In this document: piece by piece, positions 1 to 64,000 of the stretch
How the letters are laid out: every line of letters begins with the position of its first letter
Numbering within the stretch: the first letter of the stretch is position 1
Assembly (NCBI GenBank): GCA_030695905.1
Contig: JAUYOL010000007.1
Span: forward strand, 6,604-70,603
DNA: 64,000 nucleotides
Origin: Candidatus Omnitrophota bacterium
GTDB taxonomy: Bacteria > Omnitrophota > Gorgyraeia > 2-01-FULL-45-10
Reading direction: 5' to 3'
Notes under the pieces: generated by a model
The model's input: the letters and a program-made list of their open reading frames with translations, nothing else
Databases searched by the model: none
What the model was told of the DNA's origin: nothing
Made by a program: the position numbers and the translations under genes

Positions 1-125
1 AAGTGCGGATAATTTTTCACTTCTAGACCTTGTCAAAATGGATTTATATGGTAAACTCTATACTGTATAAAAGTATCTTGTTATATCCATTATTTGATTA
101 AAGGTAAAGAAAGGGAGGTGTCACG

Positions 126-800
126 ATGGACAGATTGGCTTTAATAGTTGCCGATCCTGTGAAGGCGATGTTGATCAAGGTATGGAGTTATATCCCTACC
201 ATGCTGGGCGCTATCGTAATATTGGTAGTTGGTTGGATAATAGCGAAGTTTGTTGAGGCTATAGTGGTAAGGGCATTGAAGGCAGCCCGTCTCGATGTAA
301 TAAGTGATAAGGCAGGCGTCGCTAATATGCTCGCGCAGGGCGAAATAAAGTGGACGCTCTCAGAGCTTCTAGGAGTTATAGTATATTGGATAGTGATGTT
401 AGCCGTTTTAGCGGCATCTCTCAACGCTTTGAACCTTACGGTTGCAAGCGATTTACTGGCAAGACTTGTTGCGTATATACCTAATATAATCGTAGCTATA
501 TTCGCTCTTGTGCTCGGGTCGTTTCTGGCGAGCTTTGTCGGAGGAATAGTACGCACCGCTGCCAGCAATGCTGGAGTGGGCAATGCGAAGTTATTGGCTA
601 AGATTACTCAGGCCATACTTATAATATTCGCGGTAATTATTGCTATCGAGCAGCTCGGAATAGCGACTGCATTCATAGCTTTTGCGGTCAATATTATTTT
701 AGCGTCGATCGGTTTGGCCCTGGCCCTTTCGTTTGGCCTAGGCTGTAAAGACATAGCCGCTAAGGCGATGGGTGATTTGCTGAATAAGGTGAAGAAGTAA
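126..800 (+). CDS. small multi-pass membrane protein with conserved TM-helix repeats (resembles the N-terminal region of MscS-like channels)
   Basis: 224-aa ORF, four hydrophobic helices, repeated TM_helix-like motif; RBS AAGGGAGGTG 6 nt upstream. Confidence 0.5.
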   Translation: MDRLALIVADPVKAMLIKVWSYIPTMLGAIVILVVGWIIAKFVEAIVVRALKAARLDVISDKAGVANMLAQGEIKWTLSELLGVIVYWIVMLAVLAASLNALNLTVASDLLARLVAYIPNIIVAIFALVLGSFLASFVGGIVRTAASNAGVGNAKLLAKITQAILIIFAVIIAIEQLGIATAFIAFAVNIILASIGLALALSFGLGCKDIAAKAMGDLLNKVKK

Positions 801-825
801 GCATAATAGAATAGTTCGTTTCCAA

Positions 826-858
826 GAGGCGCTTCGTAAGAAGCGCCTCTTTGTTTTT
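826..858 (+). terminator. rho-independent terminator
   Basis: GAGGCGCTTC-gtaa-GAAGCGCCTC perfect 10-bp stem followed by TTTGTTTTT. Confidence 0.8.
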
Positions 859-904
859 ATCAGTATTTATGCTACAATAGCCTCTCTTAAAATAGGAGCG
901 GATA

Positions 905-1654
905 ATGAAGAAACTTGTGTTGTTGCGGCACGGGGAGAGCACCTGGAACAAGGAGAACCGGTTTACGGGATGGACGGATGTCGATCTGTCGGAAAAAGGT
1001 TTGGTTGAAGCAAAGAAGGCCGGACAGACGCTTAAGAAAGAAGGATTCGAATTCGATGTAGCTTATACATCTGTATTAAAGAGAGCGATAAGGACGCTGT
1101 GGATTGCGCTCGACCAGATGGACCTGATGTGGATACCTGTGTATAACTCATGGCGGCTTAATGAACGCCATTATGGCGCGCTGCAGGGGTTGAATAAGTC
1201 GGAGACAGCGGCGAAGTACGGCGAGAAGCAGGTCCTTATATGGAGACGCAGCTATGATGTCCCGCCATCACCCCTTGAAAAGACTGATCCCAGATATCCC
1301 GGTAATGATCCAAGATACAAAGACCTTGCCAAAAAAGATATACCCGCCACAGAATGTCTTAAAGATACGGTCGCGAGATTTCTTCCTTACTGGCACGAGA
1401 CGATAGCGCCTGCGGTCAAATCCGGCAAGCGCGTGATAATAGCCGCGCATGGAAACAGTCTAAGAGCGCTGGTAAAATATCTCGATAACATATCGGATAA
1501 AAACATCGTCGGATTAAACATACCGACGGGCTTACCGCTTGTGTATGAGCTCGATGATAATCTTAAACCGTTGAAAAATTATTATTTAGGCGATCCGGAA
1601 GAAGTAAAAAAAGCCATGGATGCCGTGGCAAATCAGGGAAAGGCTAAAAAGTAA
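905..1654 (+). CDS. gpmA: 2,3-bisphosphoglycerate-dependent phosphoglycerate mutase
   Basis: N-terminal [18 protein letters not shown] histidine-phosphatase motif; full-length similarity to dPGM. Confidence 0.95.
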
Positions 1655-1655
1655 A

Positions 1656-3230
1656 ATGGTTAAAATAAAAAGGGCACTGATAAGCGTTTCTGACAAAGCT
1701 GGATTAGGGGAACTTGTAAAGATTTTGAAAAAGTACAATGTCGAGATTTTGTCTACCGGCGGCACGGCAAAGATGATACGGGATCTTGGAATACCGGCGA
1801 AAGATGTTTCCGAACATACCGGTTTTCCTGAAATGCTGGACGGCAGAGTCAAGACGCTGCATCCAAAAGTGCACGGGGCCCTGCTTGCTCTGCGTGAAAA
1901 CGAAGAGCATATGCAGACAGTAAAGAAGTACGAGATAGGCCTCATAGATATGGTAGTGGTAAATTTGTACCCTTTTGAGAAGACCGTGGCCAAGCCCGGA
2001 GTTAAGCTGGAAGAGGCGATAGAGAATATAGATATCGGCGGGCCGTCGATGTTAAGGAGCGCCGCGAAAAATCACAAGTCAGTTTGCGTAGTATGCGACC
2101 CGAACGACTATGGGCGCGTTATCGCGGAGATGGAGAAGAATTCAGGCAGTATTTCAGAGCCGCTTCTCATAGAATTAGGAAAGAAGGTATTTGCCAGGAC
2201 GTCAACATATGACGCAGCTATTTATAAATATCTTAATGAGCCGGGAACTGGTAACCAGGAACAGGGAGAGGGGTTCCCGCAAGACTTAAATTTAAAATTT
2301 AAAAAAATACAGGATCTGCGGTATGGGGAAAATCCTCATCAAAAGGCGGCGTTTTATCAAGGTGAGTCTGTGGATGAACCCAGTATATCGAATGCGGTAC
2401 AGCTGCATGGCAAAGAACTATCGTTTAATAATATCATAGACCTGAATGCGGCATTGGAGATAGTCAAGGAATTCGAAGATCCGGCCGCGACGATAATAAA
2501 ACACACAAATCCGTGCGGCACCGCGACGGCAAAGACACTCGCGAAAGCGTATATAGACGCTCTTGACAGCGACCGATTAAGCGCTTTCGGAAGTATTGTA
2601 GGATTCAATAGGCCGGTTGACACAGAGCTTGCCCAAACGATACTTAAAGAAGCGGATTTCGTCGAATGTATAATAGCGCCATCCTATGAAGCAAAGGCGC
2701 TCGAAGCGCTTAAGGTGAAGAAGAATTTAAGGCTGATCGAAGTGAAGAATTTCGGCGCGAAAGTCACAAAGTTCGATAAAGACATGAAGAAAGTTGTCGG
2801 CGGCCTTCTCGTTCAGGATAGGGATGTTGCCCATGTGAAAGAGTCTGATTTAAAAGTTGTCACAAAAGTTAAGCCCACCGTTGAACAGTTGAAGAGCCTT
2901 ATGTTCGGTTGGGTGGTCGCGAAGCATGTTAAATCTAATGCCATCGTATTGTGCCAGGGAACGAAGACTGTCGGAGTGGGTGCGGGGCAGATGTCGAGAG
3001 TGGTATCGGTTACTATAGCCGCTGAAAAAGCGGGTGAGCGCTCAAAAGGCTCTGTGCTCGCAAGCGACGCGTTTTTCCCGAAAGAAGACGGCATAGAGCA
3101 GGCCCATAAGGCGGGCGTCAAAGCGATAATACAGCCCGGTGGGTCGATACGCGACAATGAAGTCGTCGCGATGGCGGATAAATTGGGCATAGCAATGGTC
3201 TTTACCGGAATGCGCCATTTTAAACACTAA
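1656..3230 (+). CDS. purH: bifunctional AICAR transformylase / IMP cyclohydrolase
   Basis: MVKIKRALISVSDK MGS-like N-terminus and AICARFT domain; ATG at 1656 lies 1 nt after the gpmA stop and is the likely true start (ORF track starts at 1620). Confidence 0.93.
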   Translation: MVKIKRALISVSDKAGLGELVKILKKYNVEILSTGGTAKMIRDLGIPAKDVSEHTGFPEMLDGRVKTLHPKVHGALLALRENEEHMQTVKKYEIGLIDMVVVNLYPFEKTVAKPGVKLEEAIENIDIGGPSMLRSAAKNHKSVCVVCDPNDYGRVIAEMEKNSGSISEPLLIELGKKVFARTSTYDAAIYKYLNEPGTGNQEQGEGFPQDLNLKFKKIQDLRYGENPHQKAAFYQGESVDEPSISNAVQLHGKELSFNNIIDLNAALEIVKEFEDPAATIIKHTNPCGTATAKTLAKAYIDALDSDRLSAFGSIVGFNRPVDTELAQTILKEADFVECIIAPSYEAKALEALKVKKNLRLIEVKNFGAKVTKFDKDMKKVVGGLLVQDRDVAHVKESDLKVVTKVKPTVEQLKSLMFGWVVAKHVKSNAIVLCQGTKTVGVGAGQMSRVVSVTIAAEKAGERSKGSVLASDAFFPKEDGIEQAHKAGVKAIIQPGGSIRDNEVVAMADKLGIAMVFTGMRHFKH

Positions 3231-3231
3231 G

Positions 3232-4581
3232 ATGATATATCAAGAAGCATTGTTATATCTCGAGAGTTTCGTTAATTACGAGAAGATAGATAGTTATGAT
3301 TATAGATCTTCGTTGAAACTCGAAAAGATGAAACGTTTCGCGGCCCTTCTCGGTGATCCGCAAAATCATACCAGGTCTATCCACGTGGCAGGGACAAAGG
3401 GTAAAGGGTCCACCGCCGCTTTTATATATTCTATTTTAAGTAACGCCGGTTTTAAAGTGGGCCTATATACTTCGCCGCACCTGGTGGATTTTCGCGAGAG
3501 AATCAGGATAAACGGCGAACTCATAAGCGAAGAAGATCTCTCGTCTATCTTAGACAAGATCCGTAATATCGTGGAAAACTATATGAAGGATGATCGCCCT
3601 TCATTTTTCGAAGTATATACAGCCCTCGCCTATCTTTATTTCAAGGATAAAAAATGCGATTTTGCTGTTTATGAGGTCGGCTTAGGCGGAAGGCTCGACG
3701 CGACGAATTTAATAGAGCCTCTCGTATGTGTTATAACACCCCTAAGCTATGAGCATATGGATAAGCTGGGTAATACACTGGAAGAGATAGCGTCGGAAAA
3801 ATGCGGAATAATAAAATCCGGTTCGATATGCGTATCAGCGCCTCAGGATGCCCGGGCACTTAAAATAATAGAGAAGACGTGCGATGAAAGAGGGTCTCGT
3901 CTAATTTTAGTAGGCAGGGATATTATTTTTAAAGAAATAAGCTATAACGATACCGGAGAGGTTTTTGATATATATGGCGCATCATATGAATATCACAACC
4001 TTAAGTCGCGCCTTTTAGGTGCGCACCAGATTATCAATGCCGCCACAGCGATAGGCGTTATAGAGTCATTGAAGGCGCGCGGAGTTAATATTTCCGAAGA
4101 TGCTGTCAAAGGGGGCGTTGAAGCCGCGAAGTGGGATGGGCGGCTGGAAGTATTAGGCAAGAACCCGTATATTGTGCTGGATGGCGCGCAGAACAAGGCA
4201 AGTGCCGGTTGTTTGGCGGATGCCGTAAAAAAAGTATTTAAATACAGGAAGCTTATCCTTGTTTTAGGGGTATCGAAGGATAAGGACTTAATGGGTATCC
4301 TGGGCGAATTGATGCCTATAAGCGATTCAGCAATATTTACAAAATCCAGCATAGTCGCAAGGGCGATGGAGCCGGAAAAGATAATAGAGGCCGCCAGAAA
4401 AATAGATAGTGATATGGAAAATATTACGACGGCCTCGAGCGTTAAAGAAGCGCTTGATAAGGCACTGTCGAGCGCGGATAAGAGAGACCTTATTCTTGTC
4501 ACGGGATCGCTATTTGTTGTCGGAGAGGCCAAGTCTTATTTAGCGGAAGAAAGAACTGTTGAATGCACAAAAATACAATAG
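3232..4581 (+). CDS. folC: folylpolyglutamate synthase / dihydrofolate synthase (Mur ligase family)
   Basis: HVAGTKGKGST P-loop, Mur-ligase middle and C domains. Confidence 0.9.
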   Translation: MIYQEALLYLESFVNYEKIDSYDYRSSLKLEKMKRFAALLGDPQNHTRSIHVAGTKGKGSTAAFIYSILSNAGFKVGLYTSPHLVDFRERIRINGELISEEDLSSILDKIRNIVENYMKDDRPSFFEVYTALAYLYFKDKKCDFAVYEVGLGGRLDATNLIEPLVCVITPLSYEHMDKLGNTLEEIASEKCGIIKSGSICVSAPQDARALKIIEKTCDERGSRLILVGRDIIFKEISYNDTGEVFDIYGASYEYHNLKSRLLGAHQIINAATAIGVIESLKARGVNISEDAVKGGVEAAKWDGRLEVLGKNPYIVLDGAQNKASAGCLADAVKKVFKYRKLILVLGVSKDKDLMGILGELMPISDSAIFTKSSIVARAMEPEKIIEAARKIDSDMENITTASSVKEALDKALSSADKRDLILVTGSLFVVGEAKSYLAEERTVECTKIQ

Positions 4582-6002
4582 ACGATACTATCGTCGCGCC
4601 GGCTACACCCATAGGTGAGGGAGGGATAGGCATAGTCCGCATAAGCGGCGGCAAAGCGCTCGAAATAGCGGACAAGATATTTGTTCCGAAAAATGGTAAA
4701 AAACCGTCAGAGGGCGAGTTTTACACGATTCATTATGGACATATTATACACCGCCGCGGTGTAGTTGTAGAAAATCATATGACACCGCCGCGGTGTACGG
4801 CAAATGACGAAATCGTCGACGAAGTCTTGCTCACCGTTATGAGAGCCCCAAAGAGCTATACTAAGGAAGACGTAATAGAGATAAATTGCCATGGCGGGAT
4901 TCAGGCGGTGAAGAATGTGCTCGATCTCGCGGTAAAACTCGGCGCGAGGCTGGCCGAGCCGGGAGAATTCACGAAGAGAGCTTTTTTAAACGGGAGGATA
5001 GACCTTATTCAGGCGGAAGCGGTTTTGGACGTGATAAGAGCAAAGACGGAAGGTTCGTTAAAGGCCGCATTGGGTCAATTGGACGGGAAATTGTCGAAAG
5101 ACCTGTCCATCATTCTCGACGGTCTGGTCGATATAGCGTCACATATAGAAGCGGCGATAGATTTTCCGGATGAACAATTGGATATAATAAAAGAAGAGGG
5201 CCTTGCCGGCAAGGTAAAGGAGTTGACGGGTAGGGTTAAAGGCCTGGTAGAAAGTTTTGGCGAAGGAGTTGTTCTGCGCGAAGGTGTTCTTGCCGTCATC
5301 TGCGGCAAACCCAATGTGGGCAAATCGAGCCTTATGAATCTTTTGCTAAAAAGAGATAGATGTTTAGTCGCGCCCATACCAGGGACGACCAGAGACGCGG
5401 TAGAGGAGATGATAAATATAAAAGGCGTTCCTATCCGTCTCGCTGATACCGCGGGTATCGGGGCGGTAAAAGACGCGCTGTATGAGGCCAGCGCCGGTAA
5501 AAGCAGATCTTATATAGAGCGTTCCGATATAGTATTACTTATGCTTGATGCTTCATCGCAGATCAGCGAAGAGGATATATCTATCATAAGGCTTACCGAA
5601 AGCAGGAAGAAGATAGTTATAATAAATAAGACCGATATAGGTAAAAAAATAAATAAGAAAAGTATAGCCGGCTTATTTAAAAATGATGTTATAATAGAAA
5701 TGTCGGTGGAGAAGAATAAAAATATAGAACTTTTAGAAGGCGCTATTCTCGATTCCATATATAGCGGTAAATTTACTCAAGGAGAGAGCTCGCTTGTCAC
5801 GAATGCCAGACATAAAGAGCTTCTGGATAAGGCGCTCGAAAATATGACATCGGCTGACAGGCTCATTAAAGAAGGCTCCCATCCAGAGCTGATAGCCGTC
5901 GATCTTAAAGAAGCTATATTTAATATCGGCTTGATAGCAGGTAAATCGGTTTCGGATGATATATTGGACAGGATATTTGAAAATTTCTGTATAGGGAAGT
6001 GA
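4563..6002 (+). CDS. mnmE: tRNA uridine-5-carboxymethylaminomethyl modification GTPase
   Basis: N-terminal THF-binding domain, G domain (GKPNVGKSSL, DTAG), C-terminal CIGK motif. Confidence 0.95.
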   Translation: MHKNTIDDTIVAPATPIGEGGIGIVRISGGKALEIADKIFVPKNGKKPSEGEFYTIHYGHIIHRRGVVVENHMTPPRCTANDEIVDEVLLTVMRAPKSYTKEDVIEINCHGGIQAVKNVLDLAVKLGARLAEPGEFTKRAFLNGRIDLIQAEAVLDVIRAKTEGSLKAALGQLDGKLSKDLSIILDGLVDIASHIEAAIDFPDEQLDIIKEEGLAGKVKELTGRVKGLVESFGEGVVLREGVLAVICGKPNVGKSSLMNLLLKRDRCLVAPIPGTTRDAVEEMINIKGVPIRLADTAGIGAVKDALYEASAGKSRSYIERSDIVLLMLDASSQISEEDISIIRLTESRKKIVIINKTDIGKKINKKSIAGLFKNDVIIEMSVEKNKNIELLEGAILDSIYSGKFTQGESSLVTNARHKELLDKALENMTSADRLIKEGSHPELIAVDLKEAIFNIGLIAGKSVSDDILDRIFENFCIGK

Positions 6003-6061
6003 TTCGCTAATATGGTTAGCTTATTAAAGCGCGAAGCAGAATGAACAAGAAGGGATAGGCG

Positions 6062-6619
6062 ATGGATAAAAAAAAGATAGAGAAGGCTGTAAGGGATATC
6101 TTGGTCGCCGTCGGAGAAAATCCGGCACGGCGCGATATAAAGGATACTCCAAGAAGAGTTGCCGAAATGTATGAGGAGATACTGGAAGGCTATGAGCTCG
6201 ATCCGGAAAAAGAGCTGGAAGTAATATTCGAGAAAGACCATGATGAGATAATACTGCTGAAAAATATACCATTTTATTCAATATGCGAACATCACCTTGC
6301 CCCTTTCATAGGAAAAGCGCATGTAGCCTATATACCGAGCAACAATAGAGTGACCGGCTTAAGCAAGCTGGCAAGAGTAGTCGATATATACGCGAAAAGG
6401 CTTCAGGTGCAGGAGAGAATAACAACAGATATCGCCGATATCATAATGAAGAAGCTTAAGCCCAAAGGTGTTATGGTCATAATAGAGGCGGAGCATATGT
6501 GTATGTCTATGCGCGGCGTAAAAAAGCCCGGAGTTATGACAATAACCAGCGCCGTAAGAGGAACATTCAGAAGGAACGAGAAGACCAGGGCGGAGGCGAT
6601 GGCCCTGATCAGAGGGTAG
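6062..6619 (+). CDS. folE: GTP cyclohydrolase I
   Basis: CEHHLAPF active-site motif; 185 aa. Confidence 0.95.
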
Positions 6620-6672
6620 CGGCCTATTAGTGTTGAATATAATGCCTCAATATAATATAATGATACCCCATT

Positions 6673-7122
6673 ATGTATAACGACCTGGTAGAATTCAGTA
6701 AAAATTATATATTCGGCACTACTGTGGCTGCGTGGCTGATAGCGCAGTCCATTAAGGTGGTGCTTGGCGTATTCAGGGAGAAGCGCTTCAACTTCAGGTG
6801 GTTTGTCGGCACGGGCGGTATGCCAAGCTCGCATGCGGCCGGTGTATCGGCGCTTGCGACCTCTATAGGGGTATCATACGGGTTTGATTCGGCCTTATTC
6901 GCGGTGACTCTTGTTTTTACGCTGATAGTGCTGTTTGACGCGCAGGGAGTCCGGTATTCAAACGGCAAGCAGGCGGAGATACTTAATAAGATGCTGGATG
7001 ATATATATTGGAAGAAGAAACTGGATAACCATGAGTTGAAGGAGTTTTTGGGCCATACGCCTGTTGAGGTTTTTGCCGGTATAGCGCTGGGCATAATCGT
7101 TTCACTTATGTTGTATAGGTAA
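6673..7122 (+). CDS. divergent PAP2 family membrane protein (DUF212, YuiD-like acid phosphatase/haloperoxidase-related)
   Basis: GGMPSSHAA motif and hydrophobic helices typical of the family. Confidence 0.7.
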   Translation: MYNDLVEFSKNYIFGTTVAAWLIAQSIKVVLGVFREKRFNFRWFVGTGGMPSSHAAGVSALATSIGVSYGFDSALFAVTLVFTLIVLFDAQGVRYSNGKQAEILNKMLDDIYWKKKLDNHELKEFLGHTPVEVFAGIALGIIVSLMLYR

Positions 7123-7132
7123 GGGGTAGTAA

Positions 7133-7981
7133 ATGCAAAAGAAAGTATTATTAATAATAACTTGTTCAGTGGTGGCTGTTATAGGTATTTTTATTGCGTG
7201 TAAAATACTGACCGCTTCTGTTAAGCCTTCAGCGAACTCGGCCGCGGGCGTGCCCGCGAGAATGGAGAAGGCGTCTAAAGAGGAAGCGGAGCTTTTTGAG
7301 CTTGCCTCAAGATATGAGCAGTCGGGAGATCTTTTAAATGTGCGTGATACATACCAGAAGATTATCGAAGAATTTCCCGGCTCGGATAATATCCAGAAAG
7401 CGCAGGAAGGATTAGAGGGCACAAACGTCCGCATTCTATTTTCTCCAATAGCTACGCCGGATTCTCTATCCTATGAAATTCAAAAAGGCGATACGCTGGC
7501 AAAGATAGCGAAGAAATTTTCAAATACACAGGATATGATACTGAAGGCAAATAACCTGAAAAACCCCAAGGTCGTGCCTTTAGGCAGGAAGATAAAGGTA
7601 CATAATGAAAAATTCAGCATAGTGGTGGATAAATCACAGAATATACTTACATTAAAATCCGGGGACAGGATAGTGAAGACATACCGGGTTTCGACCGGGC
7701 TTAATAATTCCACGCCGGTAGGGAATTTCAAGATAATCAACAAGATAGTGGACCCTCCATGGTATACGGCAGGCTCCGTAATACCTGCGGATAGCCCTAA
7801 AAATATACTTGGTTCAAGATGGCTGGGGATTTCCGCGCAAAGTTACGGTATTCACGGGACCACAGAACCCCAATCAATAGGTAAGCAGGTAACTTCAGGC
7901 TGCGTAAGGATGATAAATTCCGAGGTAGAGGAGTTGTATCAGATAGTTCCTGAAGGTACAGAAGTTGTTATAGTCGATTAA
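7133..7981 (+). CDS. LysM-domain L,D-transpeptidase (YkuD family)
   Basis: N-terminal signal/TM; LysM ([11 protein letters not shown]); catalytic HGT...SGCVRM motif. Confidence 0.85.
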
Positions 7982-7991
7982 GGAGGTTTCC

Positions 7992-8960
7992 TTGGCCACT
8001 CATATGCCGGGGCTTGACTTCGAAAAACCCATAATAGAATTAGAGAGAAAGATCGAAGAGCTCAAAGGCTTTACGACCCGCGAAGATCTTGATATGTCCG
8101 GAGAACTTAAGAAGCTCGAGTCGAAGCTCGTCCAGATAAAGAAGGACGTCTATGAAAACCTTACTCCGTGGCAGAGGGTCCAGCTTGCGCGTCATCCAAA
8201 GAGGCCGTATACGCTCGATTATATAGAGATGCTCATGACCGATTTTATGGAGATACATGGCGATAGGCATTTCGCCGATGACAAAGCCCTTATCGGCGGA
8301 CTGGCCACATTGAATGGCAATAAAATAATGGTCATGGGGCACCAGAAGGGCAGAGATACAAAGGAAAATCTTGTAAGAAATTTTGGCAGCGCCCATCCTG
8401 AAGGTTACAGGAAGGCCATGAGGCTCATGAATATGGCCGAGAAATTTTCATTGCCGGTAGTAGCTTTTATAGATACCCCCGGCGCGTATCCGGGCATAGG
8501 CGCTGAGGAAAGGGGCCAGGCGGAGGCTATAGCGTATAATTTGCGTGAGATGGCAAGTCTGCAAACCCCCATATTAGTGTTTGTTATAGGGGAAGGCGGT
8601 TCGGGCGGAGCGTTAGGCATAGGAGTGGGTGACAGGATCTATGTATTGGAAAATGCCTATTATTCGGTCATATCGCCCGAGGGATGCGCAGCCATATTGT
8701 GGAAAGAGCGTACGCGCTCGCCGGATGCCGCAAAGAGCCTGAAGCTTACAGCTAAAGATTTGCTCGAGATGCATATAATAGACGGCATGATAAAAGAACC
8801 ACTGGGCGGAGCGCACAGGAATCCCCAGGAAGTCGCGCAAAATATAAGATCCGCCATAAAAAAAGACATCGATGATCTGAAGAAGATACCCAAGGCGAAA
8901 CTCGTGGAAATGCGTTATGAAAAGTTCAGGTCTATGGGTGTCTTCAGTGAAACAAAATAA
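7992..8960 (+). CDS. accA: acetyl-CoA carboxylase carboxyltransferase alpha subunit
   Basis: [18 protein letters not shown] motif; TTG start 5 nt after AGGAGG (alternative ATG at 8004). Confidence 0.93.
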
Positions 8961-8983
8961 GTTTTTTTGTAGTAAGTTATGAT

Positions 8984-9057
8984 GGGGCTGTGGTGAAGAG
9001 GGATCATATCACAATGGCATTGTGAGGTCACGAGTTCGATTCTCGTCAGCTCCACCA
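8984..9057 (+). tRNA. tRNA-Ala (anticodon GGC)
   Basis: manual cloverleaf: acceptor GGGGCTG/CAGCTCC with G3:U70 Ala identity pair; anticodon stem TCACA/TGTGA; loop AT-GGC-AT; T-arm ACGAG-TTCGATT-CTCGT; encoded CCA. Confidence 0.85.
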
Positions 9058-9096
9058 CTCATTTAACCTCGAACCAGAGAGGTAGAGAATATAAGA

Positions 9097-9135
9097 AAGT
9101 AGCCGACGTTTAAACGTCGGCTACTTTCTTTTGAT
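9097..9135 (+). terminator. rho-independent terminator after tRNA-Ala
   Basis: AAAGTAGCCGACG-tttaaa-CGTCGGCTACTTT stem followed by T-rich tract. Confidence 0.7.
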
Positions 9136-9366
9136 TTGTCGTTGAGATAATTCAAAATGTCCCGTTAATTGTAGGGGATATTTAAATGCCCCCTACAATT
9201 GAGTTAGCGTGCGGGACAGGTCAATATCCAGCCAAAAACTCCTCTCGTTACCTCTCTTTATCTCTGGTTTACTTTTTGGGTGGTTTAGTGCTTTTCTCGT
9301 CAGATACGAGCATATTTCGAGATATTATCAGAGCCAAAATAATGACTAAACCACTTATTCTTAAGA

Positions 9367-9963
9367 TCAGATCTTTTTCTTTTCTTTATCAATCCTTCTT
9401 AGTATAACTTCTCGTGATACCACAAAATCTCGGGCCAATAACTCAACGATTCTATCCATAGCGACGGCCTCATTTTTAATACCCAGGGCTTTAATCTGTT
9501 TTGAATGATGTTTTATCCTCTTCTCTAGGTGATGGCTTGATACGAGTATTAAACCTGCGAATTGATTTGCTTGCCACTCAAGCCAAGACCATTCATTTTC
9601 CGGAAAGGTCTCCATGAAATCTTTCCAATCTCCGGTCGTATTGAACCCGCGATGCCTATAAACACCTTCATGCATAATGGCATGGCCTACCTCATGGGCG
9701 AGGGTAAAGCGGTAGCGGCCTTGCCTGTGTTTATAAACATATTCATCCACGGAAATGTTTGATAGATCCGATGATATAAAGCCGTCGATTTCTATGATTT
9801 CATGGAGCCCGGGAATAGGGATGATATCAATACCGAGTTTAAATTCCACTATCTCTTCGATAGGCGTAGGGTAGGCATCTTTTGGATGGTATTTATGCAG
9901 GAAATCTGCCGCTACTTTCTCTATATGATCGTGATTTTTATAAGGAACAAAAACGTCATCCAC
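9367..9963 (-). CDS. ImmA/IrrE-family zinc metallopeptidase (COG2856)
   Basis: HEVGHAIMH HEXXH motif; translationally coupled to the upstream XRE gene. Confidence 0.75.
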   Translation of the reverse strand: MDDVFVPYKNHDHIEKVAADFLHKYHPKDAYPTPIEEIVEFKLGIDIIPIPGLHEIIEIDGFISSDLSNISVDEYVYKHRQGRYRFTLAHEVGHAIMHEGVYRHRGFNTTGDWKDFMETFPENEWSWLEWQANQFAGLILVSSHHLEKRIKHHSKQIKALGIKNEAVAMDRIVELLARDFVVSREVILRRIDKEKKKI

Positions 9964-9965
9964 TC

Positions 9966-10334
9966 TTATGATTCCTTAATTAATTTTATCAGCTTATCAA
10001 GCTTCTCTTTTGTTATCTTTTTCCCTCTAATGGTGCGGAATAAGAAAGGCATCCTCGCCACGATCTCTTTTTCTCTAAGCTCCTTCGGTAACCGGCCAGA
10101 TTCCGCCGCTGCGCGATCAAAAAATTCATACCACTCATCCGACGCCTCTTTTAATTTGAGATAATGAGCGTATTTTTTCAGTATCTCATCTTTGGGCGGC
10201 GGTAGTACACCTCTCTCGACCTTACTTAAATTTCCAGGATCAATGCCATGGTCTTCGCAGAATTTGCGTAGTGTTAAACCCAGCTTTATTCTTCTTTCCT
10301 TAAAATATGAGCCGAATGTTTTCCGTTCATCCAT
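9966..10334 (-). CDS. XRE-family helix-turn-helix transcriptional regulator
   Basis: Cro/CI-type HTH (LTLRKFCEDHGIDPGNLSKVERG); RBS GGGGGT. Confidence 0.75.
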   Translation of the reverse strand: MDERKTFGSYFKERRIKLGLTLRKFCEDHGIDPGNLSKVERGVLPPPKDEILKKYAHYLKLKEASDEWYEFFDRAAAESGRLPKELREKEIVARMPFLFRTIRGKKITKEKLDKLIKLIKES

Positions 10335-10417
10335 TTTAGTTACCCCCTATTTGTATATATTAAGTATATCATGTAGTAATAAAAATACAACACATAAATA
10401 CAAAAATTTATTTTTTA

Positions 10418-10780
10418 TCAAACCTCGTTGTTTTCATTTTTTAGATAATCGATAATAAATCCATCTATCCTTTTCCAGATATATGAGCTAAATCGGACGG
10501 GTTTTGGTTTACCGAATTTATCTTTATACCTTAAGTTATAAGTTTTGATCTTAGCGTATAAGATAAATATGGCTTGAGAAAGGATGTCTTCCCCGAAACG
10601 GGCACGATAGGCCGGGAAGGTTATCTTGTTGATCCGGAAGATCACAAACCAGATATGGCGCATGACAAGCTCTTCTTTCTTAGCCTTAGAGCGTCCTTGT
10701 GCTTGTTTAATAAGATGCCTTTCTTGATAAAGAGAGATTTTCGGATATTTGTGCATAATATGGCGATAGGTTTTAAACAT
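10418..10780 (-). CDS. sigma-70 region-2-only protein (truncated ECF-like sigma factor fragment)
   Basis: clear region-2 pattern (EELVMRHIWFVIFRI ... FSSYIWKRIDGFIIDYL) but no region 4. Confidence 0.5.
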   Translation of the reverse strand: MFKTYRHIMHKYPKISLYQERHLIKQAQGRSKAKKEELVMRHIWFVIFRINKITFPAYRARFGEDILSQAIFILYAKIKTYNLRYKDKFGKPKPVRFSSYIWKRIDGFIIDYLKNENNEV

Positions 10781-10851
10781 GGCGGTATATTATACAATTT
10801 GCGTATCTGAATCCGAAACGAAAATGGTAAGATTCGGAAAGCGAGAAGGGG

Positions 10852-11112
10852 CTACTGCAAGAGTTTATTCCAGACCTCGATCTGTTTTTGCCAGTCGATT
10901 TCCTTGGTGATATTGCGGATTTTGCGCTCGGTTATTCGAAGGATTTTATCTGTATTGATTAACAGTATCTCTTCCTGTATTTTAGGGCAGAGAAGAAGCA
11001 GATTTATTATCTGTTTTAGTCGCGTATAAGTCATGCCAAGCCAGCCCGCTACTTGGCTTAAGTCTTTTGCCTTTCCCTCAGCAAGCGTCTCCTGTACTTG
11101 ATAAGCCAGCAC
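10852..11112 (-). CDS. small ParB/KorB-like HTH fragment protein
   Basis: LSQVAGWLGMTYTRLKQIINLLLLCPKIQEEIL resembles the ParB HTH (LG.S...V...LRLLKLP..VQE.L); only 86 aa. Confidence 0.35.
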   Translation of the reverse strand: MLAYQVQETLAEGKAKDLSQVAGWLGMTYTRLKQIINLLLLCPKIQEEILLINTDKILRITERKIRNITKEIDWQKQIEVWNKLLQ

Positions 11113-11355
11113 CAGGTATTGACGTAGTTTTGGTTCGGTAGAGATTTTAGAAAATTCTTGCCTATAATGACCAATAACTATATAATAGCGCTAGCAAATT
11201 TGACCTTTCGACAAAAGCTCAGGGTCAATCCTGAGCCTGTCGAAGGATTGAGATATAAGGTTATGGGGAGAGGTTATTCTCCCCACCATCCTGCTTCGCC
11301 CTTCGACTCGCAAACTGAGGTAGGGCTACGCAGAGATGATTACTATAATGATTAC

Positions 11356-11441
11356 GCCGAAGTGGTGGAATGGCATACACGATGGTCTCAAAAACCATTA
11401 AGCGTAAGCTTGTGTGGGTTCGACTCCCACCTTCGGCACCA
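11356..11441 (+). tRNA. tRNA-Leu (anticodon CAA), class II with long variable arm
   Basis: acceptor GCCGAAG/CTTCGGC + A + CCA; anticodon stem ATGGT/ACCAT, loop CT-CAA-AA; long variable arm; T-arm GTGGG-TTCGACT-CCCAC. Confidence 0.85.
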
Positions 11442-11464
11442 TTAACAGCTATAAGCTTAAAAAA

Positions 11465-12310
11465 ATGCGCCGTATTGGTATACATGTTTCAATAGCCGGA
11501 AGTATATGGGAGTCGCTGGATAGGACAAGAGCGCTCGGCTGTAACGCGATGCAGATATTCAGCCGCAACCCCAGAGGCTGGCAGGCGGCGGAATTCAAAT
11601 CATCCGATATAGAAAATTTCAGGCGGCTTAAGGCCAAGTATGATATTTCACCGGTTGCGGTCCATATACCATATATAATCAATCTGGCTTCGCCGGAAGA
11701 TAACCTGTATAAAAAATCTATAATAGCCTATATCGAGGATATAGCGCGCGCGGATGTCCTGGGAGCCGAATATTTTGTGACGCATCTCGGCAGCCATGTC
11801 GGCACAGGAGAAAAAGAAGGCATCGCGCGGTTTTCGAAAGCTCTCAACGATATAATAAATAAGGCCAAGCCCAAAGCTGTGATACTATTGGAAAATACCG
11901 CGGGTTCGGGTTCCTGCATAGGATATAGATTCGAGCATTTAAAGCGCATAATAGGTAGCGTCAAACGAAAAGACAGAGTAGGTGTTTGCCTTGACACTGC
12001 TCATACTTTTGAGGCAGGATACGATATAAAGACTGCCGGCGGTCTCGAGAAGACGCTTGAAGACTTTGACAGGCTCGTAGGCATAGATAATATAAAAGTA
12101 GTCCATTTTAATGACAGTCTTTCGCCCATAGGTTCTCATGTGGACAGGCATCAGCATATAGGTAAGGGCAAAATAGGTTTAGAGGCAATGAAGAGAATAA
12201 TCAATTACCCAAGATTAAAGAACGCGGCGTTTATTATGGAAACACCGAAAGAGTCCGATAGAGACGACAGAAGAAATATTGCGGTTGCAAAAAGATTAAT
12301 TAAGGGATAA
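11465..12310 (+). CDS. nfo: endonuclease IV (AP endonuclease, xylose-isomerase TIM barrel)
   Basis: IGIHVSIAGS start, HLGSH and metal-binding His/Asp/Glu pattern; ATG at 11465 chosen because the ORF-track start at 11414 overlaps tRNA-Leu. Confidence 0.88.
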   Translation: MRRIGIHVSIAGSIWESLDRTRALGCNAMQIFSRNPRGWQAAEFKSSDIENFRRLKAKYDISPVAVHIPYIINLASPEDNLYKKSIIAYIEDIARADVLGAEYFVTHLGSHVGTGEKEGIARFSKALNDIINKAKPKAVILLENTAGSGSCIGYRFEHLKRIIGSVKRKDRVGVCLDTAHTFEAGYDIKTAGGLEKTLEDFDRLVGIDNIKVVHFNDSLSPIGSHVDRHQHIGKGKIGLEAMKRIINYPRLKNAAFIMETPKESDRDDRRNIAVAKRLIKG

Positions 12311-12313
12311 TCA

Positions 12314-14824
12314 ATGACAAATTCAGAATTACAGGCCTCCAATCCCGAAACGGCGTATCCCTTCGATAAGATAGAGCCTAAGTGGCAGAAGTTTTGGCGT
12401 GACAAGGGATTGTTTAAGGTAGATACCGCTGATTATAAGAATAAATATTACTGCCTCATGATGTTTCCTTATCCGTCAGCGGCGCTTCATGTTGGCCACG
12501 GCAGAAACTATATTATAGGCGATGTTGTGGTCAGGTACAAGATGATGCAGGGATTGAATGTGCTGACCCCTATGGGATTCGACGCGTTTGGCCTGCCGGC
12601 TGAAAACGCGGCCATAAAAGGCGGGCTCCACCCGGAGACCTCCACATTAAATAATATAAGCACAATGAGAAGGCAGCTCAACCAATGGGGAGTAGAATAC
12701 GACTGGGACAGGGTCGTCATATCATGCCTTCCCGATTATTATAAATGGACGCAGTGGCTATTTACAAAACTCTACGAAAAAGGGCTTGCGTATAAGAAGA
12801 AAGCTTTTGTTAACTGGTGCCCTTCGTGTAAGACGGTTTTGGCTAATGAGCAGGTAGTGAACGGCGGATGCGAAAGGTGCGACACCCAGGTACTGCAGAA
12901 GGATCTTGAGCAGTGGTTTTTCAAAATTACCGCGTATGCCGAAAGGCTGCTTAAGGATCTCGATAAATTAGAGCACTGGCCCGAGCGCGTAAAGATGATG
13001 CAAAAGAACTGGATAGGAAGAAGCGAGGGCGTAAAGATAGATTTTAAGATAGACGGCTTGAATGAAATCTTAAAGTGTTTTACTACAAGGGTAGATACGA
13101 TATACGGAGCCACATTTATAGCGCTTGCGCCTGAACATCCTCTTGTCGAAAAATTGATCAAAGGCGCCGGGGGCGAGCAAGACGCTTATAAGCTTATACA
13201 AAAGATGCGGGATGAGAGCAAAATAGACCGCGCCGATGCCGAGGTGGAGAAAGAGGGCGTTTTTACCGGACGGTATGTGATAAATCCGGTAAATAACGAG
13301 AAGATCCCGATATGGGTGGCCAATTATATACTCATGGAATACGGTTCAGGCGCGATAATGGCCGTGCCCGCGCACGACCAGAGAGATTTTGAATTCGCGA
13401 AGATGTATAAATTGCCCATAAAAGTGGTTATAGATGATCCTAAAAATCCGCTCGATGCCGGAACGATGAAAGAGGCGCGTATAGGCGAAGGCGTAATGAT
13501 AAATTCCGGTCAGTTTAACGGTATTAAATCGGAGATAGCGATAGAGAATATAGCGGACTATTTTGAAGAGAATAAATTCGGCAAGCGTTCCATCCAGTAC
13601 AAGCTTAGAGACTGGCTTATTTCGCGTCAGCGTTTCTGGGGCGCTCCCATACCAATCATATATTGCGATAAATGCGGCACAATGTCAGTGGCAGAAAAGG
13701 ACCTGCCGGTCCTTTTGCCTAAAAATATTGAGTTTAAACCTACAGGCGAATCGCCATTAAAGTCCGGCAAAGATTTTGTGAATACCAAATGTCCAAAATG
13801 CGGCGGTCCCGCGACCAGAGAGACCGACACTATGGATACATTTGTCGATTCAAGCTGGTATTTCCTGCGCTACATAACACCGCACCTAAAAGATAAGCCC
13901 TTTGACACAGGATTGGTAAATAAATGGCTGCCTGTGGACCAGTATATAGGCGGTGTAGAGCATGCGATACTTCACTTGTTATATTCCAGGTTCATAACGA
14001 AATTTTTACATGATATAAAATGGATAGGATTCGATGAGCCGTTTAAGAATCTCTTTACCCAGGGTATGATAATAAAGGACGGGGCGAAGATGTCGAAGTC
14101 CAAGGGTAACGTCGTAAGCCCAGATAAACTGATCGCCTCTTACGGAGCTGATACCGTCAGGCTTTATACACTGTTTATAGGCCCGCCTGAAAAGGACGCG
14201 GAATGGTCCGATCGCGGCGTAGAGGGCGCGTACAGATTTTTAGGCAGGGTGTGGAGACTCGTTGAGCGGGTCAAAGCCCAGGGGTCAAGGGGCAAGGAAA
14301 AAAAGAGCGAAAATTTCATAAAAGAGGAAGAGGCGCTTAGGAGAAAGACGCACCTGACGATAAAGAAGGTGACCCAAGACTTTGACGGCGGGTTCCATTT
14401 TAATACAGCGATAAGCTCCATAATGGAGTTGGTCAACGAGACATACGATTATATAGGTAAAACCGGATCAGAAGGGCAGGGAAAAATATTAAATGAGGCG
14501 ATTGAGGCCATCATTATTCTACTTTCGCCTTTTGTGCCGCACATAGCCGAAGAGTTGTGGCATCTTATCGGTAAGGAGAATAGCATATTTAAGACAAAGT
14601 GGCCGGCATATGACAAGGCCGCGATAGTCGAGAATGTCGTGACCATGGTTGTCCAGGTGAACGGCAAGGTCAGGTCAAAGATAGACGTGCCGTTTAATAT
14701 TAAAGAAGAAGATCTCAAAATAAAGGTATTGACCGACCCTAAGATAAAAGAATTATCGGCCAATAAAACGCTAAAAAATTTTATCGTAGTTCCGAAAAAA
14801 CTGGTAAATGTAGTCCTGCAATAA
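12314..14824 (+). CDS. leuS: leucyl-tRNA synthetase
   Basis: HVGHGRNY (HIGH) and KMSKSKGN motifs; 836 aa. Confidence 0.97.
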   Translation: MTNSELQASNPETAYPFDKIEPKWQKFWRDKGLFKVDTADYKNKYYCLMMFPYPSAALHVGHGRNYIIGDVVVRYKMMQGLNVLTPMGFDAFGLPAENAAIKGGLHPETSTLNNISTMRRQLNQWGVEYDWDRVVISCLPDYYKWTQWLFTKLYEKGLAYKKKAFVNWCPSCKTVLANEQVVNGGCERCDTQVLQKDLEQWFFKITAYAERLLKDLDKLEHWPERVKMMQKNWIGRSEGVKIDFKIDGLNEILKCFTTRVDTIYGATFIALAPEHPLVEKLIKGAGGEQDAYKLIQKMRDESKIDRADAEVEKEGVFTGRYVINPVNNEKIPIWVANYILMEYGSGAIMAVPAHDQRDFEFAKMYKLPIKVVIDDPKNPLDAGTMKEARIGEGVMINSGQFNGIKSEIAIENIADYFEENKFGKRSIQYKLRDWLISRQRFWGAPIPIIYCDKCGTMSVAEKDLPVLLPKNIEFKPTGESPLKSGKDFVNTKCPKCGGPATRETDTMDTFVDSSWYFLRYITPHLKDKPFDTGLVNKWLPVDQYIGGVEHAILHLLYSRFITKFLHDIKWIGFDEPFKNLFTQGMIIKDGAKMSKSKGNVVSPDKLIASYGADTVRLYTLFIGPPEKDAEWSDRGVEGAYRFLGRVWRLVERVKAQGSRGKEKKSENFIKEEEALRRKTHLTIKKVTQDFDGGFHFNTAISSIMELVNETYDYIGKTGSEGQGKILNEAIEAIIILLSPFVPHIAEELWHLIGKENSIFKTKWPAYDKAAIVENVVTMVVQVNGKVRSKIDVPFNIKEEDLKIKVLTDPKIKELSANKTLKNFIVVPKKLVNVVLQ

Positions 14825-15172
14825 ATGTTTAATCTCTCAATCAGAGAAAGATTTATAATCCTGTTTTTGACAGCAACCCTCCTACTGGGCTTGTCAGTCA
14901 TATTTTATCGCAAAGCCAATTCCGTTGTAGATGTGAAGATAAAGGCTTTTGATTATGCCGGAGAGCTCACGGATATCAAAAAGATCAATATCAATGACGC
15001 GGGCCAATCTGCATTGATGAGCCTGCCCGGAGTAGGCAAATCGCTGGCGGATAATATAGTAGAATACAGATCCCTGGCCGGGAATTTCATATCCATAGAA
15101 GAGATAAAGAAGGTAAAAGGAATAAAAGACAGCCTGTTTGACAAGATAAAAGATTACATAACCGTCGAATGA
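14825..15172 (+). CDS. comEA: ComEA-like DNA-binding competence protein (TM anchor + helix-hairpin-helix)
   Basis: INDAGQSALMSLPGVGKSLADNIVEYR HhH motif. Confidence 0.8.
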   Translation: MFNLSIRERFIILFLTATLLLGLSVIFYRKANSVVDVKIKAFDYAGELTDIKKININDAGQSALMSLPGVGKSLADNIVEYRSLAGNFISIEEIKKVKGIKDSLFDKIKDYITVE

Positions 15173-17523
15173 AGCGGCCCATCCTATATTGCGCAATATC
15201 TTTTTGTATCGGCATAGCCTACGCGTATTTTTTCAGTATCCCTATAATCTATTTTGCGGCGGCGAGCATCTTTCTTATAATACTTGCCGCGGTTTTCTTT
15301 AAAAACAATATCCTCTCCCACATATTTTTGTATATCGCCTTAATACTTTTTGCGGCGGTATATTATCAAAATTATAATATCCTGCCGAATGACCATATCT
15401 ATAATTTCACTTCGGGTGAAAGCAAAAAAGCGCTGGTCAAAGGTATCGTAGCCGATGACCCGGTGAGCAAAAAAGCATTTTATGGTAAAGAGAAGACAAG
15501 CCTTACCTTAAAAACAGAACTTTTAGTAGAAGACGATAAGGCCTTTGTGGTTACCGGGCTTATCAAGGTTGATATATACGCAGATGAAAAGCTAAATAAT
15601 GTAAATTTTGGCGACCGGATAACCGTGTATGGAAAGCTGCGCAGGCCCGAAGGCTTAAAGAATCCGGGATTATTCGATTATTCAAACTATCTTAAGATAA
15701 GAAATGTGTATGCGCTGCTGACGGCCAACGGGCCTGGATCCATAAGCCTTATTAAAAACGCACAGCTCTCGCGCGTAAGGCTTGAAGCGTATTCTTTGAG
15801 GCACGGGATAAATGATTATATAGATAAATATGTAGATGGCCGCTACAGCGCCTTCATTAAGGCGATATTGACGGGCGTGCGCAGCGAACTCGATACCATG
15901 GTAATGGATGATTTTATAAAGACCGGGACCGTGCACGTAATAGCGATAAGCGGACTGAATATAGCGCTTATAGCGGGAATGTTCATATTTATTTTTAAGG
16001 CGCTCGGTATAAGAAAAAAATTCAATCTTATCCTTACCTCGGCGCTTATGATCTTCTATTGTTTTGTGGCGGGGGTAAGTCCGCCTGTCGTCAGGGCGAC
16101 TATAATGTTCTTTATAGTCTCTTTAGGATACCTTATCGACAGGGAGTCGGACATCCTTAATTCGTTATCGATAGCCGCATTTATAATTCTGCTTGCAAAC
16201 CCGAATGAACTCTTTGACCCGAGTTTTCAGCTGTCATTCGTGTCTATATTAGGAATAGTGCTTTTTTCGCCAAAGATGGAAGGCCTTTTTGGCCCCAGGC
16301 CAAATTACTTTACCAAGGGCGCGGCAATATCCATAGCCGCGATTATCGCCGTTTCGCCGATAGTAAGCAGATACTTTAATATCGTTTCGCCGGTAGCGAT
16401 AGTGGCGAACCTTGTTATAGTTCCGGCTCTATTTGTCATAACTATAGTGTCGTTTGTATTTCTCGCTTTGAATTTTCTCGGGTTGAACCTTTTATCCGTA
16501 TACGCGGGCCACGCGCTCTCTTTACTGACGCAGATAACTTTTTATATAAACCATATATTCGCGCAGATACCCTTGTCTCACATAAGAATACCATTCGCGT
16601 CATTTCCTTTTTTATTGCTGTATTATGCTTTTATATTTTCATTCTTTTTTCTGAAGAGGAAGATAGAGGTGTTGATATTGGCATTATTGGTTCTGAATTT
16701 TGCGGTTTGGGGAAATGTTTTCGCGGCACAAGGCGAGGAGCTCAAAATAACATATATCGATGTTGGCATGGGCGATAGTATATTGCTGGAGTTCCCCAAC
16801 AAAACCACTATGCTTATAGACGCGGGCTCCGGCGGCATAGAAGGCTTGTCGGATATGGGGAGGTCTATCGTGGCGCCTATATTGTGGAACAAAGGGATCG
16901 ACAGGCTTGACGCTGTAATATGCACACATTTTCATTCTGACCACACCGGCGGCGCATTGTACATACTGAAAAATTTTGATATAGGTTGCGTGATGGATAA
17001 TGGCATACCGCCCGACTCGAGGCAGCGCCTTTATGATAGTTATAGAAAAATTATTTTGCAGAGGAATTTGCGCCGTCTCGTTGTGGCTGGGCCGGAAGAG
17101 ATTACGGGTTTTGGGGATGTGAAGCTTTTTGTGATAAATCCTCCCGAAGGAAGCACGATGCCCGACGCCAATAATAATTCCGTAGTTATCAAGCTTGAGT
17201 ATAAAAATTTTTCAGCGCTATTTTGCGGCGACGCTTCCAGCGAGGCTATGCGGAATATGTTTAAATACGGAGGCCTTTTAAAATCGAATATATTGAAAAT
17301 TCCTCATCACGGCGGATCGACAGGGAAGGCAGTTACAACAAAAGCATTCCTCGATCTGGTATCTCCGGAAATTTCTATAGTAAGTTCAGGCGCGGATTTT
17401 CATATGAAAAACCCTCTTATGTATTCCAAATCACAAATATACGATACGAAAGATAATGGCGCGATAGAAATAATTACCGATGGCCTGAACTTCAAAGTTA
17501 AGCCATTTCGCCCGGAAAACTAA
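15169..17523 (+). CDS. comEC: DNA internalization competence protein ComEC/Rec2 with C-terminal metallo-beta-lactamase domain
   Basis: polytopic competence domain; HFHSDHTGG MBL motif. Confidence 0.9.
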   Translation: MKRPILYCAISFCIGIAYAYFFSIPIIYFAAASIFLIILAAVFFKNNILSHIFLYIALILFAAVYYQNYNILPNDHIYNFTSGESKKALVKGIVADDPVSKKAFYGKEKTSLTLKTELLVEDDKAFVVTGLIKVDIYADEKLNNVNFGDRITVYGKLRRPEGLKNPGLFDYSNYLKIRNVYALLTANGPGSISLIKNAQLSRVRLEAYSLRHGINDYIDKYVDGRYSAFIKAILTGVRSELDTMVMDDFIKTGTVHVIAISGLNIALIAGMFIFIFKALGIRKKFNLILTSALMIFYCFVAGVSPPVVRATIMFFIVSLGYLIDRESDILNSLSIAAFIILLANPNELFDPSFQLSFVSILGIVLFSPKMEGLFGPRPNYFTKGAAISIAAIIAVSPIVSRYFNIVSPVAIVANLVIVPALFVITIVSFVFLALNFLGLNLLSVYAGHALSLLTQITFYINHIFAQIPLSHIRIPFASFPFLLLYYAFIFSFFFLKRKIEVLILALLVLNFAVWGNVFAAQGEELKITYIDVGMGDSILLEFPNKTTMLIDAGSGGIEGLSDMGRSIVAPILWNKGIDRLDAVICTHFHSDHTGGALYILKNFDIGCVMDNGIPPDSRQRLYDSYRKIILQRNLRRLVVAGPEEITGFGDVKLFVINPPEGSTMPDANNNSVVIKLEYKNFSALFCGDASSEAMRNMFKYGGLLKSNILKIPHHGGSTGKAVTTKAFLDLVSPEISIVSSGADFHMKNPLMYSKSQIYDTKDNGAIEIITDGLNFKVKPFRPEN

Positions 17524-17540
17524 CTTTTTTATATTTTACC

Positions 17541-17569
17541 TTGACAAACAGAGGATCATGTGGTATATT
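17541..17569 (+). promoter_or_regulatory. sigma-70-type promoter with extended -10 (TTGACA-N17-TGgTATATT)
   Basis: consensus -35 TTGACA at 17541-17546, 17-nt spacer, TGg + TATATT at 17561-17569; about 76 nt upstream of the PilZ ORF. Confidence 0.6.
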
Positions 17570-17645
17570 TGTCGCAACGATAAATAGTAAATGTACGGAA
17601 CAACGCAATTATTCTTAAGTAAAACCAAGAAGGTGAAGGTAAGTT

Positions 17646-18011
17646 ATGGAGATGCAGCCAGGTAGTATTGTAGAAAGGCGTCGCACTCAGAGAATAGATT
17701 CGAATTTGCCGGTAAGGTATAAAAACCTAAGAACGACCACGTCTCCAATGGGTTCGCTGACTAAAGATATCAGCGAAGGAGGTATTCGTTTTAAAACCAC
17801 AGAGTTTATTTCACTCGCCTGCCGTCTTGTGGTAGAGATTACCATTCCGACGGTGCAGAGGCCGATAAAAGCCATATCAAAAGTGGCATGGATCAGGAAG
17901 GCTTCTTCGGGCAATCAGTATGAGCTCGGAAATCAATTCCTGGAAATATCAAAAGAGGACAAGGCTGCGATAACGGATTATGTTAGCCGCCTCTCCAGCG
18001 CTACCACCTAA
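17646..18011 (+). CDS. PilZ-domain (c-di-GMP-binding) protein
   Basis: RRRTQRIDSN ... DISEGGIRF (RxxxR / DxSxGG PilZ signature). Confidence 0.7.
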   Translation: MEMQPGSIVERRRTQRIDSNLPVRYKNLRTTTSPMGSLTKDISEGGIRFKTTEFISLACRLVVEITIPTVQRPIKAISKVAWIRKASSGNQYELGNQFLEISKEDKAAITDYVSRLSSATT

Positions 18012-18061
18012 AGTAATAAAACGACTTTCAAATCTTCTAAAACTATACTCCAAATTATTCT

Positions 18062-18090
18062 TTGACCTTCATTATACTACGTGGTATAAT
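18062..18090 (+). promoter_or_regulatory. sigma-70-type promoter with extended -10 (TTGACC-N17-TGgTATAAT)
   Basis: TTGACC 18062-18067, 17-nt spacer, TGG TATAAT 18082-18090; 14 nt before the bamD-like start. Confidence 0.6.
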
Positions 18091-18104
18091 TCGAATCCTA
18101 CCAT

Positions 18105-19757
18105 ATGAAAAAGAATAGTCTCTATATAATATCGTTGTCCCTGATATGTATTTTTGCGTTTGCCTCGGATGCCTATGCCCCATGGATATGGACTCCTGAG
18201 ACAAAGAAATTTACAAATCCTAAGAACGCGGTAAAAGACACTCCTAAAGAACAGTTCGACTGGGCCATGAGTTTCTATGACGCCAAGGACTATCAGCGCG
18301 CGTCATTCGAATTTGATAAATTAGCCAAGCAGTATGAATTTTCCGATTATGCCTCAAAATCCCAGTACTATGTGGGCCTTTGCAATGAGAATATGCAGAA
18401 GTATTACACAGCATTCGAAAGTTACCAGAAGGCCATAGACAATTTTCCACATCTATCCAATATCGATGAAGTGCTTGCCCGGCAATACGCGATAGGCCTT
18501 ATATATCTGGAGAAACCCAGCCCGAAAGTCATGGGCAATGATATCATGGCCCCCCTTGACAGGGCGGTGGAGATATTTAAAAAGGTGGTAGAGAACGCGC
18601 CATACGGGAAATACGCTCACGACGCGCAATTTAAGCTGGGAGAAGCGCTAAAAAAGAGCGAGAGGTATGACGAGGCCGTGCAGGCATATCATAAATTGGT
18701 CGAGGATTATCCAAATTCAGAGCATGCCACAAAGGCGATGTATGAGGAGTCGCATTGCGCTTACAAAGCGTCGCTAAGGCCAGCTTATGATGCCAGCGCT
18801 ACCGACAGCGCAATAAAGACTTTTGAGAAATTTGTGAATAAGAATAAAGACTCCGAGCTTGCCCAAAAAGCCGATAAAACCATGAAACGGCTTAAAGATA
18901 ATGTAGCCGAAAAATCGTTTGAGACGGCTCAATTTTATGAGTCCCAAGGCAAACCCGCCGCCGCGATAATATATTACCAGGATGTTATAGACACATATCC
19001 AGACAGTTCTTTTGTCGATAAGGCAAAAGCCAAGGTAGAAGCGCTGAAAAATCCTAAACCCAAGAAGGTTGCGGCTCCTCTTGAATTCAAAAAAAAACCG
19101 AGGCCGGTAAGCCAGGAGGCGCAGAAGAAGGCCCCCTGGAGGCCATTGAGTTTTCTGGGCGCAAAGAAGCAAGATCCTGCGCCATCGCCAGTGGAAACTC
19201 CTAAGCCAGTCGAAGTTCCTAAAGCCGAGCCTGTAAAAATTATTGCAGAGACACCGGCTCCAGTGCCGCAGTCGCAACCATCTGTGGTTGAACCCGCGCC
19301 GGAGGCTGTGTCGCAACCGCCGGTAGAAGCTCCAAAAGCTGAGGAAGCGCCGCAAGCATTAGTAGAAACTCCCAAGGCAGAGCCTGTTGCGCAAGTGGTC
19401 GAGACTCCAAAAACCGAAGAGGTGGTTGTTCCTGTTCGGGAGGCTCCAAAGAAAAAAGCCTGGAAGCCGTTCAGTTTTGACTCCAAGAAAAAAGATGTGG
19501 CTGTCCAGACCAAAGAGACCCCAAAGAAAGATTGGAAGCCGTTTAATTTTGATAAAAAGAAAGAAGCCGCAGCCAAAACTGAAGAGGCGGTTGCCCAATC
19601 CAAGGAAACACCAAAGAAAAAAGCCTGGAAGCCATTCAACTTTGACACCGAGAAAGAATCCGTTAAAGAAGTCCAGAAGAAGGAATGGATACCTCTGTAT
19701 TTTGGCACTAATGACGAGCCGATGGGGGTCAAGAGACCGGAAGCTCAAAAACTTTAA
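18105..19757 (+). CDS. bamD: BamD/YfiO-like outer-membrane assembly lipoprotein (TPR-like) with a ~250-aa Pro/Glu/Lys-rich C-terminal extension carrying WKPF(N/S)FD repeats
   Basis: signal peptide; BamD-type TPR-like region (aa 30-310); low-complexity tail with 5 copies of K-x-W-K/R-P-F/L-x-F-D/G. Confidence 0.7.
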   Translation: MKKNSLYIISLSLICIFAFASDAYAPWIWTPETKKFTNPKNAVKDTPKEQFDWAMSFYDAKDYQRASFEFDKLAKQYEFSDYASKSQYYVGLCNENMQKYYTAFESYQKAIDNFPHLSNIDEVLARQYAIGLIYLEKPSPKVMGNDIMAPLDRAVEIFKKVVENAPYGKYAHDAQFKLGEALKKSERYDEAVQAYHKLVEDYPNSEHATKAMYEESHCAYKASLRPAYDASATDSAIKTFEKFVNKNKDSELAQKADKTMKRLKDNVAEKSFETAQFYESQGKPAAAIIYYQDVIDTYPDSSFVDKAKAKVEALKNPKPKKVAAPLEFKKKPRPVSQEAQKKAPWRPLSFLGAKKQDPAPSPVETPKPVEVPKAEPVKIIAETPAPVPQSQPSVVEPAPEAVSQPPVEAPKAEEAPQALVETPKAEPVAQVVETPKTEEVVVPVREAPKKKAWKPFSFDSKKKDVAVQTKETPKKDWKPFNFDKKKEAAAKTEEAVAQSKETPKKKAWKPFNFDTEKESVKEVQKKEWIPLYFGTNDEPMGVKRPEAQKL

Positions 19758-19779
19758 TAAAGTATAAAAGGGGTCGAAA

Positions 19780-20328
19780 ATGGGAAAGATGCGTTTGCAA
19801 AAATTTGCTGTGATATTATTGGTCACGCTTTTTTTTATTTCCGGATGCGGTTATACGACAAAATCGCTCCTTCCTCCCAATCTTAAGACTATCTATGTGG
19901 ATAACCTTGTGAACAAGATAAATTTAACGGCGGAATCCAATGATGACAGGATGTACCTTAGTTACAGGCCGGGCATGGAGATAGAAACATCCAGAGTGAT
20001 ACGCGATAAATATCTGTCTGATGGTAACCTGAAAGTGATAGACTCCGAAGATGCCGATTTGACACTTAAGGGCGAGCTTGTGGATTTCAGGAACGAGGCA
20101 TTGCGATATGACAGGAATGATAATGTGCAGGAATACAGGATTAGGGTGGTTGTGAATATAGAAATGATTAATAAAGACGGCAAGGTTAGATGGAAAGAGA
20201 GCGGCTTCGCGGGTGAATCGCTTTATACTACTACCGGACCACTTGCGAAAAGCGAAAGAACCGCTGTATTAGAAGCCGAGGCTGATTTGGCCAGGCGTGT
20301 TGTGGAGAGAACGATTGAAGAATGGTAA
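19780..20328 (+). CDS. lptE: LPS-assembly lipoprotein LptE (RlpB)
   Basis: lipobox ISGCGY; LptE-like size and pattern; the lptE-holA order matches the proteobacterial leuS-lptE-holA arrangement. Confidence 0.6.
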   Translation: MGKMRLQKFAVILLVTLFFISGCGYTTKSLLPPNLKTIYVDNLVNKINLTAESNDDRMYLSYRPGMEIETSRVIRDKYLSDGNLKVIDSEDADLTLKGELVDFRNEALRYDRNDNVQEYRIRVVVNIEMINKDGKVRWKESGFAGESLYTTTGPLAKSERTAVLEAEADLARRVVERTIEEW

Positions 20329-21335
20329 GCCCCGCCGCTTTTTCTAATCCCGAATCTCCCTCAAGAAAAGGCGGGGTAAACACAAGTCCCGCGGTAATTC
20401 TGCTTGTCGGAGCTGAAAAATATCTTAAAGAAAAATCAATAAACGACCTGCGCTCATCGCTTCTTGACTCTTCCGCCGCGGAGTTGGATTATAAGGTACT
20501 GCACGGCACAGACACATCCGCGGATGAAATACTTTCCTCGGTTTCAACCATACCGTTTTTCTCATCAAAAAGGCTCGTTGTAGTAAAGGACTTCGAAAAG
20601 CTACCCAAAGAAGATATTCTCCGCCTGGTTAATTATATCAAAAAGCCAAATCAATATACCTGTCTTGTAATTGATCTAAAAGATGGTGCTATGCTAAAGG
20701 ATGACCCGTCGCTTGGGCGCTATGTAAAGGTGCTGAAATTTTCCGATCTTACAGAGATGGAAACTCCTTCCTGGATCTCGAAATTTGTTTCATCCAAGGG
20801 TAAGAGCATAGATGAACGCGCTATAGAGATATTAAGGGAACTGCAGGGCGGCAATATGCTTAATTTATCGCAGGAACTGGAAAAACTTATAACTTATATC
20901 GGCCACCGCAAGTCTATAACGGTATCCGATGTGGAGGGTCTTGTAGGAAAGAGCGTTATTGCATCGGCATTTGATATTGCGCATGCCGCCGCCGAGATGG
21001 ATACCTCAAAAGCTATAAGCATAGTATATGAATTGGCGTCATATGGGAAGAAGCCACATGAGGTTATAGGGCTTATGGCGTGGCATTTTAAGACTTTGTT
21101 GAAGATAAAAGCACAAGCCTCTTCAGGGCGCACAGAAAATGAGATAATCCAGAGTTTGAGAATGCCGAAAAAGAGCGCCCACGCCCTGTTAACGCAAAGC
21201 GCGCTATATTCTCATAAGGATTTAGGATCGAAGCTGCGAATTTTGCTGGATGCGGACCTCGGCATAAAAAGGGCAAGGTACAGCCCTTCATTAATACTGG
21301 AATTTGCTATTATAAGATTATGCCTTGGGAACTGA
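20322..21335 (+). CDS. holA: DNA polymerase III delta subunit
   Basis: delta N-terminal pattern (VILLVGAEKYLKEK ...) and a C-terminal helical domain; 337 aa. Confidence 0.75.
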   Translation: MVSPAAFSNPESPSRKGGVNTSPAVILLVGAEKYLKEKSINDLRSSLLDSSAAELDYKVLHGTDTSADEILSSVSTIPFFSSKRLVVVKDFEKLPKEDILRLVNYIKKPNQYTCLVIDLKDGAMLKDDPSLGRYVKVLKFSDLTEMETPSWISKFVSSKGKSIDERAIEILRELQGGNMLNLSQELEKLITYIGHRKSITVSDVEGLVGKSVIASAFDIAHAAAEMDTSKAISIVYELASYGKKPHEVIGLMAWHFKTLLKIKAQASSGRTENEIIQSLRMPKKSAHALLTQSALYSHKDLGSKLRILLDADLGIKRARYSPSLILEFAIIRLCLGN

Positions 21336-21587
21336 AGCGATCTTTTTTGTGAGGCGGGAGATCCTGCGTGAAGCAGCATTCCTATGAATGATTCCTTTTG
21401 AAGCCGCCTTATCTATCTTTGAAGCAAGAGTTTTCAAAAATGTCTTTGCCTCGTCGGTTTTTTTTGCCGCTACCAGGCTGTCGAATTTCTTTGTTAGCGA
21501 ATTTAGTTCCGAACTTAAAGATACGTTTCTGACATGTCTTTTCTTCGATTTTCTTAAATCTTTAAATGAAGCTCTTTTTATTGGCAT
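21318..21587 (-). CDS. rpsT: 30S ribosomal protein S20
   Basis: 89-aa basic protein; KRHVRN ... HRNAASRRISRLTKKI typical of S20; divergent from murJ as in many bacteria. Confidence 0.9.
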   Translation of the reverse strand: MPIKRASFKDLRKSKKRHVRNVSLSSELNSLTKKFDSLVAAKKTDEAKTFLKTLASKIDKAASKGIIHRNAASRRISRLTKKIASVPKA

Positions 21588-21657
21588 CTTTTATCATCCT
21601 TCCCTTTTAGGGGGAGAATTATAGCACGACCAAACATATGTAGTCAAGGGTTTTATA

Positions 21658-23187
21658 ATGAGTAAAAAACACCTTATTAAATCCACCGGCGTAATAGGTA
21701 TAGCTACCGCGATAAGCAGGGTCTTGGGTTTTGTCCGCGATATAGTAATTGCCAACCTTTTTGGCACCAGCATGGTTGCCCAGGCCTTCTTCATAGCGTT
21801 CAGGATCCCCAATAGCCTGCGCGATATAGTAGGTGAAGGGGCCATGAATTCCGCGATAGTGCCGGTATTGACCGAATACAAAACGAAGAGCGATGCTAAA
21901 GAGTTTCTGCGCGTATCAAAGATACTATTCAATATATCATTTGCGGCGCTTTCGCTTATTACCCTGCTGGGAATGATATTTTCACCTCTTATAGTGCGTC
22001 TTATAGCTCCCGGGTTTGCGCGCGAGCCGGACATATTGAACCTTACTACGCATCTTAATAGAGTGATATTCCCCTATCTTATATTAATAGGCCTGACGGC
22101 CTATACTATGGGTGTGTTAAATACTCTTAAGAATTTCGCGAGTTCCGCTTTTGGGCCGTGTCTATTAAATATTGCCCTTATAGCAGCCGCGTTATGGCTG
22201 TGCCCCCGGTTTGGGGTTGCGGGGCTTGTTGCAGGTGTACTCATCGGCGGTGCTTTGCAGTTGGGATTAAACGTAGTTACGATGTATAAAAAAGGCATAA
22301 CGATAAACTTTAAGGAAGGATTTAAACATCCCGCGGTAAAGAAGATAGGGTTACTTTTAATGCCCCGCGCTTTTGGTTCGGCCATTTATCAGGTAAATAT
22401 ATTCGTTGATACTATGGCGGCGTCACTTGCCTGGATAGTAGGATCGGGAGGCGTTGCAGCGCTATACTATGCCAATAGGTTAATACAATTCCCTCTTGCC
22501 ATATTCGGCCTGGCGCTGGCTCAGGCAGCCCTGCCGAAATTAAGCCAGGAATTCGCGACGAATGACATACCTCGCATGAAGGACACGCTCTCATTTTCTT
22601 TGAGGACGACATTTTTTATTATGATACCGGCAAGTGTCGGCCTGGCGCTTTTGGGAATGCCGATAATAAAGCTGCTTTTTCAAAGGGGTGAATTTAACGA
22701 ATACTCCACTTATATAACGCAAAGCGCTTTATTCTTTTATTCATTCGGAATTTTTTCTTATAGCGGCGTAAAACTTCTGGTTACATGTTTTTATTCTATG
22801 CATGACACGTCAACCCCGGTGAAGACGGCTTTTATGGCCGTAGTAATAAATATCATACTTATAATAGCCCTTATGTGGCCGCTAAAATTGGGCGGGATAG
22901 CCTTGGCAACCTCAATTTCCGCGACATTTAATTTTGTTGCCTTATATGTATTGCTGGAAAAGAAGCTCGGACATCTGCATACCAAAGAAGTGGTGAATTC
23001 CTTTATGCGTATTTTATTATCGAGCATCGTCATGGGTATTGTGTTGAAAATTCTGTCAGCCCGCCTCGCAGGCATCGCAGGGCTGGTTTTGGCAATAATC
23101 GCGGGCATAATTACTTTTATGGCAGCCGCTTACATATTCAGGGTAAAAGAAATGAACAGGGCTTTTGCATGGGTATTAAAGAGATAG
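21658..23187 (+). CDS. murJ: lipid II flippase MurJ (MviN)
   Basis: 14-TM MOP-family protein; N-terminal ATAISRVLGFVRDIVIANLFG signature. Confidence 0.9.
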   Translation: MSKKHLIKSTGVIGIATAISRVLGFVRDIVIANLFGTSMVAQAFFIAFRIPNSLRDIVGEGAMNSAIVPVLTEYKTKSDAKEFLRVSKILFNISFAALSLITLLGMIFSPLIVRLIAPGFAREPDILNLTTHLNRVIFPYLILIGLTAYTMGVLNTLKNFASSAFGPCLLNIALIAAALWLCPRFGVAGLVAGVLIGGALQLGLNVVTMYKKGITINFKEGFKHPAVKKIGLLLMPRAFGSAIYQVNIFVDTMAASLAWIVGSGGVAALYYANRLIQFPLAIFGLALAQAALPKLSQEFATNDIPRMKDTLSFSLRTTFFIMIPASVGLALLGMPIIKLLFQRGEFNEYSTYITQSALFFYSFGIFSYSGVKLLVTCFYSMHDTSTPVKTAFMAVVINIILIIALMWPLKLGGIALATSISATFNFVALYVLLEKKLGHLHTKEVVNSFMRILLSSIVMGIVLKILSARLAGIAGLVLAIIAGIITFMAAAYIFRVKEMNRAFAWVLKR

Positions 23188-24428
23188 TAGCAAGCTTACC
23201 TCAATCTCCCGGCGTGTATATAATGAAGGGCGTATCGGGAGACGTTTTATATGTAGGCAAGGCCAATGACTTAAGAAAAAGAGTCTCCAGCTATTTCCAG
23301 AGATCACGCGCCCATCCCCAGCGCATCGAATCGCTTGTTTCCAAAATCGCGAATATAGAATTCATCCCGGTATCAACGAGTGCCGAAGCCCTGATTTATG
23401 AAAACGGCCTTATAAAGCAACTATCCCCAAAATATAATGTCGCGCTCCGCGACGACAAAAGCTATCCTCTTCTCAAGCTTACTGTAAGTGAAAAATTTCC
23501 GCGGCTCATCATGACTAGAGAAAAGAAGGGGGACGGCTCCATATACTATGGCCCATATACGAGCGCTAAACTTTTGAAAGAAGCGCTTAAGATACTGCAA
23601 AAGCTCTTCCCCCTAAGGACATGTAGTAAGATGCCTGCCAGCCGGCCAGGCAGGCCAAAAAAAGAATGTTTACAATTTCATATACAACAGTGTGTTGCCC
23701 CATGTTCTGGCAGGATAGACACACAGCGCTATAACGACCTTGTCGCGCAGTTAAAATTGTTTCTTGAGGGCAGGCGCGCCGAGCTTCTTAAATTTTTGTC
23801 CAATAAAATGAAAGAATTGTCCAAAAGCGAAAATTTTGAAGAGGCGCTTGAATACAGGAATAGGCTGGAAGCGCTTAGCGTTATAAAGGAAGGCAGCGTT
23901 AGTTATACCCCTATGGACGAATTGGAAGAATTGCGGAGAATATTGGGCATAAAGGATAAGCTGGAAAGGATAGAGGCGTTCGATATTTCTAATATAATGG
24001 GTGACCAGGCATGCGCCTCGATGGTCCACTTTTATAAGGGTAAGCCCAATAAAAACGAATATAGGAAATTCAAAATTAAAACGGTATCCGGCATGGATGA
24101 TTACAGCATGATGAGGGAGGTGGTGCGCCGCAGATACGCGCGAAGCCTGAAAGAAGAGAAAGCATTGCCCGATCTTATAGTTATAGACGGCGGAAGAGGC
24201 CATTTGGGCGTAGCTATGGATGAGCTAAAGAAATTGTCTTTGGATAATATTCCTACAATAGGTATAGCTAAAGAGTTTGAGCGTATTTATGTTAAGGATA
24301 GGAAGGATCCTATAGTATTGCCTAAAGAGTCAAAATCGTTGCACCTACTGGAGCGCATTCGCGATGAAGCGCACCGTTTCGCGATATCCTACCACAAGAA
24401 GCTTATGTCTAAGCGTATATTCAAATGA
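23169..24428 (+). CDS. UvrC-homologous excinuclease (GIY-YIG + UVR + RNase-H-like endonuclease domains; lacks C-terminal (HhH)2 region)
   Basis: GVYIMKG...LYVGKANDLRKR GIY-YIG; UVR coiled-coil; C-terminal IVIDGGRGHL...DEAHRF endonuclease domain; 419 aa versus ~600 for canonical UvrC. Confidence 0.75.
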   Translation: MGIKEIVASLPQSPGVYIMKGVSGDVLYVGKANDLRKRVSSYFQRSRAHPQRIESLVSKIANIEFIPVSTSAEALIYENGLIKQLSPKYNVALRDDKSYPLLKLTVSEKFPRLIMTREKKGDGSIYYGPYTSAKLLKEALKILQKLFPLRTCSKMPASRPGRPKKECLQFHIQQCVAPCSGRIDTQRYNDLVAQLKLFLEGRRAELLKFLSNKMKELSKSENFEEALEYRNRLEALSVIKEGSVSYTPMDELEELRRILGIKDKLERIEAFDISNIMGDQACASMVHFYKGKPNKNEYRKFKIKTVSGMDDYSMMREVVRRRYARSLKEEKALPDLIVIDGGRGHLGVAMDELKKLSLDNIPTIGIAKEFERIYVKDRKDPIVLPKESKSLHLLERIRDEAHRFAISYHKKLMSKRIFK

Positions 24429-24715
24429 GACACAGCGGCAAAGGGAAGAAGTTGACAGAATTTGAGAAGAAGGTCTATGGAGTCGTGTCAAAGATACCCA
24501 AGGGCCGGGTGCGCTCATACAAATGGGTTGCCGCGAAAATAGGCTACCCTAAAGCCTGTAGGGCGGTAGGCAACGCGCTTAATAAGAATCCTTATATAGG
24601 CATCGTTCCATGCCATCGCGTTGTAAGGTCAGATGGCTCAATAGGAGGATTTGCCAAGGGCCAGGTTAAGAAAGAGAAACTTTTAAAGGGCGAATTGATT
24701 GACCTTATATCATAA
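24425..24715 (+). CDS. stand-alone MGMT/Ogt C-terminal DNA-binding domain protein retaining the PCHRV active-site cysteine
   Basis: IPKGRVRSYKWVA...IVPCHRVV; 96 aa; start overlaps the UvrC-like stop. Confidence 0.75.
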   Translation: MRHSGKGKKLTEFEKKVYGVVSKIPKGRVRSYKWVAAKIGYPKACRAVGNALNKNPYIGIVPCHRVVRSDGSIGGFAKGQVKKEKLLKGELIDLIS

Positions 24716-24754
24716 TATTGATATAATCATCGGACTAACGGAGGATGCTGGCAA

Positions 24755-25871
24755 ATGTTAGACCAGATAAAAGAAGAACTGAAAAAGACGGAGGGGAAGC
24801 TAAAGACCCTCAGAGGTTATCTTTGACATAGATTCAAAGATAGAAAAGATAACGTCGCTGGAAAAAGAGACATTGGCAGAGAATTTTTGGGCCAATAAAG
24901 AACGTTCACGGGAAGTTGTAAAGCAGCTAAAATCTTTAAAGTCCGCGGTAGATCCCTTCTTAAAGACAGAAACAGGCATAAAAGATATACGTGATATAGT
25001 AGAAATTGCCGGAGCGGAAGACGCGGAATCCTTAACGCATTTCAAAGAAGAACTTTCTAAAATAATCCGCCGCATAGACGAATTGGAGTTCAAAGCGCTT
25101 CTGGGCGGGGAGGCGGACTCTAATAACGCTATTCTTAGTGTCAACGCCGGGGCAGGCGGCACGGAAGCCTGTGATTGGGCCGGTATGCTGTTAAGAATGT
25201 ATACGATGTGGGCCGAGTCTAAAGGATATCAGGTTACATGGATAGACCAGATGGCGGGTGAGGAAGCGGGAATAAAGAACGCCACTTTGCTTATCAAGGG
25301 TGATTACGCGTATGGTTATCTAAAGTGCGAATCCGGCGTTCACAGGCTGGTAAGGATATCTCCGTTCGATTCCAACAAAAGACGACATACATCATTTGCG
25401 TCCGTAGATGTGATACCCGAAGTTTCCGACGAAATAAAGATAGAGATAAATACCGCTGATCTTAAGATAGATACATATCGCGCAGGCGGAAAGGGCGGCC
25501 AGCATGTTAACAAGACCGACTCGGCGGTAAGAATAACGCATCTTCCCACCGGCATAATAACTCAATGTCAGAATGAGCGCTCGCAGTTCAAGAATAAAGA
25601 TATGGCTATGAAGCTAATTAAAGCCAAATTGTACGAAAGAGAGTTGGAGAAGAAGGCCAAAGATACGGAAAATGCTTATGATGCCAAGAAGGATATCGAG
25701 TGGGGAAGTCAGATCCGCTCTTATGTGCTTCATCCGTACAAGATGGTCAAGGACCACAGGACGGATTTTGAAATGGGCAACGCGGATGCGGTGCTTAATG
25801 GGAAATTAGACGGATTTATCGAAGCGTATTTAAAAGGGGCGAAGGGCCAGGGGGCAGAGAAAGATGCTTAA
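24755..25871 (+). CDS. prfB: peptide chain release factor 2, expressed through a programmed +1 frameshift
   Basis: frame-0 [26 protein letters not shown] ends at in-frame TGA 24824-24826 inside the canonical CTT TGA C shift site; the +1 frame continues DIDSKIEK... into the 332-aa RF2 body ([19 protein letters not shown]); RBS GGAGGA upstream of ATG 24755. Confidence 0.9.
24812..24827 (+). promoter_or_regulatory. RF2 autoregulatory +1 frameshift site (AGAGGT TAT CTT TGA C)
   Basis: internal SD-like AGAGGT placed 3 nt before the CTT-TGA-C slippery/stop context. Confidence 0.85.
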
Positions 25872-28608
25872 TTTTATACTGAAGAGAATAGTGGGCACGC
25901 AGAATGAGAGGATAGTTAAGTTATTGCAGCCCACGGTAGACGCCATAAATGCTCTTGAACCCGCGATATCGAAATTGTCGGATGCCGAGCTTCGCGCAAA
26001 GACGGATGAGTTTAAGTTGCGGATACGAGCGCGCCGGAAAGATTATCAGGATAGAATGGATGAGGTGGCGGAACTTTTTAAGAGCTCGACCTCGCCCGAA
26101 GAAAAAGAGAAGATAAAACGACGGCTACGCGATATTAAGAATGAGATATTCGCCGAAGTCCTGCCCGAAGCGTTCGCGGTTGTAAGGGAAGCTGCAAAGC
26201 GTACCCTTAAGATGCGCCACTTCGATGTTCAGTTGATGGGCGGTATAGTGCTCCACCAGGGTAGGATAGCCGAAATGGCTACGGGAGAGGGCAAGACGCT
26301 CGTTGCGACATTACCCGTATATTTAAACGCTTTGACAGGCGAAGGCGTACATGTGATAACGGTAAACGACTATCTTGCCAAAAGAGATAGAAACTGGATG
26401 GGGCCAGTATATGAATTTTTAGGTCTTTCGGTGGGCTGTATATATCACGATATGGATCAGGCCGAACGCAAGAAAGCTTATGACAGCGATATTACATACG
26501 GCACCAATAACGAATATGGGTTTGATTATCTGCGCGACAATATGGTGGTCCATAAAGAGGATATGGCGCAGAGGGGCCATAATTACGCTATCGTTGACGA
26601 AGTCGACTCTATCCTGATAGATGAATCGAGGACGCCTCTTATAATATCCGGCCCAGCGGAAGAGTCTACCGATAAATATTATACGATAAATAAGATAGTG
26701 CCGCGGCTTAAAGGCAAGATAATCACCGACAAAGAAGAGATAGAAGCTAAATATAAAGGCGTAGACATAGAAAAAGGCATCGACTATGTCGTTAATGAAA
26801 AAAATCATACCGTTAATCTGACGGAGGAGGGTATTTTAAAGTGCCAGGAGTTTCTCGGCGTAAAAAATCTTTACGATGATATACAGTCAGAATGGGAACA
26901 CCATATAAGGCAGGCTATAAGAGCGCACGCGCTCTATAAAAAAGACGTCGATTATGTTGTCAAAGACGGCGAAGTTATGATAGTGGACGAGTTTACGGGA
27001 CGGCTGATGCCCGGCAGGCGCTGGTCTGACGGACTGCATCAGGCGGTCGAAGCTAAAGAGAATGTTAAGATAGAGAGAGAAAATCAGACGCTTGCGACAA
27101 TAACATTCCAGAATTATTTCAGGATGTACAAAAAACTCGCCGGTATGACCGGAACTGCTGAGACGGAAGCGGTGGAATTTAGCAAAATATACAGCCTTGA
27201 TGTAGTTGTTATTCCCACCAATAGAGCATTGTCGAGAACGAACCATGCCGATGTTATATATAAGACCGAGAGGGAAAAATTTAACGCGGTATGCAAAGAG
27301 ATAGCGGATCTTCATAAAGAGGGCCGTCCGGTTTTGGTAGGAACGATTTCTATAGAGAAGAGTGAGCACTTAAGCAATCTTTTGAAGAGGATCGGCATAC
27401 CACATCACGTACTTAACGCGAAATATCATGAGATGGAAGCGGAGATAATATCCAAGGCCGGCCAAAGATACGCGGTGACTATAGCGACAAATATGGCGGG
27501 CCGCGGAACAGATATAGTTTTGGGCCAGGAAGTTGCCTCTCTGGGCGGCTTGCATGTGCTGGGCACCGAACGCCATGAGGCGCGGCGCATAGACAATCAG
27601 CTGCGCGGCAGATCGGGAAGGCAGGGGGATCCGGGTTCCAGCAGATTTTATTTATCACTGGAAGATGATCTGATGAGAATATTCGGCTCCGACAGGATAA
27701 AGATGGTAATGGAACGGCTTGGCATGGAGGAAGGGCAGGAGATACAGCACGGTTTTATTACAAAGGCGATCGAGACGGCGCAGAAAAGAGTCGAACAGCA
27801 CAATTTTGAGATAAGAAAGCATCTATTGGAATACGACAACGTGATGAACAGGCAAAGGGAAGTCATATATGATGAAAGGCGCAAGGTCCTGCACGGAGAA
27901 AATATAAGAGATTATATTTATGAACTGATGGAAGAGGTGGTGGATTACGCGATAGATACATATCTTAACGAAAAGATGAGGGTTGATGAATGGGATTTTG
28001 ACGGATTCAGGCAATATCTTGATTTAAGATTTTCCGTGAAGACAGCCGACCTCGCGCTCGAGGAGATGAGGGTGCCGGAAATTAAAGATGCTGTAATTGA
28101 ACGCATGAAAAATGTTTACGGAGAAAAAGAGAAGGCGCTAGGTGAGCAGATGGCGCGGTATCTGGAACGCATGATACTGTTGCAGGTAATAGATACGCGC
28201 TGGAAAGATCATCTTTATGCCATGGATAGCCTAAGAGAAGGAATAGGGTTGCGCGCTTATGGACAGCGCGATCCTCTGATAGAGTATCAGCATGAAGGTT
28301 ATGATATGTTCATGGATATGATAGACAGGATCAAGGAAGAGACCCTTGAATATCTGTTTAAAGTTAAGGCCGTTAAAGAAGAAAAAGAGTCTCAAGTATT
28401 CGATTTTTCACGGCAAAAACTTGTTCATCAGGAAAAGAGCCAGTTCGAAGGCGTTGCGGCGCCCCAGGCGCAGGAAGCCGCTTCTTACGAGGGGCAGCTT
28501 CCCGAGGAGAAAGTGGCCACTTATCATAGAGAAGAACCGAAGGTCGGCAGGAACGATCCCTGTTCGTGCGGAAGCGGGAAAAAATATAAAAAATGCTGCG
28601 GAAAATAA
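25864..28608 (+). CDS. secA: preprotein translocase ATPase SecA
   Basis: DEAD-like motor domains; C-terminal zinc finger [14 protein letters not shown]. Confidence 0.97.
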
Positions 28609-30143
28609 ATCTGATTATTTTATCGGCGGGTTTATTAATATTATCATTTCCTCCTTTTAATATTTGGATATTTGCCTGGGTATCGTTCATTCCTTTATTA
28701 TTTGCCTTAGAAGATCAAAAACCTTTAAAATCATTTTTTATTTCATATCTCGCCGGATTTTTATTTTTCCTCGGGACTATATACTGGTTGATTCACGTAA
28801 CATTGCCGGGAATGCTTGTTGTGGTCGCGTATCTTGCCTTGTATTTTGGACTTTTTGGTTTGATTTTAAGTTGCGTTTGGCAGGGTGATGATAATAAGCG
28901 GTTAATTCTGATACCTGCATCATGGGTCGCTCTTGAATGGATGCGCACCAATGCGCTGACCGGTTTTGGATGGAACCTTTTAGGTTATTCCCAGAGCTAC
29001 AATCTTCCGATAATACAGATCGCGGATATAACAGGCGCGTACGGAGTAGGTTTTTTAATACTGATGTTTAATGCAGCGTTATATATTTTTGTTAAAAATA
29101 TCAGGAGCGCGCAGAAGAGACACATTCCTCTTGTCATTACCGCTTCTTTGCTGTTGATAATCTCCGGATATGGAATATTCAGGCTCAATAATATATTTAC
29201 CGGAGAGAGGTTGAAAGTCGCTGTTGTGCAGGGGAATATCCCGCAGGATGAAAAGTGGGATCGTCGTTTTACCGATATGATCATGTCCAGATACCGGGAC
29301 CTCACTAAAGAAGCCGCTTCGTCAGAAAAGATAGATCTTGTGATATGGCCCGAAACATCCGTGCCGGGGTTCATCCAAAATGAAAAAGAACTTTTTGATA
29401 TTGTCTACAATCTATCGATGGATATAGCCGCGCCGATCCTTGTCGGCGCTCCCAGGTATGACGACAAGTCACAAGATGATTCTTACTATAATAGCGCCTT
29501 TCTATTTTTGAAAGACGGATCTGTGGACGGCCACTACGACAAGACTCATCTGGTGCCATTCGGCGAGTATGTGCCGTTAAAAAATCTTTTATCGTTCGTC
29601 CACAGGTTTGCGCCCCGGCCAATAGGAGACTGCGCCGCCGGCAAGGACTTTACGGTATTTAAATTTTTGCTTGAGCGCAGTATAAAGGATGAGGGCTACA
29701 GCTGGAAGCTGTCGAAAAAGGTCAGTTTTTCATGCCTTATATGTTTCGAAGATATATTCCCCGATATCGCGAGGCGGTTTGCCGGAAAGAATATAGATTT
29801 TCTTGTAAATATAACTAATGACGCATGGTTCGGAAGGTCAAGCGCCGCCTATCAGCATGCGCAGGCGTCCGTATTCAGGGCGGTGGAAAACAGGATCAAT
29901 GTCTTGAGGTCAGCGAATACGGGATTATCGTGTTTCATCGACCAAAAGGGGCGCGTTACCGCGAGAGTTATGGGTGATGGCAAGGATCTGTTTGTCAGCG
30001 GATTTAAGGCGCATGAAATAATTCTTTCCAGGACAAGGACTCTGTATACCGTATATGGAGACCTATTCGCGTACATATGCATATTCTTAACCGTATTCAG
30101 TATAACAAGATGTTTAAGAGAGAATAGCCGGAGAAGTTCTTAA
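28593..30143 (+). CDS. lnt: apolipoprotein N-acyltransferase
   Basis: N-terminal multi-TM region plus CN-hydrolase domain ([12 protein letters not shown] ... C-containing active site). Confidence 0.9.
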
Positions 30144-30144
30144 A

Positions 30145-30801
30145 ATGAAGAAGTTATTTAATGTATTTATGGGCCTGATTCTATCATTTGTGCTTTTCGG
30201 CTGCGACTCAAACCAATATCAGATAGTAACCGGTTCCGACGGTTCATTGTACCGTTTCAATAAAAAAACGGGAGAATTATCGATGATTATGGAAGATAGA
30301 AAAGTGGTGCGGCTGGCGGAGTCAAAAAAATCTGAAATAATTCAGCAGGATGAAGCCGTGCCGCTTGAAAAACCGATTAACTGGAAGGAGTCGCGTTTCC
30401 CGGCGAAGGACCTTAAGGCGCGGCTGGAGACGGTATGGAGGGAGAACAGGTTGAGCTATAAATTTTCCGCATATCCTTATAAATCCATGGAAAGAATATT
30501 CGCGAAGAAGAAGCAGGACTATATATACAGTATAGTTAAGCCGGGATTCAATATCGAATTATTGGATAAGAATGGGTTCATGGTCAAGGAGATAAAGATA
30601 AATCTCTGGAATATGACAAAGGTTATGGGTGAAAACGGCAAGGAAAAAGAACTTGTAATAAATTCACAGATAGACTGCACGAAACAATCTTACAGATCTA
30701 TAGGCGGCTACTCTATAAAGTGGCTGTTGGACCCGGATATGATAGATGACGAAAAAGACGATTTTATTAAAAGTTCTCCGATAAAGAGTGAGGGCAAATG
30801 A
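30145..30801 (+). CDS. hypothetical lipoprotein
   Basis: signal peptide with LFGC lipobox; no recognisable domain. Confidence 0.5.
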   Translation: MKKLFNVFMGLILSFVLFGCDSNQYQIVTGSDGSLYRFNKKTGELSMIMEDRKVVRLAESKKSEIIQQDEAVPLEKPINWKESRFPAKDLKARLETVWRENRLSYKFSAYPYKSMERIFAKKKQDYIYSIVKPGFNIELLDKNGFMVKEIKINLWNMTKVMGENGKEKELVINSQIDCTKQSYRSIGGYSIKWLLDPDMIDDEKDDFIKSSPIKSEGK

Positions 30802-32492
30802 AAAAGATCGATATAAGCCGGATATTATCGGTATCATTTTTTACCGCGATCACGCTGCTTGCGAACATTTCTTACGCCGCGGATGTTTCTAAAGAAGCGG
30901 CTATTTATTTTAACAGCGGCAATACCTATGAGAGCGAGGGAGCTTATGACCAGGCGTTGGCAGATTACAACAGGGCCATTGAAATAAAACCGCGTTATGC
31001 CGACGCGTTAATTAATAGGGGAAATATCTATTATAAGAAAGGCGAATATGAAAAAGCCGTATCGGATTATACAAAAGCGCTGGATATAAACGCCGTATTC
31101 AACGAAGCCCTGGCCAACAGGGCGCTTACTTATTCGAAGCTGGGCCAGCATGACCAGGCGCTCTTCGATTACAACAAGGCTATTGACGCCAACGATGATG
31201 ACTCGTTTTTATATGTGGACCGCGGCAAGGTTTATAATGAAAAAGGCATGTTCAAAGAGGCGTTGGCAGATTTTAATAAAGCCGTCAAGCTTAACCCGCG
31301 GTGCGCGGATGCCTACCTTAACAGGGGGCTTGCCGGCGCAAAGATAGGAAAATTTACCGACGCTATAACAGATTATGAAAAGGCGCTGGAGCTTGAACCG
31401 AAGAACACAGAAGCTTATTTAAGGCGGGGGATAGCTTATGCCAATATAGATGAATTTGAAAAATCGATGTCCGACATAAACAAGGCGCTGGAGCTGGATG
31501 GCCAATACGCGGAAGCCTATCTCAACAGGGGCAACCTTTATTTTAATCAGGGACAAAATGACGCCGCGATCCTCGATTATAATAAGGCGATAGAACTGGA
31601 TGGCCAATACGCCGAAAGTTATTTTAACCGCGGCGTTGTATACGCAAGGATGAGAGACTACAAACAGGCAATATATGATTACAGCAAGGCTATAGATTTA
31701 CGGCCGGATTGCGGCGAGATATTCTTTAACCGCGCGAATGTGTATTTTAATCAGGAAGATTTTGATAATGCGATATCGGACTACACGAAGAGCATAGCCA
31801 CCGCAAAGAATGATATGGATTCTTATATAAATCGCGGTATTGCTTATGCCAAAAAAGGCATGACTGAAGAAGCGATGATAGATTTTAAAAAAGCCCTGGA
31901 AATAAATCCGAAGTCCGCGGCGGCGTACTTTAATATGGCGCTTATTTCGGACGGGAAGATACAGTACGAGGAATCTCTGAAGTACTATGGTAAGGCCATA
32001 GAGATAAATCCTAAATATGTGGAGGCCTACTTGAATAGAGGTATAGTCTACTCTAATAGAACACAGCATGAGAAGGCTATCGAGGATTTTAACAAATCTA
32101 TATCTATAGACCCCAAGAACGCCGAAGGTTACTTTAACCGCGGATTGGTTTATGACAATAGGGGCGACCATGACAGGGCGCTATCCGATTATAATAAATT
32201 TATAGAGCTTAATCCGGAACATATGTCAGGATACATAAACCGCGGCATAATATATGTCAAAAAGGGAATGTATGATCAGGCGATACAGGATTTTGACAGG
32301 GTGATAATATACAATCCGGAGTCCGCGAACGCGCACTTTAATAAGGCTCTTGTGTGTGAAAAGATAGGGCGCACAAAAGATGCGGTTGACTCGTATAAAA
32401 ATTTCATAAAATATGCGACGCCAAAATTAAGTGGCTATATAGACGGCGCGAAGGACAGGGTAGAGGAGTTGGAGAAGTTGAAACAGTACTAA
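30798..32492 (+). CDS. secreted tetratricopeptide-repeat protein (~14 TPR units)
   Basis: recurrent A.AY.NRG..Y...G.Y..A..DY.KA TPR consensus; signal peptide. Confidence 0.85.
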   Translation: MKKIDISRILSVSFFTAITLLANISYAADVSKEAAIYFNSGNTYESEGAYDQALADYNRAIEIKPRYADALINRGNIYYKKGEYEKAVSDYTKALDINAVFNEALANRALTYSKLGQHDQALFDYNKAIDANDDDSFLYVDRGKVYNEKGMFKEALADFNKAVKLNPRCADAYLNRGLAGAKIGKFTDAITDYEKALELEPKNTEAYLRRGIAYANIDEFEKSMSDINKALELDGQYAEAYLNRGNLYFNQGQNDAAILDYNKAIELDGQYAESYFNRGVVYARMRDYKQAIYDYSKAIDLRPDCGEIFFNRANVYFNQEDFDNAISDYTKSIATAKNDMDSYINRGIAYAKKGMTEEAMIDFKKALEINPKSAAAYFNMALISDGKIQYEESLKYYGKAIEINPKYVEAYLNRGIVYSNRTQHEKAIEDFNKSISIDPKNAEGYFNRGLVYDNRGDHDRALSDYNKFIELNPEHMSGYINRGIIYVKKGMYDQAIQDFDRVIIYNPESANAHFNKALVCEKIGRTKDAVDSYKNFIKYATPKLSGYIDGAKDRVEELEKLKQY

Positions 32493-32544
32493 CTGTGTGG
32501 TTATAGGATTGCCTTATTTGTGTTGATAAAAAGTCAAATAATTA

Positions 32545-32573
32545 TTGACTAATATGAAAATATGTGATATAGT
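32545..32573 (+). promoter_or_regulatory. sigma-70-type promoter (TTGACT-N17-TATAGT)
   Basis: -35 at 32545-32550, -10 at 32568-32573; 23 nt upstream of the giant gene. Confidence 0.5.
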
Positions 32574-32596
32574 CCATTATCAGAAAGAGGGAGGGG

Positions 32597-35500
32597 TTGT
32601 CTATGGGGAGAATTACCTTTTTTCTCATCGCATTTGTTTTAGCAGCATTTTCTGCTTTCTACGCAGGAGAGGCTTTCGCCGCGAACTTGAGACCTTCTAT
32701 CGGAACAATTACTCCTTCATCCGGCACCTCACCTCATGGAATAGCGGTAAATTTTACCGCCACTTATTCAGATCCCGACGGCTGGCAAAATATGCGGGAA
32801 GTCCGGCTGCTCATTAATGCTTCAGTAAACGGCGCAGATTGTTTTTATGCTTATTACGATGTCGCTACTAATAAATTATATCTGAAGAACAACGCAAATA
32901 CCGCATGGCTGGGTGGATACGATCCCCAATCTTCAAATACAATAGAGAATTCGTACGCGAAACTTAACTGTGCATCCACAACGGTATCCGGAAGCGGTAA
33001 TGCTTTAACAGTAAATTGGTCCGTAACATTTAAGCCTGCTTTCAAAGGCGTGAAGAATAGCTATCTTTATGTAAAGGATATTGCTGGTGCTTATAACGGC
33101 TGGGTCAAGAAAGGGACCTGGACGATTGCCAACAAAGCTCCTTCTGTAGGAGCTGTTACCCCTTCTTCTGGAACATCATATTCCGACCAGGCCATTAACT
33201 TTACCGCTACTTATTCCGATCCCGACGGATGGCAAAATATACAGCTTGTTCGTTTCCTCATCAATACTTCCACAAGCGGAACAAGATGCCTTTATGTGTA
33301 TTACGATCTCGCGAGCAATAAGCTCTACATCAGAAACGATGGAAATACCGCATGGCTGGGTGGATATGCTCCTCAATCTTCAAACATAATAGAAAGCTCC
33401 TATGTGAAACTTAACTGTGCTTCCACAACGGTATCCGGAAGCGATAATATCTTAACAATAAATTGGTCCGTAACATTTAAGCCTACTTTCAAAGGCGTGA
33501 AGAATGTCTATCTTTATGTAAAGGATATTGCTGGTGCTTATAACGGCTGGGTCAAGAAAGGCACGACGATAATCGCTGCGCTGCCATTGCCGCGAATAGC
33601 GACAACCGGCTTAGGTGATGCTATAGCTGGGGAGGATTATTTAGCTAGTTTGAATGCTACGGATGGAACGCCGCCATATGCATGGTCCATAGAAAGCGGC
33701 AACCTACCGAATGGTTTAAGTCTTAGCAGCGCAGGGACTATATCGGGAACTCCCGTACAGGCAGCATCCTTTAACTTTGTTATCAAAGTCACGGATTTAA
33801 ACCAGGCGACAGACACTCAAGCCCTATCTATAAATGTCCTGCCTACATTTCCGCTTATAACGGATGAAGAGCTTCTGGACCAGACAGAGGCAAAAGCCGC
33901 AATGTATTTTTATAACGAGATTTTATCTAACGGATTTGTAAAAGATACCGATTATAAGGACTTTTCGAGTATCGCGGCCACCGGTTTTGGGCTTGCATCT
34001 CTATGCGTTATGGCAGAGCGGTACCAGACTTCACCCAACTGGGTCATAACTCCGGAGCAGGCGAGAGCGCGTGTAAACCAAATATTGGACAATTGTGTAC
34101 GTTATCAGTCATATCAAGCTTTATCAGGGAATGGTTATGGTGTAGCAGGATTTCTATACCATTTCATAAAAGCGGATGGTACCCGCCAGGGCACATGTGA
34201 AGTCTCCACTATTGACATGGCGCTTTTTTTATCAGGCGCTATCGCTGCGGGTGAATATTTTGGCGGCGAAGTAAAGACAAAAGCCGATCAGATCTATAAT
34301 AGTATGAATTGGGCGTATTTTTTAAACACAGCTAAGCGCCAATTTTCGCATGGATGGTTTCCGGATAGCGGTATAATGCCTGCTACCTGGGACAGGCCCA
34401 CAGATGAGGCCATACTTGTTTCGCTCTTAGCTATAAGTGCCAATCTTAACAATTCAGATATGCTCATGACTATGTATAGTTGGCCAAGGGCGGTTGGGGA
34501 GTATGGTGGATATAGCGTTGTGAATTCTTATTTCGGCTCTTTGTTTACATATGTATTTGCCCATTGCTTCTTCGATTTTGAAAAGTTAGGCACGGATAAC
34601 CCCTCTTATGCCGGCTCAACAAATGTACCTGTTAACTGGTGGATGAATTCCGTTAATGCTGCCTATGCCAATAGGCAGTTCTGCATAGACAATGCTATCA
34701 ACTACGATTCCTATGACGAAAATAGCTGGGGCATCACAATCTGTGAATATCCATCCGGTCAATACAGTGATTTTTTGGGTGCCGCCCCATGTGAAAGCAA
34801 CTCCGCTACTCCTTATCATAACGGCACTATAGCACCATACGGCGCTATAAGCTCCATGCCGCTTATGAGAATATCTCCTGATGAAACTCCTGATATGAAT
34901 TCGGCGTTCAAGACGTTAAGGTATTATTACCAGACTTACTATCACCATCTTTGGGGTGAATACGGCCCGAAAGACTCTTTCAACCACAATAGGGAATTTA
35001 GTAACGCGTATTTAGGTATAGACGTAGGGCCGGAAGTCCTGATGATCGAAAATTACCGTTCAGGTCTTATATGGAATAATTTTATGAAGAATGGGAAGAT
35101 CCAAGCGGCAACGGCCAAGGTTTTTACCGGGAACTTGCTCGATCCTACAACTATGTATGTTGATGCATCTAACCTTAGTGATCCAGAGCAGGACGGATCA
35201 GTTATTCATCCATTCAATACAATTCAGAAGGCGATTGACAATAACAATCGAGGTTGCGTTATTGAAATAGCACCTGGAAGATATGTCGAGGGTGTTAAAA
35301 TTATTTCAAAATCTAATATAACCTTAAAAGGTGTTATCGGAGATCGCGACGATCAATTTAATACCACTGTAAATAGCGTTGTCGAATACGAATCAAATCA
35401 TGTGATAGATATAGAAGGCTCTATTAATATAGCGATTGATAGCCTTGTGATTAAACCAACTCATAATTCCTACGACCATACATTTGGAGGGGGAGGGGTA

Positions 35501-36364
35501 TACAATTTTGACTCAGATTACACGACAATTATGAATAGCATTATAACTGGCACGAGAGCTGAAAGCGGATATGGGATATCTTGTTACAGGAGCGTAAAAA
35601 TGTTGATAACTAACAACCTGATCACCAATAACAGCAATAATTATGGCGGAGGTATATATATTTACAATGATTTTACAAACAATGACATCAATGCAAATGA
35701 GCGTGCCGCAGAGATAACCAACAATGATATAATCAATAATGTTGCATGGGGCACAGGGGCCGGTATTTCTGTGACTGGCTATGAAGTAAGCGGTTATGCA
35801 AGAACCAAGATTTTAATCCGTAATAATCGCGTTTACAACAATAGTTCTGATCGCTATGCAGGCGTATATCTGAAATATTCGGAAGGAGAGGTGCAGAATA
35901 ACACAATAGTAGGCAATTGTGCTGATTGGCTATCAGGAGGCGGCGTGTCCTGTCTCTCGTCCATCATCTTGGTCTCTAACAATATAATACACAGGAATAC
36001 CGAATCCCTGCAAGGCGGGGCCGGTATATACATTTATGGCGGTGCAGTTACTGCCGCTAACAATGTGGTAACAGAAAACAATGGAATTGGAATAGGTTGC
36101 GCAGGTAACTTTACCGCGGTGTTAATGTACAACAACCTGTATGGTAATAGCAATGACTATTCTGGCTCTGTTCCTGGAACAGGGTCTATTTCAGCATCAT
36201 CTCTATTTGTTGCTTCAGATACAGACGGAGATCCATCTAATGATGATTACCATTTACAACCAGGCTCGCCGTGTATCAACGCAGGCGACCCTGCTATTGC
36301 ATACAACGACAAAGACGGCACTCGAAATGACATGGGTGTTTACGGTGGGCCTAATAGTATGTGA
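32597..36364 (+). CDS. secreted 1255-aa modular protein: two tandem ~149-aa DPDGWQN-type domains, putative Ig (He_PIG) domain, (alpha/alpha)6 glycosidase-like domain (DUF3131/putative glucoamylase-like), C-terminal right-handed parallel beta-helix repeats
   Basis: signal peptide; internal tandem duplication; NN-x-I/V-x-N PbH1 repeats; DYHLQPGSPCINAGDP end typical of beta-helix proteins. Confidence 0.85.
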   Translation: MSMGRITFFLIAFVLAAFSAFYAGEAFAANLRPSIGTITPSSGTSPHGIAVNFTATYSDPDGWQNMREVRLLINASVNGADCFYAYYDVATNKLYLKNNANTAWLGGYDPQSSNTIENSYAKLNCASTTVSGSGNALTVNWSVTFKPAFKGVKNSYLYVKDIAGAYNGWVKKGTWTIANKAPSVGAVTPSSGTSYSDQAINFTATYSDPDGWQNIQLVRFLINTSTSGTRCLYVYYDLASNKLYIRNDGNTAWLGGYAPQSSNIIESSYVKLNCASTTVSGSDNILTINWSVTFKPTFKGVKNVYLYVKDIAGAYNGWVKKGTTIIAALPLPRIATTGLGDAIAGEDYLASLNATDGTPPYAWSIESGNLPNGLSLSSAGTISGTPVQAASFNFVIKVTDLNQATDTQALSINVLPTFPLITDEELLDQTEAKAAMYFYNEILSNGFVKDTDYKDFSSIAATGFGLASLCVMAERYQTSPNWVITPEQARARVNQILDNCVRYQSYQALSGNGYGVAGFLYHFIKADGTRQGTCEVSTIDMALFLSGAIAAGEYFGGEVKTKADQIYNSMNWAYFLNTAKRQFSHGWFPDSGIMPATWDRPTDEAILVSLLAISANLNNSDMLMTMYSWPRAVGEYGGYSVVNSYFGSLFTYVFAHCFFDFEKLGTDNPSYAGSTNVPVNWWMNSVNAAYANRQFCIDNAINYDSYDENSWGITICEYPSGQYSDFLGAAPCESNSATPYHNGTIAPYGAISSMPLMRISPDETPDMNSAFKTLRYYYQTYYHHLWGEYGPKDSFNHNREFSNAYLGIDVGPEVLMIENYRSGLIWNNFMKNGKIQAATAKVFTGNLLDPTTMYVDASNLSDPEQDGSVIHPFNTIQKAIDNNNRGCVIEIAPGRYVEGVKIISKSNITLKGVIGDRDDQFNTTVNSVVEYESNHVIDIEGSINIAIDSLVIKPTHNSYDHTFGGGGVYNFDSDYTTIMNSIITGTRAESGYGISCYRSVKMLITNNLITNNSNNYGGGIYIYNDFTNNDINANERAAEITNNDIINNVAWGTGAGISVTGYEVSGYARTKILIRNNRVYNNSSDRYAGVYLKYSEGEVQNNTIVGNCADWLSGGGVSCLSSIILVSNNIIHRNTESLQGGAGIYIYGGAVTAANNVVTENNGIGIGCAGNFTAVLMYNNLYGNSNDYSGSVPGTGSISASSLFVASDTDGDPSNDDYHLQPGSPCINAGDPAIAYNDKDGTRNDMGVYGGPNSM
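32693..33586 (+). repeat. intragenic tandem duplication (2 x 447 bp), ~85-95% identical
   Basis: 32693-33139 versus 33140-33586; near-identity over ~160 bp (e.g. aaacttaactgtgc.tccacaacggtatccggaagcg...tataacggctgggtcaagaaagg). Confidence 0.9.
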
Positions 36365-36381
36365 TAGTCTAACCCTGTAGT

Positions 36382-36410
36382 TTCTAACCTGGTTAGAAGT
36401 GTCAAGTTAG
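36382..36410 (+). repeat. REP-like palindromic element (TTCTAACCTGGTTAGAagTGtCAaGTTAG)
   Basis: third copy of the motif that flanks the RAYT gene at 59.7-60.3 kb. Confidence 0.75.
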
Positions 36411-36677
36411 TAATCTCCGACGGGACAAGAGACAGCATCAGCGCTGATTAAATTCGGACAATTTTAGGGCCATTGTGCTTGTTTTCTCGTGCTGTTAAAT
36501 AACAAAAAAGTTTGTTTTAATTCGTTGAATATAGTATGTCATATGGTATTATTTAAGTAGGTAAAGAAAGTTTAAAATTTTCAAAAAACGGTTTAAGTAA
36601 ATTTATCTTCAGGAAGGGAGGTGAAAAAAATGAAGACAGAAACACTAAAAAGTAAATTCAAAAAGGAGGATATTACA

Positions 36678-37484
36678 ATGAGGAAATTGACTTTAATTTC
36701 AGTGGCTCTTGTTGTAGTGGTGTGCTTTGCCATCACTGCTCAAGCTGCTACAACAGACAAGACTGTGTCTGTAACCGCGAGTGCCAGTATCACTGGTGCT
36801 ACGTCACTGACTAAGGATGCGTCAGCGTTTACGTATGGGACGACTAATGCGGACGCGTTTCCTACAGTTCCGGCCAGTAAGAGAGTTGTGCTCACCTATT
36901 CAAGTAACTATAACCCGTGGAAGATAGACATCTACACCAACAACACGCAGATACCTACCAAGGCTTCTAACCCAACAAATGGTTCTTATGCAAAGGGCGG
37001 TTTGGTAGCCGGTTCTGTTGCGCCGTATAATACGGTTCCGCTAAAGTGGGTTGCGAAGGATCCCGTTTCTGCGGCTCCAGTAGCGTCGGCGATCAATTTT
37101 CAAACCTCATACAACTTTGTTAAGGATATAAGGGATGAAGATGATCCTGCAACGAACGTGGATAATCCGCTCACTCCTGCTATCGATGAAATTTCTAACG
37201 AGTCATGGGACACACCGATAGTGGTAGGGGGTAACACCTACAATGGAGCTTTCACAAATGGATACCCTAACGTGGCGTTTGGTCCTGTAGTAGGTGGCGG
37301 TGGTGTGTGTGTAGATCCGACAAATACAGCTTCAGGCCCGAATCAGTATAGGGGCGATCCTATAAATGGCACTATCGCGGTATATGTCGCCGGTCTGTTT
37401 ACAACAGGCGGGGTGACTCCTGCGGCACCGGCGTCGGCCGGATCTTACAGCGGCACGATCTACTTCGACCTGTATCACCCATAG
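36678..37484 (+). CDS. secreted 269-aa protein (putative fibre/surface subunit); C-terminal half homologous to the C-terminus of the 2216-aa protein
   Basis: AAGGAGG RBS 8 nt before ATG 36678 (alternative GTG/ATG starts at 36621/36630); signal peptide MRKLTLISVALVVVVCFAITAQA; mature N-terminus ATTDKTVSVTASASITGA. Confidence 0.7.
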   Translation: MRKLTLISVALVVVVCFAITAQAATTDKTVSVTASASITGATSLTKDASAFTYGTTNADAFPTVPASKRVVLTYSSNYNPWKIDIYTNNTQIPTKASNPTNGSYAKGGLVAGSVAPYNTVPLKWVAKDPVSAAPVASAINFQTSYNFVKDIRDEDDPATNVDNPLTPAIDEISNESWDTPIVVGGNTYNGAFTNGYPNVAFGPVVGGGGVCVDPTNTASGPNQYRGDPINGTIAVYVAGLFTTGGVTPAAPASAGSYSGTIYFDLYHP

Positions 37485-37585
37485 TAGCCGTATTTTTTGT
37501 TTGCAGTACGATTGTTAACGAGCGAGCCCTGTTAGAACCTTTGGTTCTGACGGGGCAGAACAAAAGTAGATAAGAGAGGATAATA

Positions 37586-38410
37586 GTGCCTGGGATGCGT
37601 ATTACAAGAATATTGGCCATTATGCTGCTTACAATGTCATGTCTGTTCTTAAGCCACAGTTCGTGCTATGCGGCTCTTGTAGTTGATCCGGAAAGCATCG
37701 AGCTTGTGGCTAGTCCCGACACCGCTACGAACGGCGTTTATAATGTTATAAACGAAGGTGGCGAGTCAGTGCACGTGTTGGTACAGCCTGAAGAATGGCC
37801 CAGATCAGCAACGCCAAAGAACGATATATCTGTTGATAAATGGCTGACTGTAACTCCGATGGAATTTGATATAGTCCCGCAGGAACGGAAAAAGGTGCAG
37901 TTCGCGATAAATCCCCCCACTAACCACGGGGGAGAATTATCGGCGATGATATTTTTCGCCACGACCTCTCCCAAAGGCATGATGAACATAACCACCAGGA
38001 ATGGCGTCTCTCTTTACGCGGCCTTCGCCGATACAATGCGCCTGGAATGTTCGATATCAGATGTTCGCATAGATAGGTTTGAGCAGAAGACAAATAGCGG
38101 CATAGTTGACAGGGGTATCGTTTTCACCATAAATGTTGAGAACAATAGCAATGTTCATATCAGGCCTACCGGCTCTATCGTGATAACGGGAGAAGACGGC
38201 AGTAAGCATGATCTGAATATCGAAAGAGGATTTCCGGCTTATGCCGGTGGAAAAGAAAGCTATCAGGTTTTGTGGGATAAAAAGGACATAACGCAGGGAA
38301 AATACGAAGCTATGATAACGCTTGATTATGGAAAGTTATATAAGCTGGACAAAAAAATAGAAAAGAAGATGAGTTTCATCGTTAAAAAAGATGGAACGGT
38401 CTCTTTTTAA
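37586..38410 (+). CDS. periplasmic two-domain beta-sandwich-like protein (possible assembly-chaperone analogue)
   Basis: signal peptide; beta-rich; ALVVDPESIELVASP...VHVLVQPEEW start reminiscent of PapD-like chaperones; no confident family assignment. Confidence 0.55.
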   Translation: MPGMRITRILAIMLLTMSCLFLSHSSCYAALVVDPESIELVASPDTATNGVYNVINEGGESVHVLVQPEEWPRSATPKNDISVDKWLTVTPMEFDIVPQERKKVQFAINPPTNHGGELSAMIFFATTSPKGMMNITTRNGVSLYAAFADTMRLECSISDVRIDRFEQKTNSGIVDRGIVFTINVENNSNVHIRPTGSIVITGEDGSKHDLNIERGFPAYAGGKESYQVLWDKKDITQGKYEAMITLDYGKLYKLDKKIEKKMSFIVKKDGTVSF

Positions 38411-38446
38411 ATGTGTGCTACACAGTAGGCTTAAGGGGATGATTAA

Positions 38447-41400
38447 TTGCGTAACCTGAGGATCGCACTTCTGGTAATAGGAACCATAGCCAGCCTTATC
38501 TCATTCAAAGATAAGGGGGTGGTGAACCTTGCGCATGACGCTAAGCCGATAGTTGCCGAAGCATATCACTCGCTTCAAAGTATGTTGCCGCCGCCGGTGG
38601 CCGCAGGTCTTTCAGCCTTATCGCGGCAAGTTATGAAAAGTCAAATCCCATCTTCAAGCAGCATTCCATCTCCGGTAGAGCTTATTGCAAATGATACCCT
38701 TGCGGATGATAATATCCAAGATATTGTAGCAGGTGCACCTGCTGACATTAAGTTGCAAAATACTGCCACCCCCGTGACCGATAACCAACAGCCCGCACCT
38801 GCCCCTGTTGAAACTATAGTTTATGGTATGACAGGTACTGTTCTGCCTGAAGATTCTACCGGCAATACTAATACCAACGCAATAACAGACAACAATAATA
38901 GTATAGAGACCTTGACGGCGCAATCCAGCCCGAGCCCGAGTAATATATTTATAGCAAGCATAACTCCTAATAGTGGCATTGCCGGAACAAGCGTTATAAT
39001 TCAAGGAGCGGGTTTCGACAGTAATTTATCAAACAATGTGGTTAAGTTTGGAAACGTTAGTTCCTCCTCCGCAACTTATGTATCTAAAAATCAGCTTCGA
39101 GCAACAATTCCACAGGGTCTTTCCGCAGGCTTTACAAATTTATCGGTAAGCGTAAACGGCACACCAAGCAATTTATTTCTTTTCGACATACTTAAAAATA
39201 CGAGTGGTAATATATTTGCAGATGACACCCAAAACATATTACCGGCAGGCCTTGCTATAACGGATTTACCCGTTGTAAGGACAGCCGATGTAGACAATGA
39301 TAACGATCTGGATTTATTTATGATTGATACCTTCTTGAGTTCGGTTTATGTTTTAATAAATGACGGTAACGGCAACTTTACTAATGAAACATCTTCCACG
39401 TTGCCCGCGATAGCCGACCCGTCATCTATTACCGATGCGGTCTTCGGGGACACGAATCAAGACGGCCATCAGGATATAGTATTGGCTTATTCAAGCGGCC
39501 AGTCTGTCAGAATCCTTTTAAATAGCGGCTTAGGGAGTTTTAGCGATGTTACTGCATTAAATCTACCAGCAGTTTCCGGGAATGCGGTTAGTCTGGATTT
39601 AGGCGATGCAAATGGTGATGGCGCGCCCGATATAATAATTGCCAACAAAAATACCAGAGATATCCTGCTTATAAACAATTCAGGCGGCGTGTTCTCAAAA
39701 GATGCCGGTTTTAATCTGCCGGGCGTAATAGATGGTAGTTCCGATATCCGATTTTGTGATTTAAATAGCGATGGCGCAGTTGATATTATTACGGCTAACA
39801 ATGAGGTGGTAGACACAAGTAGCCTGAGAAATCGTGTGTATGTAAATAATGGACTGGGTCAATTTACTGATAATACAGAGATAATGCTGCCTGGAGATAA
39901 CGAATATAGCGAAGTTCTTGATTACGGAGATGTCGATGGTGATGGTGATATCGATGTAGTAGTGGCAAACCATGACCAGAACTCAATACTTATAAATGAC
40001 GGCGCGGGCATATTTACGGATGAAACATCTGCGCGCATACCAACTAACTATTTTGTATCCAAAGATACGAAGTTAGGAGATGTTAACGGAGATGGATATC
40101 TTGACATAGTGATGCTGGGCGAAGATAAGATGTCGCTATTGATTAATGACGGACAAGGCTCATTTACGGAAGGCTCCATAAAGCTTCCGGATTATAAAAG
40201 CATACCCGCTCTCTTGGGGGGTAAGGATGTGCAGGTCGCCGATATAAACGGCGACGGCGCCCTGGATATAATAGTCGCCGGCAACTCATTGCGTTTTCTC
40301 ATAAATAGCGCTTCTAACAAAGCGCCTGTCCTGGACAGCATAGGAGACAGAAAGATCGAGTTTGGCAAAAAACTGGAGTTTAATGTAACAGGTTCAGACC
40401 CCAACGACGACGCGCTGATATTTTTAGCCGAAAATCTGCCGGACGGAGCCGCTTTCCTATCGAAAATGTTCAGGTGGGTTCCAGCCGCAAATGATATAGG
40501 CCAGCATAAAAATGTGCGTTTTATAGCAAGAGAAGATACGCCGGCGGCTTTGGAGGCCTTTGAGGATATAACCATTACCGTAGTGGGCTTGCCTCCCATA
40601 ATAGATAGCTATATACCGAAAGAGCTTGACCTGAATTTGGGTATCGGCGAAATAGTACAGTTCGGTATAATTGCGTACGATCCGACCGGCGGCGCGCTTA
40701 CATTCAAGTGGTTCTTGAACAGCGTTCAAGTAAAGTCGGTAAGCGGCTTTAAGTCTTCGCTTATATTCATAGTCCCGAGGATAGGGGAAAATATAATTGA
40801 GGCGAGGGTGGAAAACGGCACCGGCAACGATTCTGTTTATTGGGATGTAAGCGTCGGTGTTACGCAAAATAGGCCTCCTCAAATAATAGGTTATGAACCG
40901 CAGGAATCCGCCATAAACATAGATCCTAACGCCGGAGGAGCTTTTAATTTCGCGGTCACAGCGAGCGATCCCGATGTGGGCGATTCCATTTCATATACAT
41001 GGAAATTCGATGACAATGTTCTGTCCAGCGGAGCTGCTTTAAGTTCAAGCGCATTTGCCGGGTCAGCCAGTGTGGGAAATCATGCGCTGCAGGTTTCAGT
41101 AAGCGATGGGCATAATGCCGCGGTTACGCGTAGCTGGACGATCAATATTACCGTTATCCCGGCATACACCTTGACCATCAATGCGGTCAATGGCTCGGTA
41201 AGCATGAATCCCAACAAGACGACTTATTCCGCCGGTGAAGAGGTTGCGATTACCGCTACGCCGGATACCGGATATACCTTTAACAGCTGGTCAGGCGATG
41301 TATCAGGCACGACGAACCCCGCTATTATCACCATGAACGCCAATAAGACGGTCACCGCGAACTTTACCGTGATACCGCCAGTCGCAATCACAGCCTCGGC

Positions 41401-44400
41401 GCAAGCGGGCGGCTCTATCAGCCCGTCGGGTACAGTAAGTGTCGCCTATGGCACAAACCAGACATTTACAGTTACAGCCGATACAGGATACAGCATCGAT
41501 CAGGTGCTTGTAGATGGCTTGGCCGTAACCCTCTCAAACGGAACATATACCTTTAATAATGTAACGGCCGCTCACACGATCTCGGCAAGCTTTGTTTCAA
41601 GCCTCAGTATCAGTGACCAGATCATACAGAAATCTTTCAACTATTTCTGGAATGAGACCGATAATCCTGAGACAGGATTTACTCGTGACAGACTCGCAGT
41701 AAAGAGTGAAGACCGCACCGCCGCTTTTGACGTTCACTACAACAGGGCGAGCCTGGCGGCAACCGGCTTCCAATTGGCAGCCCTATGTGCGGCGGATAAT
41801 GATCCCAATATTGCCGGCACAGTCACGCATGACCAGTTAGAGGCACGGGCAACTCTGATAATGGACAAATTACTGGATATTCAAGGCAAACAAAATCCTG
41901 ATGACCAGGCCACATGGGCAAAGTGGGGCAAGGACGGGTTCTTCTATCATTTTGTTGACATAGATACCGGCGAACGTTATTCCGGATCAGAAGTTTCTAC
42001 CATTGATACGGCGATAGTCGTTGCGGGGGCTATAACAGCGGGGAATCATTTTGGAGGCGACCTTAAAAATAAGGCTATGGATATATATCGCAACGTGAAC
42101 TGGAAAGCGTTTCTTGACACGAACCCTATAGTCCTGAATCACCACGACGCAGTCAACCCATCATATAATAATATCTATCATGCATGGGATCCGGAGACTG
42201 TTGCAAACGGCGGATTTTATGGCCACTGGGATTATACGAACGAAAGTCTCATTCTGTACCTGTTGGCGACCGTTTCGCCCGCAGATAATTACGCTGTTCC
42301 GGCAGACGTGTTTTACACAATTCGACGAGAGCTTGGTAATTACGGCCAAAATAGCAATCCTATAGTAAAGTCGTGGGACGGTGCATTGTTCGAATATCAG
42401 TACACTCAGGCGTTCTTCAATTTTAAAGATGCCTCAGGCAATCCTCTATATGACGGGCAGGGAGTAAATTGGTGGGATAATTCAGTCGAGGCAACAAGGG
42501 CGAATAAGCAGTTTTGCAATTATTTTATTAATAAGTTTGCCGCCCAAGAAGATCTTTGGGGATTAACGGCCGGTTACACAGATGGCCTTAACTATGGCGT
42601 TTATGGAGCGCCGCCGGCAGGACTTGCGGTAACCGATCCCGACGGGACCGTATTCCCCGCTGCTGTCGCCGGCTCCTTGCCGTTCTTGCCGGATGAGGTT
42701 ATGCGCGCGTTAAACAAGATGAAAGAATTGTACGACGATTACAATTACCCAATATGGGGTGATTATGGTTTTGTCAACTCGTTCAAACTTGGCGGCAGTT
42801 TAAACGATACCCCGTCGCCAGTATCTATCTTCTATTGCGGCATTGATGTAGGCATTGCGCTTGTGATGGCCGAAAATCAGAAGAGCGGCCTGATATGGGA
42901 TAATTTCTCTAATTTTGAAATAGCGCCGGGGGTAACGCTGAAATCCAGAATACAGCAGATAGACGGGCTTACTACGGATAAAACACACCATCTATTTGTG
43001 GACGATATTTCTGATGTTTCCAGTTTCCATATGGGGAAGATCGATGCTGAGCACACGCAATATCAAGTCAAATTTGATTTGAATACCGTCCAGGACGATC
43101 CTTATCTATTGTCCGTGCATTCATTTATGAATAAAGAATTGCCGAGCCACGTTGTGAGTGTAGCGATCAAGGTTAATAACGCCGATCCGTTTAGCGTGGA
43201 ATTCGCGTACAATAGCGACGGGAAAGATCCTGATCTTATGAAGTATATCCCGATAGATAGCAGCGGTCTGATTGAGGGTGAAAATACTATTACGCTTGAA
43301 TGGCAGGGTGCGACAGCGAACGCCACATGGCTTGCGTGGAAGAACATTGAAGTATCGACGCCATACGAGAATAATGTGTGGTCATTTGCCAGGAACGAAA
43401 CAGTTAATCCGAAAGTGTTGTTTGGGAGCGAATACAGGGCTGATGACACGTACTTTGTTGGCGCCGCTATTTCCAGTTTCGAGCAAGCGGTAGATAAGGA
43501 TGTTGAAAATTTCACGGATATACTATTTTACACGAATACGGCTACCGCTGAATATGCCTCTCTTACATTAAAAGCCCTGGATACGCAGAAAGATGCGAAT
43601 ACAAATATACAGATATTTGTTAATAGCGCGCCCAGGTATGTGTTTAATGGTTCCGTAACACCGGCCAGCCAGATAACTACACCCGGCTTTCAATTGGTTA
43701 ACGGATGGAACAGGATAACCATTTATCATCCCGGGGTAAGCGGGGCGGCACCCGGTGAGTGGATACGCTGGGACGGCATGAGCTTGACAGCGGCCAATCC
43801 CTCAAAATTTAATCCGCCGCAAGGGTTGTCGGCAGCGTCCCTTGGTTCGGATAAGATAAATCTCAGGTGGCAGGTTGTTAATGGCATAGATGTCAGGTAT
43901 AATATTTATCGTAGTCAAGCCAAAGGAGGAGTTTATACGAAGATAAACAGCGCGCCTTTGATTTCGGCACAACATCAGGATGCGGGCCTTGCGAATAACA
44001 CCGTCTACTATTATACTGTTACGGCATATGCGGATGCCGATCCGTCTACCGAAAGCGATCGTTCAGTGGATGCTTCAAAAACAACGGGTGCTTACGATGT
44101 TGATTACAGGGATGGCAGGGATCCGAACTCTTTTGGAGGTGACTCCAGCCCCCAGTTTACATATTTCATAATGTACAGGCACGATTGGACGGATGGTGCG
44201 GTAAGAAAAGTTACGCTCAGTCCTCAGGAGTCCGGATGGATAGGGCTTGCCGGTATTAATGTAAGCCAGGCAAACGCCCTGTCAATATGGATATATGGAA
44301 CCGGTACAGAGAAGATAGAGGTGGGCCTGCAGAATGCCGGTTCCGGACCGTCAACTTTCACGGTGACAGCCAGCGCCGGATGGCAGAATTTGCAGATAAA

Positions 44401-45097
44401 ATTATCCGACTTCAGTGGTATATCGCCGGTAAATCTGGATAAATTATCCATCAAGAATATTTCGTCCGGAGCGGTAACAATATTTTTAGATGACATATCT
44501 TTCATAAACGATGCGGCCGGGACAGCCACGCTTGACGTTGCGGCGAAGAACGTCAACGATAATTTACTCTCCACGGGCATGAGTTTTGATAACGATATGA
44601 TAAATTCGTATGCTCCCGCTAACCAGTATTTGGCCGTTAGCTATAATTCTCCCAGCGCTGTGAACTGGAAGATATGGATATACACGAAAAACGATAACGG
44701 CGACCCGCAATATTTGGACGGGCAGTATAACGGCCTGATGAGCTCAGACGGCCGATCCAGAATAGCTCTTATGTGGCGCATATACCCGACGATACAACAA
44801 GGCGGCATTACATGCAGGGTGACTTCCGATGTGTACAGTGATGCCAAGATGACATGGAATTATATAAAGGACCGCAATGATTCAGACTGGGCGGCTGCGA
44901 ACCCTGCCGGTGCCGAATATTCAGTGGCGGCTTTCGGAAGGAAGAATGAATGGGCATATATCGCGCCTGTTCCGCCGGGGTTAGGTGACCGGAATCCGGT
45001 TAATAACACTTTTTACGTTTATTTAGGCGGTGAGTTTGGCTCGGCGAATCCGGGCGATTATTCCGCCAGGATATATTTTGACATTACCCATGAATAA
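38447..45097 (+). CDS. 2216-aa modular surface protein: N-terminal anchor, IPT/TIG, seven FG-GAP repeats (beta-propeller), Ig/cadherin-like domains, two InlB-B-repeat (List_Bact) domains, (alpha/alpha)6 glycosidase-like domain paralogous to the 1255-aa protein, FN3, CBM11-like domain, C-terminal subunit-like domain
   Basis: TTG start after AAGGGGATGA; FG-GAP motifs GD.NGDG..DI; GYTFNSWSGD repeats; EVSTIDTAIVVAGAITAG..FGG shared with the 1255-aa protein; C-terminus ...WKIWIYTKND...ARIYFDITHE. Confidence 0.85.
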   Translation: MRNLRIALLVIGTIASLISFKDKGVVNLAHDAKPIVAEAYHSLQSMLPPPVAAGLSALSRQVMKSQIPSSSSIPSPVELIANDTLADDNIQDIVAGAPADIKLQNTATPVTDNQQPAPAPVETIVYGMTGTVLPEDSTGNTNTNAITDNNNSIETLTAQSSPSPSNIFIASITPNSGIAGTSVIIQGAGFDSNLSNNVVKFGNVSSSSATYVSKNQLRATIPQGLSAGFTNLSVSVNGTPSNLFLFDILKNTSGNIFADDTQNILPAGLAITDLPVVRTADVDNDNDLDLFMIDTFLSSVYVLINDGNGNFTNETSSTLPAIADPSSITDAVFGDTNQDGHQDIVLAYSSGQSVRILLNSGLGSFSDVTALNLPAVSGNAVSLDLGDANGDGAPDIIIANKNTRDILLINNSGGVFSKDAGFNLPGVIDGSSDIRFCDLNSDGAVDIITANNEVVDTSSLRNRVYVNNGLGQFTDNTEIMLPGDNEYSEVLDYGDVDGDGDIDVVVANHDQNSILINDGAGIFTDETSARIPTNYFVSKDTKLGDVNGDGYLDIVMLGEDKMSLLINDGQGSFTEGSIKLPDYKSIPALLGGKDVQVADINGDGALDIIVAGNSLRFLINSASNKAPVLDSIGDRKIEFGKKLEFNVTGSDPNDDALIFLAENLPDGAAFLSKMFRWVPAANDIGQHKNVRFIAREDTPAALEAFEDITITVVGLPPIIDSYIPKELDLNLGIGEIVQFGIIAYDPTGGALTFKWFLNSVQVKSVSGFKSSLIFIVPRIGENIIEARVENGTGNDSVYWDVSVGVTQNRPPQIIGYEPQESAINIDPNAGGAFNFAVTASDPDVGDSISYTWKFDDNVLSSGAALSSSAFAGSASVGNHALQVSVSDGHNAAVTRSWTINITVIPAYTLTINAVNGSVSMNPNKTTYSAGEEVAITATPDTGYTFNSWSGDVSGTTNPAIITMNANKTVTANFTVIPPVAITASAQAGGSISPSGTVSVAYGTNQTFTVTADTGYSIDQVLVDGLAVTLSNGTYTFNNVTAAHTISASFVSSLSISDQIIQKSFNYFWNETDNPETGFTRDRLAVKSEDRTAAFDVHYNRASLAATGFQLAALCAADNDPNIAGTVTHDQLEARATLIMDKLLDIQGKQNPDDQATWAKWGKDGFFYHFVDIDTGERYSGSEVSTIDTAIVVAGAITAGNHFGGDLKNKAMDIYRNVNWKAFLDTNPIVLNHHDAVNPSYNNIYHAWDPETVANGGFYGHWDYTNESLILYLLATVSPADNYAVPADVFYTIRRELGNYGQNSNPIVKSWDGALFEYQYTQAFFNFKDASGNPLYDGQGVNWWDNSVEATRANKQFCNYFINKFAAQEDLWGLTAGYTDGLNYGVYGAPPAGLAVTDPDGTVFPAAVAGSLPFLPDEVMRALNKMKELYDDYNYPIWGDYGFVNSFKLGGSLNDTPSPVSIFYCGIDVGIALVMAENQKSGLIWDNFSNFEIAPGVTLKSRIQQIDGLTTDKTHHLFVDDISDVSSFHMGKIDAEHTQYQVKFDLNTVQDDPYLLSVHSFMNKELPSHVVSVAIKVNNADPFSVEFAYNSDGKDPDLMKYIPIDSSGLIEGENTITLEWQGATANATWLAWKNIEVSTPYENNVWSFARNETVNPKVLFGSEYRADDTYFVGAAISSFEQAVDKDVENFTDILFYTNTATAEYASLTLKALDTQKDANTNIQIFVNSAPRYVFNGSVTPASQITTPGFQLVNGWNRITIYHPGVSGAAPGEWIRWDGMSLTAANPSKFNPPQGLSAASLGSDKINLRWQVVNGIDVRYNIYRSQAKGGVYTKINSAPLISAQHQDAGLANNTVYYYTVTAYADADPSTESDRSVDASKTTGAYDVDYRDGRDPNSFGGDSSPQFTYFIMYRHDWTDGAVRKVTLSPQESGWIGLAGINVSQANALSIWIYGTGTEKIEVGLQNAGSGPSTFTVTASAGWQNLQIKLSDFSGISPVNLDKLSIKNISSGAVTIFLDDISFINDAAGTATLDVAAKNVNDNLLSTGMSFDNDMINSYAPANQYLAVSYNSPSAVNWKIWIYTKNDNGDPQYLDGQYNGLMSSDGRSRIALMWRIYPTIQQGGITCRVTSDVYSDAKMTWNYIKDRNDSDWAAANPAGAEYSVAAFGRKNEWAYIAPVPPGLGDRNPVNNTFYVYLGGEFGSANPGDYSARIYFDITHE

Positions 45098-46394
45098 TAT
45101 GAGAATGCTATATAAGAAGACCTGTATTATCGGGATTATCTTAGCGACGTCTGCCATATTTCAGCAAAATATTATGCTTGCTGCTACGGATAGGACGGTT
45201 TCTGTCGTGGGCACTGCCACGAAATCTGCGACACCCGGTCCGTTGCTCGATGACTTTAGATACGCGGCGCCCCTAAACCTATGGAGTGTTGGCACCGGCA
45301 CGTTCAGCAGCTCATTATTAGTTCCGCCACCAGCAAACGCGATTTGCACGGCGTCTTATATTAATGATTCAAATGCATATTCTGGCTATTCCATGAAGCT
45401 GGATTATAATGCTACCGCCGCGAATAGTTTCGTCGGCTATTACAGCCGGTTGGCAGCGCAGCCATTAACCGCGTATACTGCCATATCATTCTGGGTAAAA
45501 GGCGCGGTTGGCGGCGAATTTTTCAAGATACAGTTTAAAAATACCAGCACGACACCATATTCTTTTGCTGAGGGGACAGATACCTATTACTATAGTAGAA
45601 ACGAAGCCGCGGTATATATTACGGATTATCTGGACGGCGGCGTAACTACAACCTGGCGAAAGGTAACGATACCTTTTCATAATTTTGCCAATTTGGATGG
45701 GTGGAAGTCAATGAAAGAGTTTGTTGTAGTATTTGAAAATTCCCAATCTACAACTAATATAAGCGCAACAAGCGGGACAATCTATATAGACAATATTACT
45801 TTTGAAACTACGCCTGTCAGCGCGGTGCGGGTTGATCATTTTGGGGATAAGTTGGGAGTTTGTGCGTTAGGTGGTAATATGGGAACAGGAGCAGGCGACG
45901 GCGCATCGGCGAGCCTTAATAAATATAGCCTTTCGAATGCAATTAATGAATATGATCCCGGCGGATATCCTAACGGTTTAAAATTGGAGTACGATGTTAC
46001 TACCGGGTTTGCATATACATTTCTTATTTTTGGCGGGGCTAGTAACGCAAAGACGACAGTAGAACCAATAAAAGATAAAAGCGGCTGGATAGCGCTACCT
46101 CACGATTTCAGCGCTTATACAAAACTAACTCTTAGAGTAAAAGCAAAATCCGGTGCTGAAAATCCGAAACAAATAAAGATAGAATTAGTGGACAATGGAG
46201 CAGCCAGGGCTGTCATCATAGACCAGATCAGCGGCACCGACTGGCAGATCTATGAAGTACCCCTTTCCGCCTTTGCCTCTCTCGATAAAACCAGCATAAA
46301 ACAACTGACCTTTGTTTTTGAAGGCTGGCGCATAAATAGTGCCGGAGGAAGTAAAAGAGGAGTCGTTTTTATAGACTCGGTACAATTTGAGTAA
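45090..46394 (+). CDS. secreted protein with two CBM11/CIA30-like carbohydrate-binding domains
   Basis: signal peptide after MNNMRM; mature N-terminus AATDRTVSVVGTATKSA matches that of the 269-aa protein; domains ending TIYIDNITFE and VVFIDSVQFE; ORF track starts at 45030 but ATG 45090 fits the signal peptide and begins 5 nt before the upstream stop codon. Confidence 0.75.
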   Translation: MNNMRMLYKKTCIIGIILATSAIFQQNIMLAATDRTVSVVGTATKSATPGPLLDDFRYAAPLNLWSVGTGTFSSSLLVPPPANAICTASYINDSNAYSGYSMKLDYNATAANSFVGYYSRLAAQPLTAYTAISFWVKGAVGGEFFKIQFKNTSTTPYSFAEGTDTYYYSRNEAAVYITDYLDGGVTTTWRKVTIPFHNFANLDGWKSMKEFVVVFENSQSTTNISATSGTIYIDNITFETTPVSAVRVDHFGDKLGVCALGGNMGTGAGDGASASLNKYSLSNAINEYDPGGYPNGLKLEYDVTTGFAYTFLIFGGASNAKTTVEPIKDKSGWIALPHDFSAYTKLTLRVKAKSGAENPKQIKIELVDNGAARAVIIDQISGTDWQIYEVPLSAFASLDKTSIKQLTFVFEGWRINSAGGSKRGVVFIDSVQFE

Positions 46395-46457
46395 TAGTTG
46401 GTATGTTTAATTCAAATCCTCGCTCTTAAATCAATCCAAAAATAAATCAACCCGCAT

Positions 46458-46486
46458 TTGAAAATATCCGCATTATAAGGTATTAT
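46458..46486 (+). promoter_or_regulatory. sigma-70-type promoter (TTGAAA-N17-TATTAT)
   Basis: -35 46458-46463, -10 46481-46486, 7 nt before the ORF at 46494. Confidence 0.45.
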
Positions 46487-46493
46487 ATTACCA

Positions 46494-47075
46494 ATGGAAC
46501 ACAAAGGCTTTTTAAAGAGCATTATACTCATAGCGCATATTATTGCTATGTTAGCCTGCGCCGGTGTGTCAGCCGCACAGACCCAGCCCATCTTCGATAC
46601 CACGGATTGGAATATAGAAGAGAGCGATTTTTTCATAATTTATTATCGCCCAACAGCAGATTTAAAGATGTTGTTGAGAAGGCTTAATATAAAAGCACTG
46701 CCTTCGGCCCAGACATCGGTATATAGTGAGATTAACCCCCCTAAAGAGATATGCAAGAGACTCGACAGCCTGTTTAATGAGGTAAGGAGCGTGCTTGGCA
46801 TGTATCCCGTGGTAGAGAAGGTGAAAATAAAAATATTTAAGGATATGGGTGAATTGAGCGAAGTATACCTCATACTGATAGACAGGAAAGAGAATTTCAA
46901 GGCTTTCTATGTAAACAAATATAACACAATATATACCTCTGAAGACAGTATGACAGATTCGGTCATGGTCCATGAAATGGCCCATGTTGTCATCGATCAT
47001 TATTTTTCAGCAATTCCGCCGGATATAGTCAGCGAGATGATAGCGTCTTATGTAGATGCGCATTTCACAAAGTAG
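46494..47075 (+). CDS. secreted protein with HEXXH motif (putative small zinc metallopeptidase)
   Basis: signal peptide; VMVHEMAHVVIDH near the C-terminus; no further family assignment. Confidence 0.45.
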   Translation: MEHKGFLKSIILIAHIIAMLACAGVSAAQTQPIFDTTDWNIEESDFFIIYYRPTADLKMLLRRLNIKALPSAQTSVYSEINPPKEICKRLDSLFNEVRSVLGMYPVVEKVKIKIFKDMGELSEVYLILIDRKENFKAFYVNKYNTIYTSEDSMTDSVMVHEMAHVVIDHYFSAIPPDIVSEMIASYVDAHFTK

Positions 47076-47085
47076 AGGATTACTG

Positions 47086-47112
47086 TTGACTATAATCAGG
47101 GCGGAGTATAAT
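47086..47112 (+). promoter_or_regulatory. sigma-70-type promoter (TTGACT-N15-TATAAT)
   Basis: -35 47086-47091, -10 47107-47112, upstream of gspE. Confidence 0.45.
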
Positions 47113-47141
47113 CTATATTATGTAAGTTATGGAGGGTTTTA

Positions 47142-48851
47142 ATGGCGTTGCAGTCTGATCTGATAGGGCAACTTCTGGTAATGAGGGGTCTCATAAATAT
47201 GGAGAGCCTGGAGAGGGCCCTTCTTGAACAGGAGAAGCACAAGGAGCTGTTAGGCGAGACATTGATAAAATTGGGGCTCATAACGAGCGAACAATTTTAT
47301 ACCGCATTGGCAGGACAACTGGGTGTAGAATATATAAAGTTGAAAGACGTGACAATAGACCCTGCCGTAATTAATGAAATACCCGCAAAGTTCGCGTGTT
47401 ATTACGAGCTTATGCCAATAAAAGTAGAAGGCGATATGATAACTGTCGCAATGTCCAATCCGCTCGATATACATACTATAGACGACATAAAACTCCTGCT
47501 TAAAAAAGATATAAAGACGGTGCTTTCCGGTAGGGTTGATATCCTGGATGCTATAAAAAGGTATTATGGTGTGGGCGCTGAAACAATAGAGAAGATGGCG
47601 CCTGACGCGGATCAGGAAAAACTTGTAAGCATTCAATACCAGGAAACCCAGGATCTAATAGAATCCGTCGAAGACGCCTCAATAATAAAATTTGTGAATC
47701 AGGTGCTTTTAGAAGCTTACAGAGACAGGGCAACTGATGTTCATATAGAGCCTTATGAGGACGAGCTTATGGTAAGATACAGGATAGATGGCGTTCTTCA
47801 TGAGACAAAGGTTCCCCCCGCAATAAAGAGTTTTCAGTCGTCCATCATTTCTCGTATAAAAATAATGGCAAATCTTAATATTGCGGAAAGAAGGTTACCC
47901 CAGGATGGCCGTATAAGCATAAAGATAGGCAGTGACAAGATAGACTTGAGAGTGTCTATACTTCCTACGCCATATGGTGAAAGTGTCATGATAAGGATAC
48001 TCTCTTCCAACGTACTCTTCGGCCTTGAAAATCTCGGATTTTTAAAACCCGATCTGGAGATAATGGAAAAGATGATAAAGAAGCCTCACGGCATCATATT
48101 TGTCACCGGCCCGACAGGCAGCGGCAAGACAACGACCCTTTACGCCTCCTTAAGTAAAATAAACGACAGAGACAAGAAGATAATAACTATAGAGGATCCT
48201 ATAGAATATCGCCTTAAAGGTATAATGCAGATGCAGATTCAACCCAAGATTGGCTTTACTTTTGCGAATGCTTTGAGGTCGATGCTCAGGCATGATCCCG
48301 ATGTAATGATGGTGGGCGAGGTAAGAGACTATGAAACCGCGGAAATAACTATAAGGGTCGCGCTGACGGGGCATCTCGTGTTTTCTACCATACATACGAA
48401 TGACGCGGCAGGCGGCGTTACAAGGCTTATTGATATGGGCATAGAGCCGTTTTTGGTGGCATCGGCAGTCGAATGTTTTGTCGCGCAACGTTTGGTTAGG
48501 GTTATATGCAATAGTTGCAAAAAAGAATTAAAACCTGATAAGGAAATACTGAAAGAACTCGGTATTAATAATCCAAGCTTATCGAAGGTAAAACTATACG
48601 AGGGGAAAGGCTGTGAATCATGCAGATTTACCGGATACAAGGGCAGGACAGCCATTTATGAAATAATGGTTATGAGCGAGCCTATGCGGGAGCTCGTTTT
48701 AAAAAGAGCTTCTTCGGATCAGATCAAGAAGAAGGCAGTCGCTTTAGGCATGAGGACGCTGCGTCAAGACGGATGGGAGAAGATAGCTGTGGGCATCACG
48801 ACTCCGAGTGAGGTTATCAGAGTAACACAGGAAGGATCTTCGGAAGAATAG
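47142..48851 (+). CDS. gspE: type II secretion ATPase GspE
   Basis: N-terminal T2SSE_N/MshEN-like domain; Walker A GPTGSGKTTT; Asp box; C-terminal CxxC zinc motif. Confidence 0.9.
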   Translation: MALQSDLIGQLLVMRGLINMESLERALLEQEKHKELLGETLIKLGLITSEQFYTALAGQLGVEYIKLKDVTIDPAVINEIPAKFACYYELMPIKVEGDMITVAMSNPLDIHTIDDIKLLLKKDIKTVLSGRVDILDAIKRYYGVGAETIEKMAPDADQEKLVSIQYQETQDLIESVEDASIIKFVNQVLLEAYRDRATDVHIEPYEDELMVRYRIDGVLHETKVPPAIKSFQSSIISRIKIMANLNIAERRLPQDGRISIKIGSDKIDLRVSILPTPYGESVMIRILSSNVLFGLENLGFLKPDLEIMEKMIKKPHGIIFVTGPTGSGKTTTLYASLSKINDRDKKIITIEDPIEYRLKGIMQMQIQPKIGFTFANALRSMLRHDPDVMMVGEVRDYETAEITIRVALTGHLVFSTIHTNDAAGGVTRLIDMGIEPFLVASAVECFVAQRLVRVICNSCKKELKPDKEILKELGINNPSLSKVKLYEGKGCESCRFTGYKGRTAIYEIMVMSEPMRELVLKRASSDQIKKKAVALGMRTLRQDGWEKIAVGITTPSEVIRVTQEGSSEE

Positions 48852-48854
48852 CTC

Positions 48855-50072
48855 ATGCCCAAATTTATATACGAAGCTAAAACAGGCCCTAATGATGTAA
48901 TAAAAGGGGGCTTGGTTGCCGAATCAAAAAATGCCGCAGTTCAAAAGATAAGCCAGCTCGGATATTTTCTGCTGTCACTGGAAGAGGAGTCGGGCATATC
49001 GAACACATCGGTGAATAACAGGGCTTCTTTCCACGGAAGAATAAATCTTAAAGATATAACTGATTTCACAAGACAATTGTCGGATCTATTGGAGGCGGGC
49101 ATAAATATAGCAAAGGCCCTGGATATATTACAGTCACAGACCGTTAACAAGAGATTGAAGAAAGTCATATCAGATGTAAAGGATTTTTGCGTTAGTGGTA
49201 ATCCTTTGTCCGATGCTTTATCCAGGCATCCGAAAGTATTTCCGAATCTATATGTAAGCATGGTCAGATCCGGGGAGACCGGCGGCATGCTCGAGGGTAT
49301 ATTAAGAAGGCTGTCGGATTTTAATGAAAAACAGCTTGAGATCCAAACAAAGGTGAAGACAGCCCTTGCTTATCCAATATTAATGGCCGTGGTAGGCTTT
49401 GCCACGGTAGCGGTGCTGATAACTTTTGTCATACCCAAGATGGTTGTTATGTTCGCCGATTTTGGGCAGGCACTGCCGATTCCGACCCAAATATTATTAT
49501 TCATCAGCACCGTTGTTAGAAAATACTGGTTAGTGCTTATAGGGCTATGCGCCGCGATCGTAATTATAATTCGTAAAATGTACCGTACATCCGAAGGAAG
49601 GCGCGCGATAGACCGGTTTAAATTGGACTTTCCTTTGACCGGTCAGTTAATAAGAAAAGTGGAAATAGCAAGATTTGCAAGGACGCTCTCTACGCTCCTG
49701 GAAAACGGTGTGCCGATACTCGAGGCCATGAATATTACCCTGGAGACATTGAGTAACACTATTATAAAAGAAGATATAGAAAAGGCGTATCTTTCAGTTA
49801 GGGAGGGGGCAAGCCTTGCCAGTAGCCTTAACTTGGGTAAGATAATGCCTGCCTCCGTTATTAACATGATAGCTGTAGGTGAAGAAGGCGGCCATATGGA
49901 AAAGTCGCTTTTGAAGATAGCGCAGGGCTATGAGAGGGAATCCGATGAGGCGATAAAGATAATGATGTCTTTGTTGGAGCCAGTTATGATACTGACACTC
50001 GGCGGCATAGTCGGCTTTATCGTCGTAGCTATGCTTTTGCCGATATTTGAAATGAATTTTCTTGTAAGATAA
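48855..50072 (+). CDS. gspF: type II secretion inner-membrane platform protein GspF
   Basis: two T2SSF repeats, 3 TM segments, 405 aa. Confidence 0.85.
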   Translation: MPKFIYEAKTGPNDVIKGGLVAESKNAAVQKISQLGYFLLSLEEESGISNTSVNNRASFHGRINLKDITDFTRQLSDLLEAGINIAKALDILQSQTVNKRLKKVISDVKDFCVSGNPLSDALSRHPKVFPNLYVSMVRSGETGGMLEGILRRLSDFNEKQLEIQTKVKTALAYPILMAVVGFATVAVLITFVIPKMVVMFADFGQALPIPTQILLFISTVVRKYWLVLIGLCAAIVIIIRKMYRTSEGRRAIDRFKLDFPLTGQLIRKVEIARFARTLSTLLENGVPILEAMNITLETLSNTIIKEDIEKAYLSVREGASLASSLNLGKIMPASVINMIAVGEEGGHMEKSLLKIAQGYERESDEAIKIMMSLLEPVMILTLGGIVGFIVVAMLLPIFEMNFLVR

Positions 50073-50096
50073 CGTACTTAATTTTGGAGGATTGCC

Positions 50097-50507
50097 ATGA
50101 TATCTAACAAAAAAGGTTTTACGCTGGTTGAATTAATGCTCGTGGTTATAATAATAGGTGTTTTGGTCGCCATGGTGGCTCCAAGGCTCGCCGGAAGATC
50201 CGAACAGGCTAAGATAGCGGCGGCCCGCGCCGACATTAACGCAAATCTGGCATCAGCGCTTGATCTTTATGAAATCGATAACGGCGTTTATCCGGAAAAA
50301 CTGGAAGATCTTACAGTTAAGCCGGCCAGCGCGCCCAATTGGAAAGGGCCATACCTGAAAAAGAAGCCCATAGATCCATGGGGCAATCCTTATGTCTATA
50401 AATATCCCGGCACGCACGGTGATTATGACTTAAGTTCTCTTGGAAGATCCGGCACGGAGGGCCAAGAAGGAGCGGTGAATAGCTGGGACGAAGAGAAGGA
50501 GAAATGA
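50097..50507 (+). CDS. gspG: major pseudopilin GspG
   Basis: prepilin leader KKG|FTLVELMLVV; GspG signature ...KKPIDPWGNPYVYKYP. Confidence 0.85.
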   Translation: MISNKKGFTLVELMLVVIIIGVLVAMVAPRLAGRSEQAKIAAARADINANLASALDLYEIDNGVYPEKLEDLTVKPASAPNWKGPYLKKKPIDPWGNPYVYKYPGTHGDYDLSSLGRSGTEGQEGAVNSWDEEKEK

Positions 50508-50986
50508 TATTCCGCCTGCATCGGAGTTCCGGATTAACATTGATAGAATTAACATTAGTGACGCTCTTGTTATTAGTTATAGTGGGCCTCTCCGTCCCGA
50601 TATTTAAAAAAACCTTTCAGAACTTATCCGCGAAAGACACTTCTTACAATATCTCCAAACTGATAAATTATGCCCAGGAAATGGCTGTTTTGGAGAGAAA
50701 AAATTTTAAAATAATTTTTGACTTCTCCAAAGGCAAATATCAGCTTTTCGAATTAATCACACAGGCGAAAGAGCCTTTGTATACAAAGGCTCAATCCAGG
50801 TTTGGCAAAATGCTTGGTATTCCACAGGGGTTGACGCTTCGCGGCGACAGGAAGGAAATGATTTTTTATCCTGACGGCCATTGTGATGACATGAAAATAT
50901 ATGTAATGTCGAAGAGAAGTGGTTTTTCTATAATAGTTAAAAGATTCGGCAATAAAGTCGAGATAAAAGAGGTCAATATTGAATAG
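50504..50986 (+). CDS. minor pseudopilin (GspH-like)
   Basis: prepilin-type N-terminus SGLTLIELTLVTLLLLVIVG; position after gspG. Confidence 0.55.
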   Translation: MIFRLHRSSGLTLIELTLVTLLLLVIVGLSVPIFKKTFQNLSAKDTSYNISKLINYAQEMAVLERKNFKIIFDFSKGKYQLFELITQAKEPLYTKAQSRFGKMLGIPQGLTLRGDRKEMIFYPDGHCDDMKIYVMSKRSGFSIIVKRFGNKVEIKEVNIE

Positions 50987-51380
50987 CAAAAAAGGATTCC
51001 TTCTTTTAGAAGTAATCGTAAGCATAGCTATAATTACCGGCGCTCTGGTGTTTGTGACGCGCATCTATACTACGGCAAAATACGCGCTGCAGAGGTCGTC
51101 TGTAATGTTCGTATCTTCTTTATTGTTAGAAAGTAAGATATTTGAATTTGAAGAAAAATGTAGCATAGAAAGAGACTTTAAGGACGGTAAAGAATTTACG
51201 GATGACAAAGACTATCGCTGGTCTATAAATAGCGTGGGCCTCGAAAACGATCCTGTCCTGAACCAGAAGCTGGGCCTTAATCTTGTGACTATGGAAGTGT
51301 TGAGGAATAGAGACCGCCAGGAACGGAAGTCTTATGTTACAAAGTATTATTTAACAACCTATCTCTACGATAAGAAATGA
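50979..51380 (+). CDS. minor pseudopilin (GspI-like)
   Basis: KKGFLLLEVIVSIAII prepilin N-terminus; 133 aa. Confidence 0.55.
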   Translation: MNSKKGFLLLEVIVSIAIITGALVFVTRIYTTAKYALQRSSVMFVSSLLLESKIFEFEEKCSIERDFKDGKEFTDDKDYRWSINSVGLENDPVLNQKLGLNLVTMEVLRNRDRQERKSYVTKYYLTTYLYDKK

Positions 51381-52000
51381 ACAGAAGAAAAAATATAGGT
51401 TTTACTTTCATAGAACTGATCATAGCGGTAACGATATTTTCCATAATAGCCGTGAGTATATATTCTGTCTTTAGGTCAGGAGTGAGGCTCTGGTACAGGG
51501 TAAGCCCGATGATACAGGATAACCAGTCTCTAAGGCTGTTTTTTAATACCATAGCATCCGACCTTAAGAATTCGGTCCAATATCTAAAAAATGGAGAAAA
51601 TTTTGAAGGTGACCGCAGAAAAATGTCCTTTATGACGTTGGTTGAAGTGTCAGAACAGGGATTTCCTTCCCGTATGGAGTTGGCAAAAGTTATATATAAG
51701 CTTGATAGTACCGCGAAATCTGTAAGAAAAGGCATCGCTACCAGGTTGGAAGGTTTTGCAGAAGATTACGCCAAGTTTTCCGACATTTTAAATGATATCG
51801 AAGATAAAGATTTCGCGTTTGAGTATTGCTACAAAATGGGGTCCTCGCCTATTGACTACAGCTATGAGTGGAAAAGTGAATGGGACGACAAAGATAAAGA
51901 GAGCGGCAGGATCCCGCGCGGAATAAAGATAAAAGTTCGCGACAATAGCAAGGTCGTGTTTATCCCTACGGGCACACTCGGCGGCGAAGATGCGTTTTAA
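51377..52000 (+). CDS. minor pseudopilin (GspJ-like)
   Basis: IGFTFIELIIAVTIFSIIAV prepilin N-terminus; 207 aa. Confidence 0.55.
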   Translation: MNRRKNIGFTFIELIIAVTIFSIIAVSIYSVFRSGVRLWYRVSPMIQDNQSLRLFFNTIASDLKNSVQYLKNGENFEGDRRKMSFMTLVEVSEQGFPSRMELAKVIYKLDSTAKSVRKGIATRLEGFAEDYAKFSDILNDIEDKDFAFEYCYKMGSSPIDYSYEWKSEWDDKDKESGRIPRGIKIKVRDNSKVVFIPTGTLGGEDAF

Positions 52001-52919
52001 TAAAAAAGGCACCATACTAATAACGAGCTTATGGATCCTGACGATACTATCCATTTTGGCCATAGGCATAGGGTTTCGCGTTTCTATTGAAGTACGGTTG
52101 AGTAAGTATAATATGGACAGGTTAAAAGGTGTACATATTGCAAAGTCCGGCATTTTCAAATCACAGGAGCTTTTATCCAGGGATAACAGTCCATATGATT
52201 CCATACGTCAATGCGGTTTTGTTCTGCCGGCAGAATGTGAAGTGCAGGATGTATTTACCGAAAAATTGGGTGACGGCACATTTATTGTAAGTTACGATGA
52301 AGAGGGAAGAAATTATTACGGGATGATGGACGAGGATAGGAAGATTAATATAAATAAAGCATCACTGGCTGTCTTGCGAAATCTCCTGGTGAATGAAGAA
52401 GTCGCGTTATCCATAATAAATTGGCGAAGTCCGGGCAGTGGTCTGGATGACAATTACTACAAATCACTCACTTCGCCCTATGAGTGTAAGCATGCCGAGT
52501 TTTGCGCAATAGAGGAGCTGTTGCTTGTAAAGGGCGTTACGCCTGAGTTATTTAGCGCGGTTAAAGATTATGTCACTGTGTATGGCGAGGGGAAGGTCAA
52601 TATAAATACTGCAACCAGGCGGGTATTGCTCGCTTTCGGATTAAATGAAACAGCGGTTCAGGGCATAATAGATTACAGGAATGGCATAGATAATATGGCT
52701 GGCACGAAAGATGATTTAGCATTTTATAGCATACCCAGGCAGGGAGAATTTCAGTATCTTAGTAATGATGATGTGGCCCGGCTGGAAAACTTTACAACGG
52801 TATCAAATTATTTTAAAGTTGAGTCGAAAGGCATGATTGACAAGTCAAAGATAAGTGCTAAAATAGCCTGTATAATTAAAAGAGGAGATAAAAAATTAGT
52901 ATCTTATCGGGAATATTAG
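51990..52919 (+). CDS. gspK: minor pseudopilin GspK
   Basis: N-terminal TM, GspK-like size, internal helix-hairpin-helix-like region (INTATRRVL). Confidence 0.65.
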   Translation: MRFNKKGTILITSLWILTILSILAIGIGFRVSIEVRLSKYNMDRLKGVHIAKSGIFKSQELLSRDNSPYDSIRQCGFVLPAECEVQDVFTEKLGDGTFIVSYDEEGRNYYGMMDEDRKININKASLAVLRNLLVNEEVALSIINWRSPGSGLDDNYYKSLTSPYECKHAEFCAIEELLLVKGVTPELFSAVKDYVTVYGEGKVNINTATRRVLLAFGLNETAVQGIIDYRNGIDNMAGTKDDLAFYSIPRQGEFQYLSNDDVARLENFTTVSNYFKVESKGMIDKSKISAKIACIIKRGDKKLVSYREY

Positions 52920-53038
52920 AAAACCTAAAAAGTTTATTCAGGCCGGACAATCGAGCAGTTTCAATAGAGATCTGTGAAGGTTTTGTTAAAGCTGTAGAAG
53001 CTGAAATTTCAAGAGGAGAAAGACGGATAACGAACATA

Positions 53039-54349
53039 GTGAGCAGCTCTGTATCAGGAAAGGATCCTGAAGCGATAGCCGGCCAGATAAAAGACATGTT
53101 TCAATCGATGGTCTCCGCACGTGAACAGGTGCAGTTGAATATACCAAGGCATCTTGTTACCGCTAGATTTCTCAAAATACCCTCTATTAGCGATGAAGAA
53201 ATAGAAAAGATAATGAAGCTTGAATCTATCAAGCACCTGCCTTACACAGATGAGAGTGTTATATACGGATACAGAATAGTAGAAAAGACCGCGGACGGTT
53301 ATTCTAAAGTGCTGCTATCTATAGCGCAGGCCCAGGCCGTGAATAATTTTATAAACATTTTAAAAATGGCCGGTACAGAAAATTTAAAACATTTATCCTT
53401 GAGTTCAGAGGCGCTTTTTTTATGGTATATGCAGGCAATGGAAGGCAAGGAAAAAGAAACCGCTATGGTAGTCAATCTTGACCGGGACCATATAGACGTA
53501 GACGTTATAGAAAAAGACAAGTTAGTATTTACAAGAGGTGTTGCCTTTGATATGAAGGATTCTAAAGCAATTGACAAGATGGCGAGCGAGATAAAGGTGT
53601 CCATAACCAGTTATCAGAAAGAATCTTCTAACGTGATTGGAAGAGTTATATTAACGGGCCAGAAGAATGAATGCGAAGTATTAAAGGCCCTGCTTGTCAA
53701 AGAAGTAAAAGTGCCGGTTGAAATTATAAGTCAGACGGAAAATGTGCCTCTTGGCGAAGATGTGGAAATAGGAAGTGAAAATGTTTCTTTTGCGGAGTCA
53801 TTCGGGCTATTACTGCGGCCGGAAGATATCAAGATAAACCTTATACCTAAGGAAGTTCACGAAGAAACGCGCTTTGTGTTGTCGAAGAATAATTTTATAA
53901 CGGCTATCTTCCTTTCACTGCTTTTATGCGCGATCATTTTCGGTATTACTGTAAAGAAACTGCACGATAAGCATATTTATCTGTCGGTGATGAATACGGA
54001 ATTAAAGAAGATTGAGCCAGATGTTGTTTTCGCGAAAAAAATGGCGAAGGACATAAAAGTTATACAGGAGATGATGGATAGAAAACCGCTGGCCATAGAT
54101 GTAATTTCCGAAGTTTATGCTATAACGCCCGGGGGCATATCTTTAAATATAATCGATTTCGAGAGCGGTAAAACACTTACAGTCAGGGGCAATGCGCCGG
54201 CCTTGAGTGAAGTGCTGAAATATGTGACTTCTATAGAAGGTTCGCCCTATTTTGAAGGCGTTAAGATAAAATATGCCAATAAGCGAATAGTTGAAAACAG
54301 GGAAGCGGTTGATTTTGAAATAGACGCGGTATTGTCTAAATTAAAGTAG
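53039..54349 (+). CDS. GspL-like inner-membrane assembly protein with actin-like (PilM-type) cytoplasmic domain
   Basis: PilM-like N-terminal domain, single TM (FITAIFLSLLLCAIIFGI), periplasmic GspL/PilN-like C-terminus; the true start is probably upstream (see findings). Confidence 0.55.
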   Translation: MSSSVSGKDPEAIAGQIKDMFQSMVSAREQVQLNIPRHLVTARFLKIPSISDEEIEKIMKLESIKHLPYTDESVIYGYRIVEKTADGYSKVLLSIAQAQAVNNFINILKMAGTENLKHLSLSSEALFLWYMQAMEGKEKETAMVVNLDRDHIDVDVIEKDKLVFTRGVAFDMKDSKAIDKMASEIKVSITSYQKESSNVIGRVILTGQKNECEVLKALLVKEVKVPVEIISQTENVPLGEDVEIGSENVSFAESFGLLLRPEDIKINLIPKEVHEETRFVLSKNNFITAIFLSLLLCAIIFGITVKKLHDKHIYLSVMNTELKKIEPDVVFAKKMAKDIKVIQEMMDRKPLAIDVISEVYAITPGGISLNIIDFESGKTLTVRGNAPALSEVLKYVTSIEGSPYFEGVKIKYANKRIVENREAVDFEIDAVLSKLK

Positions 54350-54358
54350 GTATTCGGT

Positions 54359-54898
54359 ATGATGTTTATAAATAATTTAAATAAAAGAGAAAAGACCCTT
54401 GCGATTGTAGCCGTTTCGGTAGTTTCTATATCTATCGTGTACGCTCTTCTGATAGTGCCGCTATTCGCAAAGTGGATAGACCTGAATAATCAGATTAGGT
54501 CAAAAGTGAATATGTTAGAGTCAGGGTTCAAGATGCTCGCAAATCAAAAACAGCTTAATGAGGAATATGCTAAGGTGTCAAAATATGCCAAACACATGAA
54601 GAGTGATGAGCAGGCGGTTGCGGATACACTTGCCTATATTGAAACTCTTTCAAGGAATGACGCATGTCTTATAGTAAATATAAAACCTGTCGGCACAACG
54701 AAAGCGGACCACTACAAAGAGATATTGATAGATATTTCCGCGGAGGCAAATATGAGTCAATTCTCCAAATTTTTATATGATATAGAAAATCCAAGAGATA
54801 CGTTGATAAGCGTAAAGAGGTTTGCTTTAAGCCCTAAATCAGGACAAGCCGATATTCTAAAAGGCACCTTCCTTATAAGCAAAATATTGTTAGATTAG
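54359..54898 (+). CDS. GspM/PilO-like bitopic assembly protein
   Basis: N-terminal TM, coiled-coil, 179 aa; position in cluster. Confidence 0.45.
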   Translation: MMFINNLNKREKTLAIVAVSVVSISIVYALLIVPLFAKWIDLNNQIRSKVNMLESGFKMLANQKQLNEEYAKVSKYAKHMKSDEQAVADTLAYIETLSRNDACLIVNIKPVGTTKADHYKEILIDISAEANMSQFSKFLYDIENPRDTLISVKRFALSPKSGQADILKGTFLISKILLD

Positions 54899-54963
54899 CC
54901 AGCCTTATTCTTAAACCAGATAATATACTTAACCAATTGACAAACAAGCATGTTATGATATAC

Positions 54964-55004
54964 TCTCTATATAGAGAGTTGTGTATAGCTCTCTACCCAG
55001 AGAG
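54964..55004 (+). promoter_or_regulatory. two palindromic operator-like sites (CTCTCTATATAGAGAG and CTCTCTACCCAGAGAG) overlapping the promoter and RBS of the MerR-family gene
   Basis: perfect 16-bp palindrome at 54964-54979 directly after the TTGACA(54937)-N16-TATACT promoter; related imperfect palindrome at 54989-55004, 5 nt before the ATG. Confidence 0.55.
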
Positions 55005-55009
55005 TTAAT

Positions 55010-55252
55010 ATGGAAAAGAAAGATATTTATCTAATAAAGGACCTCGCAAGGCTTGCAGGTATATCCATCTATACCATAAAATACTATATCAAATTAGGGC
55101 TTATAAAAGAGATGGGCAGGAGCCCGGAAACCCGCTTTAGGTATTTTGATGATTTGACAGTAGGAGATCTGAAGAAGATAATAGCCTACAAAAGAGAAAA
55201 AATGTCTTTAAGCAGTATCTTGGATATCTTAAAAGAAAAGAAGGCGAGATGA
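55010..55252 (+). CDS. MerR-family HTH transcriptional regulator (80 aa)
   Basis: IKDLARLAGISIYTIKYYIKLGLI MerR-type HTH. Confidence 0.7.
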   Translation: MEKKDIYLIKDLARLAGISIYTIKYYIKLGLIKEMGRSPETRFRYFDDLTVGDLKKIIAYKREKMSLSSILDILKEKKAR

Positions 55253-56064
55253 GTTATTACGAAGTTCTCGGTTTAAATAAAGAACCTTTTTCTACCAGCC
55301 CTGATCCCGTATTTTTTTATCGTTCATCATCCCACAATGCCGCATTGCAGAGATTGGAGATACTAGTTCGTCTTAAAAGAGGCCTGGGCCTTATACTGGG
55401 AGATGTTGGCGTAGGAAAAACAACGATGTCCCGAGCGCTCTTACAGAATTTTGCCAATGAGCAGGATTATATATTTCACATAATCCTGGACCCTTCTTAC
55501 AAATCAGAGTTCCAATTTTTATCGAGCCTCGCAAAGATGTTTGGTATAAAACCTAATTCGCGTTCCACGCTTGATTACAGAGAAGAGATCGAAAGGTATC
55601 TTTTTAAAAAAGGTGTGGATGAGCATAAGACCGTTGTTTTGTTGATAGATGAGGGACAAAAGTTGTCTACGCCGTTTCTTGAAATATTGAGGACGGTCTT
55701 AAACTATGAAACAAATGAATATAAGCTTTTGCAGCTGGTCATAGTAGCACAGATGGAACTCTTGCCCAGGATAAAAAAAATAAAGAATTTTTATGACAGA
55801 ATAGGCTTGAAGTACATAATAAATGCCTTAGATGAAGAAGAGACGAAAAAGATGATATTCTTCAGGTTGAAGCAGGCGGGCCTCGAGGATCCAGAAAGAT
55901 TATTCACCGACGGCTCTCTCAAATTAATATTCGGATATAGCCAGGGATATCCCAGAAAGACGGCTATGGTATGCCATGATGCGCTTGAATTTCTCGTGAT
56001 GAATGGCAAGGGCGTGGTGGATGAATCGGTTGTTAATGAAGTTATAAAAAAGGTGTCTATTTAG
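55249..56064 (+). CDS. ExeA/GspA-like AAA ATPase (T2SS secretin-assembly factor)
   Basis: GLGLILGDVGVGKTT Walker A; ExeA-like size; in T2SS cluster. Confidence 0.7.
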   Translation: MSYYEVLGLNKEPFSTSPDPVFFYRSSSHNAALQRLEILVRLKRGLGLILGDVGVGKTTMSRALLQNFANEQDYIFHIILDPSYKSEFQFLSSLAKMFGIKPNSRSTLDYREEIERYLFKKGVDEHKTVVLLIDEGQKLSTPFLEILRTVLNYETNEYKLLQLVIVAQMELLPRIKKIKNFYDRIGLKYIINALDEEETKKMIFFRLKQAGLEDPERLFTDGSLKLIFGYSQGYPRKTAMVCHDALEFLVMNGKGVVDESVVNEVIKKVSI

Positions 56065-56742
56065 ATGCAGCGAGATATATCTCCGGAAGAAAAATTATTA
56101 TCAATAATAAAGGGTAATCACGATAAGGTTCCCGCTGAAAAAGGCACAGGCAAGCCTGATGCAAAGGACATGGGGATCAAGCCCGTTAGCCCCAGTGGTA
56201 AGATAGATGATTATGTGTCGATTATTCTTAAGAGTAGTTTTTTTAAAAACAATATATTTGATCCTGGCATTCTGAAGGTATTTAACAGGTGCATGGCAAT
56301 AATCCTGGTTATTGCTGTTCTATATTTTATCGGGGATATATTTTTTGTGCGCGCATCCGGCAAGGCCAATTCTATAATAGCGGGCTTTTCCAGCAGCGTG
56401 ATGCCGGCGCAGCTCGCACCGAAAACCGCGAAGATTGAAGCAAGGAATTATTCTTATTATTCAAATAAAGTTGCCGGAAAGAAGATATTTGGGGCAGGCA
56501 CTTATGTCGCTGCTGAATTTCAGTCAGGGGCCCAGTCAGCAGGTGAGCAGTCGGAAAGCAATATAGGGCTTGTTGGAATAATACCGGGGGCCAGGGCCCA
56601 GGCCATAATAGAAGATAGAAAAGCCCAGAAGACGTATTATCTTATGAAAGGGCAGTCAGTTAACGATATCAGCGTAGAAGATATAGATAGGGATAAAGTT
56701 ACGATTGAGTATAAAGGGAAGAGAATGAGCCTTTTCCTGTAG
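56065..56742 (+). CDS. bitopic GspC/GspB/PilP-like protein
   Basis: cytoplasmic N-terminus, one TM, periplasmic C-terminal beta domain (...QSVNDISVEDIDRDKVTIEYKGKRMSLFL). Confidence 0.4.
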   Translation: MQRDISPEEKLLSIIKGNHDKVPAEKGTGKPDAKDMGIKPVSPSGKIDDYVSIILKSSFFKNNIFDPGILKVFNRCMAIILVIAVLYFIGDIFFVRASGKANSIIAGFSSSVMPAQLAPKTAKIEARNYSYYSNKVAGKKIFGAGTYVAAEFQSGAQSAGEQSESNIGLVGIIPGARAQAIIEDRKAQKTYYLMKGQSVNDISVEDIDRDKVTIEYKGKRMSLFL

Positions 56743-56752
56743 GAGGTGTTGT

Positions 56753-58744
56753 ATGAAAAAACAAATTATAGCCGCATTTACCCTGGTTTTATTTTTAAGT
56801 ATGGCTTGCGACCCAATATTGCAGATGATTGCCGAAGCTCAGGATTCTGCCATGCCACCCACATCCGAGCTTGCTGGTATTCAATCAGATCAGGAATCGG
56901 GCAAAGTATCTTTGGATCTTAAAGGCATGGATATAGTCGAAGTTATAAAGATGCTTGCCACCAAGGGAAACCTTAATGTTGTGCTTGGCACCGATGTGAA
57001 GGGGAAAGTGACCATATTTTTAAAAAGTGTCAATCTTATGGACGCGCTCGACATTATTCTTATCGCGAACAATCTGGCATATGACAGGCGTGGCGACATA
57101 ATATACATAATGAGCCAGAGGGATTATGAAAGAATGTATGGCGAAAAATATGCCGAGAAGAAAGAGGCCATGATATTCCGGCTTAAATATGCCAAGGCTG
57201 CAGATATCGGTAAGGCATTGAACCAGATAAAGACAAAGGTAGGAAAAATTATCATCGATGAAGGGTCAAATACAATCGTTGCTATGGACAATCCCTCCGC
57301 AATCGTGCGGATGAATGAAACAATTCAGAGTATAGATACTCCAACCGTCACCAAGATATTTGAGCTTAGGTACGCCAAGGCCACGGATATGAAAGATAAG
57401 GTCGTAGAAAGCCTTACAAAAGGTATGGGTACTATTCAGATAGATGAGAGGACAAACAAGATAGCCATTACCGATCTTGAGAAAAAGCTCCAGGACATAG
57501 AGAAGATGATCGTAGCGTTCGATGATAAATCACAGCAGGTGCTTATCGAGGCTAAAATACTGCAGATTACGCTGAGCGACCAGCTGAAGCTTGGTGTCGA
57601 CTGGACCAGCGTTATAAAACAGTTGCAGAAGGAGATAAATTTAAAAAGCGCATTTCAGCTGGCTGCCTTTAATGCATTCGGGCCTCCGGGCGCGGAAATG
57701 CTTATAGGAAGCTTGGGAGACTCCGGCGATGTAAACATAATGATACAGGTATTGAAGACTATAGGAGATACCAATCTTCTTTCAAGTCCGCGGATAACCG
57801 CCCTGAATAATCAGGAAGCAAAGATATTGATAGGCACTTCCCAGCCCTATGCGACAAATACGGTGACGCAGACTACGGGGACTGCCACAACAGGCACCAA
57901 TATAAGTTTTCTTGATATTGGTGTGAAATTATACGTAACCCCCACGATAAATAAAGATGGTTTTATAACCATGAAGATAAGGCCTGAGGTAAGCTCAACA
58001 AACAGTAATTACACATATGGTACGCCCGCTACAACTATACCGGTAGTCCAGACTACTCAGGCTGAGACGAGTGTCAGTATCAAGGACGGTGCTACGATAA
58101 TCATAGGGGGCTTAATAAAAGATCAGAGGACCGAAACGGTAAATAAAATCCCAATATTAGGCGATCTGCCGATTATTAAATATGCTTTCAGTAATACGGA
58201 TGTCAAGGTGGAAAAACAGGAACTCGTTATATTTTTAACCCCTCATATAATAAGTGGTGAATCGGATTATATGGACCCGCCAAAAACACCGCCTATAGAC
58301 GAAGGTAGATTTACTGTACCGGAAAAACCGGCTTTTGAAAGAAGGGATGAAGTTTCCATGAAGCCCGGCATGTTCAAAGGCGCAAAAAAATACCAAAGCG
58401 AAGAAGATTCCTCTATGGGTCCGGTAAAAAAATCCACTATGGAGACGGTAAGCATAGCGTCAACGTCACAGGAATATTATTATTCTGTCAAAAACAAAAT
58501 AATAGAGCATATATCTTTACCTAAAGACGCAAAATATTCTCAGATCAAAGGCAAGGTCAAATTATCGTTTTTCCTGACGCCTGCGGGTAAAGTTACAAGG
58601 GGTCCGGATATACTTGAGTCGTCAAATCATGAATTGGACGATATAGCGCTTAGGGCCGTAAAGAGGGCCGGTTCATTTTCGGTCTTTCCGGAAGATATGG
58701 GTAGAGGAGAAAAACGTTTTGTTATGGATATAGCCTTTGAATAA
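56753..58744 (+). CDS. gspD: T2SS secretin GspD with C-terminal TonB_C-like domain
   Basis: signal peptide; N0/N1-type domains; secretin core (GGLIKDQRTETVNKIPILGDLPIIKYAF...ELVIFLTPHII); last ~90 aa match the TonB/TolA C-terminal pattern. Confidence 0.85.
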   Translation: MKKQIIAAFTLVLFLSMACDPILQMIAEAQDSAMPPTSELAGIQSDQESGKVSLDLKGMDIVEVIKMLATKGNLNVVLGTDVKGKVTIFLKSVNLMDALDIILIANNLAYDRRGDIIYIMSQRDYERMYGEKYAEKKEAMIFRLKYAKAADIGKALNQIKTKVGKIIIDEGSNTIVAMDNPSAIVRMNETIQSIDTPTVTKIFELRYAKATDMKDKVVESLTKGMGTIQIDERTNKIAITDLEKKLQDIEKMIVAFDDKSQQVLIEAKILQITLSDQLKLGVDWTSVIKQLQKEINLKSAFQLAAFNAFGPPGAEMLIGSLGDSGDVNIMIQVLKTIGDTNLLSSPRITALNNQEAKILIGTSQPYATNTVTQTTGTATTGTNISFLDIGVKLYVTPTINKDGFITMKIRPEVSSTNSNYTYGTPATTIPVVQTTQAETSVSIKDGATIIIGGLIKDQRTETVNKIPILGDLPIIKYAFSNTDVKVEKQELVIFLTPHIISGESDYMDPPKTPPIDEGRFTVPEKPAFERRDEVSMKPGMFKGAKKYQSEEDSSMGPVKKSTMETVSIASTSQEYYYSVKNKIIEHISLPKDAKYSQIKGKVKLSFFLTPAGKVTRGPDILESSNHELDDIALRAVKRAGSFSVFPEDMGRGEKRFVMDIAFE

Positions 58745-58776
58745 TATTTTAATAAAGCCGTCACAAAAGGGGGCCG

Positions 58777-59313
58777 TTGATGAATAAAGACGACAGAACT
58801 TTTTTAATCGTGTCATTTATGGTCATCATATTATTACTATTCGCCGTGGGCTCTCTCTATATGATGAAAGAAAATGAGAAAGAGAAGAGAGTGGGCCTGC
58901 AAAGGCAGGTGGACGCGCTTGTGATTGAAAAGCAGAACTTAGAGTTGAGGCTAAAAGAGTCAGAAGTCAGCAATGCGCAGGCCTCGTCCACCATTAAATT
59001 TCAGGAAGAAAGGATAAGTTTCCTGTCCAGGGAGCTTGAGGATGAGAAATCGTCCAGCGGGAAAAATATTGTTAAGATTCAAGAAAAAGAGTTTGAAATA
59101 CAGAATCTCAAGGCCAGAATAGAAGATATCAAATCGGAAAAACAGGAAACTCAAAGAAATTCGGAAAAACTTAACGAAGAGTATCTGAATATTAAGTTTC
59201 AGATGGAAAATCTGATTAAGACGAAAGAAGAGTTAGAGAAAAGGGCAAAAGAACTTGTTGATAAAGAAGGTGTTTCTCTCGGCACTGTAGTGATCAAGAG
59301 GCCAAATAATTAA
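58777..59313 (+). CDS. membrane-anchored coiled-coil protein
   Basis: N-terminal TM then heptad-rich segment; no family assignment. Confidence 0.4.
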   Translation: MMNKDDRTFLIVSFMVIILLLFAVGSLYMMKENEKEKRVGLQRQVDALVIEKQNLELRLKESEVSNAQASSTIKFQEERISFLSRELEDEKSSSGKNIVKIQEKEFEIQNLKARIEDIKSEKQETQRNSEKLNEEYLNIKFQMENLIKTKEELEKRAKELVDKEGVSLGTVVIKRPNN

Positions 59314-59336
59314 AAATCAGAAAGCGTGGCAGTGAT

Positions 59337-59684
59337 ATGAAGATAAAAAATATATGGCTTACAGCGGTTTTTATATGCTTATTGCCGGTATTATCCCAAT
59401 GTGATGAAGGGGGGTATAATAAAATAGGAGATGTTTCTGTTCCTGATAGTATGGAGGTTATTAAGGAGGGAGATGTGAATGTCTTGGTACCTAAAGGGGG
59501 ACAGTTAAAGCAGGAAAGCAGCTTCCTGGTAAAAGAGGTACCGGATGAGTACGCCTCGCGTAAATTTATAGCGATGGAAGGCTATTTTAATGAGATCCGA
59601 ATGGAGCTTGAAGCGCAGGGGAAAGAACTAAAAGAATTAAGAGAAATCGTAGATAGGATTGCGCAAGAAAAAATAGCCAAGTGA
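59337..59684 (+). CDS. hypothetical secreted/lipoprotein
   Basis: signal peptide ...LPVLSQC; 115 aa. Confidence 0.35.
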   Translation: MKIKNIWLTAVFICLLPVLSQCDEGGYNKIGDVSVPDSMEVIKEGDVNVLVPKGGQLKQESSFLVKEVPDEYASRKFIAMEGYFNEIRMELEAQGKELKELREIVDRIAQEKIAK

Positions 59685-59703
59685 CCCCACCAGAAATATC
59701 TTT

Positions 59704-60291
59704 CTATTCTAACCTGGTTAGATTTGCCAGGTTAAAAGGGAAAATATACGAATAAGTTTTTTGTCGTTCCTCATCGGTTACACCTAAGTTGATATATACT
59801 TCAGATTTATCTATCAAGTCATTTTTTTCTCCAGATAGGTAAGTACGTGCTCCTGAATAATTCCAGTCAGTCGAGTTTTTGCATAGACCTGCTCTTACAG
59901 GGTTTAAATCTATATAACGCATTACTGCAAGCAATTGAGTGTCATTTTTTACCAATTCTCCATAAAAGCGATCTTCCCAAAAATGTCCCTTTCTTTCATA
60001 ATGCTCATTATGCCATCGCGCATACCATCTATTGATGGAGTGCATTATTGCAGAAATATTTTCAGTATCAACAAGTTTAATAAGCAGGTGCGTATGGTTA
60101 TGCATAATGACATAATCGTAAAGCAAGAAACCATATTTAATTTTGCACTTTTTAAGAATACTAAGATACTTAACAAAAGCATAGTCGTCGGTGATGAGGT
60201 TTTGTTTATTATTACATCGCGTTGTGATATGGCATATTGCATTTTTAAAGTTGAACCGCTCACGTTTTCCATGAGTTATCGTTACAGCCAT
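59704..60291 (-). CDS. REP-associated tyrosine transposase (RayT-like, COG1943)
   Basis: as above; the last 11 codons are encoded by the REP sequence itself. Confidence 0.75.
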   Translation of the reverse strand: MAVTITHGKRERFNFKNAICHITTRCNNKQNLITDDYAFVKYLSILKKCKIKYGFLLYDYVIMHNHTHLLIKLVDTENISAIMHSINRWYARWHNEHYERKGHFWEDRFYGELVKNDTQLLAVMRYIDLNPVRAGLCKNSTDWNYSGARTYLSGEKNDLIDKSEVYINLGVTDEERQKTYSYIFPFNLANLTRLE

Positions 60292-60334
60292 AAGTTACCC
60301 CTCCATTCTAACCTGGTTAGACTTGTCAGGTTAG
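59704..60334 (-). mobile_element. RAYT-type (REP-associated tyrosine transposase, IS200/IS605 Y1 family) gene flanked by REP-like palindromes
   Basis: ORF 59704-60291 with HNHTHLL HuH motif and RYIDLNPVRAGL...DWNYSG; flanking TTCTAACCTGGTTAGAtTTGcCAGGTTA (59707-59734) and TTCTAACCTGGTTAGAcTTGtCAGGTTAG (60306-60334). Confidence 0.75.
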
Positions 60335-61872
60335 CCCCACAGGTTTCTGTCCAGACTGCGGTAGGAGATGGCTTCGGAGATGTGATGTGCTTCGATGGTA
60401 TCTTTTTCATCAAGGTCCGCTATTGTCCTGGATACTTTAAGGATTTTATCATAGGCTCTCGCGGAAATACCCAGTTCTAATATAGCCAATTTCAGCAGCT
60501 CTTCAGCCTCTTTATCAAGAATGCAGTATTTTTCCAACTCCTTCGATTCCAGGTGGGCGTTAAACAGCACGCCGTCATCCTTGAGGCGTTTTTTCTGAAT
60601 CGCCTTTGCCATATCTACGCGCTTTCTTATTTCCCCGGAGGGCTCGCCGCGTCTTTTGTTCGTGAGATTTTCATATTTAAGCCTTGGCACCTCCAGGTGT
60701 ATATCGATTCTATCGAGAAGCGGCCCTGATATTTTTGATAAATAATTCTGGATCTGAAAAGGCGTGCAGTGGCATCCTCTTTTTGGATCGGTAAAGTATC
60801 CGCACGGGCATGGGTTCATAGCGGCGACGAGCATAAATTTGGCGGGATATGTCAATTTATTCGCCACCCTTGCTATAGTGACAAGACCATCTTCCATAGG
60901 CTGCCTTAATACGCCGAGCACGTTTCTTTTAAATTCCGGCAGCTCGTCCAGAAATAGCACTCCGTTATGAGCCAGGCTTATTTCGCCCGGTGTTGGATTC
61001 GTGCCGCCGCCCAATAGCGCCGCGTCAGAAATTGTGTGGTGGGGAGACCTGAACGGGCGCGTTCCTACAATGACTTTATCAGACGGCAGGATCCCCGCGA
61101 CGCTGTGTATGCCGGAAGTTTCCAGCCCTTCTTCAAGCGTCATTTCAGATAGTATTGTGGGCAGCCTCTTGGCTAACATGCTTTTTCCCGAGCCCGGCGG
61201 CCCTATTAAAAGGGCATTGTGCCCTCCGGCAGCGGCGACCTCCAGGCCTCTTTTTACATGTTCCTGGCCCTTAACGTCGCTAAAGTCCTGCTTGTATTTG
61301 GAGTTTCTTTTAAATATGGATTCGGCGTTGGCCTGTTCCTGTTTTATCGTTATCTTTTTGTTTAAAAAATCCACGGCTTCTTTTAGGCTTGAGACAGGGT
61401 AAACCTCAATATCTTTTACCGTAGAAGCTTCTTTGGAGTTTTCTTTTGGAAGTACGAATATTTTTTTATTCATTTTTTTCAGCGCTATGGCTATCGGCAA
61501 AGCGCCTTTAATAGGTTTTATCTTTCCATCTAAAGAGAGTTCGCCGCAGAATATATATTCGTTTAAAGAGGTAAAATCTATGACTTTTTCCGTGGAGAGG
61601 ATGGAAAGCGCTATCGGCAGATCGAACGACGCGCCCTCTTTTCTTATATCCGCGGGGGCGAGGTTCACTATTATCTTTGTAGAAGGGAAGGAGAATCCGG
61701 AATTTTTAATGGCCGATTTTATGCGGTCACGCGATTCTTTTATCGCCACATCGGGCAGGCCCACTATGCCGAAATGGGGAAGGCCTCCTCCGATATCAAC
61801 CTCTGCGGTTACTTCATACGCATCTACTCCTAATACACAACCTGAACAAATCTTCGCAATCATTTTTATCAC
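60331..61872 (-). CDS. comM: Mg-chelatase-like AAA+ ATPase YifB/ComM
   Basis: N-terminal Lon-like domain (GIVGLPDVAIKESRDRI); AAA+ with Walker A GPPGSGKS; C-terminal helical domain. Confidence 0.9.
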   Translation of the reverse strand: MIKMIAKICSGCVLGVDAYEVTAEVDIGGGLPHFGIVGLPDVAIKESRDRIKSAIKNSGFSFPSTKIIVNLAPADIRKEGASFDLPIALSILSTEKVIDFTSLNEYIFCGELSLDGKIKPIKGALPIAIALKKMNKKIFVLPKENSKEASTVKDIEVYPVSSLKEAVDFLNKKITIKQEQANAESIFKRNSKYKQDFSDVKGQEHVKRGLEVAAAGGHNALLIGPPGSGKSMLAKRLPTILSEMTLEEGLETSGIHSVAGILPSDKVIVGTRPFRSPHHTISDAALLGGGTNPTPGEISLAHNGVLFLDELPEFKRNVLGVLRQPMEDGLVTIARVANKLTYPAKFMLVAAMNPCPCGYFTDPKRGCHCTPFQIQNYLSKISGPLLDRIDIHLEVPRLKYENLTNKRRGEPSGEIRKRVDMAKAIQKKRLKDDGVLFNAHLESKELEKYCILDKEAEELLKLAILELGISARAYDKILKVSRTIADLDEKDTIEAHHISEAISYRSLDRNLWG

Positions 61873-61895
61873 TCCTTGACTGTTAGCCCGCAGGC

Positions 61896-62273
61896 TTATA
61901 TATAATCGTCTTCAACAGCGTTCTCTATAAGCTCTATGTTTTCTAATTTATGTTCATGATTTAATTTTACCGAAACTATGTCTATTCTCCATGCTGCACG
62001 CAATAGACTGTTGCACTTTAAATAGAAGAGCGCGTTTTTTATTATGTGCCGCTCTTTAAATTTTGTTATTGCCAGATACGGGGGGCCAAGAGAAGATGTG
62101 GCGCGTGTTTTTACTTCCACAAAGACTATAAGATCTTTTAGCTTGGCCACAATATCTATTTCGCCGAATATTGTGCGAAAATTACGCCTTAGTATCCTGT
62201 AGCCTTTTTTCTTGAGGTATGACGCGGCCAGCTCTTCGCCTACGCTACCCGTCACCTTCTTCTCCCGGCCCAT
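61896..62273 (-). CDS. yraN: YraN/UPF0102-family endonuclease
   Basis: GEELAASYLKKKGYRILRRNFR...GEIDIV...FVEVK pattern. Confidence 0.8.
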   Translation of the reverse strand: MGREKKVTGSVGEELAASYLKKKGYRILRRNFRTIFGEIDIVAKLKDLIVFVEVKTRATSSLGPPYLAITKFKERHIIKNALFYLKCNSLLRAAWRIDIVSVKLNHEHKLENIELIENAVEDDYI

Positions 62274-62277
62274 AAAA

Positions 62278-62541
62278 TTAACTCCCGTATGCTTCCAGAA
62301 CGAGCCTCTCGACCTCGTCCATTACCTCTTTATTTAGAGGGATCACAGTCTTGTACCATTTGCCGTCTTTTCCGGCTTCTGACGGCATGCTGACAAACAA
62401 GCCTTTTTCGCCCTCGACAACCCGCAGCCCCTTGATCACGAAACTATCGAGCACAGAAAGATCGCAGAATGCTTTTGTAGCGCTGTTGCCATCGAGCTTG
62501 TGCAGCCTTGATACTTCCAGCTTCAGGTCTTCGGTTACCAT
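62278..62541 (-). CDS. spoVG: septation/regulatory protein SpoVG
   Basis: VIKGLRVVEGEKGLFVSMPS core motif; 87 aa; RBS GGGGGTG. Confidence 0.9.
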   Translation of the reverse strand: MVTEDLKLEVSRLHKLDGNSATKAFCDLSVLDSFVIKGLRVVEGEKGLFVSMPSEAGKDGKWYKTVIPLNKEVMDEVERLVLEAYGS

Positions 62542-62567
62542 ATTTTCACCCCCTTTCCATACGTTTT

Positions 62568-62614
62568 ATCCCTACTATATAAGACGTAAAAAGGGTCGAA
62601 ATTGTTGCAAACTT
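62568..62614 (-). repeat. 47-bp promoter-like motif, copy 1 (minus strand TTTGCAACAATTTCGACCCTTTTTACGTCTTATATAGTAGG)
   Basis: ~90% identical to copy 2 at 63213-63258; lies upstream of spoVG. Confidence 0.8.
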
Positions 62615-62707
62615 TTTTAAAATATTTTTAATTTAGGTTGTAACTGATTGTATTGCAATGGTTTAGCAAAGCAGTGTTTGCGGGATGGTAATCAATATTG
62701 GTGTGTT

Positions 62708-63157
62708 TTACAGCCGGTTTTTTGGATTTGAATCGAGAGCGCTTAGTATCCTGGACGCTTCTTTTTCTCCGCCTTTTTTCCATGCTTCGTATATCATGAC
62801 CAGCATCTTGGTGGATTTAGCGTCAACTATCCACTTTATACCCAAAAGCGTAGTAGCTACGAGTAGTTGTATAAAATACTGAGGAGTAATAAACGACAGA
62901 ATAAAAGATATCGCGGCAAGAATTAAGTAAACATTCAGCTTCTTCATAAAATCACCCTTTCCTTTTTTGAAATTTCTACCTTTATTAAATATCTTTACAG
63001 ATTCATACGCAGAAACTATGCTTTCAAGGCACTCCGGGCAGCAGGCGATATGATCCTCGATTCTTATTTTATTTTCGCCGGTGATACCGCGGCTAAGATA
63101 GTCCGCAAGCTCAATCTCTGTTGGGTGTATTTTTGTGTCTGTTTTAACATTAGTCAT
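62708..63157 (-). CDS. membrane anti-sigma factor with zf-HC2 zinc finger
   Basis: HIACCPECLESI zinc-finger motif; one TM; follows the ECF sigma gene. Confidence 0.65.
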   Translation of the reverse strand: MTNVKTDTKIHPTEIELADYLSRGITGENKIRIEDHIACCPECLESIVSAYESVKIFNKGRNFKKGKGDFMKKLNVYLILAAISFILSFITPQYFIQLLVATTLLGIKWIVDAKSTKMLVMIYEAWKKGGEKEASRILSALDSNPKNRL

Positions 63158-63202
63158 GAATTTTTCTCCTTTTTGCCCTATGGTCCTGCACTGCTACGAA
63201 CC

Positions 63203-63874
63203 CTATGCTCCTACTATATAAGACGTAAAAAGTGCCAAAATTGTTGCAAAAATAATTAAAAAAGTTTTCAGGTCCTTCAATGAAACCTTGAGTTTCTCCT
63301 TGGCCCTCTTTATATAATTTGATACAGTGCCCTTAGGCATATTGAGCATATCAGCTATATCATGGTATTTTTTATCATGGATAAGATGAAGTTTTATTAT
63401 AATTTTTTCGCGGGAGGGCAGCGCTTTAATGGCACGGTCTATTCTTTGGGCAAGTTCAGTTTCAACATTGTCATGCTCGGGCTTCATGTCTTTGGATGGA
63501 ATAAGATCGGCAAACTCTTTTTCATCCTGACATTTTTCATGTATAGAGATCGCTTGAAGGCGTTCTTTCGTATCGCTTTTGCGTATATAATTTATAGCGG
63601 CATTTCCCGATACTATGGCTATCCAGCATGATATGTCGCCGGTATTAACTATATTCTTTAATTTTTCCTCGTGCCAGATTGATGTGAAAATATCCTGGCG
63701 GATATCCTCTATTTCATTAGTGGGAAGTGAGGTACCGTATTTTTTCAGCCTGTTATCTATGGATATATATACTAACTTGGAATATTTTGATATAAGGCAA
63801 GACCATGCCTTCAGGTCTTTTTTTACGCAGGCCTCAACTATATAGCGGTCATCTTCCGGATATTCATTTCCCAT
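63203..63874 (-). CDS. ECF-type RNA polymerase sigma factor
   Basis: region 2 (LISKYSKLVYISIDNRL...DIRQDIFTSIW) and region 4 HTH (KYHDIADMLNMPKGTVSNYIKRAKEKL). Confidence 0.8.
   Translation of the reverse strand: MGNEYPEDDRYIVEACVKKDLKAWSCLISKYSKLVYISIDNRLKKYGTSLPTNEIEDIRQDIFTSIWHEEKLKNIVNTGDISCWIAIVSGNAAINYIRKSDTKERLQAISIHEKCQDEKEFADLIPSKDMKPEHDNVETELAQRIDRAIKALPSREKIIIKLHLIHDKKYHDIADMLNMPKGTVSNYIKRAKEKLKVSLKDLKTFLIIFATILALFTSYIVGA
63213..63258 (-). repeat. 47-bp promoter-like motif, copy 2
   Basis: TTTGCAACAATTTTGGCACTTTTTACGTCTTATATAGTAGG on the minus strand, between the sigma and anti-sigma genes (overlaps the annotated 3' end of the sigma ORF). Confidence 0.8.
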
Positions 63875-64000
63875 TAAATTGATACGATATCACGGTTTCC
63901 GTCGGCGGGTCAAGAGAAATTAGCTTACAGCAAGGCGTGTTTAATTATCCGCCAATATATACCTTCTCTCCATTAATCGTTACTTTTAGTCCGGCGGCTG

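What the first reader, a model, noticed from the sequence alone, without database searches (positions are those of the whole stretch)
32597..46394. Paralogous (alpha/alpha)6 glycosidase-like catalytic module in both giant proteins, combined with CBM11-like, beta-helix, FG-GAP propeller and InlB-B-repeat modules
The 1255-aa and 2216-aa proteins share a ~350-aa domain (compare EVSTIDMALFLSGAIAAGEYFGGEVKTKADQIYNSMNWAYFLN with EVSTIDTAIVVAGAITAGNHFGGDLKNKAMDIYRNVNWKAFLD, and ...WWMNSVNAAYANRQFC... with ...WWDNSVEATRANKQFC...). By its motif pattern it resembles the 'putative glucoamylase'/DUF3131 group that includes GH144 beta-1,2-glucanases; that assignment is inference and could not be searched here. 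The same locus adds CBM11/CIA30-like domains ending in (I/L)D(N/D/S)(I/V)xF(E/I) in both the 454-aa and 2216-aa proteins, pectate-lyase-like beta-helix repeats, an integrin-like 7-bladed FG-GAP propeller and Listeria/Bacteroides-type B-repeats. Together this is a large extracellular glycan-targeting toolkit, unusual next to an otherwise housekeeping region. In a possibly host-associated or ultrasmall bacterium it could target a partner's envelope polysaccharide.
Basis: partly seen in the sequence, partly recalled or inferred. Interest (0 to 1): 0.55.

Follow-up and report, generated by a model that had tools for sequence, protein, structure and literature searches.

The report
Surface glycosidase cluster beside secretion system
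Two large secreted proteins of an uncultivated Omnitrophota bacterium each carry an intact-looking GH144-type (beta-1,2-glucanase-like) enzyme module, and they belong to a conserved gene cluster that sits directly upstream of a type II secretion system and includes a distant relative of the Gram-positive "WxL-interacting" surface scaffold protein.

Summary
The 1255-aa (P1) and 2216-aa (P4) proteins share a ~430-aa domain (BLASTP 7e-49). Both copies match Pfam PF10091 "Glycoamylase" (about 1e-40).

The closest solved structures are GH144 beta-1,2-glucanases (XcSGL, CpSGL, BDI_3064). An AlphaFold model (pLDDT 96.6) is an (alpha/alpha)6 barrel with TM 0.8 to them. The general-acid Glu, the candidate-base Asp and the clan-defining Phe and Tyr are all present. 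The FG-GAP propeller (7 blades), InlB B-repeats, beta-helix and CBM-like modules are also confirmed.

- The locus lies directly upstream of a complete type II secretion system. A related genome has lost both together.
- The 274-aa protein (P3) is a remote homologue of Gram-positive WxL-interacting proteins (hhalign 97.5%).
- The 287-aa protein (P2) is a free copy of P4's C-terminal domain. That domain is a new, unannotated family.

The set P2, P3 and a GH144 protein recurs in Omnitrophota, an Elusimicrobiota MAG and other metagenomic contigs.

Best reading: a secreted, surface-assembled glycan-binding and glycan-cleaving complex. The enzyme family assignment is solid. Substrate, location and the docking mechanism are inferred.

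The parts
32545..32573 (+). Best sigma-70-like promoter match of the region (TTGACT-17-TATAGT with TG), 24 nt upstream of P1
   Evidence: This is a consensus match only, not evidence of function.
32597..36364 (+). P1, 1255 aa: signal peptide, two tandem ~150-aa repeats, He_PIG Ig domain, GH144-like domain, right-handed beta-helix
32681..33577 (+). P1 tandem repeat (aa 29-178 and 179-327), 74% identical, no Pfam family
33854..35116 (+). P1 GH144-like (alpha/alpha)6 catalytic domain. Candidate base is D540 (34214-34216), general acid E604 (34406-34408), plus F650 and Y723.
   Evidence: PF10091 3.8e-40. PDB best hit 8xul XcSGL 1e-28. Model pLDDT 96.6. Foldseek TM 0.80 to GH144 structures. Residue conservation.
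35144..36361 (+). P1 C-terminal right-handed beta-helix
   Evidence: PF13229 3.5e-15 and NosD 2.7e-6.
36621..37484 (+). P2, a small secreted protein. The probable start is the ATG at 36678, giving 268 aa. The mature protein is a single domain of a new family, the same domain as P4's C-terminus.
   Evidence: (100% identical to Q8R38_01620, Omnitrophota MAG).
37586..38410 (+). P3, 274 aa, secreted, two Ig-like domains. It is a remote homologue of WxL-interacting protein (DUF916 + DUF3324) without the C-terminal TM helix.
   Evidence: hhalign against 7 WxLIPs: Prob 97.5%, E 7.9e-12, 237 columns. Profile against PDB: EfmWxLIP1 5e-7. 6 of 55 family members hit PF06030. 901 relatives in the 1.84-billion representative library.
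38447..45097 (+). P4, 2216 aa. Order of modules: TIG, 7-bladed FG-GAP propeller, Ig/PKD-like, 2 InlB B-repeats, GH144-like domain, CBM-like modules, fn3, CBM-like, P2-type C-terminal domain.
39230..40306 (+). P4 FG-GAP beta-propeller with seven DxDxDG calcium-type motifs
   Evidence: PF13517 8.6e-51. Motif count.
41609..42916 (+). P4 GH144-like catalytic domain. Candidate base is D1187 (42005-42007), general acid E1266 (42242-42244), plus F1315 and Y1383.
   Evidence: PF10091 6.5e-42. PDB 8xul 2.7e-22 and CpSGL 7.6e-14. Residues. It is the best conserved part of P4 in orthologues (85% in L012, 71% in L004).
44459..45094 (+). P4 C-terminal P2-type domain (aa ~2005-2216)
   Evidence: Profile of the P2 family hits it at 2.2e-48. 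12-16 invariant columns are shared with P2.
45030..46394 (+). P5, a secreted protein made only of CBM-like modules (two of them). The likely start is near 45090-45099.
   Evidence: CBM30 28.1 bits against cutoff 27. Orthologues in L004, L008 and L013.
46494..47075 (+). 193-aa ORF with a lipobox-like LAC and an HEMAH motif. It is conserved in L013.
   Evidence: No Pfam family.
47142..58744 (+). Complete type II secretion operon: GspE, F, G, minor pseudopilins (including J and K), GspL-like (PilM+PilN), GspM/PilO, ExeA-like AAA protein, GspC, and the secretin GspD with a TonB_C tail

Best explanation
The locus encodes a secreted, cell-surface-assembled complex that binds and cleaves glycans in a Candidatus Omnitrophota bacterium.

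Shown:
- P1 and P4 each carry a GH144-family (alpha/alpha)6 domain with the full catalytic and clan signature.
- P3 is a remote homologue of WxL-interacting proteins.
- Mature P2 is a stand-alone copy of the last ~200 residues of P4.
- The order P2, P3, GH144 giant, CBM protein, then T2SS, is conserved in several related genomes.
- P2-like, P3-like and GH144 genes also travel together in other lineages.

Inferred:
- The proteins cross the inner membrane by Sec, since N-terminal signal peptides are visible.
- The adjacent T2SS moves them across the outer membrane.
- P3 docks the P2-type domains of P2 and P4, probably by inserting a beta-strand as proposed for WxLIP and WxL. This would hold the 2216-aa enzyme/adhesin on a surface, with its propeller, Ig-like and CBM modules reaching outward.
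- The GH144 modules then cleave a beta-1,2-glucan-like polymer by the inverting, substrate-assisted mechanism described for this clan. In that mechanism Glu acts as acid through the 3-OH at subsite +2, and Asp acts as base through water.

P1 is an accessory second enzyme without the docking domain.
For: GH144 assignment:
- Pfam.
- PDB sequence hits to XcSGL, BDI_3064 and CpSGL only, with none to GH162, GH189 or GH192-194.
- Fold: top nine Foldseek hits are all GH144/PF10091 structures at TM 0.74-0.80.
- E, D, F and Y are invariant or at least 98% conserved in 50 homologues. Their roles are taken from PMC12102758.
- Purifying selection: the GH domain is the best conserved segment of P4.

T2SS link:
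- A complete operon lies on the same strand 750 nt downstream.
- The same order occurs in L004, and through P5 (plus the 193-aa ORF in L013) in L008/L013; L012 and the ERZ1426817 contig end inside or just after the cassette.
- Relative L001-3 lacks window 34365-59166, which removes the rest of P1, P2-P5 and the whole T2SS in one event.

P3 as a WxLIP homologue.

P2 as the same domain as P4's C-terminus.

Cross-lineage linkage:
- L010 (Elusimicrobiota), L011, L022 and L023 each have a P2-like domain, then P3-like, with a PF10091 protein within five genes.
- L022 even repeats the window's order: GH144, P2, P3, GH144.

Literature: Omnitrophota large proteins with adhesion and carbohydrate domains next to T2SS-like loci (bioRxiv 10.1101/2023.11.21.568195). 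WxL cluster logic of small WxL, large WxL and WxLIP (PMC10599100 and PMC9772566).
Against: - No activity, localisation or expression data exist.
- Identity to characterised GH144 enzymes is only 19-24%. PMC12102758 notes that substrate-recognition residues diversify across the clan, so beta-1,2-glucan is a family-based guess.
- No GH3, GH94 or sugar-transporter genes are in the window.
- P2 is not demonstrably a WxL domain. There is no Pfam hit in 40 members and no significant PDB fold match. hhalign aligns only the 21-column C-terminal motif (Prob 64%), and the second motif has Phe where WxL has Trp.
- P3 lacks the WxLIP TM helix.
- WxL domains bind peptidoglycan, which is periplasmic in a diderm.
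- T2SS dependence rests on gene order and co-loss only.
Confidence: 0.6

Rival explanations
1. The machinery is the same, but its purpose is ordinary nutrition. The cluster would be a polysaccharide-utilisation system that harvests free environmental or exopolymer glucans, not a tool aimed at a host or prey envelope.
For: In the non-Omnitrophota versions, LacI-family regulators sit in the cluster (L010 has two, L011 has one). That is typical of catabolic sugar loci. Gram-positive WxL (Csc) clusters are also found beside glycoside hydrolase and LPMO genes (L015, L018).
Against: The window has no LacI, sugar transporter, GH3 or GH94 genes. Omnitrophota are mostly ultrasmall with host-dependent traits (PMC10066038). 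The closest relatives of P1's GH domain come from Patescibacteria (CPR) MAGs and one MAG labelled Aenigmarchaeota, some of them with dockerin.
Confidence: 0.3
2. The complex stays in the periplasm. The P2-type domains and P3 would bind the cell's own peptidoglycan, as WxL and WxLIP do. The GH144 modules would trim the cell's own periplasmic beta-1,2-glucans. The neighbouring T2SS would be unrelated.
For: WxL and WxLIP are described as peptidoglycan binders. Beta-1,2-glucans are stated in PMC12102758 to act in osmoregulation; that they are periplasmic osmoregulated glucans in Gram-negative bacteria is from my own knowledge.
Against: A 2216-aa array of TIG, FG-GAP, PKD, InlB-repeat, fn3 and CBM modules is typical of extracellular adhesins. 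The order cluster-then-T2SS is conserved in several genomes, and both were lost together in L001-3. No glucan synthase gene (cgs or opgH type) is in the window.
Confidence: 0.1
3. The GH144-like modules act on a glycan other than beta-1,2-glucan, or serve mainly as binding modules.
For: Identity to characterised enzymes is only 19-24%. Several PF10091 structures (3eu8, 4gl3, 4qt9) are deposited only as 'putative glucoamylase'. The related Group 4 protein had no detectable substrate (PMC12102758 abstract).
Against: All four signature residues are kept, including both catalytic acids, in 50 of 50 homologues. The catalytic domain is the most conserved part of P4. Every biochemically characterised GH144 member acts on beta-1,2-glucans or their oligosaccharides (BDI_3064 is from my own knowledge).
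Confidence: 0.3
4. P2 and P3 form a chaperone-and-subunit fibre system. P2 would polymerise by donor-strand exchange into a fibre or lattice that carries P4, with P3 as its periplasmic chaperone. This would replace the static WxL-like docking platform.
For: The weak fold neighbours of the P2 model are nearly all donor-strand pilins or fibre subunits: TLP-1a, CfaB, SafA, FimA, TasA and CanA. P2 and P4 end in a Gly-14, alternating-hydrophobic C-terminal strand. P2 and P5 share a conserved N-terminal strand motif, TD(K/R)TVSV. P3 is a two-Ig-domain secreted protein. Some loci have two tandem P2 genes.
Against: All those fold matches are insignificant (E >= 0.02, TM <= 0.35). No usher gene is present. 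P3's demonstrable homology is to WxLIP, not to PapD-type chaperones.
Confidence: 0.15

Closest known systems
GH144 endo-beta-1,2-glucanases (CpSGL from Chitinophaga pinensis, XcSGL/XCC2207 from Xanthomonas campestris, BDI_3064); Pfam PF10091
   Same: Same Pfam family and the same (alpha/alpha)6 barrel (TM about 0.8). The general-acid Glu, candidate-base acidic residue, and the Phe and Tyr that define the clan are all conserved.
   Different: Only 19-24% identical. The domain is embedded in 1255-aa and 2216-aa multi-module secreted proteins rather than being a single-domain enzyme or a Bacteroidetes lipoprotein. No companion GH3, GH94 or transporter genes are present. Activity is untested.
WxL (Csc) cell-surface clusters of Lactobacillales and Bacillales: small WxL, large WxL and WxLIP (DUF916-DUF3324)
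   Same: The three-part logic is the same. One small secreted protein consists only of the domain. One large protein carries the same domain at its C-terminus behind adhesin-like modules. A two-Ig-domain protein is encoded beside them. P3 is a true remote homologue of WxLIP (hhalign 97.5%). The C-terminal motif ...AGsYSgTIyFDLy resembles WxL's ...YSaaItWDLs.
   Different: The host is a diderm candidate phylum. P3 has no TM helix. The P2-type domain is not recognised as WxL by Pfam or by full-length profile comparison. The large protein carries a glycosidase. A T2SS lies adjacent. No LPXTG or sortase component was seen.
Klebsiella pul locus (pullulanase PulA encoded next to its dedicated T2SS)
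   Same: A secreted, surface-retained polysaccharide-cleaving enzyme is encoded beside a complete T2SS gene set (the comparison itself is from my own knowledge).
   Different: PulA is retained by a lipid anchor. Here retention is proposed to go through the P2-type domain and P3. The enzyme family differs.
Omnitrophota giant proteins next to T2SS-like loci (West-Roberts et al. 2023 preprint)
   Same: Same phylum and the same theme: very large secreted proteins with adhesion and carbohydrate-active modules beside T2SS genes, interpreted as prey adhesion and wall digestion.
   Different: Those proteins are at least 30,000 aa with many TM segments, and the secretion locus lies upstream. The two Omnitrophota preprints searched do not contain the word 'glucoamylase'; 'GH144' and 'WxL' were searched only in the second one and are absent there.

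Membership tests
GH144 / Pfam PF10091 (beta-1,2-glucanase clan GH-S) | Significant match to the family profile above the curated cutoff | tested here: met
   PF10091 scores 138 and 144 bits against a cutoff of 27. phmmer against PDB hits only GH144/PF10091 chains.
GH144 / Pfam PF10091 (beta-1,2-glucanase clan GH-S) | (alpha/alpha)6-barrel fold closest to GH144 structures | tested here: met
   The P1 domain model has pLDDT 96.6. The top nine Foldseek hits are GH144/PF10091 at TM 0.74-0.80. GH189, GH192, GH194 and GH162 rank lower. The P4 domain was not modelled.
GH144 / Pfam PF10091 (beta-1,2-glucanase clan GH-S) | General-acid Glu (CpSGL E211 / XcSGL E239) | tested here: met
   P1 E604 and P4 E1266 align to it. 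It is invariant in 50 of 50 homologues.
GH144 / Pfam PF10091 (beta-1,2-glucanase clan GH-S) | Acidic residue at the candidate general-base position (CpSGL E142) | tested here: met
   P1 D540 and P4 D1187 occupy it (the D of EVSTID). Asp is also found there in GH192 and GH194 enzymes. It is invariant in 50 of 50 homologues.
GH144 / Pfam PF10091 (beta-1,2-glucanase clan GH-S) | Clan-defining Phe (XcSGL F286) and Tyr (XcSGL Y367) | tested here: met
   P1 has F650 and Y723; P4 has F1315 and Y1383. Each is conserved in 49 of 50 homologues. For P4, MAFFT places the Tyr one column off, while HMMER aligns it to CpSGL Y330.
GH144 / Pfam PF10091 (beta-1,2-glucanase clan GH-S) | Inverting hydrolysis specific for beta-1,2-glucan | not testable with these tools
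   This needs enzyme assays.
GH144 / Pfam PF10091 (beta-1,2-glucanase clan GH-S) | Placement inside GH144 in a CAZy/dbCAN model or clan phylogeny | not tested
   No dbCAN library or clan tree was available. The only indication is indirect: the best hits are GH144 members.
WxL (Csc) surface cluster | A WxLIP protein (DUF916 + DUF3324 tandem Ig-like domains) encoded in the cluster | tested here: met
   P3 family against 7 genuine WxLIPs: Prob 97.5%, E 7.9e-12, both domains aligned. PDB EfmWxLIP1 at 5e-7. 6 of 55 relatives hit PF06030. P3 alone has no Pfam hit.
WxL (Csc) surface cluster | C-terminal transmembrane helix on WxLIP | tested here: not met
   P3 ends ...FIVKKDGTVSF with no hydrophobic stretch. 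The hhalign alignment stops at template position 300 of 345.
WxL (Csc) surface cluster | A small protein that is only the domain, plus a large protein with the same domain at its C-terminus | tested here: met
   P2 and P4 aa 2005-2216 share the domain (2.2e-48; invariant columns). The same holds in L004 and L008.
WxL (Csc) surface cluster | That shared domain is a WxL domain (PF13731, two Trp-x-Leu motifs) | tested here: inconclusive
   No Pfam WxL hit in 40 members. hhalign against 9 small WxL proteins gives Prob 64%, E 6.8e-5, over only the 21 C-terminal columns, and 7% when large WxL proteins are added. The motifs here are W-x-[ILM] and F-D-L. No WxL structure was found in the PDB to compare folds.
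WxL (Csc) surface cluster | Occurrence in low-GC Gram-positive bacteria, with peptidoglycan binding on the cell surface | tested here: not met
   The source is a Candidatus Omnitrophota MAG with BamD, Lnt and a secretin. Peptidoglycan binding itself is not testable here.
T2SS with adjacent cargo genes (pul-type arrangement) | Complete T2SS gene set next to the cargo, on the same strand | tested here: met
   GspE, F, G, J, K, L-like, M-like, C and D at 47142-58744. GspE follows the cassette in L004; the other orthologous contigs end before that point.
T2SS with adjacent cargo genes (pul-type arrangement) | Cargo carries Sec-type signal peptides | tested here: inconclusive
   N-terminal hydrophobic segments with AxA-type sites are visible in P1, P2, P3 and P5. 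The P4 N-terminus could be a signal anchor. No signal-peptide predictor was available.
T2SS with adjacent cargo genes (pul-type arrangement) | Secretion depends on that T2SS | not testable with these tools
   There is only indirect support. One deletion removed both the cargo genes and the T2SS in L001-3.

The most novel reading that the evidence does not exclude
WxL-type surface clusters are not a Firmicute speciality. They would be one branch of an old, cross-phylum system in which a WxLIP-like scaffold docks enzymes through a C-terminal WxL-like domain. In diderm candidate phyla (Omnitrophota, Elusimicrobiota and others) the docked enzyme is always a GH144 glycosidase. In Omnitrophota the complex would be exported by a dedicated T2SS and used to attach to other cells and cut their beta-1,2-glucan-type envelope or periplasmic glucans. 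If so, this also speaks to what Gram-positive Csc/WxL clusters are for, namely carbohydrate capture.
Probability: 0.25. Interest if true: 0.75.

Novelty: new variant of a known kind. Interest (0 to 1): 0.5.

Why it matters
On its own, the catalytic module is one more member of a well-described enzyme family. The more useful result is the company it keeps.

A WxLIP homologue and a new docking-type domain are tied to GH144 enzymes in at least three lineages of uncultivated diderm bacteria. In Omnitrophota the set is also tied to a type II secretion system.

- This gives a concrete, testable candidate for how ultrasmall, probably host-dependent bacteria display large enzyme/adhesin proteins.
- It extends the WxLIP family far beyond the Gram-positive orders to which it has been assigned.
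- It supplies independent comparative evidence that WxL-type clusters are linked to carbohydrate processing.

Tried and rejected
- An exact look-up of the window's SecA found nothing. The source was identified instead through P2, which is 100% identical to an Omnitrophota MAG protein.
- NCBIfam gave nothing useful for P1-P5.
- The P2 family profile against PDB sequences gave nothing. The P2 model against PDB folds gave nothing significant. A Pfam scan of 40 members gave only spurious N-terminal hits.
- A profile search of the word-indexed protein collection with the P2 alignment added only a few fragments.
- A scan of 185,579 species genomes found only three loci. The P2 family's true size is therefore unknown.
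- The CBM11 assignment was rejected in favour of a borderline CBM30 / 'CBM-like' assignment.
- A chaperone-usher reading was considered and kept only as a low-probability rival. There is no usher and the fold matches are insignificant.
- PMC12537917 was checked as a possible source of the WxLIP crystal structures. It only mentions DUF916 in passing.
- Promoter and terminator scans gave no more than consensus matches.
- The window's insertion-versus-deletion history was resolved in favour of a deletion in the relative. The relative keeps a truncated GH144 fragment that ends before the catalytic Glu, plus the 3' end of the last T2SS-operon gene.

Full report
**1. What is at the coordinates**

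Five + strand ORFs fill 32597-46394:
- P1, 32597-36364, 1255 aa.
- P2, 36621-37484, 287 aa. The real start is probably the ATG at 36678, giving 268 aa.
- P3, 37586-38410, 274 aa.
- P4, 38447-45097, 2216 aa.
- P5, 45030-46394, 454 aa. The real start is probably near 45090.

P1 and P4 share one long domain: BLASTP 7e-49, about 30-33% identity, over P1 aa ~420-829 and P4 aa ~1049-1487.

**2. The shared domain**

- Both copies match Pfam PF10091 'Glycoamylase' well above threshold (3.8e-40 and 6.5e-42).
- Against all PDB sequences, the only significant hits are GH144/PF10091 proteins. They are XcSGL/XCC2207 (1e-28 and 2.7e-22), BDI_3064, CpSGL and three 'putative glucoamylase' structures.
- A model of the P1 domain built from 50 homologues is very confident (pLDDT 96.6, pTM 0.95). 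Its nine best structural neighbours are the same GH144/PF10091 entries at TM 0.74-0.80. GH189, GH192, GH194 and GH162 follow at lower scores.

Nakajima et al. 2025 (PMC12102758) define the clan by three residues: a Glu that acts as general acid through the 3-OH of the glucose at subsite +2 (XcSGL E239 / CpSGL E211), a Phe near the nucleophilic water (F286/F268), and a Tyr stacking at subsite -3 (Y367/Y330). They propose the acidic residue equivalent to CpSGL E142 as the base.

The HMMER alignments and a 50-sequence alignment give the equivalents below.

| Role | P1 | P4 | Conservation in 50 homologues |
|---|---|---|---|
| Candidate base (Asp) | D540 | D1187 | 50 of 50 |
| General acid (Glu) | E604 | E1266 | 50 of 50 |
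| Clan Phe | F650 | F1315 | 49 of 50 |
| Clan Tyr | Y723 | Y1383 | 49 of 50 |

For P4's Tyr, MAFFT is one column off, while HMMER aligns it to CpSGL Y330.

The domain is a GH144-type glycosidase module and looks catalytically competent.

In orthologues of P4, the GH domain is the most conserved segment. In L012 it is 85% identical, against 50-55% for the propeller and Ig parts. In L004 it is 71%, against 51-56%. This argues for an enzyme under selection.

Substrate cannot be read from sequence. Identity to characterised enzymes is only 19-24%, and the clan paper stresses that substrate-recognition residues diverge between groups.

**3. The other modules**

Pfam confirms the following:
- TIG.
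- A seven-bladed FG-GAP propeller, with seven DxDxDG motifs.
- PKD-like Ig domains.
- Two divergent InlB B-repeats.
- fn3.
- He_PIG.
- A right-handed beta-helix in P1 (PF13229, 3.5e-15).

The 'CBM11-like' modules are better described as CBM30 or 'CBM-like'. P5 just passes the CBM30 threshold, and P4 aa 1490-1790 hits PF14683. P5-to-P4 similarity is weak.

**4. Organism**

P2 is 100% identical to hypothetical protein Q8R38_01620 of a Candidatus Omnitrophota MAG. The nearest GH-domain relatives are also Omnitrophota proteins. The window carries BamD, Lnt, MurJ and a secretin, so the cell is diderm. Omnitrophota are mostly ultrasmall and predicted to be host-dependent or predatory (PMC10066038).

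**5.

The locus is not stranded among housekeeping genes. Upstream are RF2, SecA, Lnt, a 218-aa protein and a TPR protein. Downstream on the same strand, after a 193-aa ORF, lies a complete type II secretion operon (47142-58744). It has GspE, F, G, minor pseudopilins including J and K, a GspL-like PilM+PilN fusion, GspM/PilO, an ExeA-like ATPase, GspC and the secretin.

The order SecA, Lnt, 218-aa, TPR, P2, P3, P4, P5 recurs in several related metagenomic genomes: L004/L005, L008/L013, L012 and an ENA contig. In L004 GspE follows P5 directly, and in L013 the 193-aa ORF follows P5; the other contigs end before that point.

A further relative, recovered three times independently (L001-L003), keeps the upstream genes. 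It then jumps from window position 34365 to 59166. That leaves a truncated GH144 fragment ending before the catalytic Glu, and the tail of the last T2SS-operon gene. This is a single ~24.8-kb deletion that removed the rest of P1, P2-P5 and the whole T2SS together.

P1 is absent from the other relatives, so it is an accessory addition to a conserved core of P2-P5.

**6. P3**

P3 has no Pfam hit on its own. An exhaustive HMMER search of 1.84 billion representatives found 901 relatives (245 at or below 1e-10). Those listed are mostly about 220-320 aa, with a few shorter fragments, and most match over nearly their full length.
- Six of 55 sampled members hit PF06030 (WxLIP_PGBD, formerly DUF916). 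One hits PF11797 (WxLIP_HBD, formerly DUF3324).
- The family profile hits the solved EfmWxLIP1 chains at 5e-7 over both domains.
- I fetched seven genuine WxLIP proteins from annotated Enterococcus, Lactococcus and Lactobacillaceae plasmids. A profile-profile comparison gave probability 97.5%, E 7.9e-12, with 237 aligned columns spanning both Ig-like domains.
- Cross-controls gave about 1%.

P3 is therefore a remote WxLIP homologue. It lacks the C-terminal TM helix.

**7. P2 and the C-terminus of P4**

The mature P2 protein aligns end to end with the last ~200 residues of P4, with 12-16 invariant columns. The P2 family profile hits the P4 C-terminus at 2e-48. It also hits the C-termini of the orthologous giants in L004 and L008.

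The family has about 60 clusters and no Pfam domain. All named members are from Omnitrophota. There is no PDB sequence hit. A fairly confident all-beta model (pLDDT 86) has no significant fold match.

This is exactly the layout of Gram-positive WxL (Csc) clusters: a small protein that is only the domain, a large protein with the domain at its C-terminus behind adhesin modules, and a WxLIP (PMC10599100 and PMC9772566).

Whether the P2-type domain is itself a diverged WxL domain is unresolved:
- Pfam finds nothing.
- hhalign against nine small WxL proteins aligns only the C-terminal motif...PAsAGsYSgTIyFDLy against ...PgtqkAksYSaaItWDLs. That is 21 columns, probability 64%, E 6.8e-5.
- The second motif has Phe where WxL has Trp.

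**8. The module travels with GH144 genes**

In every locus with enough sequence, a P2-like domain lies directly upstream of the P3-like gene, and a PF10091 protein lies within five genes.

| Locus | Gene order |
|---|---|
| Omnitrophota cassette | P2, P3, P4 (GH144), P5 |
| L010 (Elusimicrobiota MAG) | HhH+P2-domain protein, P3-like, Malectin-PF10091-discoidin protein, further proteins, CBM30-like protein |
| L011 | P2-like fragment, P3-like, 372-aa ORF, protein with an N-terminal P2-like domain, 317-aa ORF, LacI, PF10091, CBM11/CHU_C protein |
| L023 | PF10091, HhH+P2-domain protein, P3-like |
| L022 | GH144 protein, P2-like, P3-like, GH144 protein (the same order as the window) |

Three further loci (L006/L007, L009, L014) end at a contig edge just after the start of the gene that follows P3 (P4-like by similarity in L014, FG-GAP-bearing in L006).

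**9. Most likely mechanism**

Shown:
- Two GH144-type catalytic modules with intact signatures.
- A WxLIP homologue.
- A shared new domain on P2 and P4.
- Conserved linkage of these with each other and, in Omnitrophota, with a T2SS.

Inferred:
- Sec export, then T2SS-mediated passage across the outer membrane.
- P3 docking the P2-type domains, probably by strand insertion as predicted for WxLIP and WxL.
- Surface display of P4 with its propeller, Ig and CBM modules as reach and binding elements.
- Inverting cleavage of a beta-1,2-glucan-like polymer.

Whether the target is a free polymer or the envelope or periplasmic glucan of another cell is open. The LacI regulators in the Elusimicrobiota-type loci point to nutrition. 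The Omnitrophota lifestyle, and the CPR (plus one Aenigmarchaeota-labelled MAG) affinities of P1's domain, point to a partner cell.

**10. Comparison and novelty**

The catalytic module is a new member of a known family. NCBI already names its relatives 'glucoamylase family protein'. Large adhesion and carbohydrate-active proteins next to T2SS-like loci in Omnitrophota have been reported.

I did not find the following described:
- The GH144 identity of such modules in this phylum.
- A WxLIP homologue outside the Gram-positive orders to which the family has been assigned (PMC10599100 states 'almost entirely' Lactobacillales and Bacillales).
- Its constant association with GH144 genes.
- The P2-type domain.

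The word 'glucoamylase' is absent from both Omnitrophota preprints I searched; 'GH144' and 'WxL' were searched only in the 2026 preprint and are absent there too. No paper in the library that came up combines GH144 with Omnitrophica.

I therefore rate the whole as a new variant of a known kind, with moderate interest.

Noticed in passing
window 34365-59166, compared with L001-L003: A related genome, seen in three independent assemblies, lacks this ~24.8-kb block. It keeps a GH144 fragment truncated before the catalytic Glu (P0034, 393 aa). Its version of window 59824-63855 is also inverted.
   Followed up: yes
window 56753-58744: The T2SS secretin (GspD) carries a C-terminal TonB_C domain (PF03544, 2.7e-9, aa 586-650). 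As far as I know this is not part of the usual secretin architecture.
   Followed up: no
window 45090-45200 and 36744-36790: The mature N-terminus of P5 (ATDRTVSVVGTA) resembles the strongly conserved mature N-terminus of P2 (ATTDKTVSVTASA). The L008 orthologue of P5 has a similar motif. It may be a shared strand for docking or sorting.
   Followed up: partly
window 46494-47075: A 193-aa ORF lies between P5 and GspE. It has a lipobox-like LAC and an HEMAH (HExxH) motif and matches no Pfam family. It is conserved in L013 (54% identity) but absent from L004.
   Followed up: partly
window 32681-33577: P1 begins with two tandem ~150-aa repeats that are 74% identical (motif ATYSDPDGWQN). They match no Pfam family.
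   Followed up: partly
P0003, P0015, P0023 and others: The closest relatives of P1's GH domain (48-60% identity) include proteins from Patescibacteria (CPR) MAGs, some fused to dockerin, and one MAG labelled Aenigmarchaeota. This suggests a GH144 subfamily shared among ultrasmall lineages.
   Followed up: no
L008/L013 (CAZHPY010000008.1): This contig has the same synteny as the window, and its SecA is 90% identical. Its record is titled 'uncultured Planctomycetia bacterium', while the window's own protein is filed under Omnitrophota. One of the labels is probably wrong.
   Followed up: no
L015 (E. faecalis plasmid) and L018 (E. faecium plasmid): Genuine Gram-positive WxL clusters on these plasmids sit next to a lytic polysaccharide monooxygenase gene; in L015 a glycoside-hydrolase-domain protein is also nearby, and its large WxL-cluster protein is annotated 'pectate lyase-like adhesive domain'. 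This parallels the enzyme link seen here.
   Followed up: no
L010 6985-7941 and L023 4863-5852: Outside Omnitrophota, the P2-like domain is fused behind a helix-hairpin-helix (PF12836) N-terminal region. The same Pfam family is also found in this window's GspK.
   Followed up: no
window 40001-46000: GC content is higher across P4 (0.46-0.49) than in the flanking regions (0.41-0.43).
   Followed up: no

Follow-up and report, generated by a model that had tools for sequence, protein, structure and literature searches.

A putative usher-independent donor-strand system for a carbohydrate-active surface scaffold in an Omnitrophota genome

The 64,000-nucleotide stretch of DNA analysed here (the window) probably encodes a chaperone-assisted, usher-independent donor-strand system, which assembles a scaffold, at the surface or outside the cell, and attaches carbohydrate-active proteins to it (Table 1). 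Export of every component would be by Sec. The head domain is envisaged as an Ig-like sandwich short of one strand (the socket), into which an N-terminal extension (the plug) would insert; the 268-aa subunit would carry both, the giant GH144-type enzyme or adhesin would end in a socket and have no plug, and the CBM protein would have a plug but no socket. As a subunit with both socket and plug should be able to chain or polymerise, the expected product of these three proteins is a polar chain, acceptor-only giant <- (small subunit)n <- donor-only CBM cargo, where n stands for the presumed length of the polymer. The 274-aa PapD/WxLIP-like protein would fill the sockets and keep subunits soluble in the periplasm before assembly, and crossing of the outer membrane in Omnitrophota would likely take place via the adjoining T2SS. 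Classical donor-strand exchange is slow without an usher, and we know of no precedent for fibre export by a T2SS.

Table 1. Features of the donor-strand locus and its surroundings, in window coordinates
Feature	Position	Strand	Basis
1255-aa secreted GH144-like plus beta-helix protein	32597..36364	+	Pfam Glycoamylase, He_PIG, NosD
Candidate promoter TTGAAT-16-TATTAT with TG, 5' of small-subunit gene	36525..36552	+	consensus scan only
Small-subunit gene (268-aa secreted protein, putative donor plus acceptor)	36678..37484	+	
Small-subunit signal peptide, aa 1-23	36678-36746	+	
Small-subunit N-terminal extension, aa 24-40, ATTDKTVSVTASASITG	36747-36797	+	
14-bp stem-loop in the gap between small-subunit and PapD-like genes	37526..37556	+	folding energy
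274-aa periplasmic PapD/WxLIP-like protein, proposed chaperone	37586..38410	+	
Giant, 2216-aa multidomain protein	38447..45097	+	Pfam
GH144-type (endo-beta-1,2-glucanase-like) catalytic region of giant	41507..43006	+	phmmer, Pfam
Head domain of giant, putatively acceptor-only, aa 2024-2216	44516..45094	+	hhalign, A3 profile
CBM30/CBM11-like secreted protein, putative donor-only cargo	45099..46394	+	CBM30 match
Predicted mature N-terminus of CBM protein, ATDRTVSVVGTATK	45183-45224	+	
T2SS	47142..58744	+	Pfam

The small-subunit gene starts at ATG 36678 after the strong Shine-Dalgarno sequence AAGGAGG, which corrects the length of 269 aa given in the original prediction to 268 aa. Its product consists of a signal peptide, a 17-residue extension with alternating hydrophobic residues (V/V/A/A/I), and a head domain (aa 41-268). 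The extension has no structure in the AF2 model and is as conserved within the subunit family (0.66) as the folded core (0.60-0.65), the value for the signal peptide being 0.47. The top fold matches in the PDB are the pond-water fibril proteins TLP-1a and TLP-1b, followed by chaperone-usher pilins; the matches that come next are nearly all donor-strand pilins (CfaB, EcpD, Caf1, PapA and CsuA/B), and Fim subunits, CupE, CanX and TasA are found further among them. A free, conserved N-terminal extension attached to a head matching donor-strand-exchange fibres thus supports the donor-strand logic first proposed for this locus. Sequence searches of the PDB with the profiles A1, A3 and A4 and with the head domain of P0117 returned neither TLP-1 nor any meaningful match, and NCBIfam gave no useful match. 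The lipoprotein precursor, proteolytic maturation and C-terminal donor strand that define type V pili (FimA/Mfa) are absent from the subunit.

The 274-aa protein has two Ig-like domains of apparent PapD fold behind a signal peptide, without a membrane anchor (AF2 pLDDT 88), in agreement with its earlier description as a periplasmic beta-rich protein. Its top fold matches comprise the chaperones of chaperone-usher systems and WxLIP, together with MSP/VAP and other PapD-like peptide-binding domains. The family gives weak matches to WxLIP_HBD and PapD_N in Pfam, which for the window protein lie below the curated cut-offs, and hhalign comparison of the family with the single sequences of E. coli FimC and EcpB was not significant. 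The segment TRNGVSLYAA of this protein, considered as a donor-like motif by comparison with TDKTVSVTAS, was rejected (score about 13, no co-variation with the plug). The DUF916-like P0254 (L007), retrieved with the PapD-like profile, has no WxL neighbours. L009, in which a distant PapD-like protein adjoins a secretin, is without any head-domain protein and was set aside as a different system.

The giant is read from TTG 38447, preceded by AAGGGGA, and the hydrophobic stretch at its N-terminus lacks an evident cleavage site. Its domains comprise TIG, six FG-GAP repeats, PKD and Flg_new, a GH144-like catalytic domain, fn3, a CBM-like domain and the C-terminal head domain. The catalytic domain is homologous to characterised GH144 enzymes, judging from its phmmer matches in the PDB to XCC2207 (8xul; 2.2e-22) and an endo-beta-1,2-glucanase (5gzh; 9.5e-15) and from a match to Pfam Glycoamylase (6.5e-42). 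Characterised GH144 enzymes cut beta-1,2-glucan, a periplasmic glucan in many Gram-negative bacteria, and the GH144-like enzymes of this locus may act on this glucan.

The C-terminus of the giant is homologous to the head of the small subunit. BLASTP detects only a 41-aa match (E 2e-4); hhalign aligns the last 195 aa over 149 columns with a profile built from the small protein's homologues, 39 in number (probability 97.8%, E 1.2e-12), and the independent A3 profile, built from 25 distant small subunits, matches residues 2024-2216 with a domain E of 1.2e-31. As the A3 match covers profile positions 41-246 only, the N-terminal strand (positions 30-40) is missing from the giant. Both the shared domain and the missing strand had been noticed in the first reading of the sequence. 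The giants of L001, L011 and L014 likewise contain the head domain without the N-terminal strand. A candidate donor strand in the window giant, GTATLDVAAKNV, was rejected, since it aligns to the second strand region (profile positions 41 onward). Placing the giant at the tip, as was originally suggested, is not justified, since the acceptor-only protein elsewhere has a C-terminal surface-sorting domain: in other lineages, proteins with an acceptor-only head plus CHU_C are found, and these look like a cell-proximal base. The acceptor end of the chain may be the one facing the cell.

For the CBM gene, the most likely start is not GTG 45030 but ATG 45099, which lies one base past the stop codon of the giant. 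Its product contains no head domain (no match to A1 or A3), and its predicted mature N-terminus shares a peptide with that of the small subunit. The motif [ATVSP][ATVP]D[KRQN][TS]xS[VIL] (x represents any amino acid) occurs only twice in the six-frame translation of the 64 kb, at 36750 and 45183, both copies directly following a signal peptide; the motif is thus not a general signal-peptidase-site bias, and the likeness of the two termini reported before is real. The CBM protein is also the top non-self match to the subunit strand across the window, and the CBM orthologues of L001, L011 and L014 retain the motif.

The plug co-varies between subunit and cargo. For each locus a 10-aa probe from the subunit extension was slid over all ORFs of at least 100 aa in six frames, and in 6/6 loci the top non-self match lay in a secreted cargo protein, directly behind its signal peptide. 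The cargo is carbohydrate-active in 5/6 loci: a CBM protein in the window, L001 and L011, a 1629-aa GH144+CBM30 protein in L015 and a 1125-aa Malectin+GH144+CBM30 protein in L018, that of L019 being a 220-aa secreted protein. The probes themselves are wholly unlike between lineages (TDKTVSVTAS, SSATVAGIME, TVDLTEGITL and STGVPAFATL). For 4/6 loci, no more than 1/1000 shuffled controls attained the observed score; the signal is weak in L015 (41/1000) and L018 (92/1000). The N-terminal strand thus behaves like a loading tag for enzymes and CBMs, and the two hypotheses offered at the outset, a fibre and a cargo-sorting module, are mutually compatible.

The gene set recurs in related loci, of which a scan with the A1 profile yielded six. 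The order subunit, PapD-like, giant is shared across Omnitrophota loci and is found in L001, L003, L005/L012, L006/L011, L010, L013 and L008, and the subunit/PapD-like pair is present in every related locus, Elusimicrobiota and L015, L018 and L019 included; in the loci examined the head domain is always accompanied by a PapD-like gene. The adjoining machinery is, as had been stated, a T2SS, here with a complete set of gspE, F, G, minor pseudopilins, J, K, gspC and gspD, together with PilM/N/O-like (L/M-like) genes and an ExeA-like ATPase. It follows the CBM gene in 3/3 Omnitrophota loci with downstream DNA visible (window, L001 and L014). No usher (PF00577) was found among the window ORFs scanned or in the related loci examined (called genes and ORFs), and no sortase or exosortase among the window ORFs scanned, as the first reading had it. 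The 1255-aa enzyme encoded upstream of the subunit gene contains neither the strand tag nor the head domain; a 1821-aa counterpart lies upstream of the subunit gene in L013, and L001 has none.

Among known systems, the chaperone-usher pili (Fim, Pap, Ecp, Csu/CupE) appear to share with this locus a two-Ig periplasmic protein of PapD fold, an Ig-like head preceded by a free extension in which hydrophobic residues alternate, and a large protein ending in an extension-less, subunit-like acceptor (FimH, PapG). They differ in that no usher is found here, the neighbour being a T2SS, in that the 274-aa family does not significantly resemble FimC or EcpB in sequence, and in that the head (about 230 aa) is far bigger than a pilin. 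To our knowledge, no donor-only CBMs or enzymes occur in chaperone-usher systems.

The best structural match of the subunit, the TLP-1a/TLP-1b fibrils from pond water (CryoSeek; PDB 9ikj, 9ikk), is an environmental structure whose producing organism is not known. Like the subunit as predicted, its protomer of about 236 aa comprises a signal peptide, an N-terminal strand that is disordered in AF2 and a bulky C-terminal Ig-like head; in the fibrils this strand enters the Ig-like head of another protomer by donor-strand exchange (PMC11494351). However, sequence similarity between TLP-1 and the subunit is undetectable, and the genes, chaperone and cargo of TLP-1 have not been described. A donor-strand fibre without an usher is also provided by TasA/TapA of Bacillus subtilis, where TapA, a non-subunit accessory protein, donates its N-terminus to TasA (PMC10151520). 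That system is Gram-positive and lacks a PapD-like protein, and TapA, unlike the CBM protein, is a nucleator rather than an enzyme or CBM cargo. The cellulosome (cohesin-dockerin) is a functional analogy only: it too is a one-locus plug-and-socket scaffold for glycoside hydrolases and CBMs, but it is not homologous, with folds and interaction chemistry of an entirely different kind.

In gene logic the locus matches the WxL / Csc clusters of Firmicutes, with their small domain-only protein, large C-terminal-domain protein and two-Ig partner, for which a role in carbohydrate utilisation has been proposed. The partner, WxLIP (DUF916+DUF3324), is detectably related to the 274-aa protein, and according to prediction one strand of WxLIP completes the WxL sandwich (PMC10599100). 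With WxL-like gene logic, a WxLIP relative and a subunit fold nearest to TLP-1, the system, first suggested to be possibly undescribed, has known relatives. The locus might accordingly encode a non-polymeric surface complex of WxL type, in which the head is an envelope anchor, the 274-aa protein a stable WxLIP-like partner, and the peptides, instead of inserting into the head, bind to this protein by beta-augmentation, as FFAT motifs do on MSP domains. This explanation, which draws on the identical gene logic (PMC9772566, PMC10599100) and on the high rank of MSP/VAP and PapD-like peptide-binding domains in the 274-aa fold matches, is considered unlikely. Pfam WxL (PF13731) is unmatched in 64 head-domain proteins (39 + 25, searched singly, E<=1) and in 10 further ones (E<=0.1), W-x-L motifs in the D/R/GTxAG context are absent, and no WxL domain is among the PDB fold matches of the subunit, which are headed by polymerising fibres. 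The 274-aa protein lacks the transmembrane helix of WxLIP, there is no LPXTG partner, the host is diderm, and donor-only cargo tags have not been described in WxL clusters. Furthermore, the plug is highly variable between lineages while the PapD-like protein is conserved, a pattern more in keeping with a socket that varies than with a receptor that does not.

Still less probable is a T2SS cargo-sorting or surface-retention signal, where the head and/or the peptide would be recognised by the T2SS or an outer-membrane tether with no strand exchange. The position of the T2SS 3' of the CBM gene (window, L001 and L014) would agree with it, as would a report of Omnitrophota giant genes close to T2SS-like loci (10.1101/2023.11.21.568195). 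However, L015, L018 and L019 have the module together with CHU_C-type sorting domains but no visible T2SS, the 1255-aa secreted GH144 enzyme encoded nearby does without either element, and the pilin-like fold and the PapD-like partner are left unexplained. That the head is an ordinary, self-sufficient lectin or CBM jelly-roll and the peptide a linker of coincidental similarity is very improbable, plentiful as CBMs and glycoside hydrolases are nearby, given the two motif copies in 64 kb, a motif as conserved as the core, the co-variation of subunit and cargo in 6/6 loci and the constant company of the PapD-like gene.

If the donor-strand reading is true, donor-strand complementation would be a general assembly device beyond Proteobacteria, workable without an usher; the chaperones of chaperone-usher systems, Gram-positive WxLIP and the new candidate-phylum family would form one continuum; and enzymes would be assigned to the scaffold by a lineage-specific N-terminal peptide of 10-15 residues. 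The reading would also add a mechanism to a function proposed for the large surface proteins of Omnitrophota near T2SS loci, in attachment and in attack on the polysaccharides of other cells. More tentatively, Omnitrophota, Elusimicrobiota and other uncultured lineages could possess a class of surface machinery not recognised before, a 'cellulosome by strand donation' that, beyond building a fibre, loads glycoside hydrolases and CBMs, has a PapD/WxLIP-like chaperone, is usher-less and uses export of T2SS/CTD type. The module may be the type of gene system behind orphan freshwater fibrils of TLP-1 type, in which case its operon, chaperone and cargo would offer a genetic handle on the producers of such environmental donor-strand fibrils.

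The region between the small-subunit and PapD-like genes folds with an MFE of -34.4 kcal/mol (z -4.5), and a similar hairpin (CCCCGUUAGA...UCUAACGGGG) occupies the corresponding position in L010, L012 and L003. A stem-loop 3' of the major-subunit gene is likewise found in chaperone-usher pili.

The genes of this region are all on the + strand of the window, which comes from a contig of an uncultured Candidatus Omnitrophota bacterium, and the small protein matches NCBI 'Q8R38_01620' at 100% identity. At the sequence level, three classes of parts can be distinguished: acceptor-only proteins (the giant, or a head domain with CHU_C), a donor-plus-acceptor protein (the subunit) and donor-only proteins (the CBM or GH cargo), beside which a PapD/WxLIP-like protein is always present. 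This pattern follows the grammar of donor-strand complementation, with putative strand insertion and a putative chaperone role for the PapD-like protein.

Features of the region (window coordinates)
Feature	Position	Strand	Basis
1255-aa secreted GH144-like plus beta-helix protein	32597-36364	+	Pfam
268-aa secreted small protein (subunit)	36678-37484	+	ORF call, NCBI match
Stem-loop 3' of the subunit gene	37526-37556		
274-aa secreted protein (PapD-like)	37586-38410	+	
2216-aa protein (giant): TIG, six FG-GAP repeats, PKD, Flg_new, Glycoamylase, fn3	38447-45097	+	Pfam
CBM30-like protein (CBM protein)	45099-46394	+	Pfam and start-codon check
193-aa HExxH protein	46494-47075	+	
Complete T2SS	47142-58744	+	Pfam
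GspD secretin	56753-58744	+	

The similarity originally noted between the giant C-terminus and the C-terminal half of the small protein extends beyond the pairwise BLASTP alignment, which covers the last 41 residues only (E 2e-4). A profile of 39 small-protein homologues (A1) aligns with the giant C-terminus over 149 columns (hhalign; probability 97.8%, E 1.2e-12), while a profile built from 25 distant members only (A3, related to A1 at E 4e-47) matches giant residues 2024–2216 (domain E 1.2e-31). The small protein covers the entire A3 profile, including the N-terminal strand at positions 30–40 ('sksvsvsAtvs'). The giants of the window and of related loci L001 and L014 enter the profile at positions 41–45, and that of L011 at 21–23, through an extra stretch of low confidence overlapping the end of the preceding domain. 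The giants thus carry the head without the strand, as had been noted. An exhaustive head-domain profile search of 1.84 billion representatives recovered 135 clusters, most of them stand-alone proteins of 210–300 aa; a few large proteins end with the head (P0136, 2412 aa; P0199, 2091 aa; P0191, 1170 aa), and about ten of 530–620 aa have it at the N-terminus. No Pfam family covers this domain in the family members scanned. N-terminal conservation extends across the giants of the window (38447–38600), L010, L012 and L013 and the database protein P0136: a hydrophobic helix leads into S-[LF]-[KR]-D-K-x-V-V ... P-[LI]-[VI]-A-E-[AS]-Y, and a signal-peptidase site is not obvious. This segment may stay uncleaved as an anchor, or it may serve as an atypical signal for processing or sorting.

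The near-identity noted for the mature N-termini of the subunit and the CBM protein was also confirmed: the entire window, translated in six frames, contains just two copies of the motif, which is kept directly past the signal peptide in three CBM orthologues (L001, STDRTVSVSASAEK; L011, AADKLASVSAAGTK; L014, IDETVSVGAGATK). An HMM of the 17 plug columns, searched against 840 ORFs, matched all four CBM proteins at the right position and below the true subunits; those of L001, the window and L014 rank next after the subunits, and that of L011 falls below a few weaker, chance-level matches. Conservation within the subunit family is 0.66 for the 17 mature N-terminal residues, 0.60–0.65 for the folded core, 0.47 for the signal peptide and 0.29 for a variable loop, and these 17 residues are without secondary structure in the AlphaFold2 model (pLDDT 60–70).

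If the peptide plugs into the head, cargo tags are expected to track the peptide of the local subunit. A 10-residue probe from the subunit extension of each locus was therefore slid over all ORFs of at least 100 aa, in six frames and over their full lengths. The probes are unrelated from lineage to lineage, yet each was matched inside its own locus, with the best non-self match at ORF residue 29–53, just past the signal peptide, in all six. With shuffled cargo peptides, the observed score was attained at most once per 1000 in four loci, 41 times per 1000 in L015 and 92 in L018. The tag is thus a lineage-specific, co-evolving feature common to subunit and cargo rather than a one-genome quirk.

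Subunit-derived probes and their best non-self matches
Locus	Probe	Best match	Score	Matched protein
Window	TDKTVSVTAS	TDRTVSVVGT	31	CBM protein
L001	TDRTVSVTAS	TDRTVSVSAS	42	CBM protein
L011	DRTASVAASG	DKLASVSAAG	31	CBM protein
L015	SSATVAGIME	STSTLAGVYV	22	1629-aa GH144+CBM30
L018	TVDLTEGITL	DVDVTELISV	22	1125-aa Malectin+GH144+F5/8C+CBM30
L019	STGVPAFATL	STGTKTYASL	26	220-aa secreted protein

The order subunit, PapD-like protein, giant recurs in Omnitrophota loci L001, L003, L005/L012, L006/L011 (with two subunit genes), L010 and L013, with identities as low as 30% and two distinct kinds of upstream context; L008 has the same order, and its third gene opens with a TIG domain, as the giant does. 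Co-occurrence with a T2SS is seen in the window, L001 and L014, where the CBM gene comes next, followed by gspE, gspF and so on. The subunit/PapD-like pair is also found alongside GH144-like enzymes and CBM11/30 proteins in L015 (Elusimicrobiota), L018 and L019 (both unassigned), where the acceptor-only protein joins a strand-less head to a C-terminal sorting domain of CHU_C/Por type. These head+CHU_C proteins adjoin signal-peptide proteins of ~320–360 aa (L015 8981–10018, L018 14780–15784, L019 4596–5675 and 8133–9089) with weak Pfam matches (UPF0164, FadL-like). All but the last end in Phe, and those that do measure 335–360 aa; as candidate outer-membrane barrels, these proteins might hold the acceptor-only base in place.

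The 274-aa protein, originally described as beta-rich, is modelled as two Ig-like domains (pLDDT 88). When its family was scanned member by member, 10 of the 29 matched WxLIP_HBD (best 9.6e-7) and 5 matched PapD_N (best 5.7e-4), and some members have already been named 'PapD' by JGI. Alignment by hhalign to FimC and to EcpB, each taken as one sequence, gave no significant match; kinship with chaperone-usher chaperones thus rests on the modelled fold. The family profile search extends to proteins of 346–349 aa with a DUF916 match and a C-terminal TM helix (WxLIP architecture), and the window's protein has no membrane anchor. The main rival explanation, rather improbable here, is a WxL-like non-polymeric complex with the peptides bound by the PapD-like protein. 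L007 (1448–3542, NCBI MAG contig) encodes two tandem 346–353-aa DUF916-like proteins of WxLIP architecture with C-terminal TM helices and no recognisable WxL neighbours. L009 (8727–18994) encodes a distant PapD-like protein (E 3.5e-10 against the family profile), a secretin, a 544-aa protein in which two stretches are PapD-like, and a 979-aa protein bearing Por_Secre_tail; no head-domain protein was found in this cluster, which may be another secretin-linked PapD-like system.

The original observation was thus confirmed, and the donor-strand-type logic proposed with it was largely right but incomplete. Donor-strand grammar predicts polar chains, base <- (subunit)n <- cargo, whose polymer length, orientation to the cell and T2SS dependence are conjectural. 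Each unusual element has a precedent: FimH and PapG are acceptor-only; TapA, no subunit itself, gives its N-terminus to TasA (PMC10151520); and the WxL sandwich is predicted to be completed by a WxLIP strand (PMC10599100). In TLP-1a/b, found by cryo-EM in filtered pond water, each protomer of about 236 aa has an N-terminal strand, disordered in AF2 predictions, that in the fibril fits into the cleft in the Ig-like head of a different protomer (PMC11494351). The likeness of the subunit (pLDDT 85, pTM 0.78; AlphaFold2) to TLP-1 is limited to fold and architecture, as profile searches against PDB sequences found no sequence-level link. What sets this probable variant of donor-strand assembly apart is that no usher was found in the loci examined, that a T2SS (or CTD-type) system lies nearby and that the enzyme/CBM cargo is plug-only. 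A literature search on donor-strand, usher-independent or enzyme-display systems found nothing relevant. Omnitrophota giant genes near T2SS-like loci have been described, with prey adhesion and digestion proposed, in a preprint (10.1101/2023.11.21.568195); in term searches, neither this preprint nor a later one on Omnitrophota genomes mentioned PapD or a pilus-type chaperone.

The subunit gene has a perfect Shine-Dalgarno sequence and a strong downstream 14-bp stem-loop (no U-tract, z -4.5), both of which would suit a major structural subunit. A stem-loop occurs at the equivalent position in L010, L012 and L003, with a stem (CCCCGUUAGA...UCUAACGGGG) similar in the four loci apart from mid-stem differences; it could set subunit-to-chaperone stoichiometry as in pap/fim operons, or represent a type of terminator used across the genome. 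Past the 1255-aa gene (about 36380–36400) there is a related CUAACC...GGUUAG element. The giant's TAA stop is followed one base later by the CBM ATG (45095–45101), a spacing that points to coupled translation of the acceptor-only giant and the donor-only CBM protein.

The catalytic domains are GH144-like (phmmer against PDB), which, together with the solute-binding protein and GH94 phosphorylase directly upstream of the subunit/PapD-like/TIG-protein set in L008 (4963–8654), suggests beta-1,2-glucan use. The 1255-aa GH144-like protein lacks both plug and head, and its sequence opens with two almost identical repeats, each about 150 aa long (aa about 30–180 and 181–330); in L013, an 1821-aa counterpart (4330–9792) precedes the subunit gene. 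The secreted 193-aa HExxH protein (VHEMAHV; no Pfam family), which may be a small metalloprotease, is encoded between the CBM gene and gspE in the window and L011 (20024–20608) and is absent from L001 and L014. In addition to STN, N0, Secretin_N and Secretin domains, GspD contains a C-terminal TonB_C domain (aa 586–650, E 2.7e-9), an unusual fusion.

What the first reader, a model, noticed from the sequence alone, without database searches (positions are those of the whole stretch)
58475..58744. Secretin carrying a C-terminal TonB_C/TolA-like domain
After the secretin core (...ELVIFLTPHIISGE) and a Pro-rich linker, the last ~90 aa (YYYSVKNKIIEHISLPKDAKYSQIKGKVKLSFFLTPAGKVTRGPDILESSNHELDDIALRAVKRAGSFSVFP) follow the TonB C-terminal domain pattern (G.V.V.F.I...G.V.....SG...LD.AAL.AV......P). 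Secretins normally end with an S-domain that binds a pilotin. A TonB_C-like module on the periplasmic face of GspD is unusual. It could anchor the secretin to peptidoglycan or the inner membrane, or dock cargo or partner proteins.
Basis: partly seen in the sequence, partly recalled or inferred. Interest (0 to 1): 0.55.

Follow-up and report, generated by a model that had tools for sequence, protein, structure and literature searches.

The report
Secretin ending in a TonB-type domain
The outer-membrane pore protein (secretin) of this Omnitrophota type II secretion system really does end in a TonB/TolA-type docking domain, and this undescribed architecture is the rule for two different secretin classes in that phylum, which points to a lineage-specific way of assembling or anchoring these pores.

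Summary
Observation confirmed. ORF 56753-58744 (663 aa) is a secretin: signal peptide, N0/STN, two N domains and a secretin core ending at residue 500. Then come a 70-residue unstructured stretch and a C-terminal TonB_C domain (residues 572-663).

- **Domain evidence:** it passes the curated Pfam and NCBIfam cut-offs. AlphaFold2 gives an alpha-beta-beta-alpha-beta fold at pLDDT 88-94. The 26 best Foldseek PDB hits are all TonB, HasB, FusB or TolA C-terminal domains.
- **No S-domain:** no S-domain helices are predicted.
- **Context:** the gene closes a complete T2SS operon (GspE-F-G-H-I-J-K, PilM/N, PilO/M, MerR, AAA ATPase, GspC).
- **Not an artefact:** 120 of 120 nearest relatives (47-100% identity, named ones Omnitrophota) have the same terminal domain.
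- **Second class:** Tad/CpaC-type secretins of Omnitrophota also end in one or two TonB_C domains (120 of 120).
- **Annotation:** public records name these proteins 'TonB family protein'. They lack TonB's membrane anchor and motor context. I found no paper describing the fusion.

Best reading (inferred): a periplasmic docking module at the position where other secretins bind pilotins. It would serve secretin assembly or anchoring by beta-strand addition to an envelope partner, not cargo docking. The partner is unknown. New variant of a known kind; moderate interest.

The parts
56753..58744 (+). Secretin::TonB_C fusion gene (663 aa plus stop). Identical to a public protein named 'TonB family protein [Candidatus Omnitrophota bacterium]'.
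   Evidence: ORF. Pfam Secretin 168.2 bits, Secretin_N 70.7, TonB_C 37.8. Exact match P0001.
56753..56839 (+). Signal peptide (residues 1 to about 29, probable cleavage after AEA). Cys19 is not conserved, so this is not a lipoprotein 'self-piloting' secretin.
   Evidence: N-termini of 40 homologues. Helix 2-18 followed by disorder.
56903..57139 (+). N0 / STN domain (residues about 51-129).
   Evidence: Pfam STN 28.3 bits (cut-off 28.4) and GspD N0 21.4 bits. Folded in the AF2 model. Foldseek matches to XcpQ and GspD N-terminal structures.
57164..57520 (+). Two ring-building N domains (residues about 138-194 and 198-256).
   Evidence: Pfam Secretin_N, two stretches. AF2 secondary structure.
57536..58252 (+). 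Secretin core (residues about 262-500), ending ...ELVIFLTPHII.
   Evidence: Pfam Secretin 334-500, E 1.6e-49. AF2 strands 262-500. Foldseek PulD 6hcg at E 1.3e-24, then GspD and ExeD.
58253..58381 (+). Conserved post-core segment (residues 501-543, consensus xGExDYLExPxTPPIGExxFTxPEKPxFERRxxVxMxPGxFKE). Unstructured in monomer models. Specific to the T2SS-type family. Possibly an S-domain analogue that orders only in the multimer or on a partner.
   Evidence: Conservation (T521 and R531 invariant in alignment A1). Coil with pLDDT 42-69. No counterpart in the Tad-type spacer.
58382..58465 (+). Variable, charged, disordered spacer (residues about 544-571).
   Evidence: Lowest conservation and length variation. 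pLDDT below 50. Core-to-domain distance 55-84 aa across the family.
58466..58741 (+). TonB/TolA-type C-terminal domain (residues 572-663): helix 572-585, strand 600-608, strand 614-623, helix 626-639, strand 654-662. The protein ends right after the last strand.
   Evidence: profiles. (AF2, pLDDT 81-94). (Foldseek: top 26 hits are TonB, HasB, FusB or TolA CTDs).
56065..56742 (+). GspC-like protein (T2SSC homology region) directly upstream of the secretin.
   Evidence: Pfam T2SSC 32.6 bits, cut-off 27. Same position in L001 and L006.
47142..56064 (+). Rest of the T2SS operon: GspE, GspF, GspG, H-, I- and J-like pseudopilins, GspK, PilM-PilN fusion, PilO/GspM-like protein, MerR regulator, AAA_22 (ExeA/MshM-like) ATPase.
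   Evidence: ORFs. Pfam. Conserved order in L001, L005 and L006.
58777..59313 (+). Conserved downstream gene (178 aa): N-terminal TM helix, coiled coil of about 130 aa, invariant C-terminal strand-like motif VSLG(T/A)(V/I)(V/I)(I/V) at nt 59272-59295. Speculative partner of the TonB_C domain. Membrane topology is uncertain.
   Evidence: Alignment A4. The motif occurs once per T2SS-type locus and always at this gene's C-terminus. Flank charges.
59337..59684 (+). Small secreted protein (115 aa), conserved only in the closer loci. Its Cys is not conserved, so it is not a lipoprotein pilotin.
   Evidence: Homologues in L001 and L004 lack the Cys. Absent at this position in L005 and L006.

Best explanation
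**Shown.**
- The gene encodes the outer-membrane secretin of an Omnitrophota type II secretion system.
- After the secretin core there is no helical S-domain. Instead the protein has a conserved unstructured segment, a variable spacer (core-to-domain distance 55-84 residues) and a genuine TonB/TolA-type C-terminal domain that ends the protein.
- This architecture is fixed in the whole family.
- It recurs on the unrelated Tad/CpaC-type secretins of the same phylum.

**Inferred.**
- T2SS secretin C-termini are periplasmic, and they emerge on the outside of the barrel just under the outer membrane. An assembled pore of 12-15 subunits would therefore carry a ring of tethered TonB-type domains in the periplasm.
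- The one established activity of this fold is to capture a short peptide of a partner by beta-strand addition to its last strand.
- The C-terminus is where T2SS, T3SS and Tad secretins normally engage their pilotins.
- I therefore propose that the domain is a built-in docking module. It would bind an envelope component and so support targeting, assembly or anchoring of the secretin, replacing or recruiting the pilotin or GspAB-type helpers used elsewhere.
- It is not a TonB energy transducer, and it is probably not a cargo receptor.
- The partner is unidentified.
For: - **Domain identity:** Pfam and NCBIfam matches above the curated cut-offs. Profile hit to TonB-CTD in the PDB. AF2 fold at pLDDT 88-94. 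Foldseek top 26 hits all TonB/TolA-type CTDs.
- **Real and under selection:** 120 of 120 T2SS-type relatives at 47-100% identity, from independent assemblies, have exactly one terminal copy. Invariant and near-invariant positions lie inside the domain.
- **System identity:** complete T2SS operon with GspC next to the secretin. Synteny kept at 48-62% identity. Best structural matches are PulD, GspD and ExeD.
- **No S-domain, no lipobox:**
- **Generic role favoured over cargo-specific role:** Tad-type secretins (T2SS-T3SS_pil_N + Secretin) in RcpC/TadZ-TadA clusters carry one or two TonB_C domains in 120 of 120 relatives, and every taxon-named one is Omnitrophota. Their spacer is unconserved while the domain is highly conserved.
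- **C-terminus as pilotin site:** S-domain with PulS/OutS (PMC9239104). [quoted passage not shown]
- **Periplasmic C-termini:** T2S and T3S secretin C-termini are not surface exposed (PMC4453517).
- **Binding mode:** TolA/TonB CTDs bind their targets by beta-strand addition (PMC12204202).
- **Precedent:** envelope-anchoring modules fused to secretins, such as SPOR on LspD (PMC9239104).
- **No pilotin seen nearby:** no recognisable pilotin gene in the loci examined.
Against: - No binding partner was identified and no interaction was tested.
- Whether these genomes lack pilotins, TonB-dependent transporters, ExbBD or Tol-Pal was not determined. Only 64 kb of this genome and flanks of up to 10 kb elsewhere were seen.
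- The T2SS-type family has an additional conserved post-core segment (residues 501-543). That segment could itself be the pilotin or assembly determinant, leaving the TonB_C domain with a different job.
- The T2SS-type and Tad-type domains are not each other's closest relatives in the profile ranking. A shared function across the two classes is therefore an assumption.
- Periplasmic location is inferred from other T2SS secretins and was not shown for this protein.
Confidence: 0.5

Rival explanations
1. Direct peptidoglycan anchor. The TonB_C domains bind the cell wall itself, not a protein strand, and fix the secretin barrel in the peptidoglycan layer. This would be the role played by AMIN domains on PilQ, SPOR on Legionella LspD, or GspA/GspB elsewhere.
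For: - Secretins cross the PG layer and use varied PG-binding helpers or fused domains (PMC9239104).
- Omnitrophota have a complete PG pathway (preprint 10.64898/2026.06.07.730766).
- The window encodes MurJ, a Mur ligase and a LysM-YkuD transpeptidase.
- The operon's ExeA/MshM-like ATPase is only 271 aa and has no PG-binding domain, so that function is vacant.
- The module sits on two secretin classes, which fits a generic target such as PG.
- From my own recollection, not checked here: PG association has been reported for the E. coli TonB C-terminus.
Against: - The documented activity of this fold is beta-strand addition to peptides (PMC12204202).
- No PG-binding family (LysM, SPOR, AMIN, OmpA_C, PG_binding_1) matches the tail.
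- The one candidate precedent I checked, SjdR, turned out not to contain a TonB-type C-terminal domain (PMC8262864).
Confidence: 0.2
2. 'Inverted TonB' tether specific to the T2SS. The conserved membrane-anchored coiled-coil protein encoded directly downstream (58777-59313) spans the periplasm. It donates its invariant C-terminal strand (VSLGTVVIK) to the secretin's TonB_C domain and so links the outer-membrane pore to the inner membrane, as GspB/OutB does in Dickeya.
For: - The gene always follows the secretin in T2SS-type loci, including one where the protein is only 31% identical.
- The C-terminal motif is the most conserved part of the protein: V166, S167, L168 and G169 are invariant.
- The motif occurs exactly once per locus, 1-5 residues from that protein's end.
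- Its alternating hydrophobic pattern resembles TonB-box and TolA-box strands (resemblance only).
- GspB/OutB shows that inner-membrane-to-secretin scaffolds exist (PMC9239104).
Against: - K+R counts flanking the TM helix (N side 1-2, C side 3-5) favour a cytoplasmic coiled coil under the positive-inside rule.
- The motif is absent from Tad-type loci, which carry the same domain.
- No complex was modelled or measured.
- Gene adjacency alone is weak evidence for an interaction.
Confidence: 0.12
3. Cargo or substrate docking. The tethered domains capture secreted proteins, for example the large glycoside hydrolases encoded upstream, and feed them to the channel.
For: - Large putative secreted enzymes lie immediately upstream: Glycoamylase-domain proteins of 1255 and 2216 aa and a CBM30 protein.
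- An Omnitrophota preprint finds T2SS genes and 'TonB C-terminal domain' genes flanking giant proteins.
- The fold does bind unstructured peptides.
Against: - The same module sits on Tad secretins, which pass a pilus and not folded exoproteins.
- In solved T2SS secretins the C-terminus lies on the outside of the barrel near the outer membrane, while substrates enter from the periplasmic vestibule via GspC and N0 (established structural knowledge, not tested here).
- The operon has its own GspC.
Confidence: 0.07
4. Surface-exposed domain. The C-terminus threads to the cell surface, as reported for T4P secretins, and the domain acts in contact with host or prey cells of these episymbiotic bacteria.
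For: - BfpB and PilQ C-termini were reported as extracellular (PMC4453517).
- The core scores slightly better on the PilQ model than on the GspD model.
- A host-dependent lifestyle is proposed for the phylum.
Against: - In the same study, T2S and T3S secretin C-termini behaved as periplasmic.
- Operon context and best structural matches are T2SS.
- All characterised TonB/TolA C-terminal domains act in the periplasm.
- A folded 90-residue domain would have to cross the outer membrane.
Confidence: 0.04
5. Artefact: an assembly or frameshift error fused a secretin gene to a neighbouring tonB gene.
For: Public records name the protein 'TonB family protein'.
Against: - One uninterrupted ORF.
- 120 of 120 relatives from NCBI, JGI, ENA and Logan assemblies have the same architecture.
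- The tail lacks any TonB N-terminal anchor.
Confidence: 0.01

Closest known systems
T2SS secretins GspD / PulD / ExeD
   Same: - Signal peptide, N0 domain, ring-building N domains and the secretin core.
- Encoded at the end of a gspC...gspK-type operon next to GspC.
- Best Foldseek matches are PulD 6hcg, GspD 5zdh and ExeD 6i1x.
   Different: - No helical S-domain and no recognisable pilotin nearby.
- Only N0 plus two N domains.
- Below the curated GspD equivalog score.
- A C-terminal TonB/TolA-type domain follows a spacer of about 70 residues.
TonB / HasB / FusB C-terminal domain (PF03544) and TolA domain III
   Same: - Same alpha-beta-beta-alpha-beta fold.
- Same sequence signature: (Y/L)P...G.V.v.F.l...G.v, SS(G/N)..LD, AV, and a terminal strand.
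- Lies after a disordered, partly Pro-rich spacer.
   Different: - It is attached to an outer-membrane pore, not to an inner-membrane anchor that couples to ExbBD or TolQR.
- It therefore cannot transmit proton-motive force in the known way.
- Up to 12-15 copies per complex.
Secretins with fused envelope-binding modules (PilQ AMIN domains; Legionella LspD SPOR-like domain)
   Same: A secretin polypeptide that carries its own periplasmic anchoring or docking domain, rather than relying only on accessory proteins (PMC9239104).
   Different: - Those modules are N-terminal and bind peptidoglycan.
- This one is C-terminal and belongs to a peptide-binding fold.
Pilotin-binding C-termini (S-domain with PulS or AspS; RcpA tail with TadD)
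   Same: Same position in the protein. The post-core region is disordered in isolation, as S-domains are.
   Different: In those systems the secretin supplies the peptide and the pilotin supplies the fold. Here the secretin carries the folded peptide-binding module, so the polarity of the interaction would be reversed.
Tad/CpaC-type secretin::TonB_C fusions of Omnitrophota
   Same: Same phylum, same C-terminal placement, same domain family, and the same 'TonB family protein' naming in public records.
   Different: - Different secretin class (T2SS-T3SS_pil_N N-terminus, Tad operon).
- One or two copies of the domain.
- Unconserved spacer without the FERR segment.
- The domain is closer to the canonical TonB_C consensus.

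Membership tests
Secretin superfamily (PF00263) | C-terminal secretin core domain | tested here: met
   Pfam Secretin 168.2 bits against a cut-off of 27.5, residues 334-500. Foldseek matches to PulD, GspD, ExeD, InvG and PilQ at E 1e-24 to 1e-17.
Secretin superfamily (PF00263) | Periplasmic N0 and ring-building N domains, plus a signal peptide | tested here: met
   Secretin_N 70.7 bits, two stretches. STN 28.3 bits (cut-off 28.4, borderline). N0 plus two N domains are folded in the AF2 model.
Secretin superfamily (PF00263) | Forms a 12-15-mer gated outer-membrane channel | not testable with these tools
   Needs expression with SDS-resistant multimer analysis, or cryo-EM.
GspD, T2SS secretin (NCBIfam TIGR02517 equivalog) | Score above the curated equivalog cut-off | tested here: not met
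   243.6 bits against a cut-off of 351.35. The PilQ subfamily model scores 272.1 against 284.35.
GspD, T2SS secretin (NCBIfam TIGR02517 equivalog) | Encoded with GspC, E, F, G, H-K and assembly-platform genes | tested here: met
   Conserved in L001, L005 and L006.
GspD, T2SS secretin (NCBIfam TIGR02517 equivalog) | C-terminal helical S-domain that binds a pilotin | tested here: not met
   No helix is predicted between residues 501 and 571 in the tail model or the full-length model. No pilotin family was detected in the flanking genes.
TonB_C domain (PF03544 / TIGR01352) | Profile score above the curated cut-offs | tested here: met
   PF03544 37.8 bits (42.7 for the tail alone) against 24.6. 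TIGR01352 28.6 bits (33.4 for the tail alone) against 27.1.
TonB_C domain (PF03544 / TIGR01352) | alpha-beta-beta-alpha-beta fold with a terminal edge strand | tested here: met
   AF2 pLDDT 88-94. Foldseek top 26 hits are TonB, HasB, FusB or TolA CTDs, including TonB in complex with BtuB and with FhuA.
TonB_C domain (PF03544 / TIGR01352) | Binds a partner peptide (TonB box) by beta-strand addition | not testable with these tools
Needs AF-Multimer, NMR or ITC.
TonB energy transducer (the name given in public records) | N-terminal membrane anchor with the SHLS-type motif that engages ExbB/ExbD | tested here: not met
   The N-terminus is a cleavable signal peptide followed by N0. There is no His in residues 1-30.
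TonB energy transducer (the name given in public records) | Genomic association with exbB/exbD or TonB-dependent transporters | tested here: not met
   None among the genes scanned in the window or in the loci viewed. The rest of the genome was not seen.
TolA C-terminal domain (PF13103 TonB_2 / PF06519) | Profile score above the cut-off | tested here: inconclusive
   TonB_2 20.4 bits against a cut-off of 22 for this protein. Many family members carry a precomputed PF13103 hit. TolA III structures appear at Foldseek ranks 10-26.
Lipoprotein ('self-piloting') secretins such as HxcQ and BfpB | Conserved lipobox Cys at the end of the signal peptide | tested here: not met
   Cys19 is replaced in many homologues.

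The most novel reading that the evidence does not exclude
Omnitrophota have replaced the pilotin/S-domain logic of secretin biogenesis with a reversed TonB-type connection. The outer-membrane pore carries the TonB/TolA C-terminal domain. An envelope partner supplies the 'box' strand; for the T2SS this would be the inner-membrane coiled-coil protein with the invariant VSLGTVVIK C-terminus. The result would be a physical, possibly force-bearing or gating, link between the inner membrane and the secretin, used by both T2SS and Tad machines across the phylum.
Probability: 0.12. Interest if true: 0.8.

Novelty: new variant of a known kind. Interest (0 to 1): 0.55.

Why it matters
- **Secretin assembly.** Secretins are the outer-membrane gates of T2SS, T3SS, type IV and Tad pili and filamentous phage. 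How they reach and stay in the outer membrane is solved differently in each lineage: pilotins, GspAB, AMIN or SPOR domains. A TonB/TolA-type domain fixed on two secretin classes of one phylum would be a further, undescribed solution.
- **TonB topology.** It places a domain known only on inner-membrane force transducers onto an outer-membrane protein. That reverses the usual topology of the TonB-box interaction.
- **Biology of the phylum.** Omnitrophota are ultra-small, largely uncultured and probably host-dependent. Their T2SS and Tad systems lie next to giant proteins and secreted glycoside hydrolases, so the assembly of these pores bears on how they interact with hosts.
- **Annotation.** Hundreds of secretins are filed in public databases as 'TonB family protein'. 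This hides the secretin from surveys of secretion systems and inflates counts of TonB.

Tried and rejected
- **Tail-only homologue search**: returned only three short fragments, because the word index favours full-length sharers. Uninformative.
A six-sequence alignment then gave only four loci. So taxonomic breadth rests mainly on names attached to protein hits.
- **Small downstream protein (59337-59684) as a lipoprotein pilotin:** rejected. Its Cys is absent in L001 and L004, and the gene is missing in more distant loci.
- **Upstream 564-aa TPR protein as a PilF/TadD-like pilotin:** rejected as a lipoprotein. It has a signal peptidase I-type signal and no Cys.
- **Lipidated self-piloting secretin:** rejected.
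- **Intramolecular beta-augmentation of the conserved 501-543 segment onto the domain:** no strand is predicted there in either AF2 model. Not supported, but a monomer model cannot exclude binding between subunits.
- **SjdR as a precedent for a PG-related TonB_C protein:** rejected. The paper states that SjdR lacks the TonB-type periplasmic domain.
- **Literature searches for a described secretin-TonB_C fusion**: nothing found in the library searched. Subscription-only papers are not covered.
- **Whether Omnitrophota lack TonB-dependent transporters, ExbBD or Tol-Pal:** could not be determined. The 2026 preprint only says the TBDR/sus-type import architecture is absent around the giant-protein loci of its genome collection.
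Full report
**1. The observation**

The window holds an uninterrupted ORF at 56753-58744 on the + strand, 663 aa.

Pfam assigns these domains:
- STN, residues 74-121
- Secretin_N, two stretches
- Secretin, residues 334-500, E 1.6e-49
- TonB_C, residues 586-650

TonB_C scores 37.8 bits on the full protein and 42.7 bits (E 8.1e-11) on the isolated tail, against a curated cut-off of 24.6. NCBIfam TIGR01352 (tonB_Cterm) also passes: 28.6 bits on the full protein and 33.4 on the tail, cut-off 27.1. TonB_2 (the TolA-like model) falls just short, 20.4 against 22.

The tail alone finds H. pylori TonB-CTD in the PDB only weakly (E 0.017). A profile of 40 family tails raises this to E 1.1e-5 and adds HasB.

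**2. Structure**

An AlphaFold2 model of residues 501-663, built on that 40-sequence alignment, folds residues 572-663 confidently: 10-residue block means of pLDDT are mostly 88-94, with one block at 80. The order is helix, strand, strand, helix, strand. Residues 501-570 stay coil, with block means of 42-69.

Foldseek against the PDB returns 26 consecutive hits that are all TonB, HasB, FusB or TolA C-terminal domains. They include TonB bound to BtuB, FhuA and FoxA. The best is 5lw8, with TM 0.74 normalised to the target and rmsd 2.5 A. Below these hits the probabilities collapse.

A full-length model built on 49 sequences shows the following:
- N0, residues 51-129
- two N domains, residues 138-194 and 198-256
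- the secretin core, ending at residue 500
- about 70 disordered residues with no helices
- the TonB-type domain

The best structural neighbours of the full-length model are the T2SS secretins PulD, GspD and ExeD (E 1e-24 to 1e-23), followed by InvG and PilQ.

**3. Context**

The secretin is the last large gene of a complete T2SS-type operon:
- GspE, 47142-48851
- GspF
- GspG (T2SSG, 101 bits)
- three minor pseudopilin-like genes
- GspK
- a PilM-PilN fusion
- a PilO/GspM-like gene
- a MerR regulator
- a 271-aa AAA_22 ATPase of the ExeA/MshM type, without a PG-binding domain
- a GspC-like protein (T2SSC, 32.6 bits), directly upstream of the secretin

Upstream of the operon lie two large putative secreted glycoside hydrolases and a CBM30 protein, which are plausible cargo.

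The rest of the window is housekeeping. It includes markers of a diderm with a cell wall: LptE, Lnt, a BamD-like protein, MurJ, a Mur ligase and a LysM-YkuD transpeptidase. None of the genes scanned in the window matches a Tol, ExbBD or TonB-dependent transporter family.

**4. Organism and distribution**

The exact protein is in NCBI as 'MAG: TonB family protein [Candidatus Omnitrophota bacterium]'. The 120 best homologues (47-100% identity) come from NCBI, JGI, ENA and Logan assemblies. Those with an organism name are all Omnitrophota/Omnitrophica.

A local HMM of the domain finds exactly one copy at the extreme C-terminus in 120 of 120. The core-to-domain distance is 55-84 residues, median 67. 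Operon order is conserved in loci at 48-62% identity. The fusion is therefore real, old within the lineage, and maintained.

Mean identity to the query by region, across 117 full-length relatives:

| Region | Identity |
|---|---|
| Secretin core | 0.76 |
| N0 | 0.74 |
| TonB-type domain | 0.47 |
| Residues 505-575 (conserved segment and spacer) | 0.39 |

That last region contains a strongly conserved segment, residues 501-543, with consensus xGExDYLExPxTPPIGExxFTxPEKPxFERR...PGxFKE. T521 and R531 are invariant in the 40-tail alignment. The signal-peptide Cys is not conserved, so this is not a lipoprotein secretin.

**5. A second secretin class with the same tail**

An exhaustive HMMER search of 1.84 billion representative proteins with the tail profile gave 10,362 hits at E <= 1e-3, 344 at <= 1e-10, and only 8 at <= 1e-30.

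Among the best 150, 29 contain a secretin core. Eight of those cores are very divergent. Pfam shows them to be T2SS-T3SS_pil_N + Secretin + two TonB_C domains, that is, Tad/CpaC-RcpA-type secretins. Their loci encode RcpC, a TadZ-TadA fusion, DUF192 and arrays of small pilin-like genes.

A homologue search with one of them (P0144) returned 651 relatives at E <= 1e-10. All 120 listed carry PF13629 + PF00263 + PF03544. Every one whose organism is named more precisely than 'bacterium' is Omnitrophota, including one on a 1.23-Mb contig. They have one (102) or two (18) copies of the domain. Their spacer is unconserved, while the domain is highly conserved and close to the canonical TonB_C consensus.

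Thus two different secretin classes of one phylum end in this module. One contig carrying the T2SS-type fusion is labelled 'uncultured Planctomycetia'. I could not resolve whether that is a mislabel.

**6. What it is not**

It is not a TonB protein, despite the public name. The N-terminus is a signal peptide followed by N0. There is no membrane anchor with the His-containing motif that engages ExbB/ExbD, and no exbBD or TBDT genes are nearby.

It does not meet NCBI's GspD equivalog threshold, and it lacks the S-domain. It is not an assembly artefact.

**7. How it most likely works (inferred)**

These points are established:
- T2S and T3S secretin C-termini are not surface exposed (PMC4453517).
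- The S-domain is disordered until its pilotin binds, and it staples subunits on the outside of the barrel under the outer membrane (PMC9239104).
- The last four residues of the Tad secretin RcpA bind the pilotin TadD, and this is essential for assembly (PMC10499894).
- TolA and TonB C-terminal domains bind their targets by beta-strand addition (PMC12204202).

Putting these together, the assembled pore would display a ring of tethered peptide-capturing domains in the periplasm. They would sit at the position where other secretins engage assembly factors. Because T2SS and Tad secretins pass different things, the shared module argues for a generic role in targeting, assembly or anchoring, and not for cargo selection. 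I put this at about 0.5.

A direct peptidoglycan anchor is the main rival (0.2). It fits the vacant PG-binding role in this operon and the intact PG pathway of the phylum. It does not fit the known biochemistry of the fold.

**8. A lead on the partner**

The gene right after the secretin (58777-59313) is conserved in every T2SS-type locus that extends past the secretin. It encodes a TM helix, a coiled coil of about 130 residues, and a C-terminus whose motif VSLG(T/A)(V/I)(V/I)(I/V) is invariant even at 31% overall identity. The motif occurs once per locus and only there.

It could be the 'box' strand for the secretin's domain, giving an inverted TonB arrangement and a link between inner and outer membrane like GspB/OutB. 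Two things count against this. The positive-inside rule favours a cytoplasmic coiled coil, and the Tad loci lack such a gene. With no structure jobs left I could not model the complex. I give this 0.12.

**9. Novelty**

Seven literature searches and reads found no description of a secretin-TonB_C fusion. A 2026 Omnitrophota preprint lists 'TonB C-terminal domain' genes beside T2SS and giant-protein loci without recognising them as secretins.

Automated annotation does see the domain, so the sequences are not new. The architecture, its fixation in two secretin classes and its implications appear to be undescribed. I rate it a new variant of a known kind, interest 0.55.

The functional reading is untested. 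The decisive steps are complex prediction, a genome census of pilotins and Ton/Tol components, and deletion or binding experiments.

Noticed in passing
L007 307-2238; L008 4924-6969 (and proteins P0144, P0146, P0150, P0159, P0168, P0169, P0214, P0233, P0276-P0393): Tad/CpaC-type secretins (T2SS-T3SS_pil_N + Secretin) of Omnitrophota also end in one or two TonB_C domains. They sit in RcpC / TadZ-TadA / DUF192 / pilin clusters. All 120 listed relatives have the fusion.
   Followed up: yes
window 58777-59313 (motif at 59272-59295): The conserved gene after the secretin encodes a TM helix, a long coiled coil and an invariant C-terminal VSLGTVVIK-like strand. The motif occurs once per T2SS-type locus. 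It is a possible partner of the TonB_C domain, but the topology signal is ambiguous or unfavourable.
   Followed up: partly
window 58253-58381: Strongly conserved but unstructured segment right after the secretin core (…FTxPEKPxFERR…PGxFKE). It is present only in the T2SS-type family. It may be an S-domain analogue that orders in the multimer.
   Followed up: partly
window 59704-63874 versus L001 7393-10648: The block sigma-70 / anti-sigma-like / SpoVG / YraN / YifB is inverted in the window relative to the related genome. An IS200-like Y1 transposase (59704-60291, minus strand) sits at the junction in the window only.
   Followed up: no
window 32597-36364, 38447-45097, 45030-46394: Two large putative secreted glycoside hydrolases (Glycoamylase PF10091; the 2216-aa one also has FG-GAP, TIG, PKD and InlB-B-repeat domains) and a CBM30 protein lie directly upstream of the T2SS operon. 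They are likely cargo. The listed start of the CBM30 ORF overlaps the end of the giant gene by 68 nt, so its true start is probably further downstream.
   Followed up: partly
window 53039-54349 and 55010-56064: PilM and PilN are fused in one 436-aa protein that serves as the GspL-like platform component. A MerR regulator and a 271-aa ExeA/MshM-like AAA_22 ATPase without a PG-binding domain are inserted between the PilO-like gene and GspC. This pair is absent from the more distant locus L005.
   Followed up: partly
P0001, P0014, P0022, P0027, P0040, P0144, P0292 and others (public records): Secretins of both classes are named 'TonB family protein' or 'TonB C-terminal domain-containing protein' in NCBI and JGI annotation. 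This is a systematic misnaming that hides secretins from surveys of secretion systems.
   Followed up: yes
P0126/P0275, P0132, P0133, P0136, P0140, P0141, P0145, P0147: Non-secretin proteins with 2-5 tandem TonB_C/TonB_2 domains are among the closest relatives of the tail. Named examples come from Omnitrophota, Deltaproteobacteria and Melainabacteria. Their function is unknown.
   Followed up: partly
L003 (CAZHPY010000008.1): A contig labelled 'uncultured Planctomycetia bacterium' carries the same T2SS-type fusion (63% identity in the tail). It is either a taxonomic mislabel of a co-assembly bin or an occurrence outside Omnitrophota.
   Followed up: no
window 30798-32492 and 18105-19757: A 564-aa periplasmic TPR protein with a signal peptidase I-type signal and no lipobox, and a 550-aa BamD-like (YfiO) TPR protein next to LptE. 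Neither looks like a classical pilotin.
   Followed up: partly
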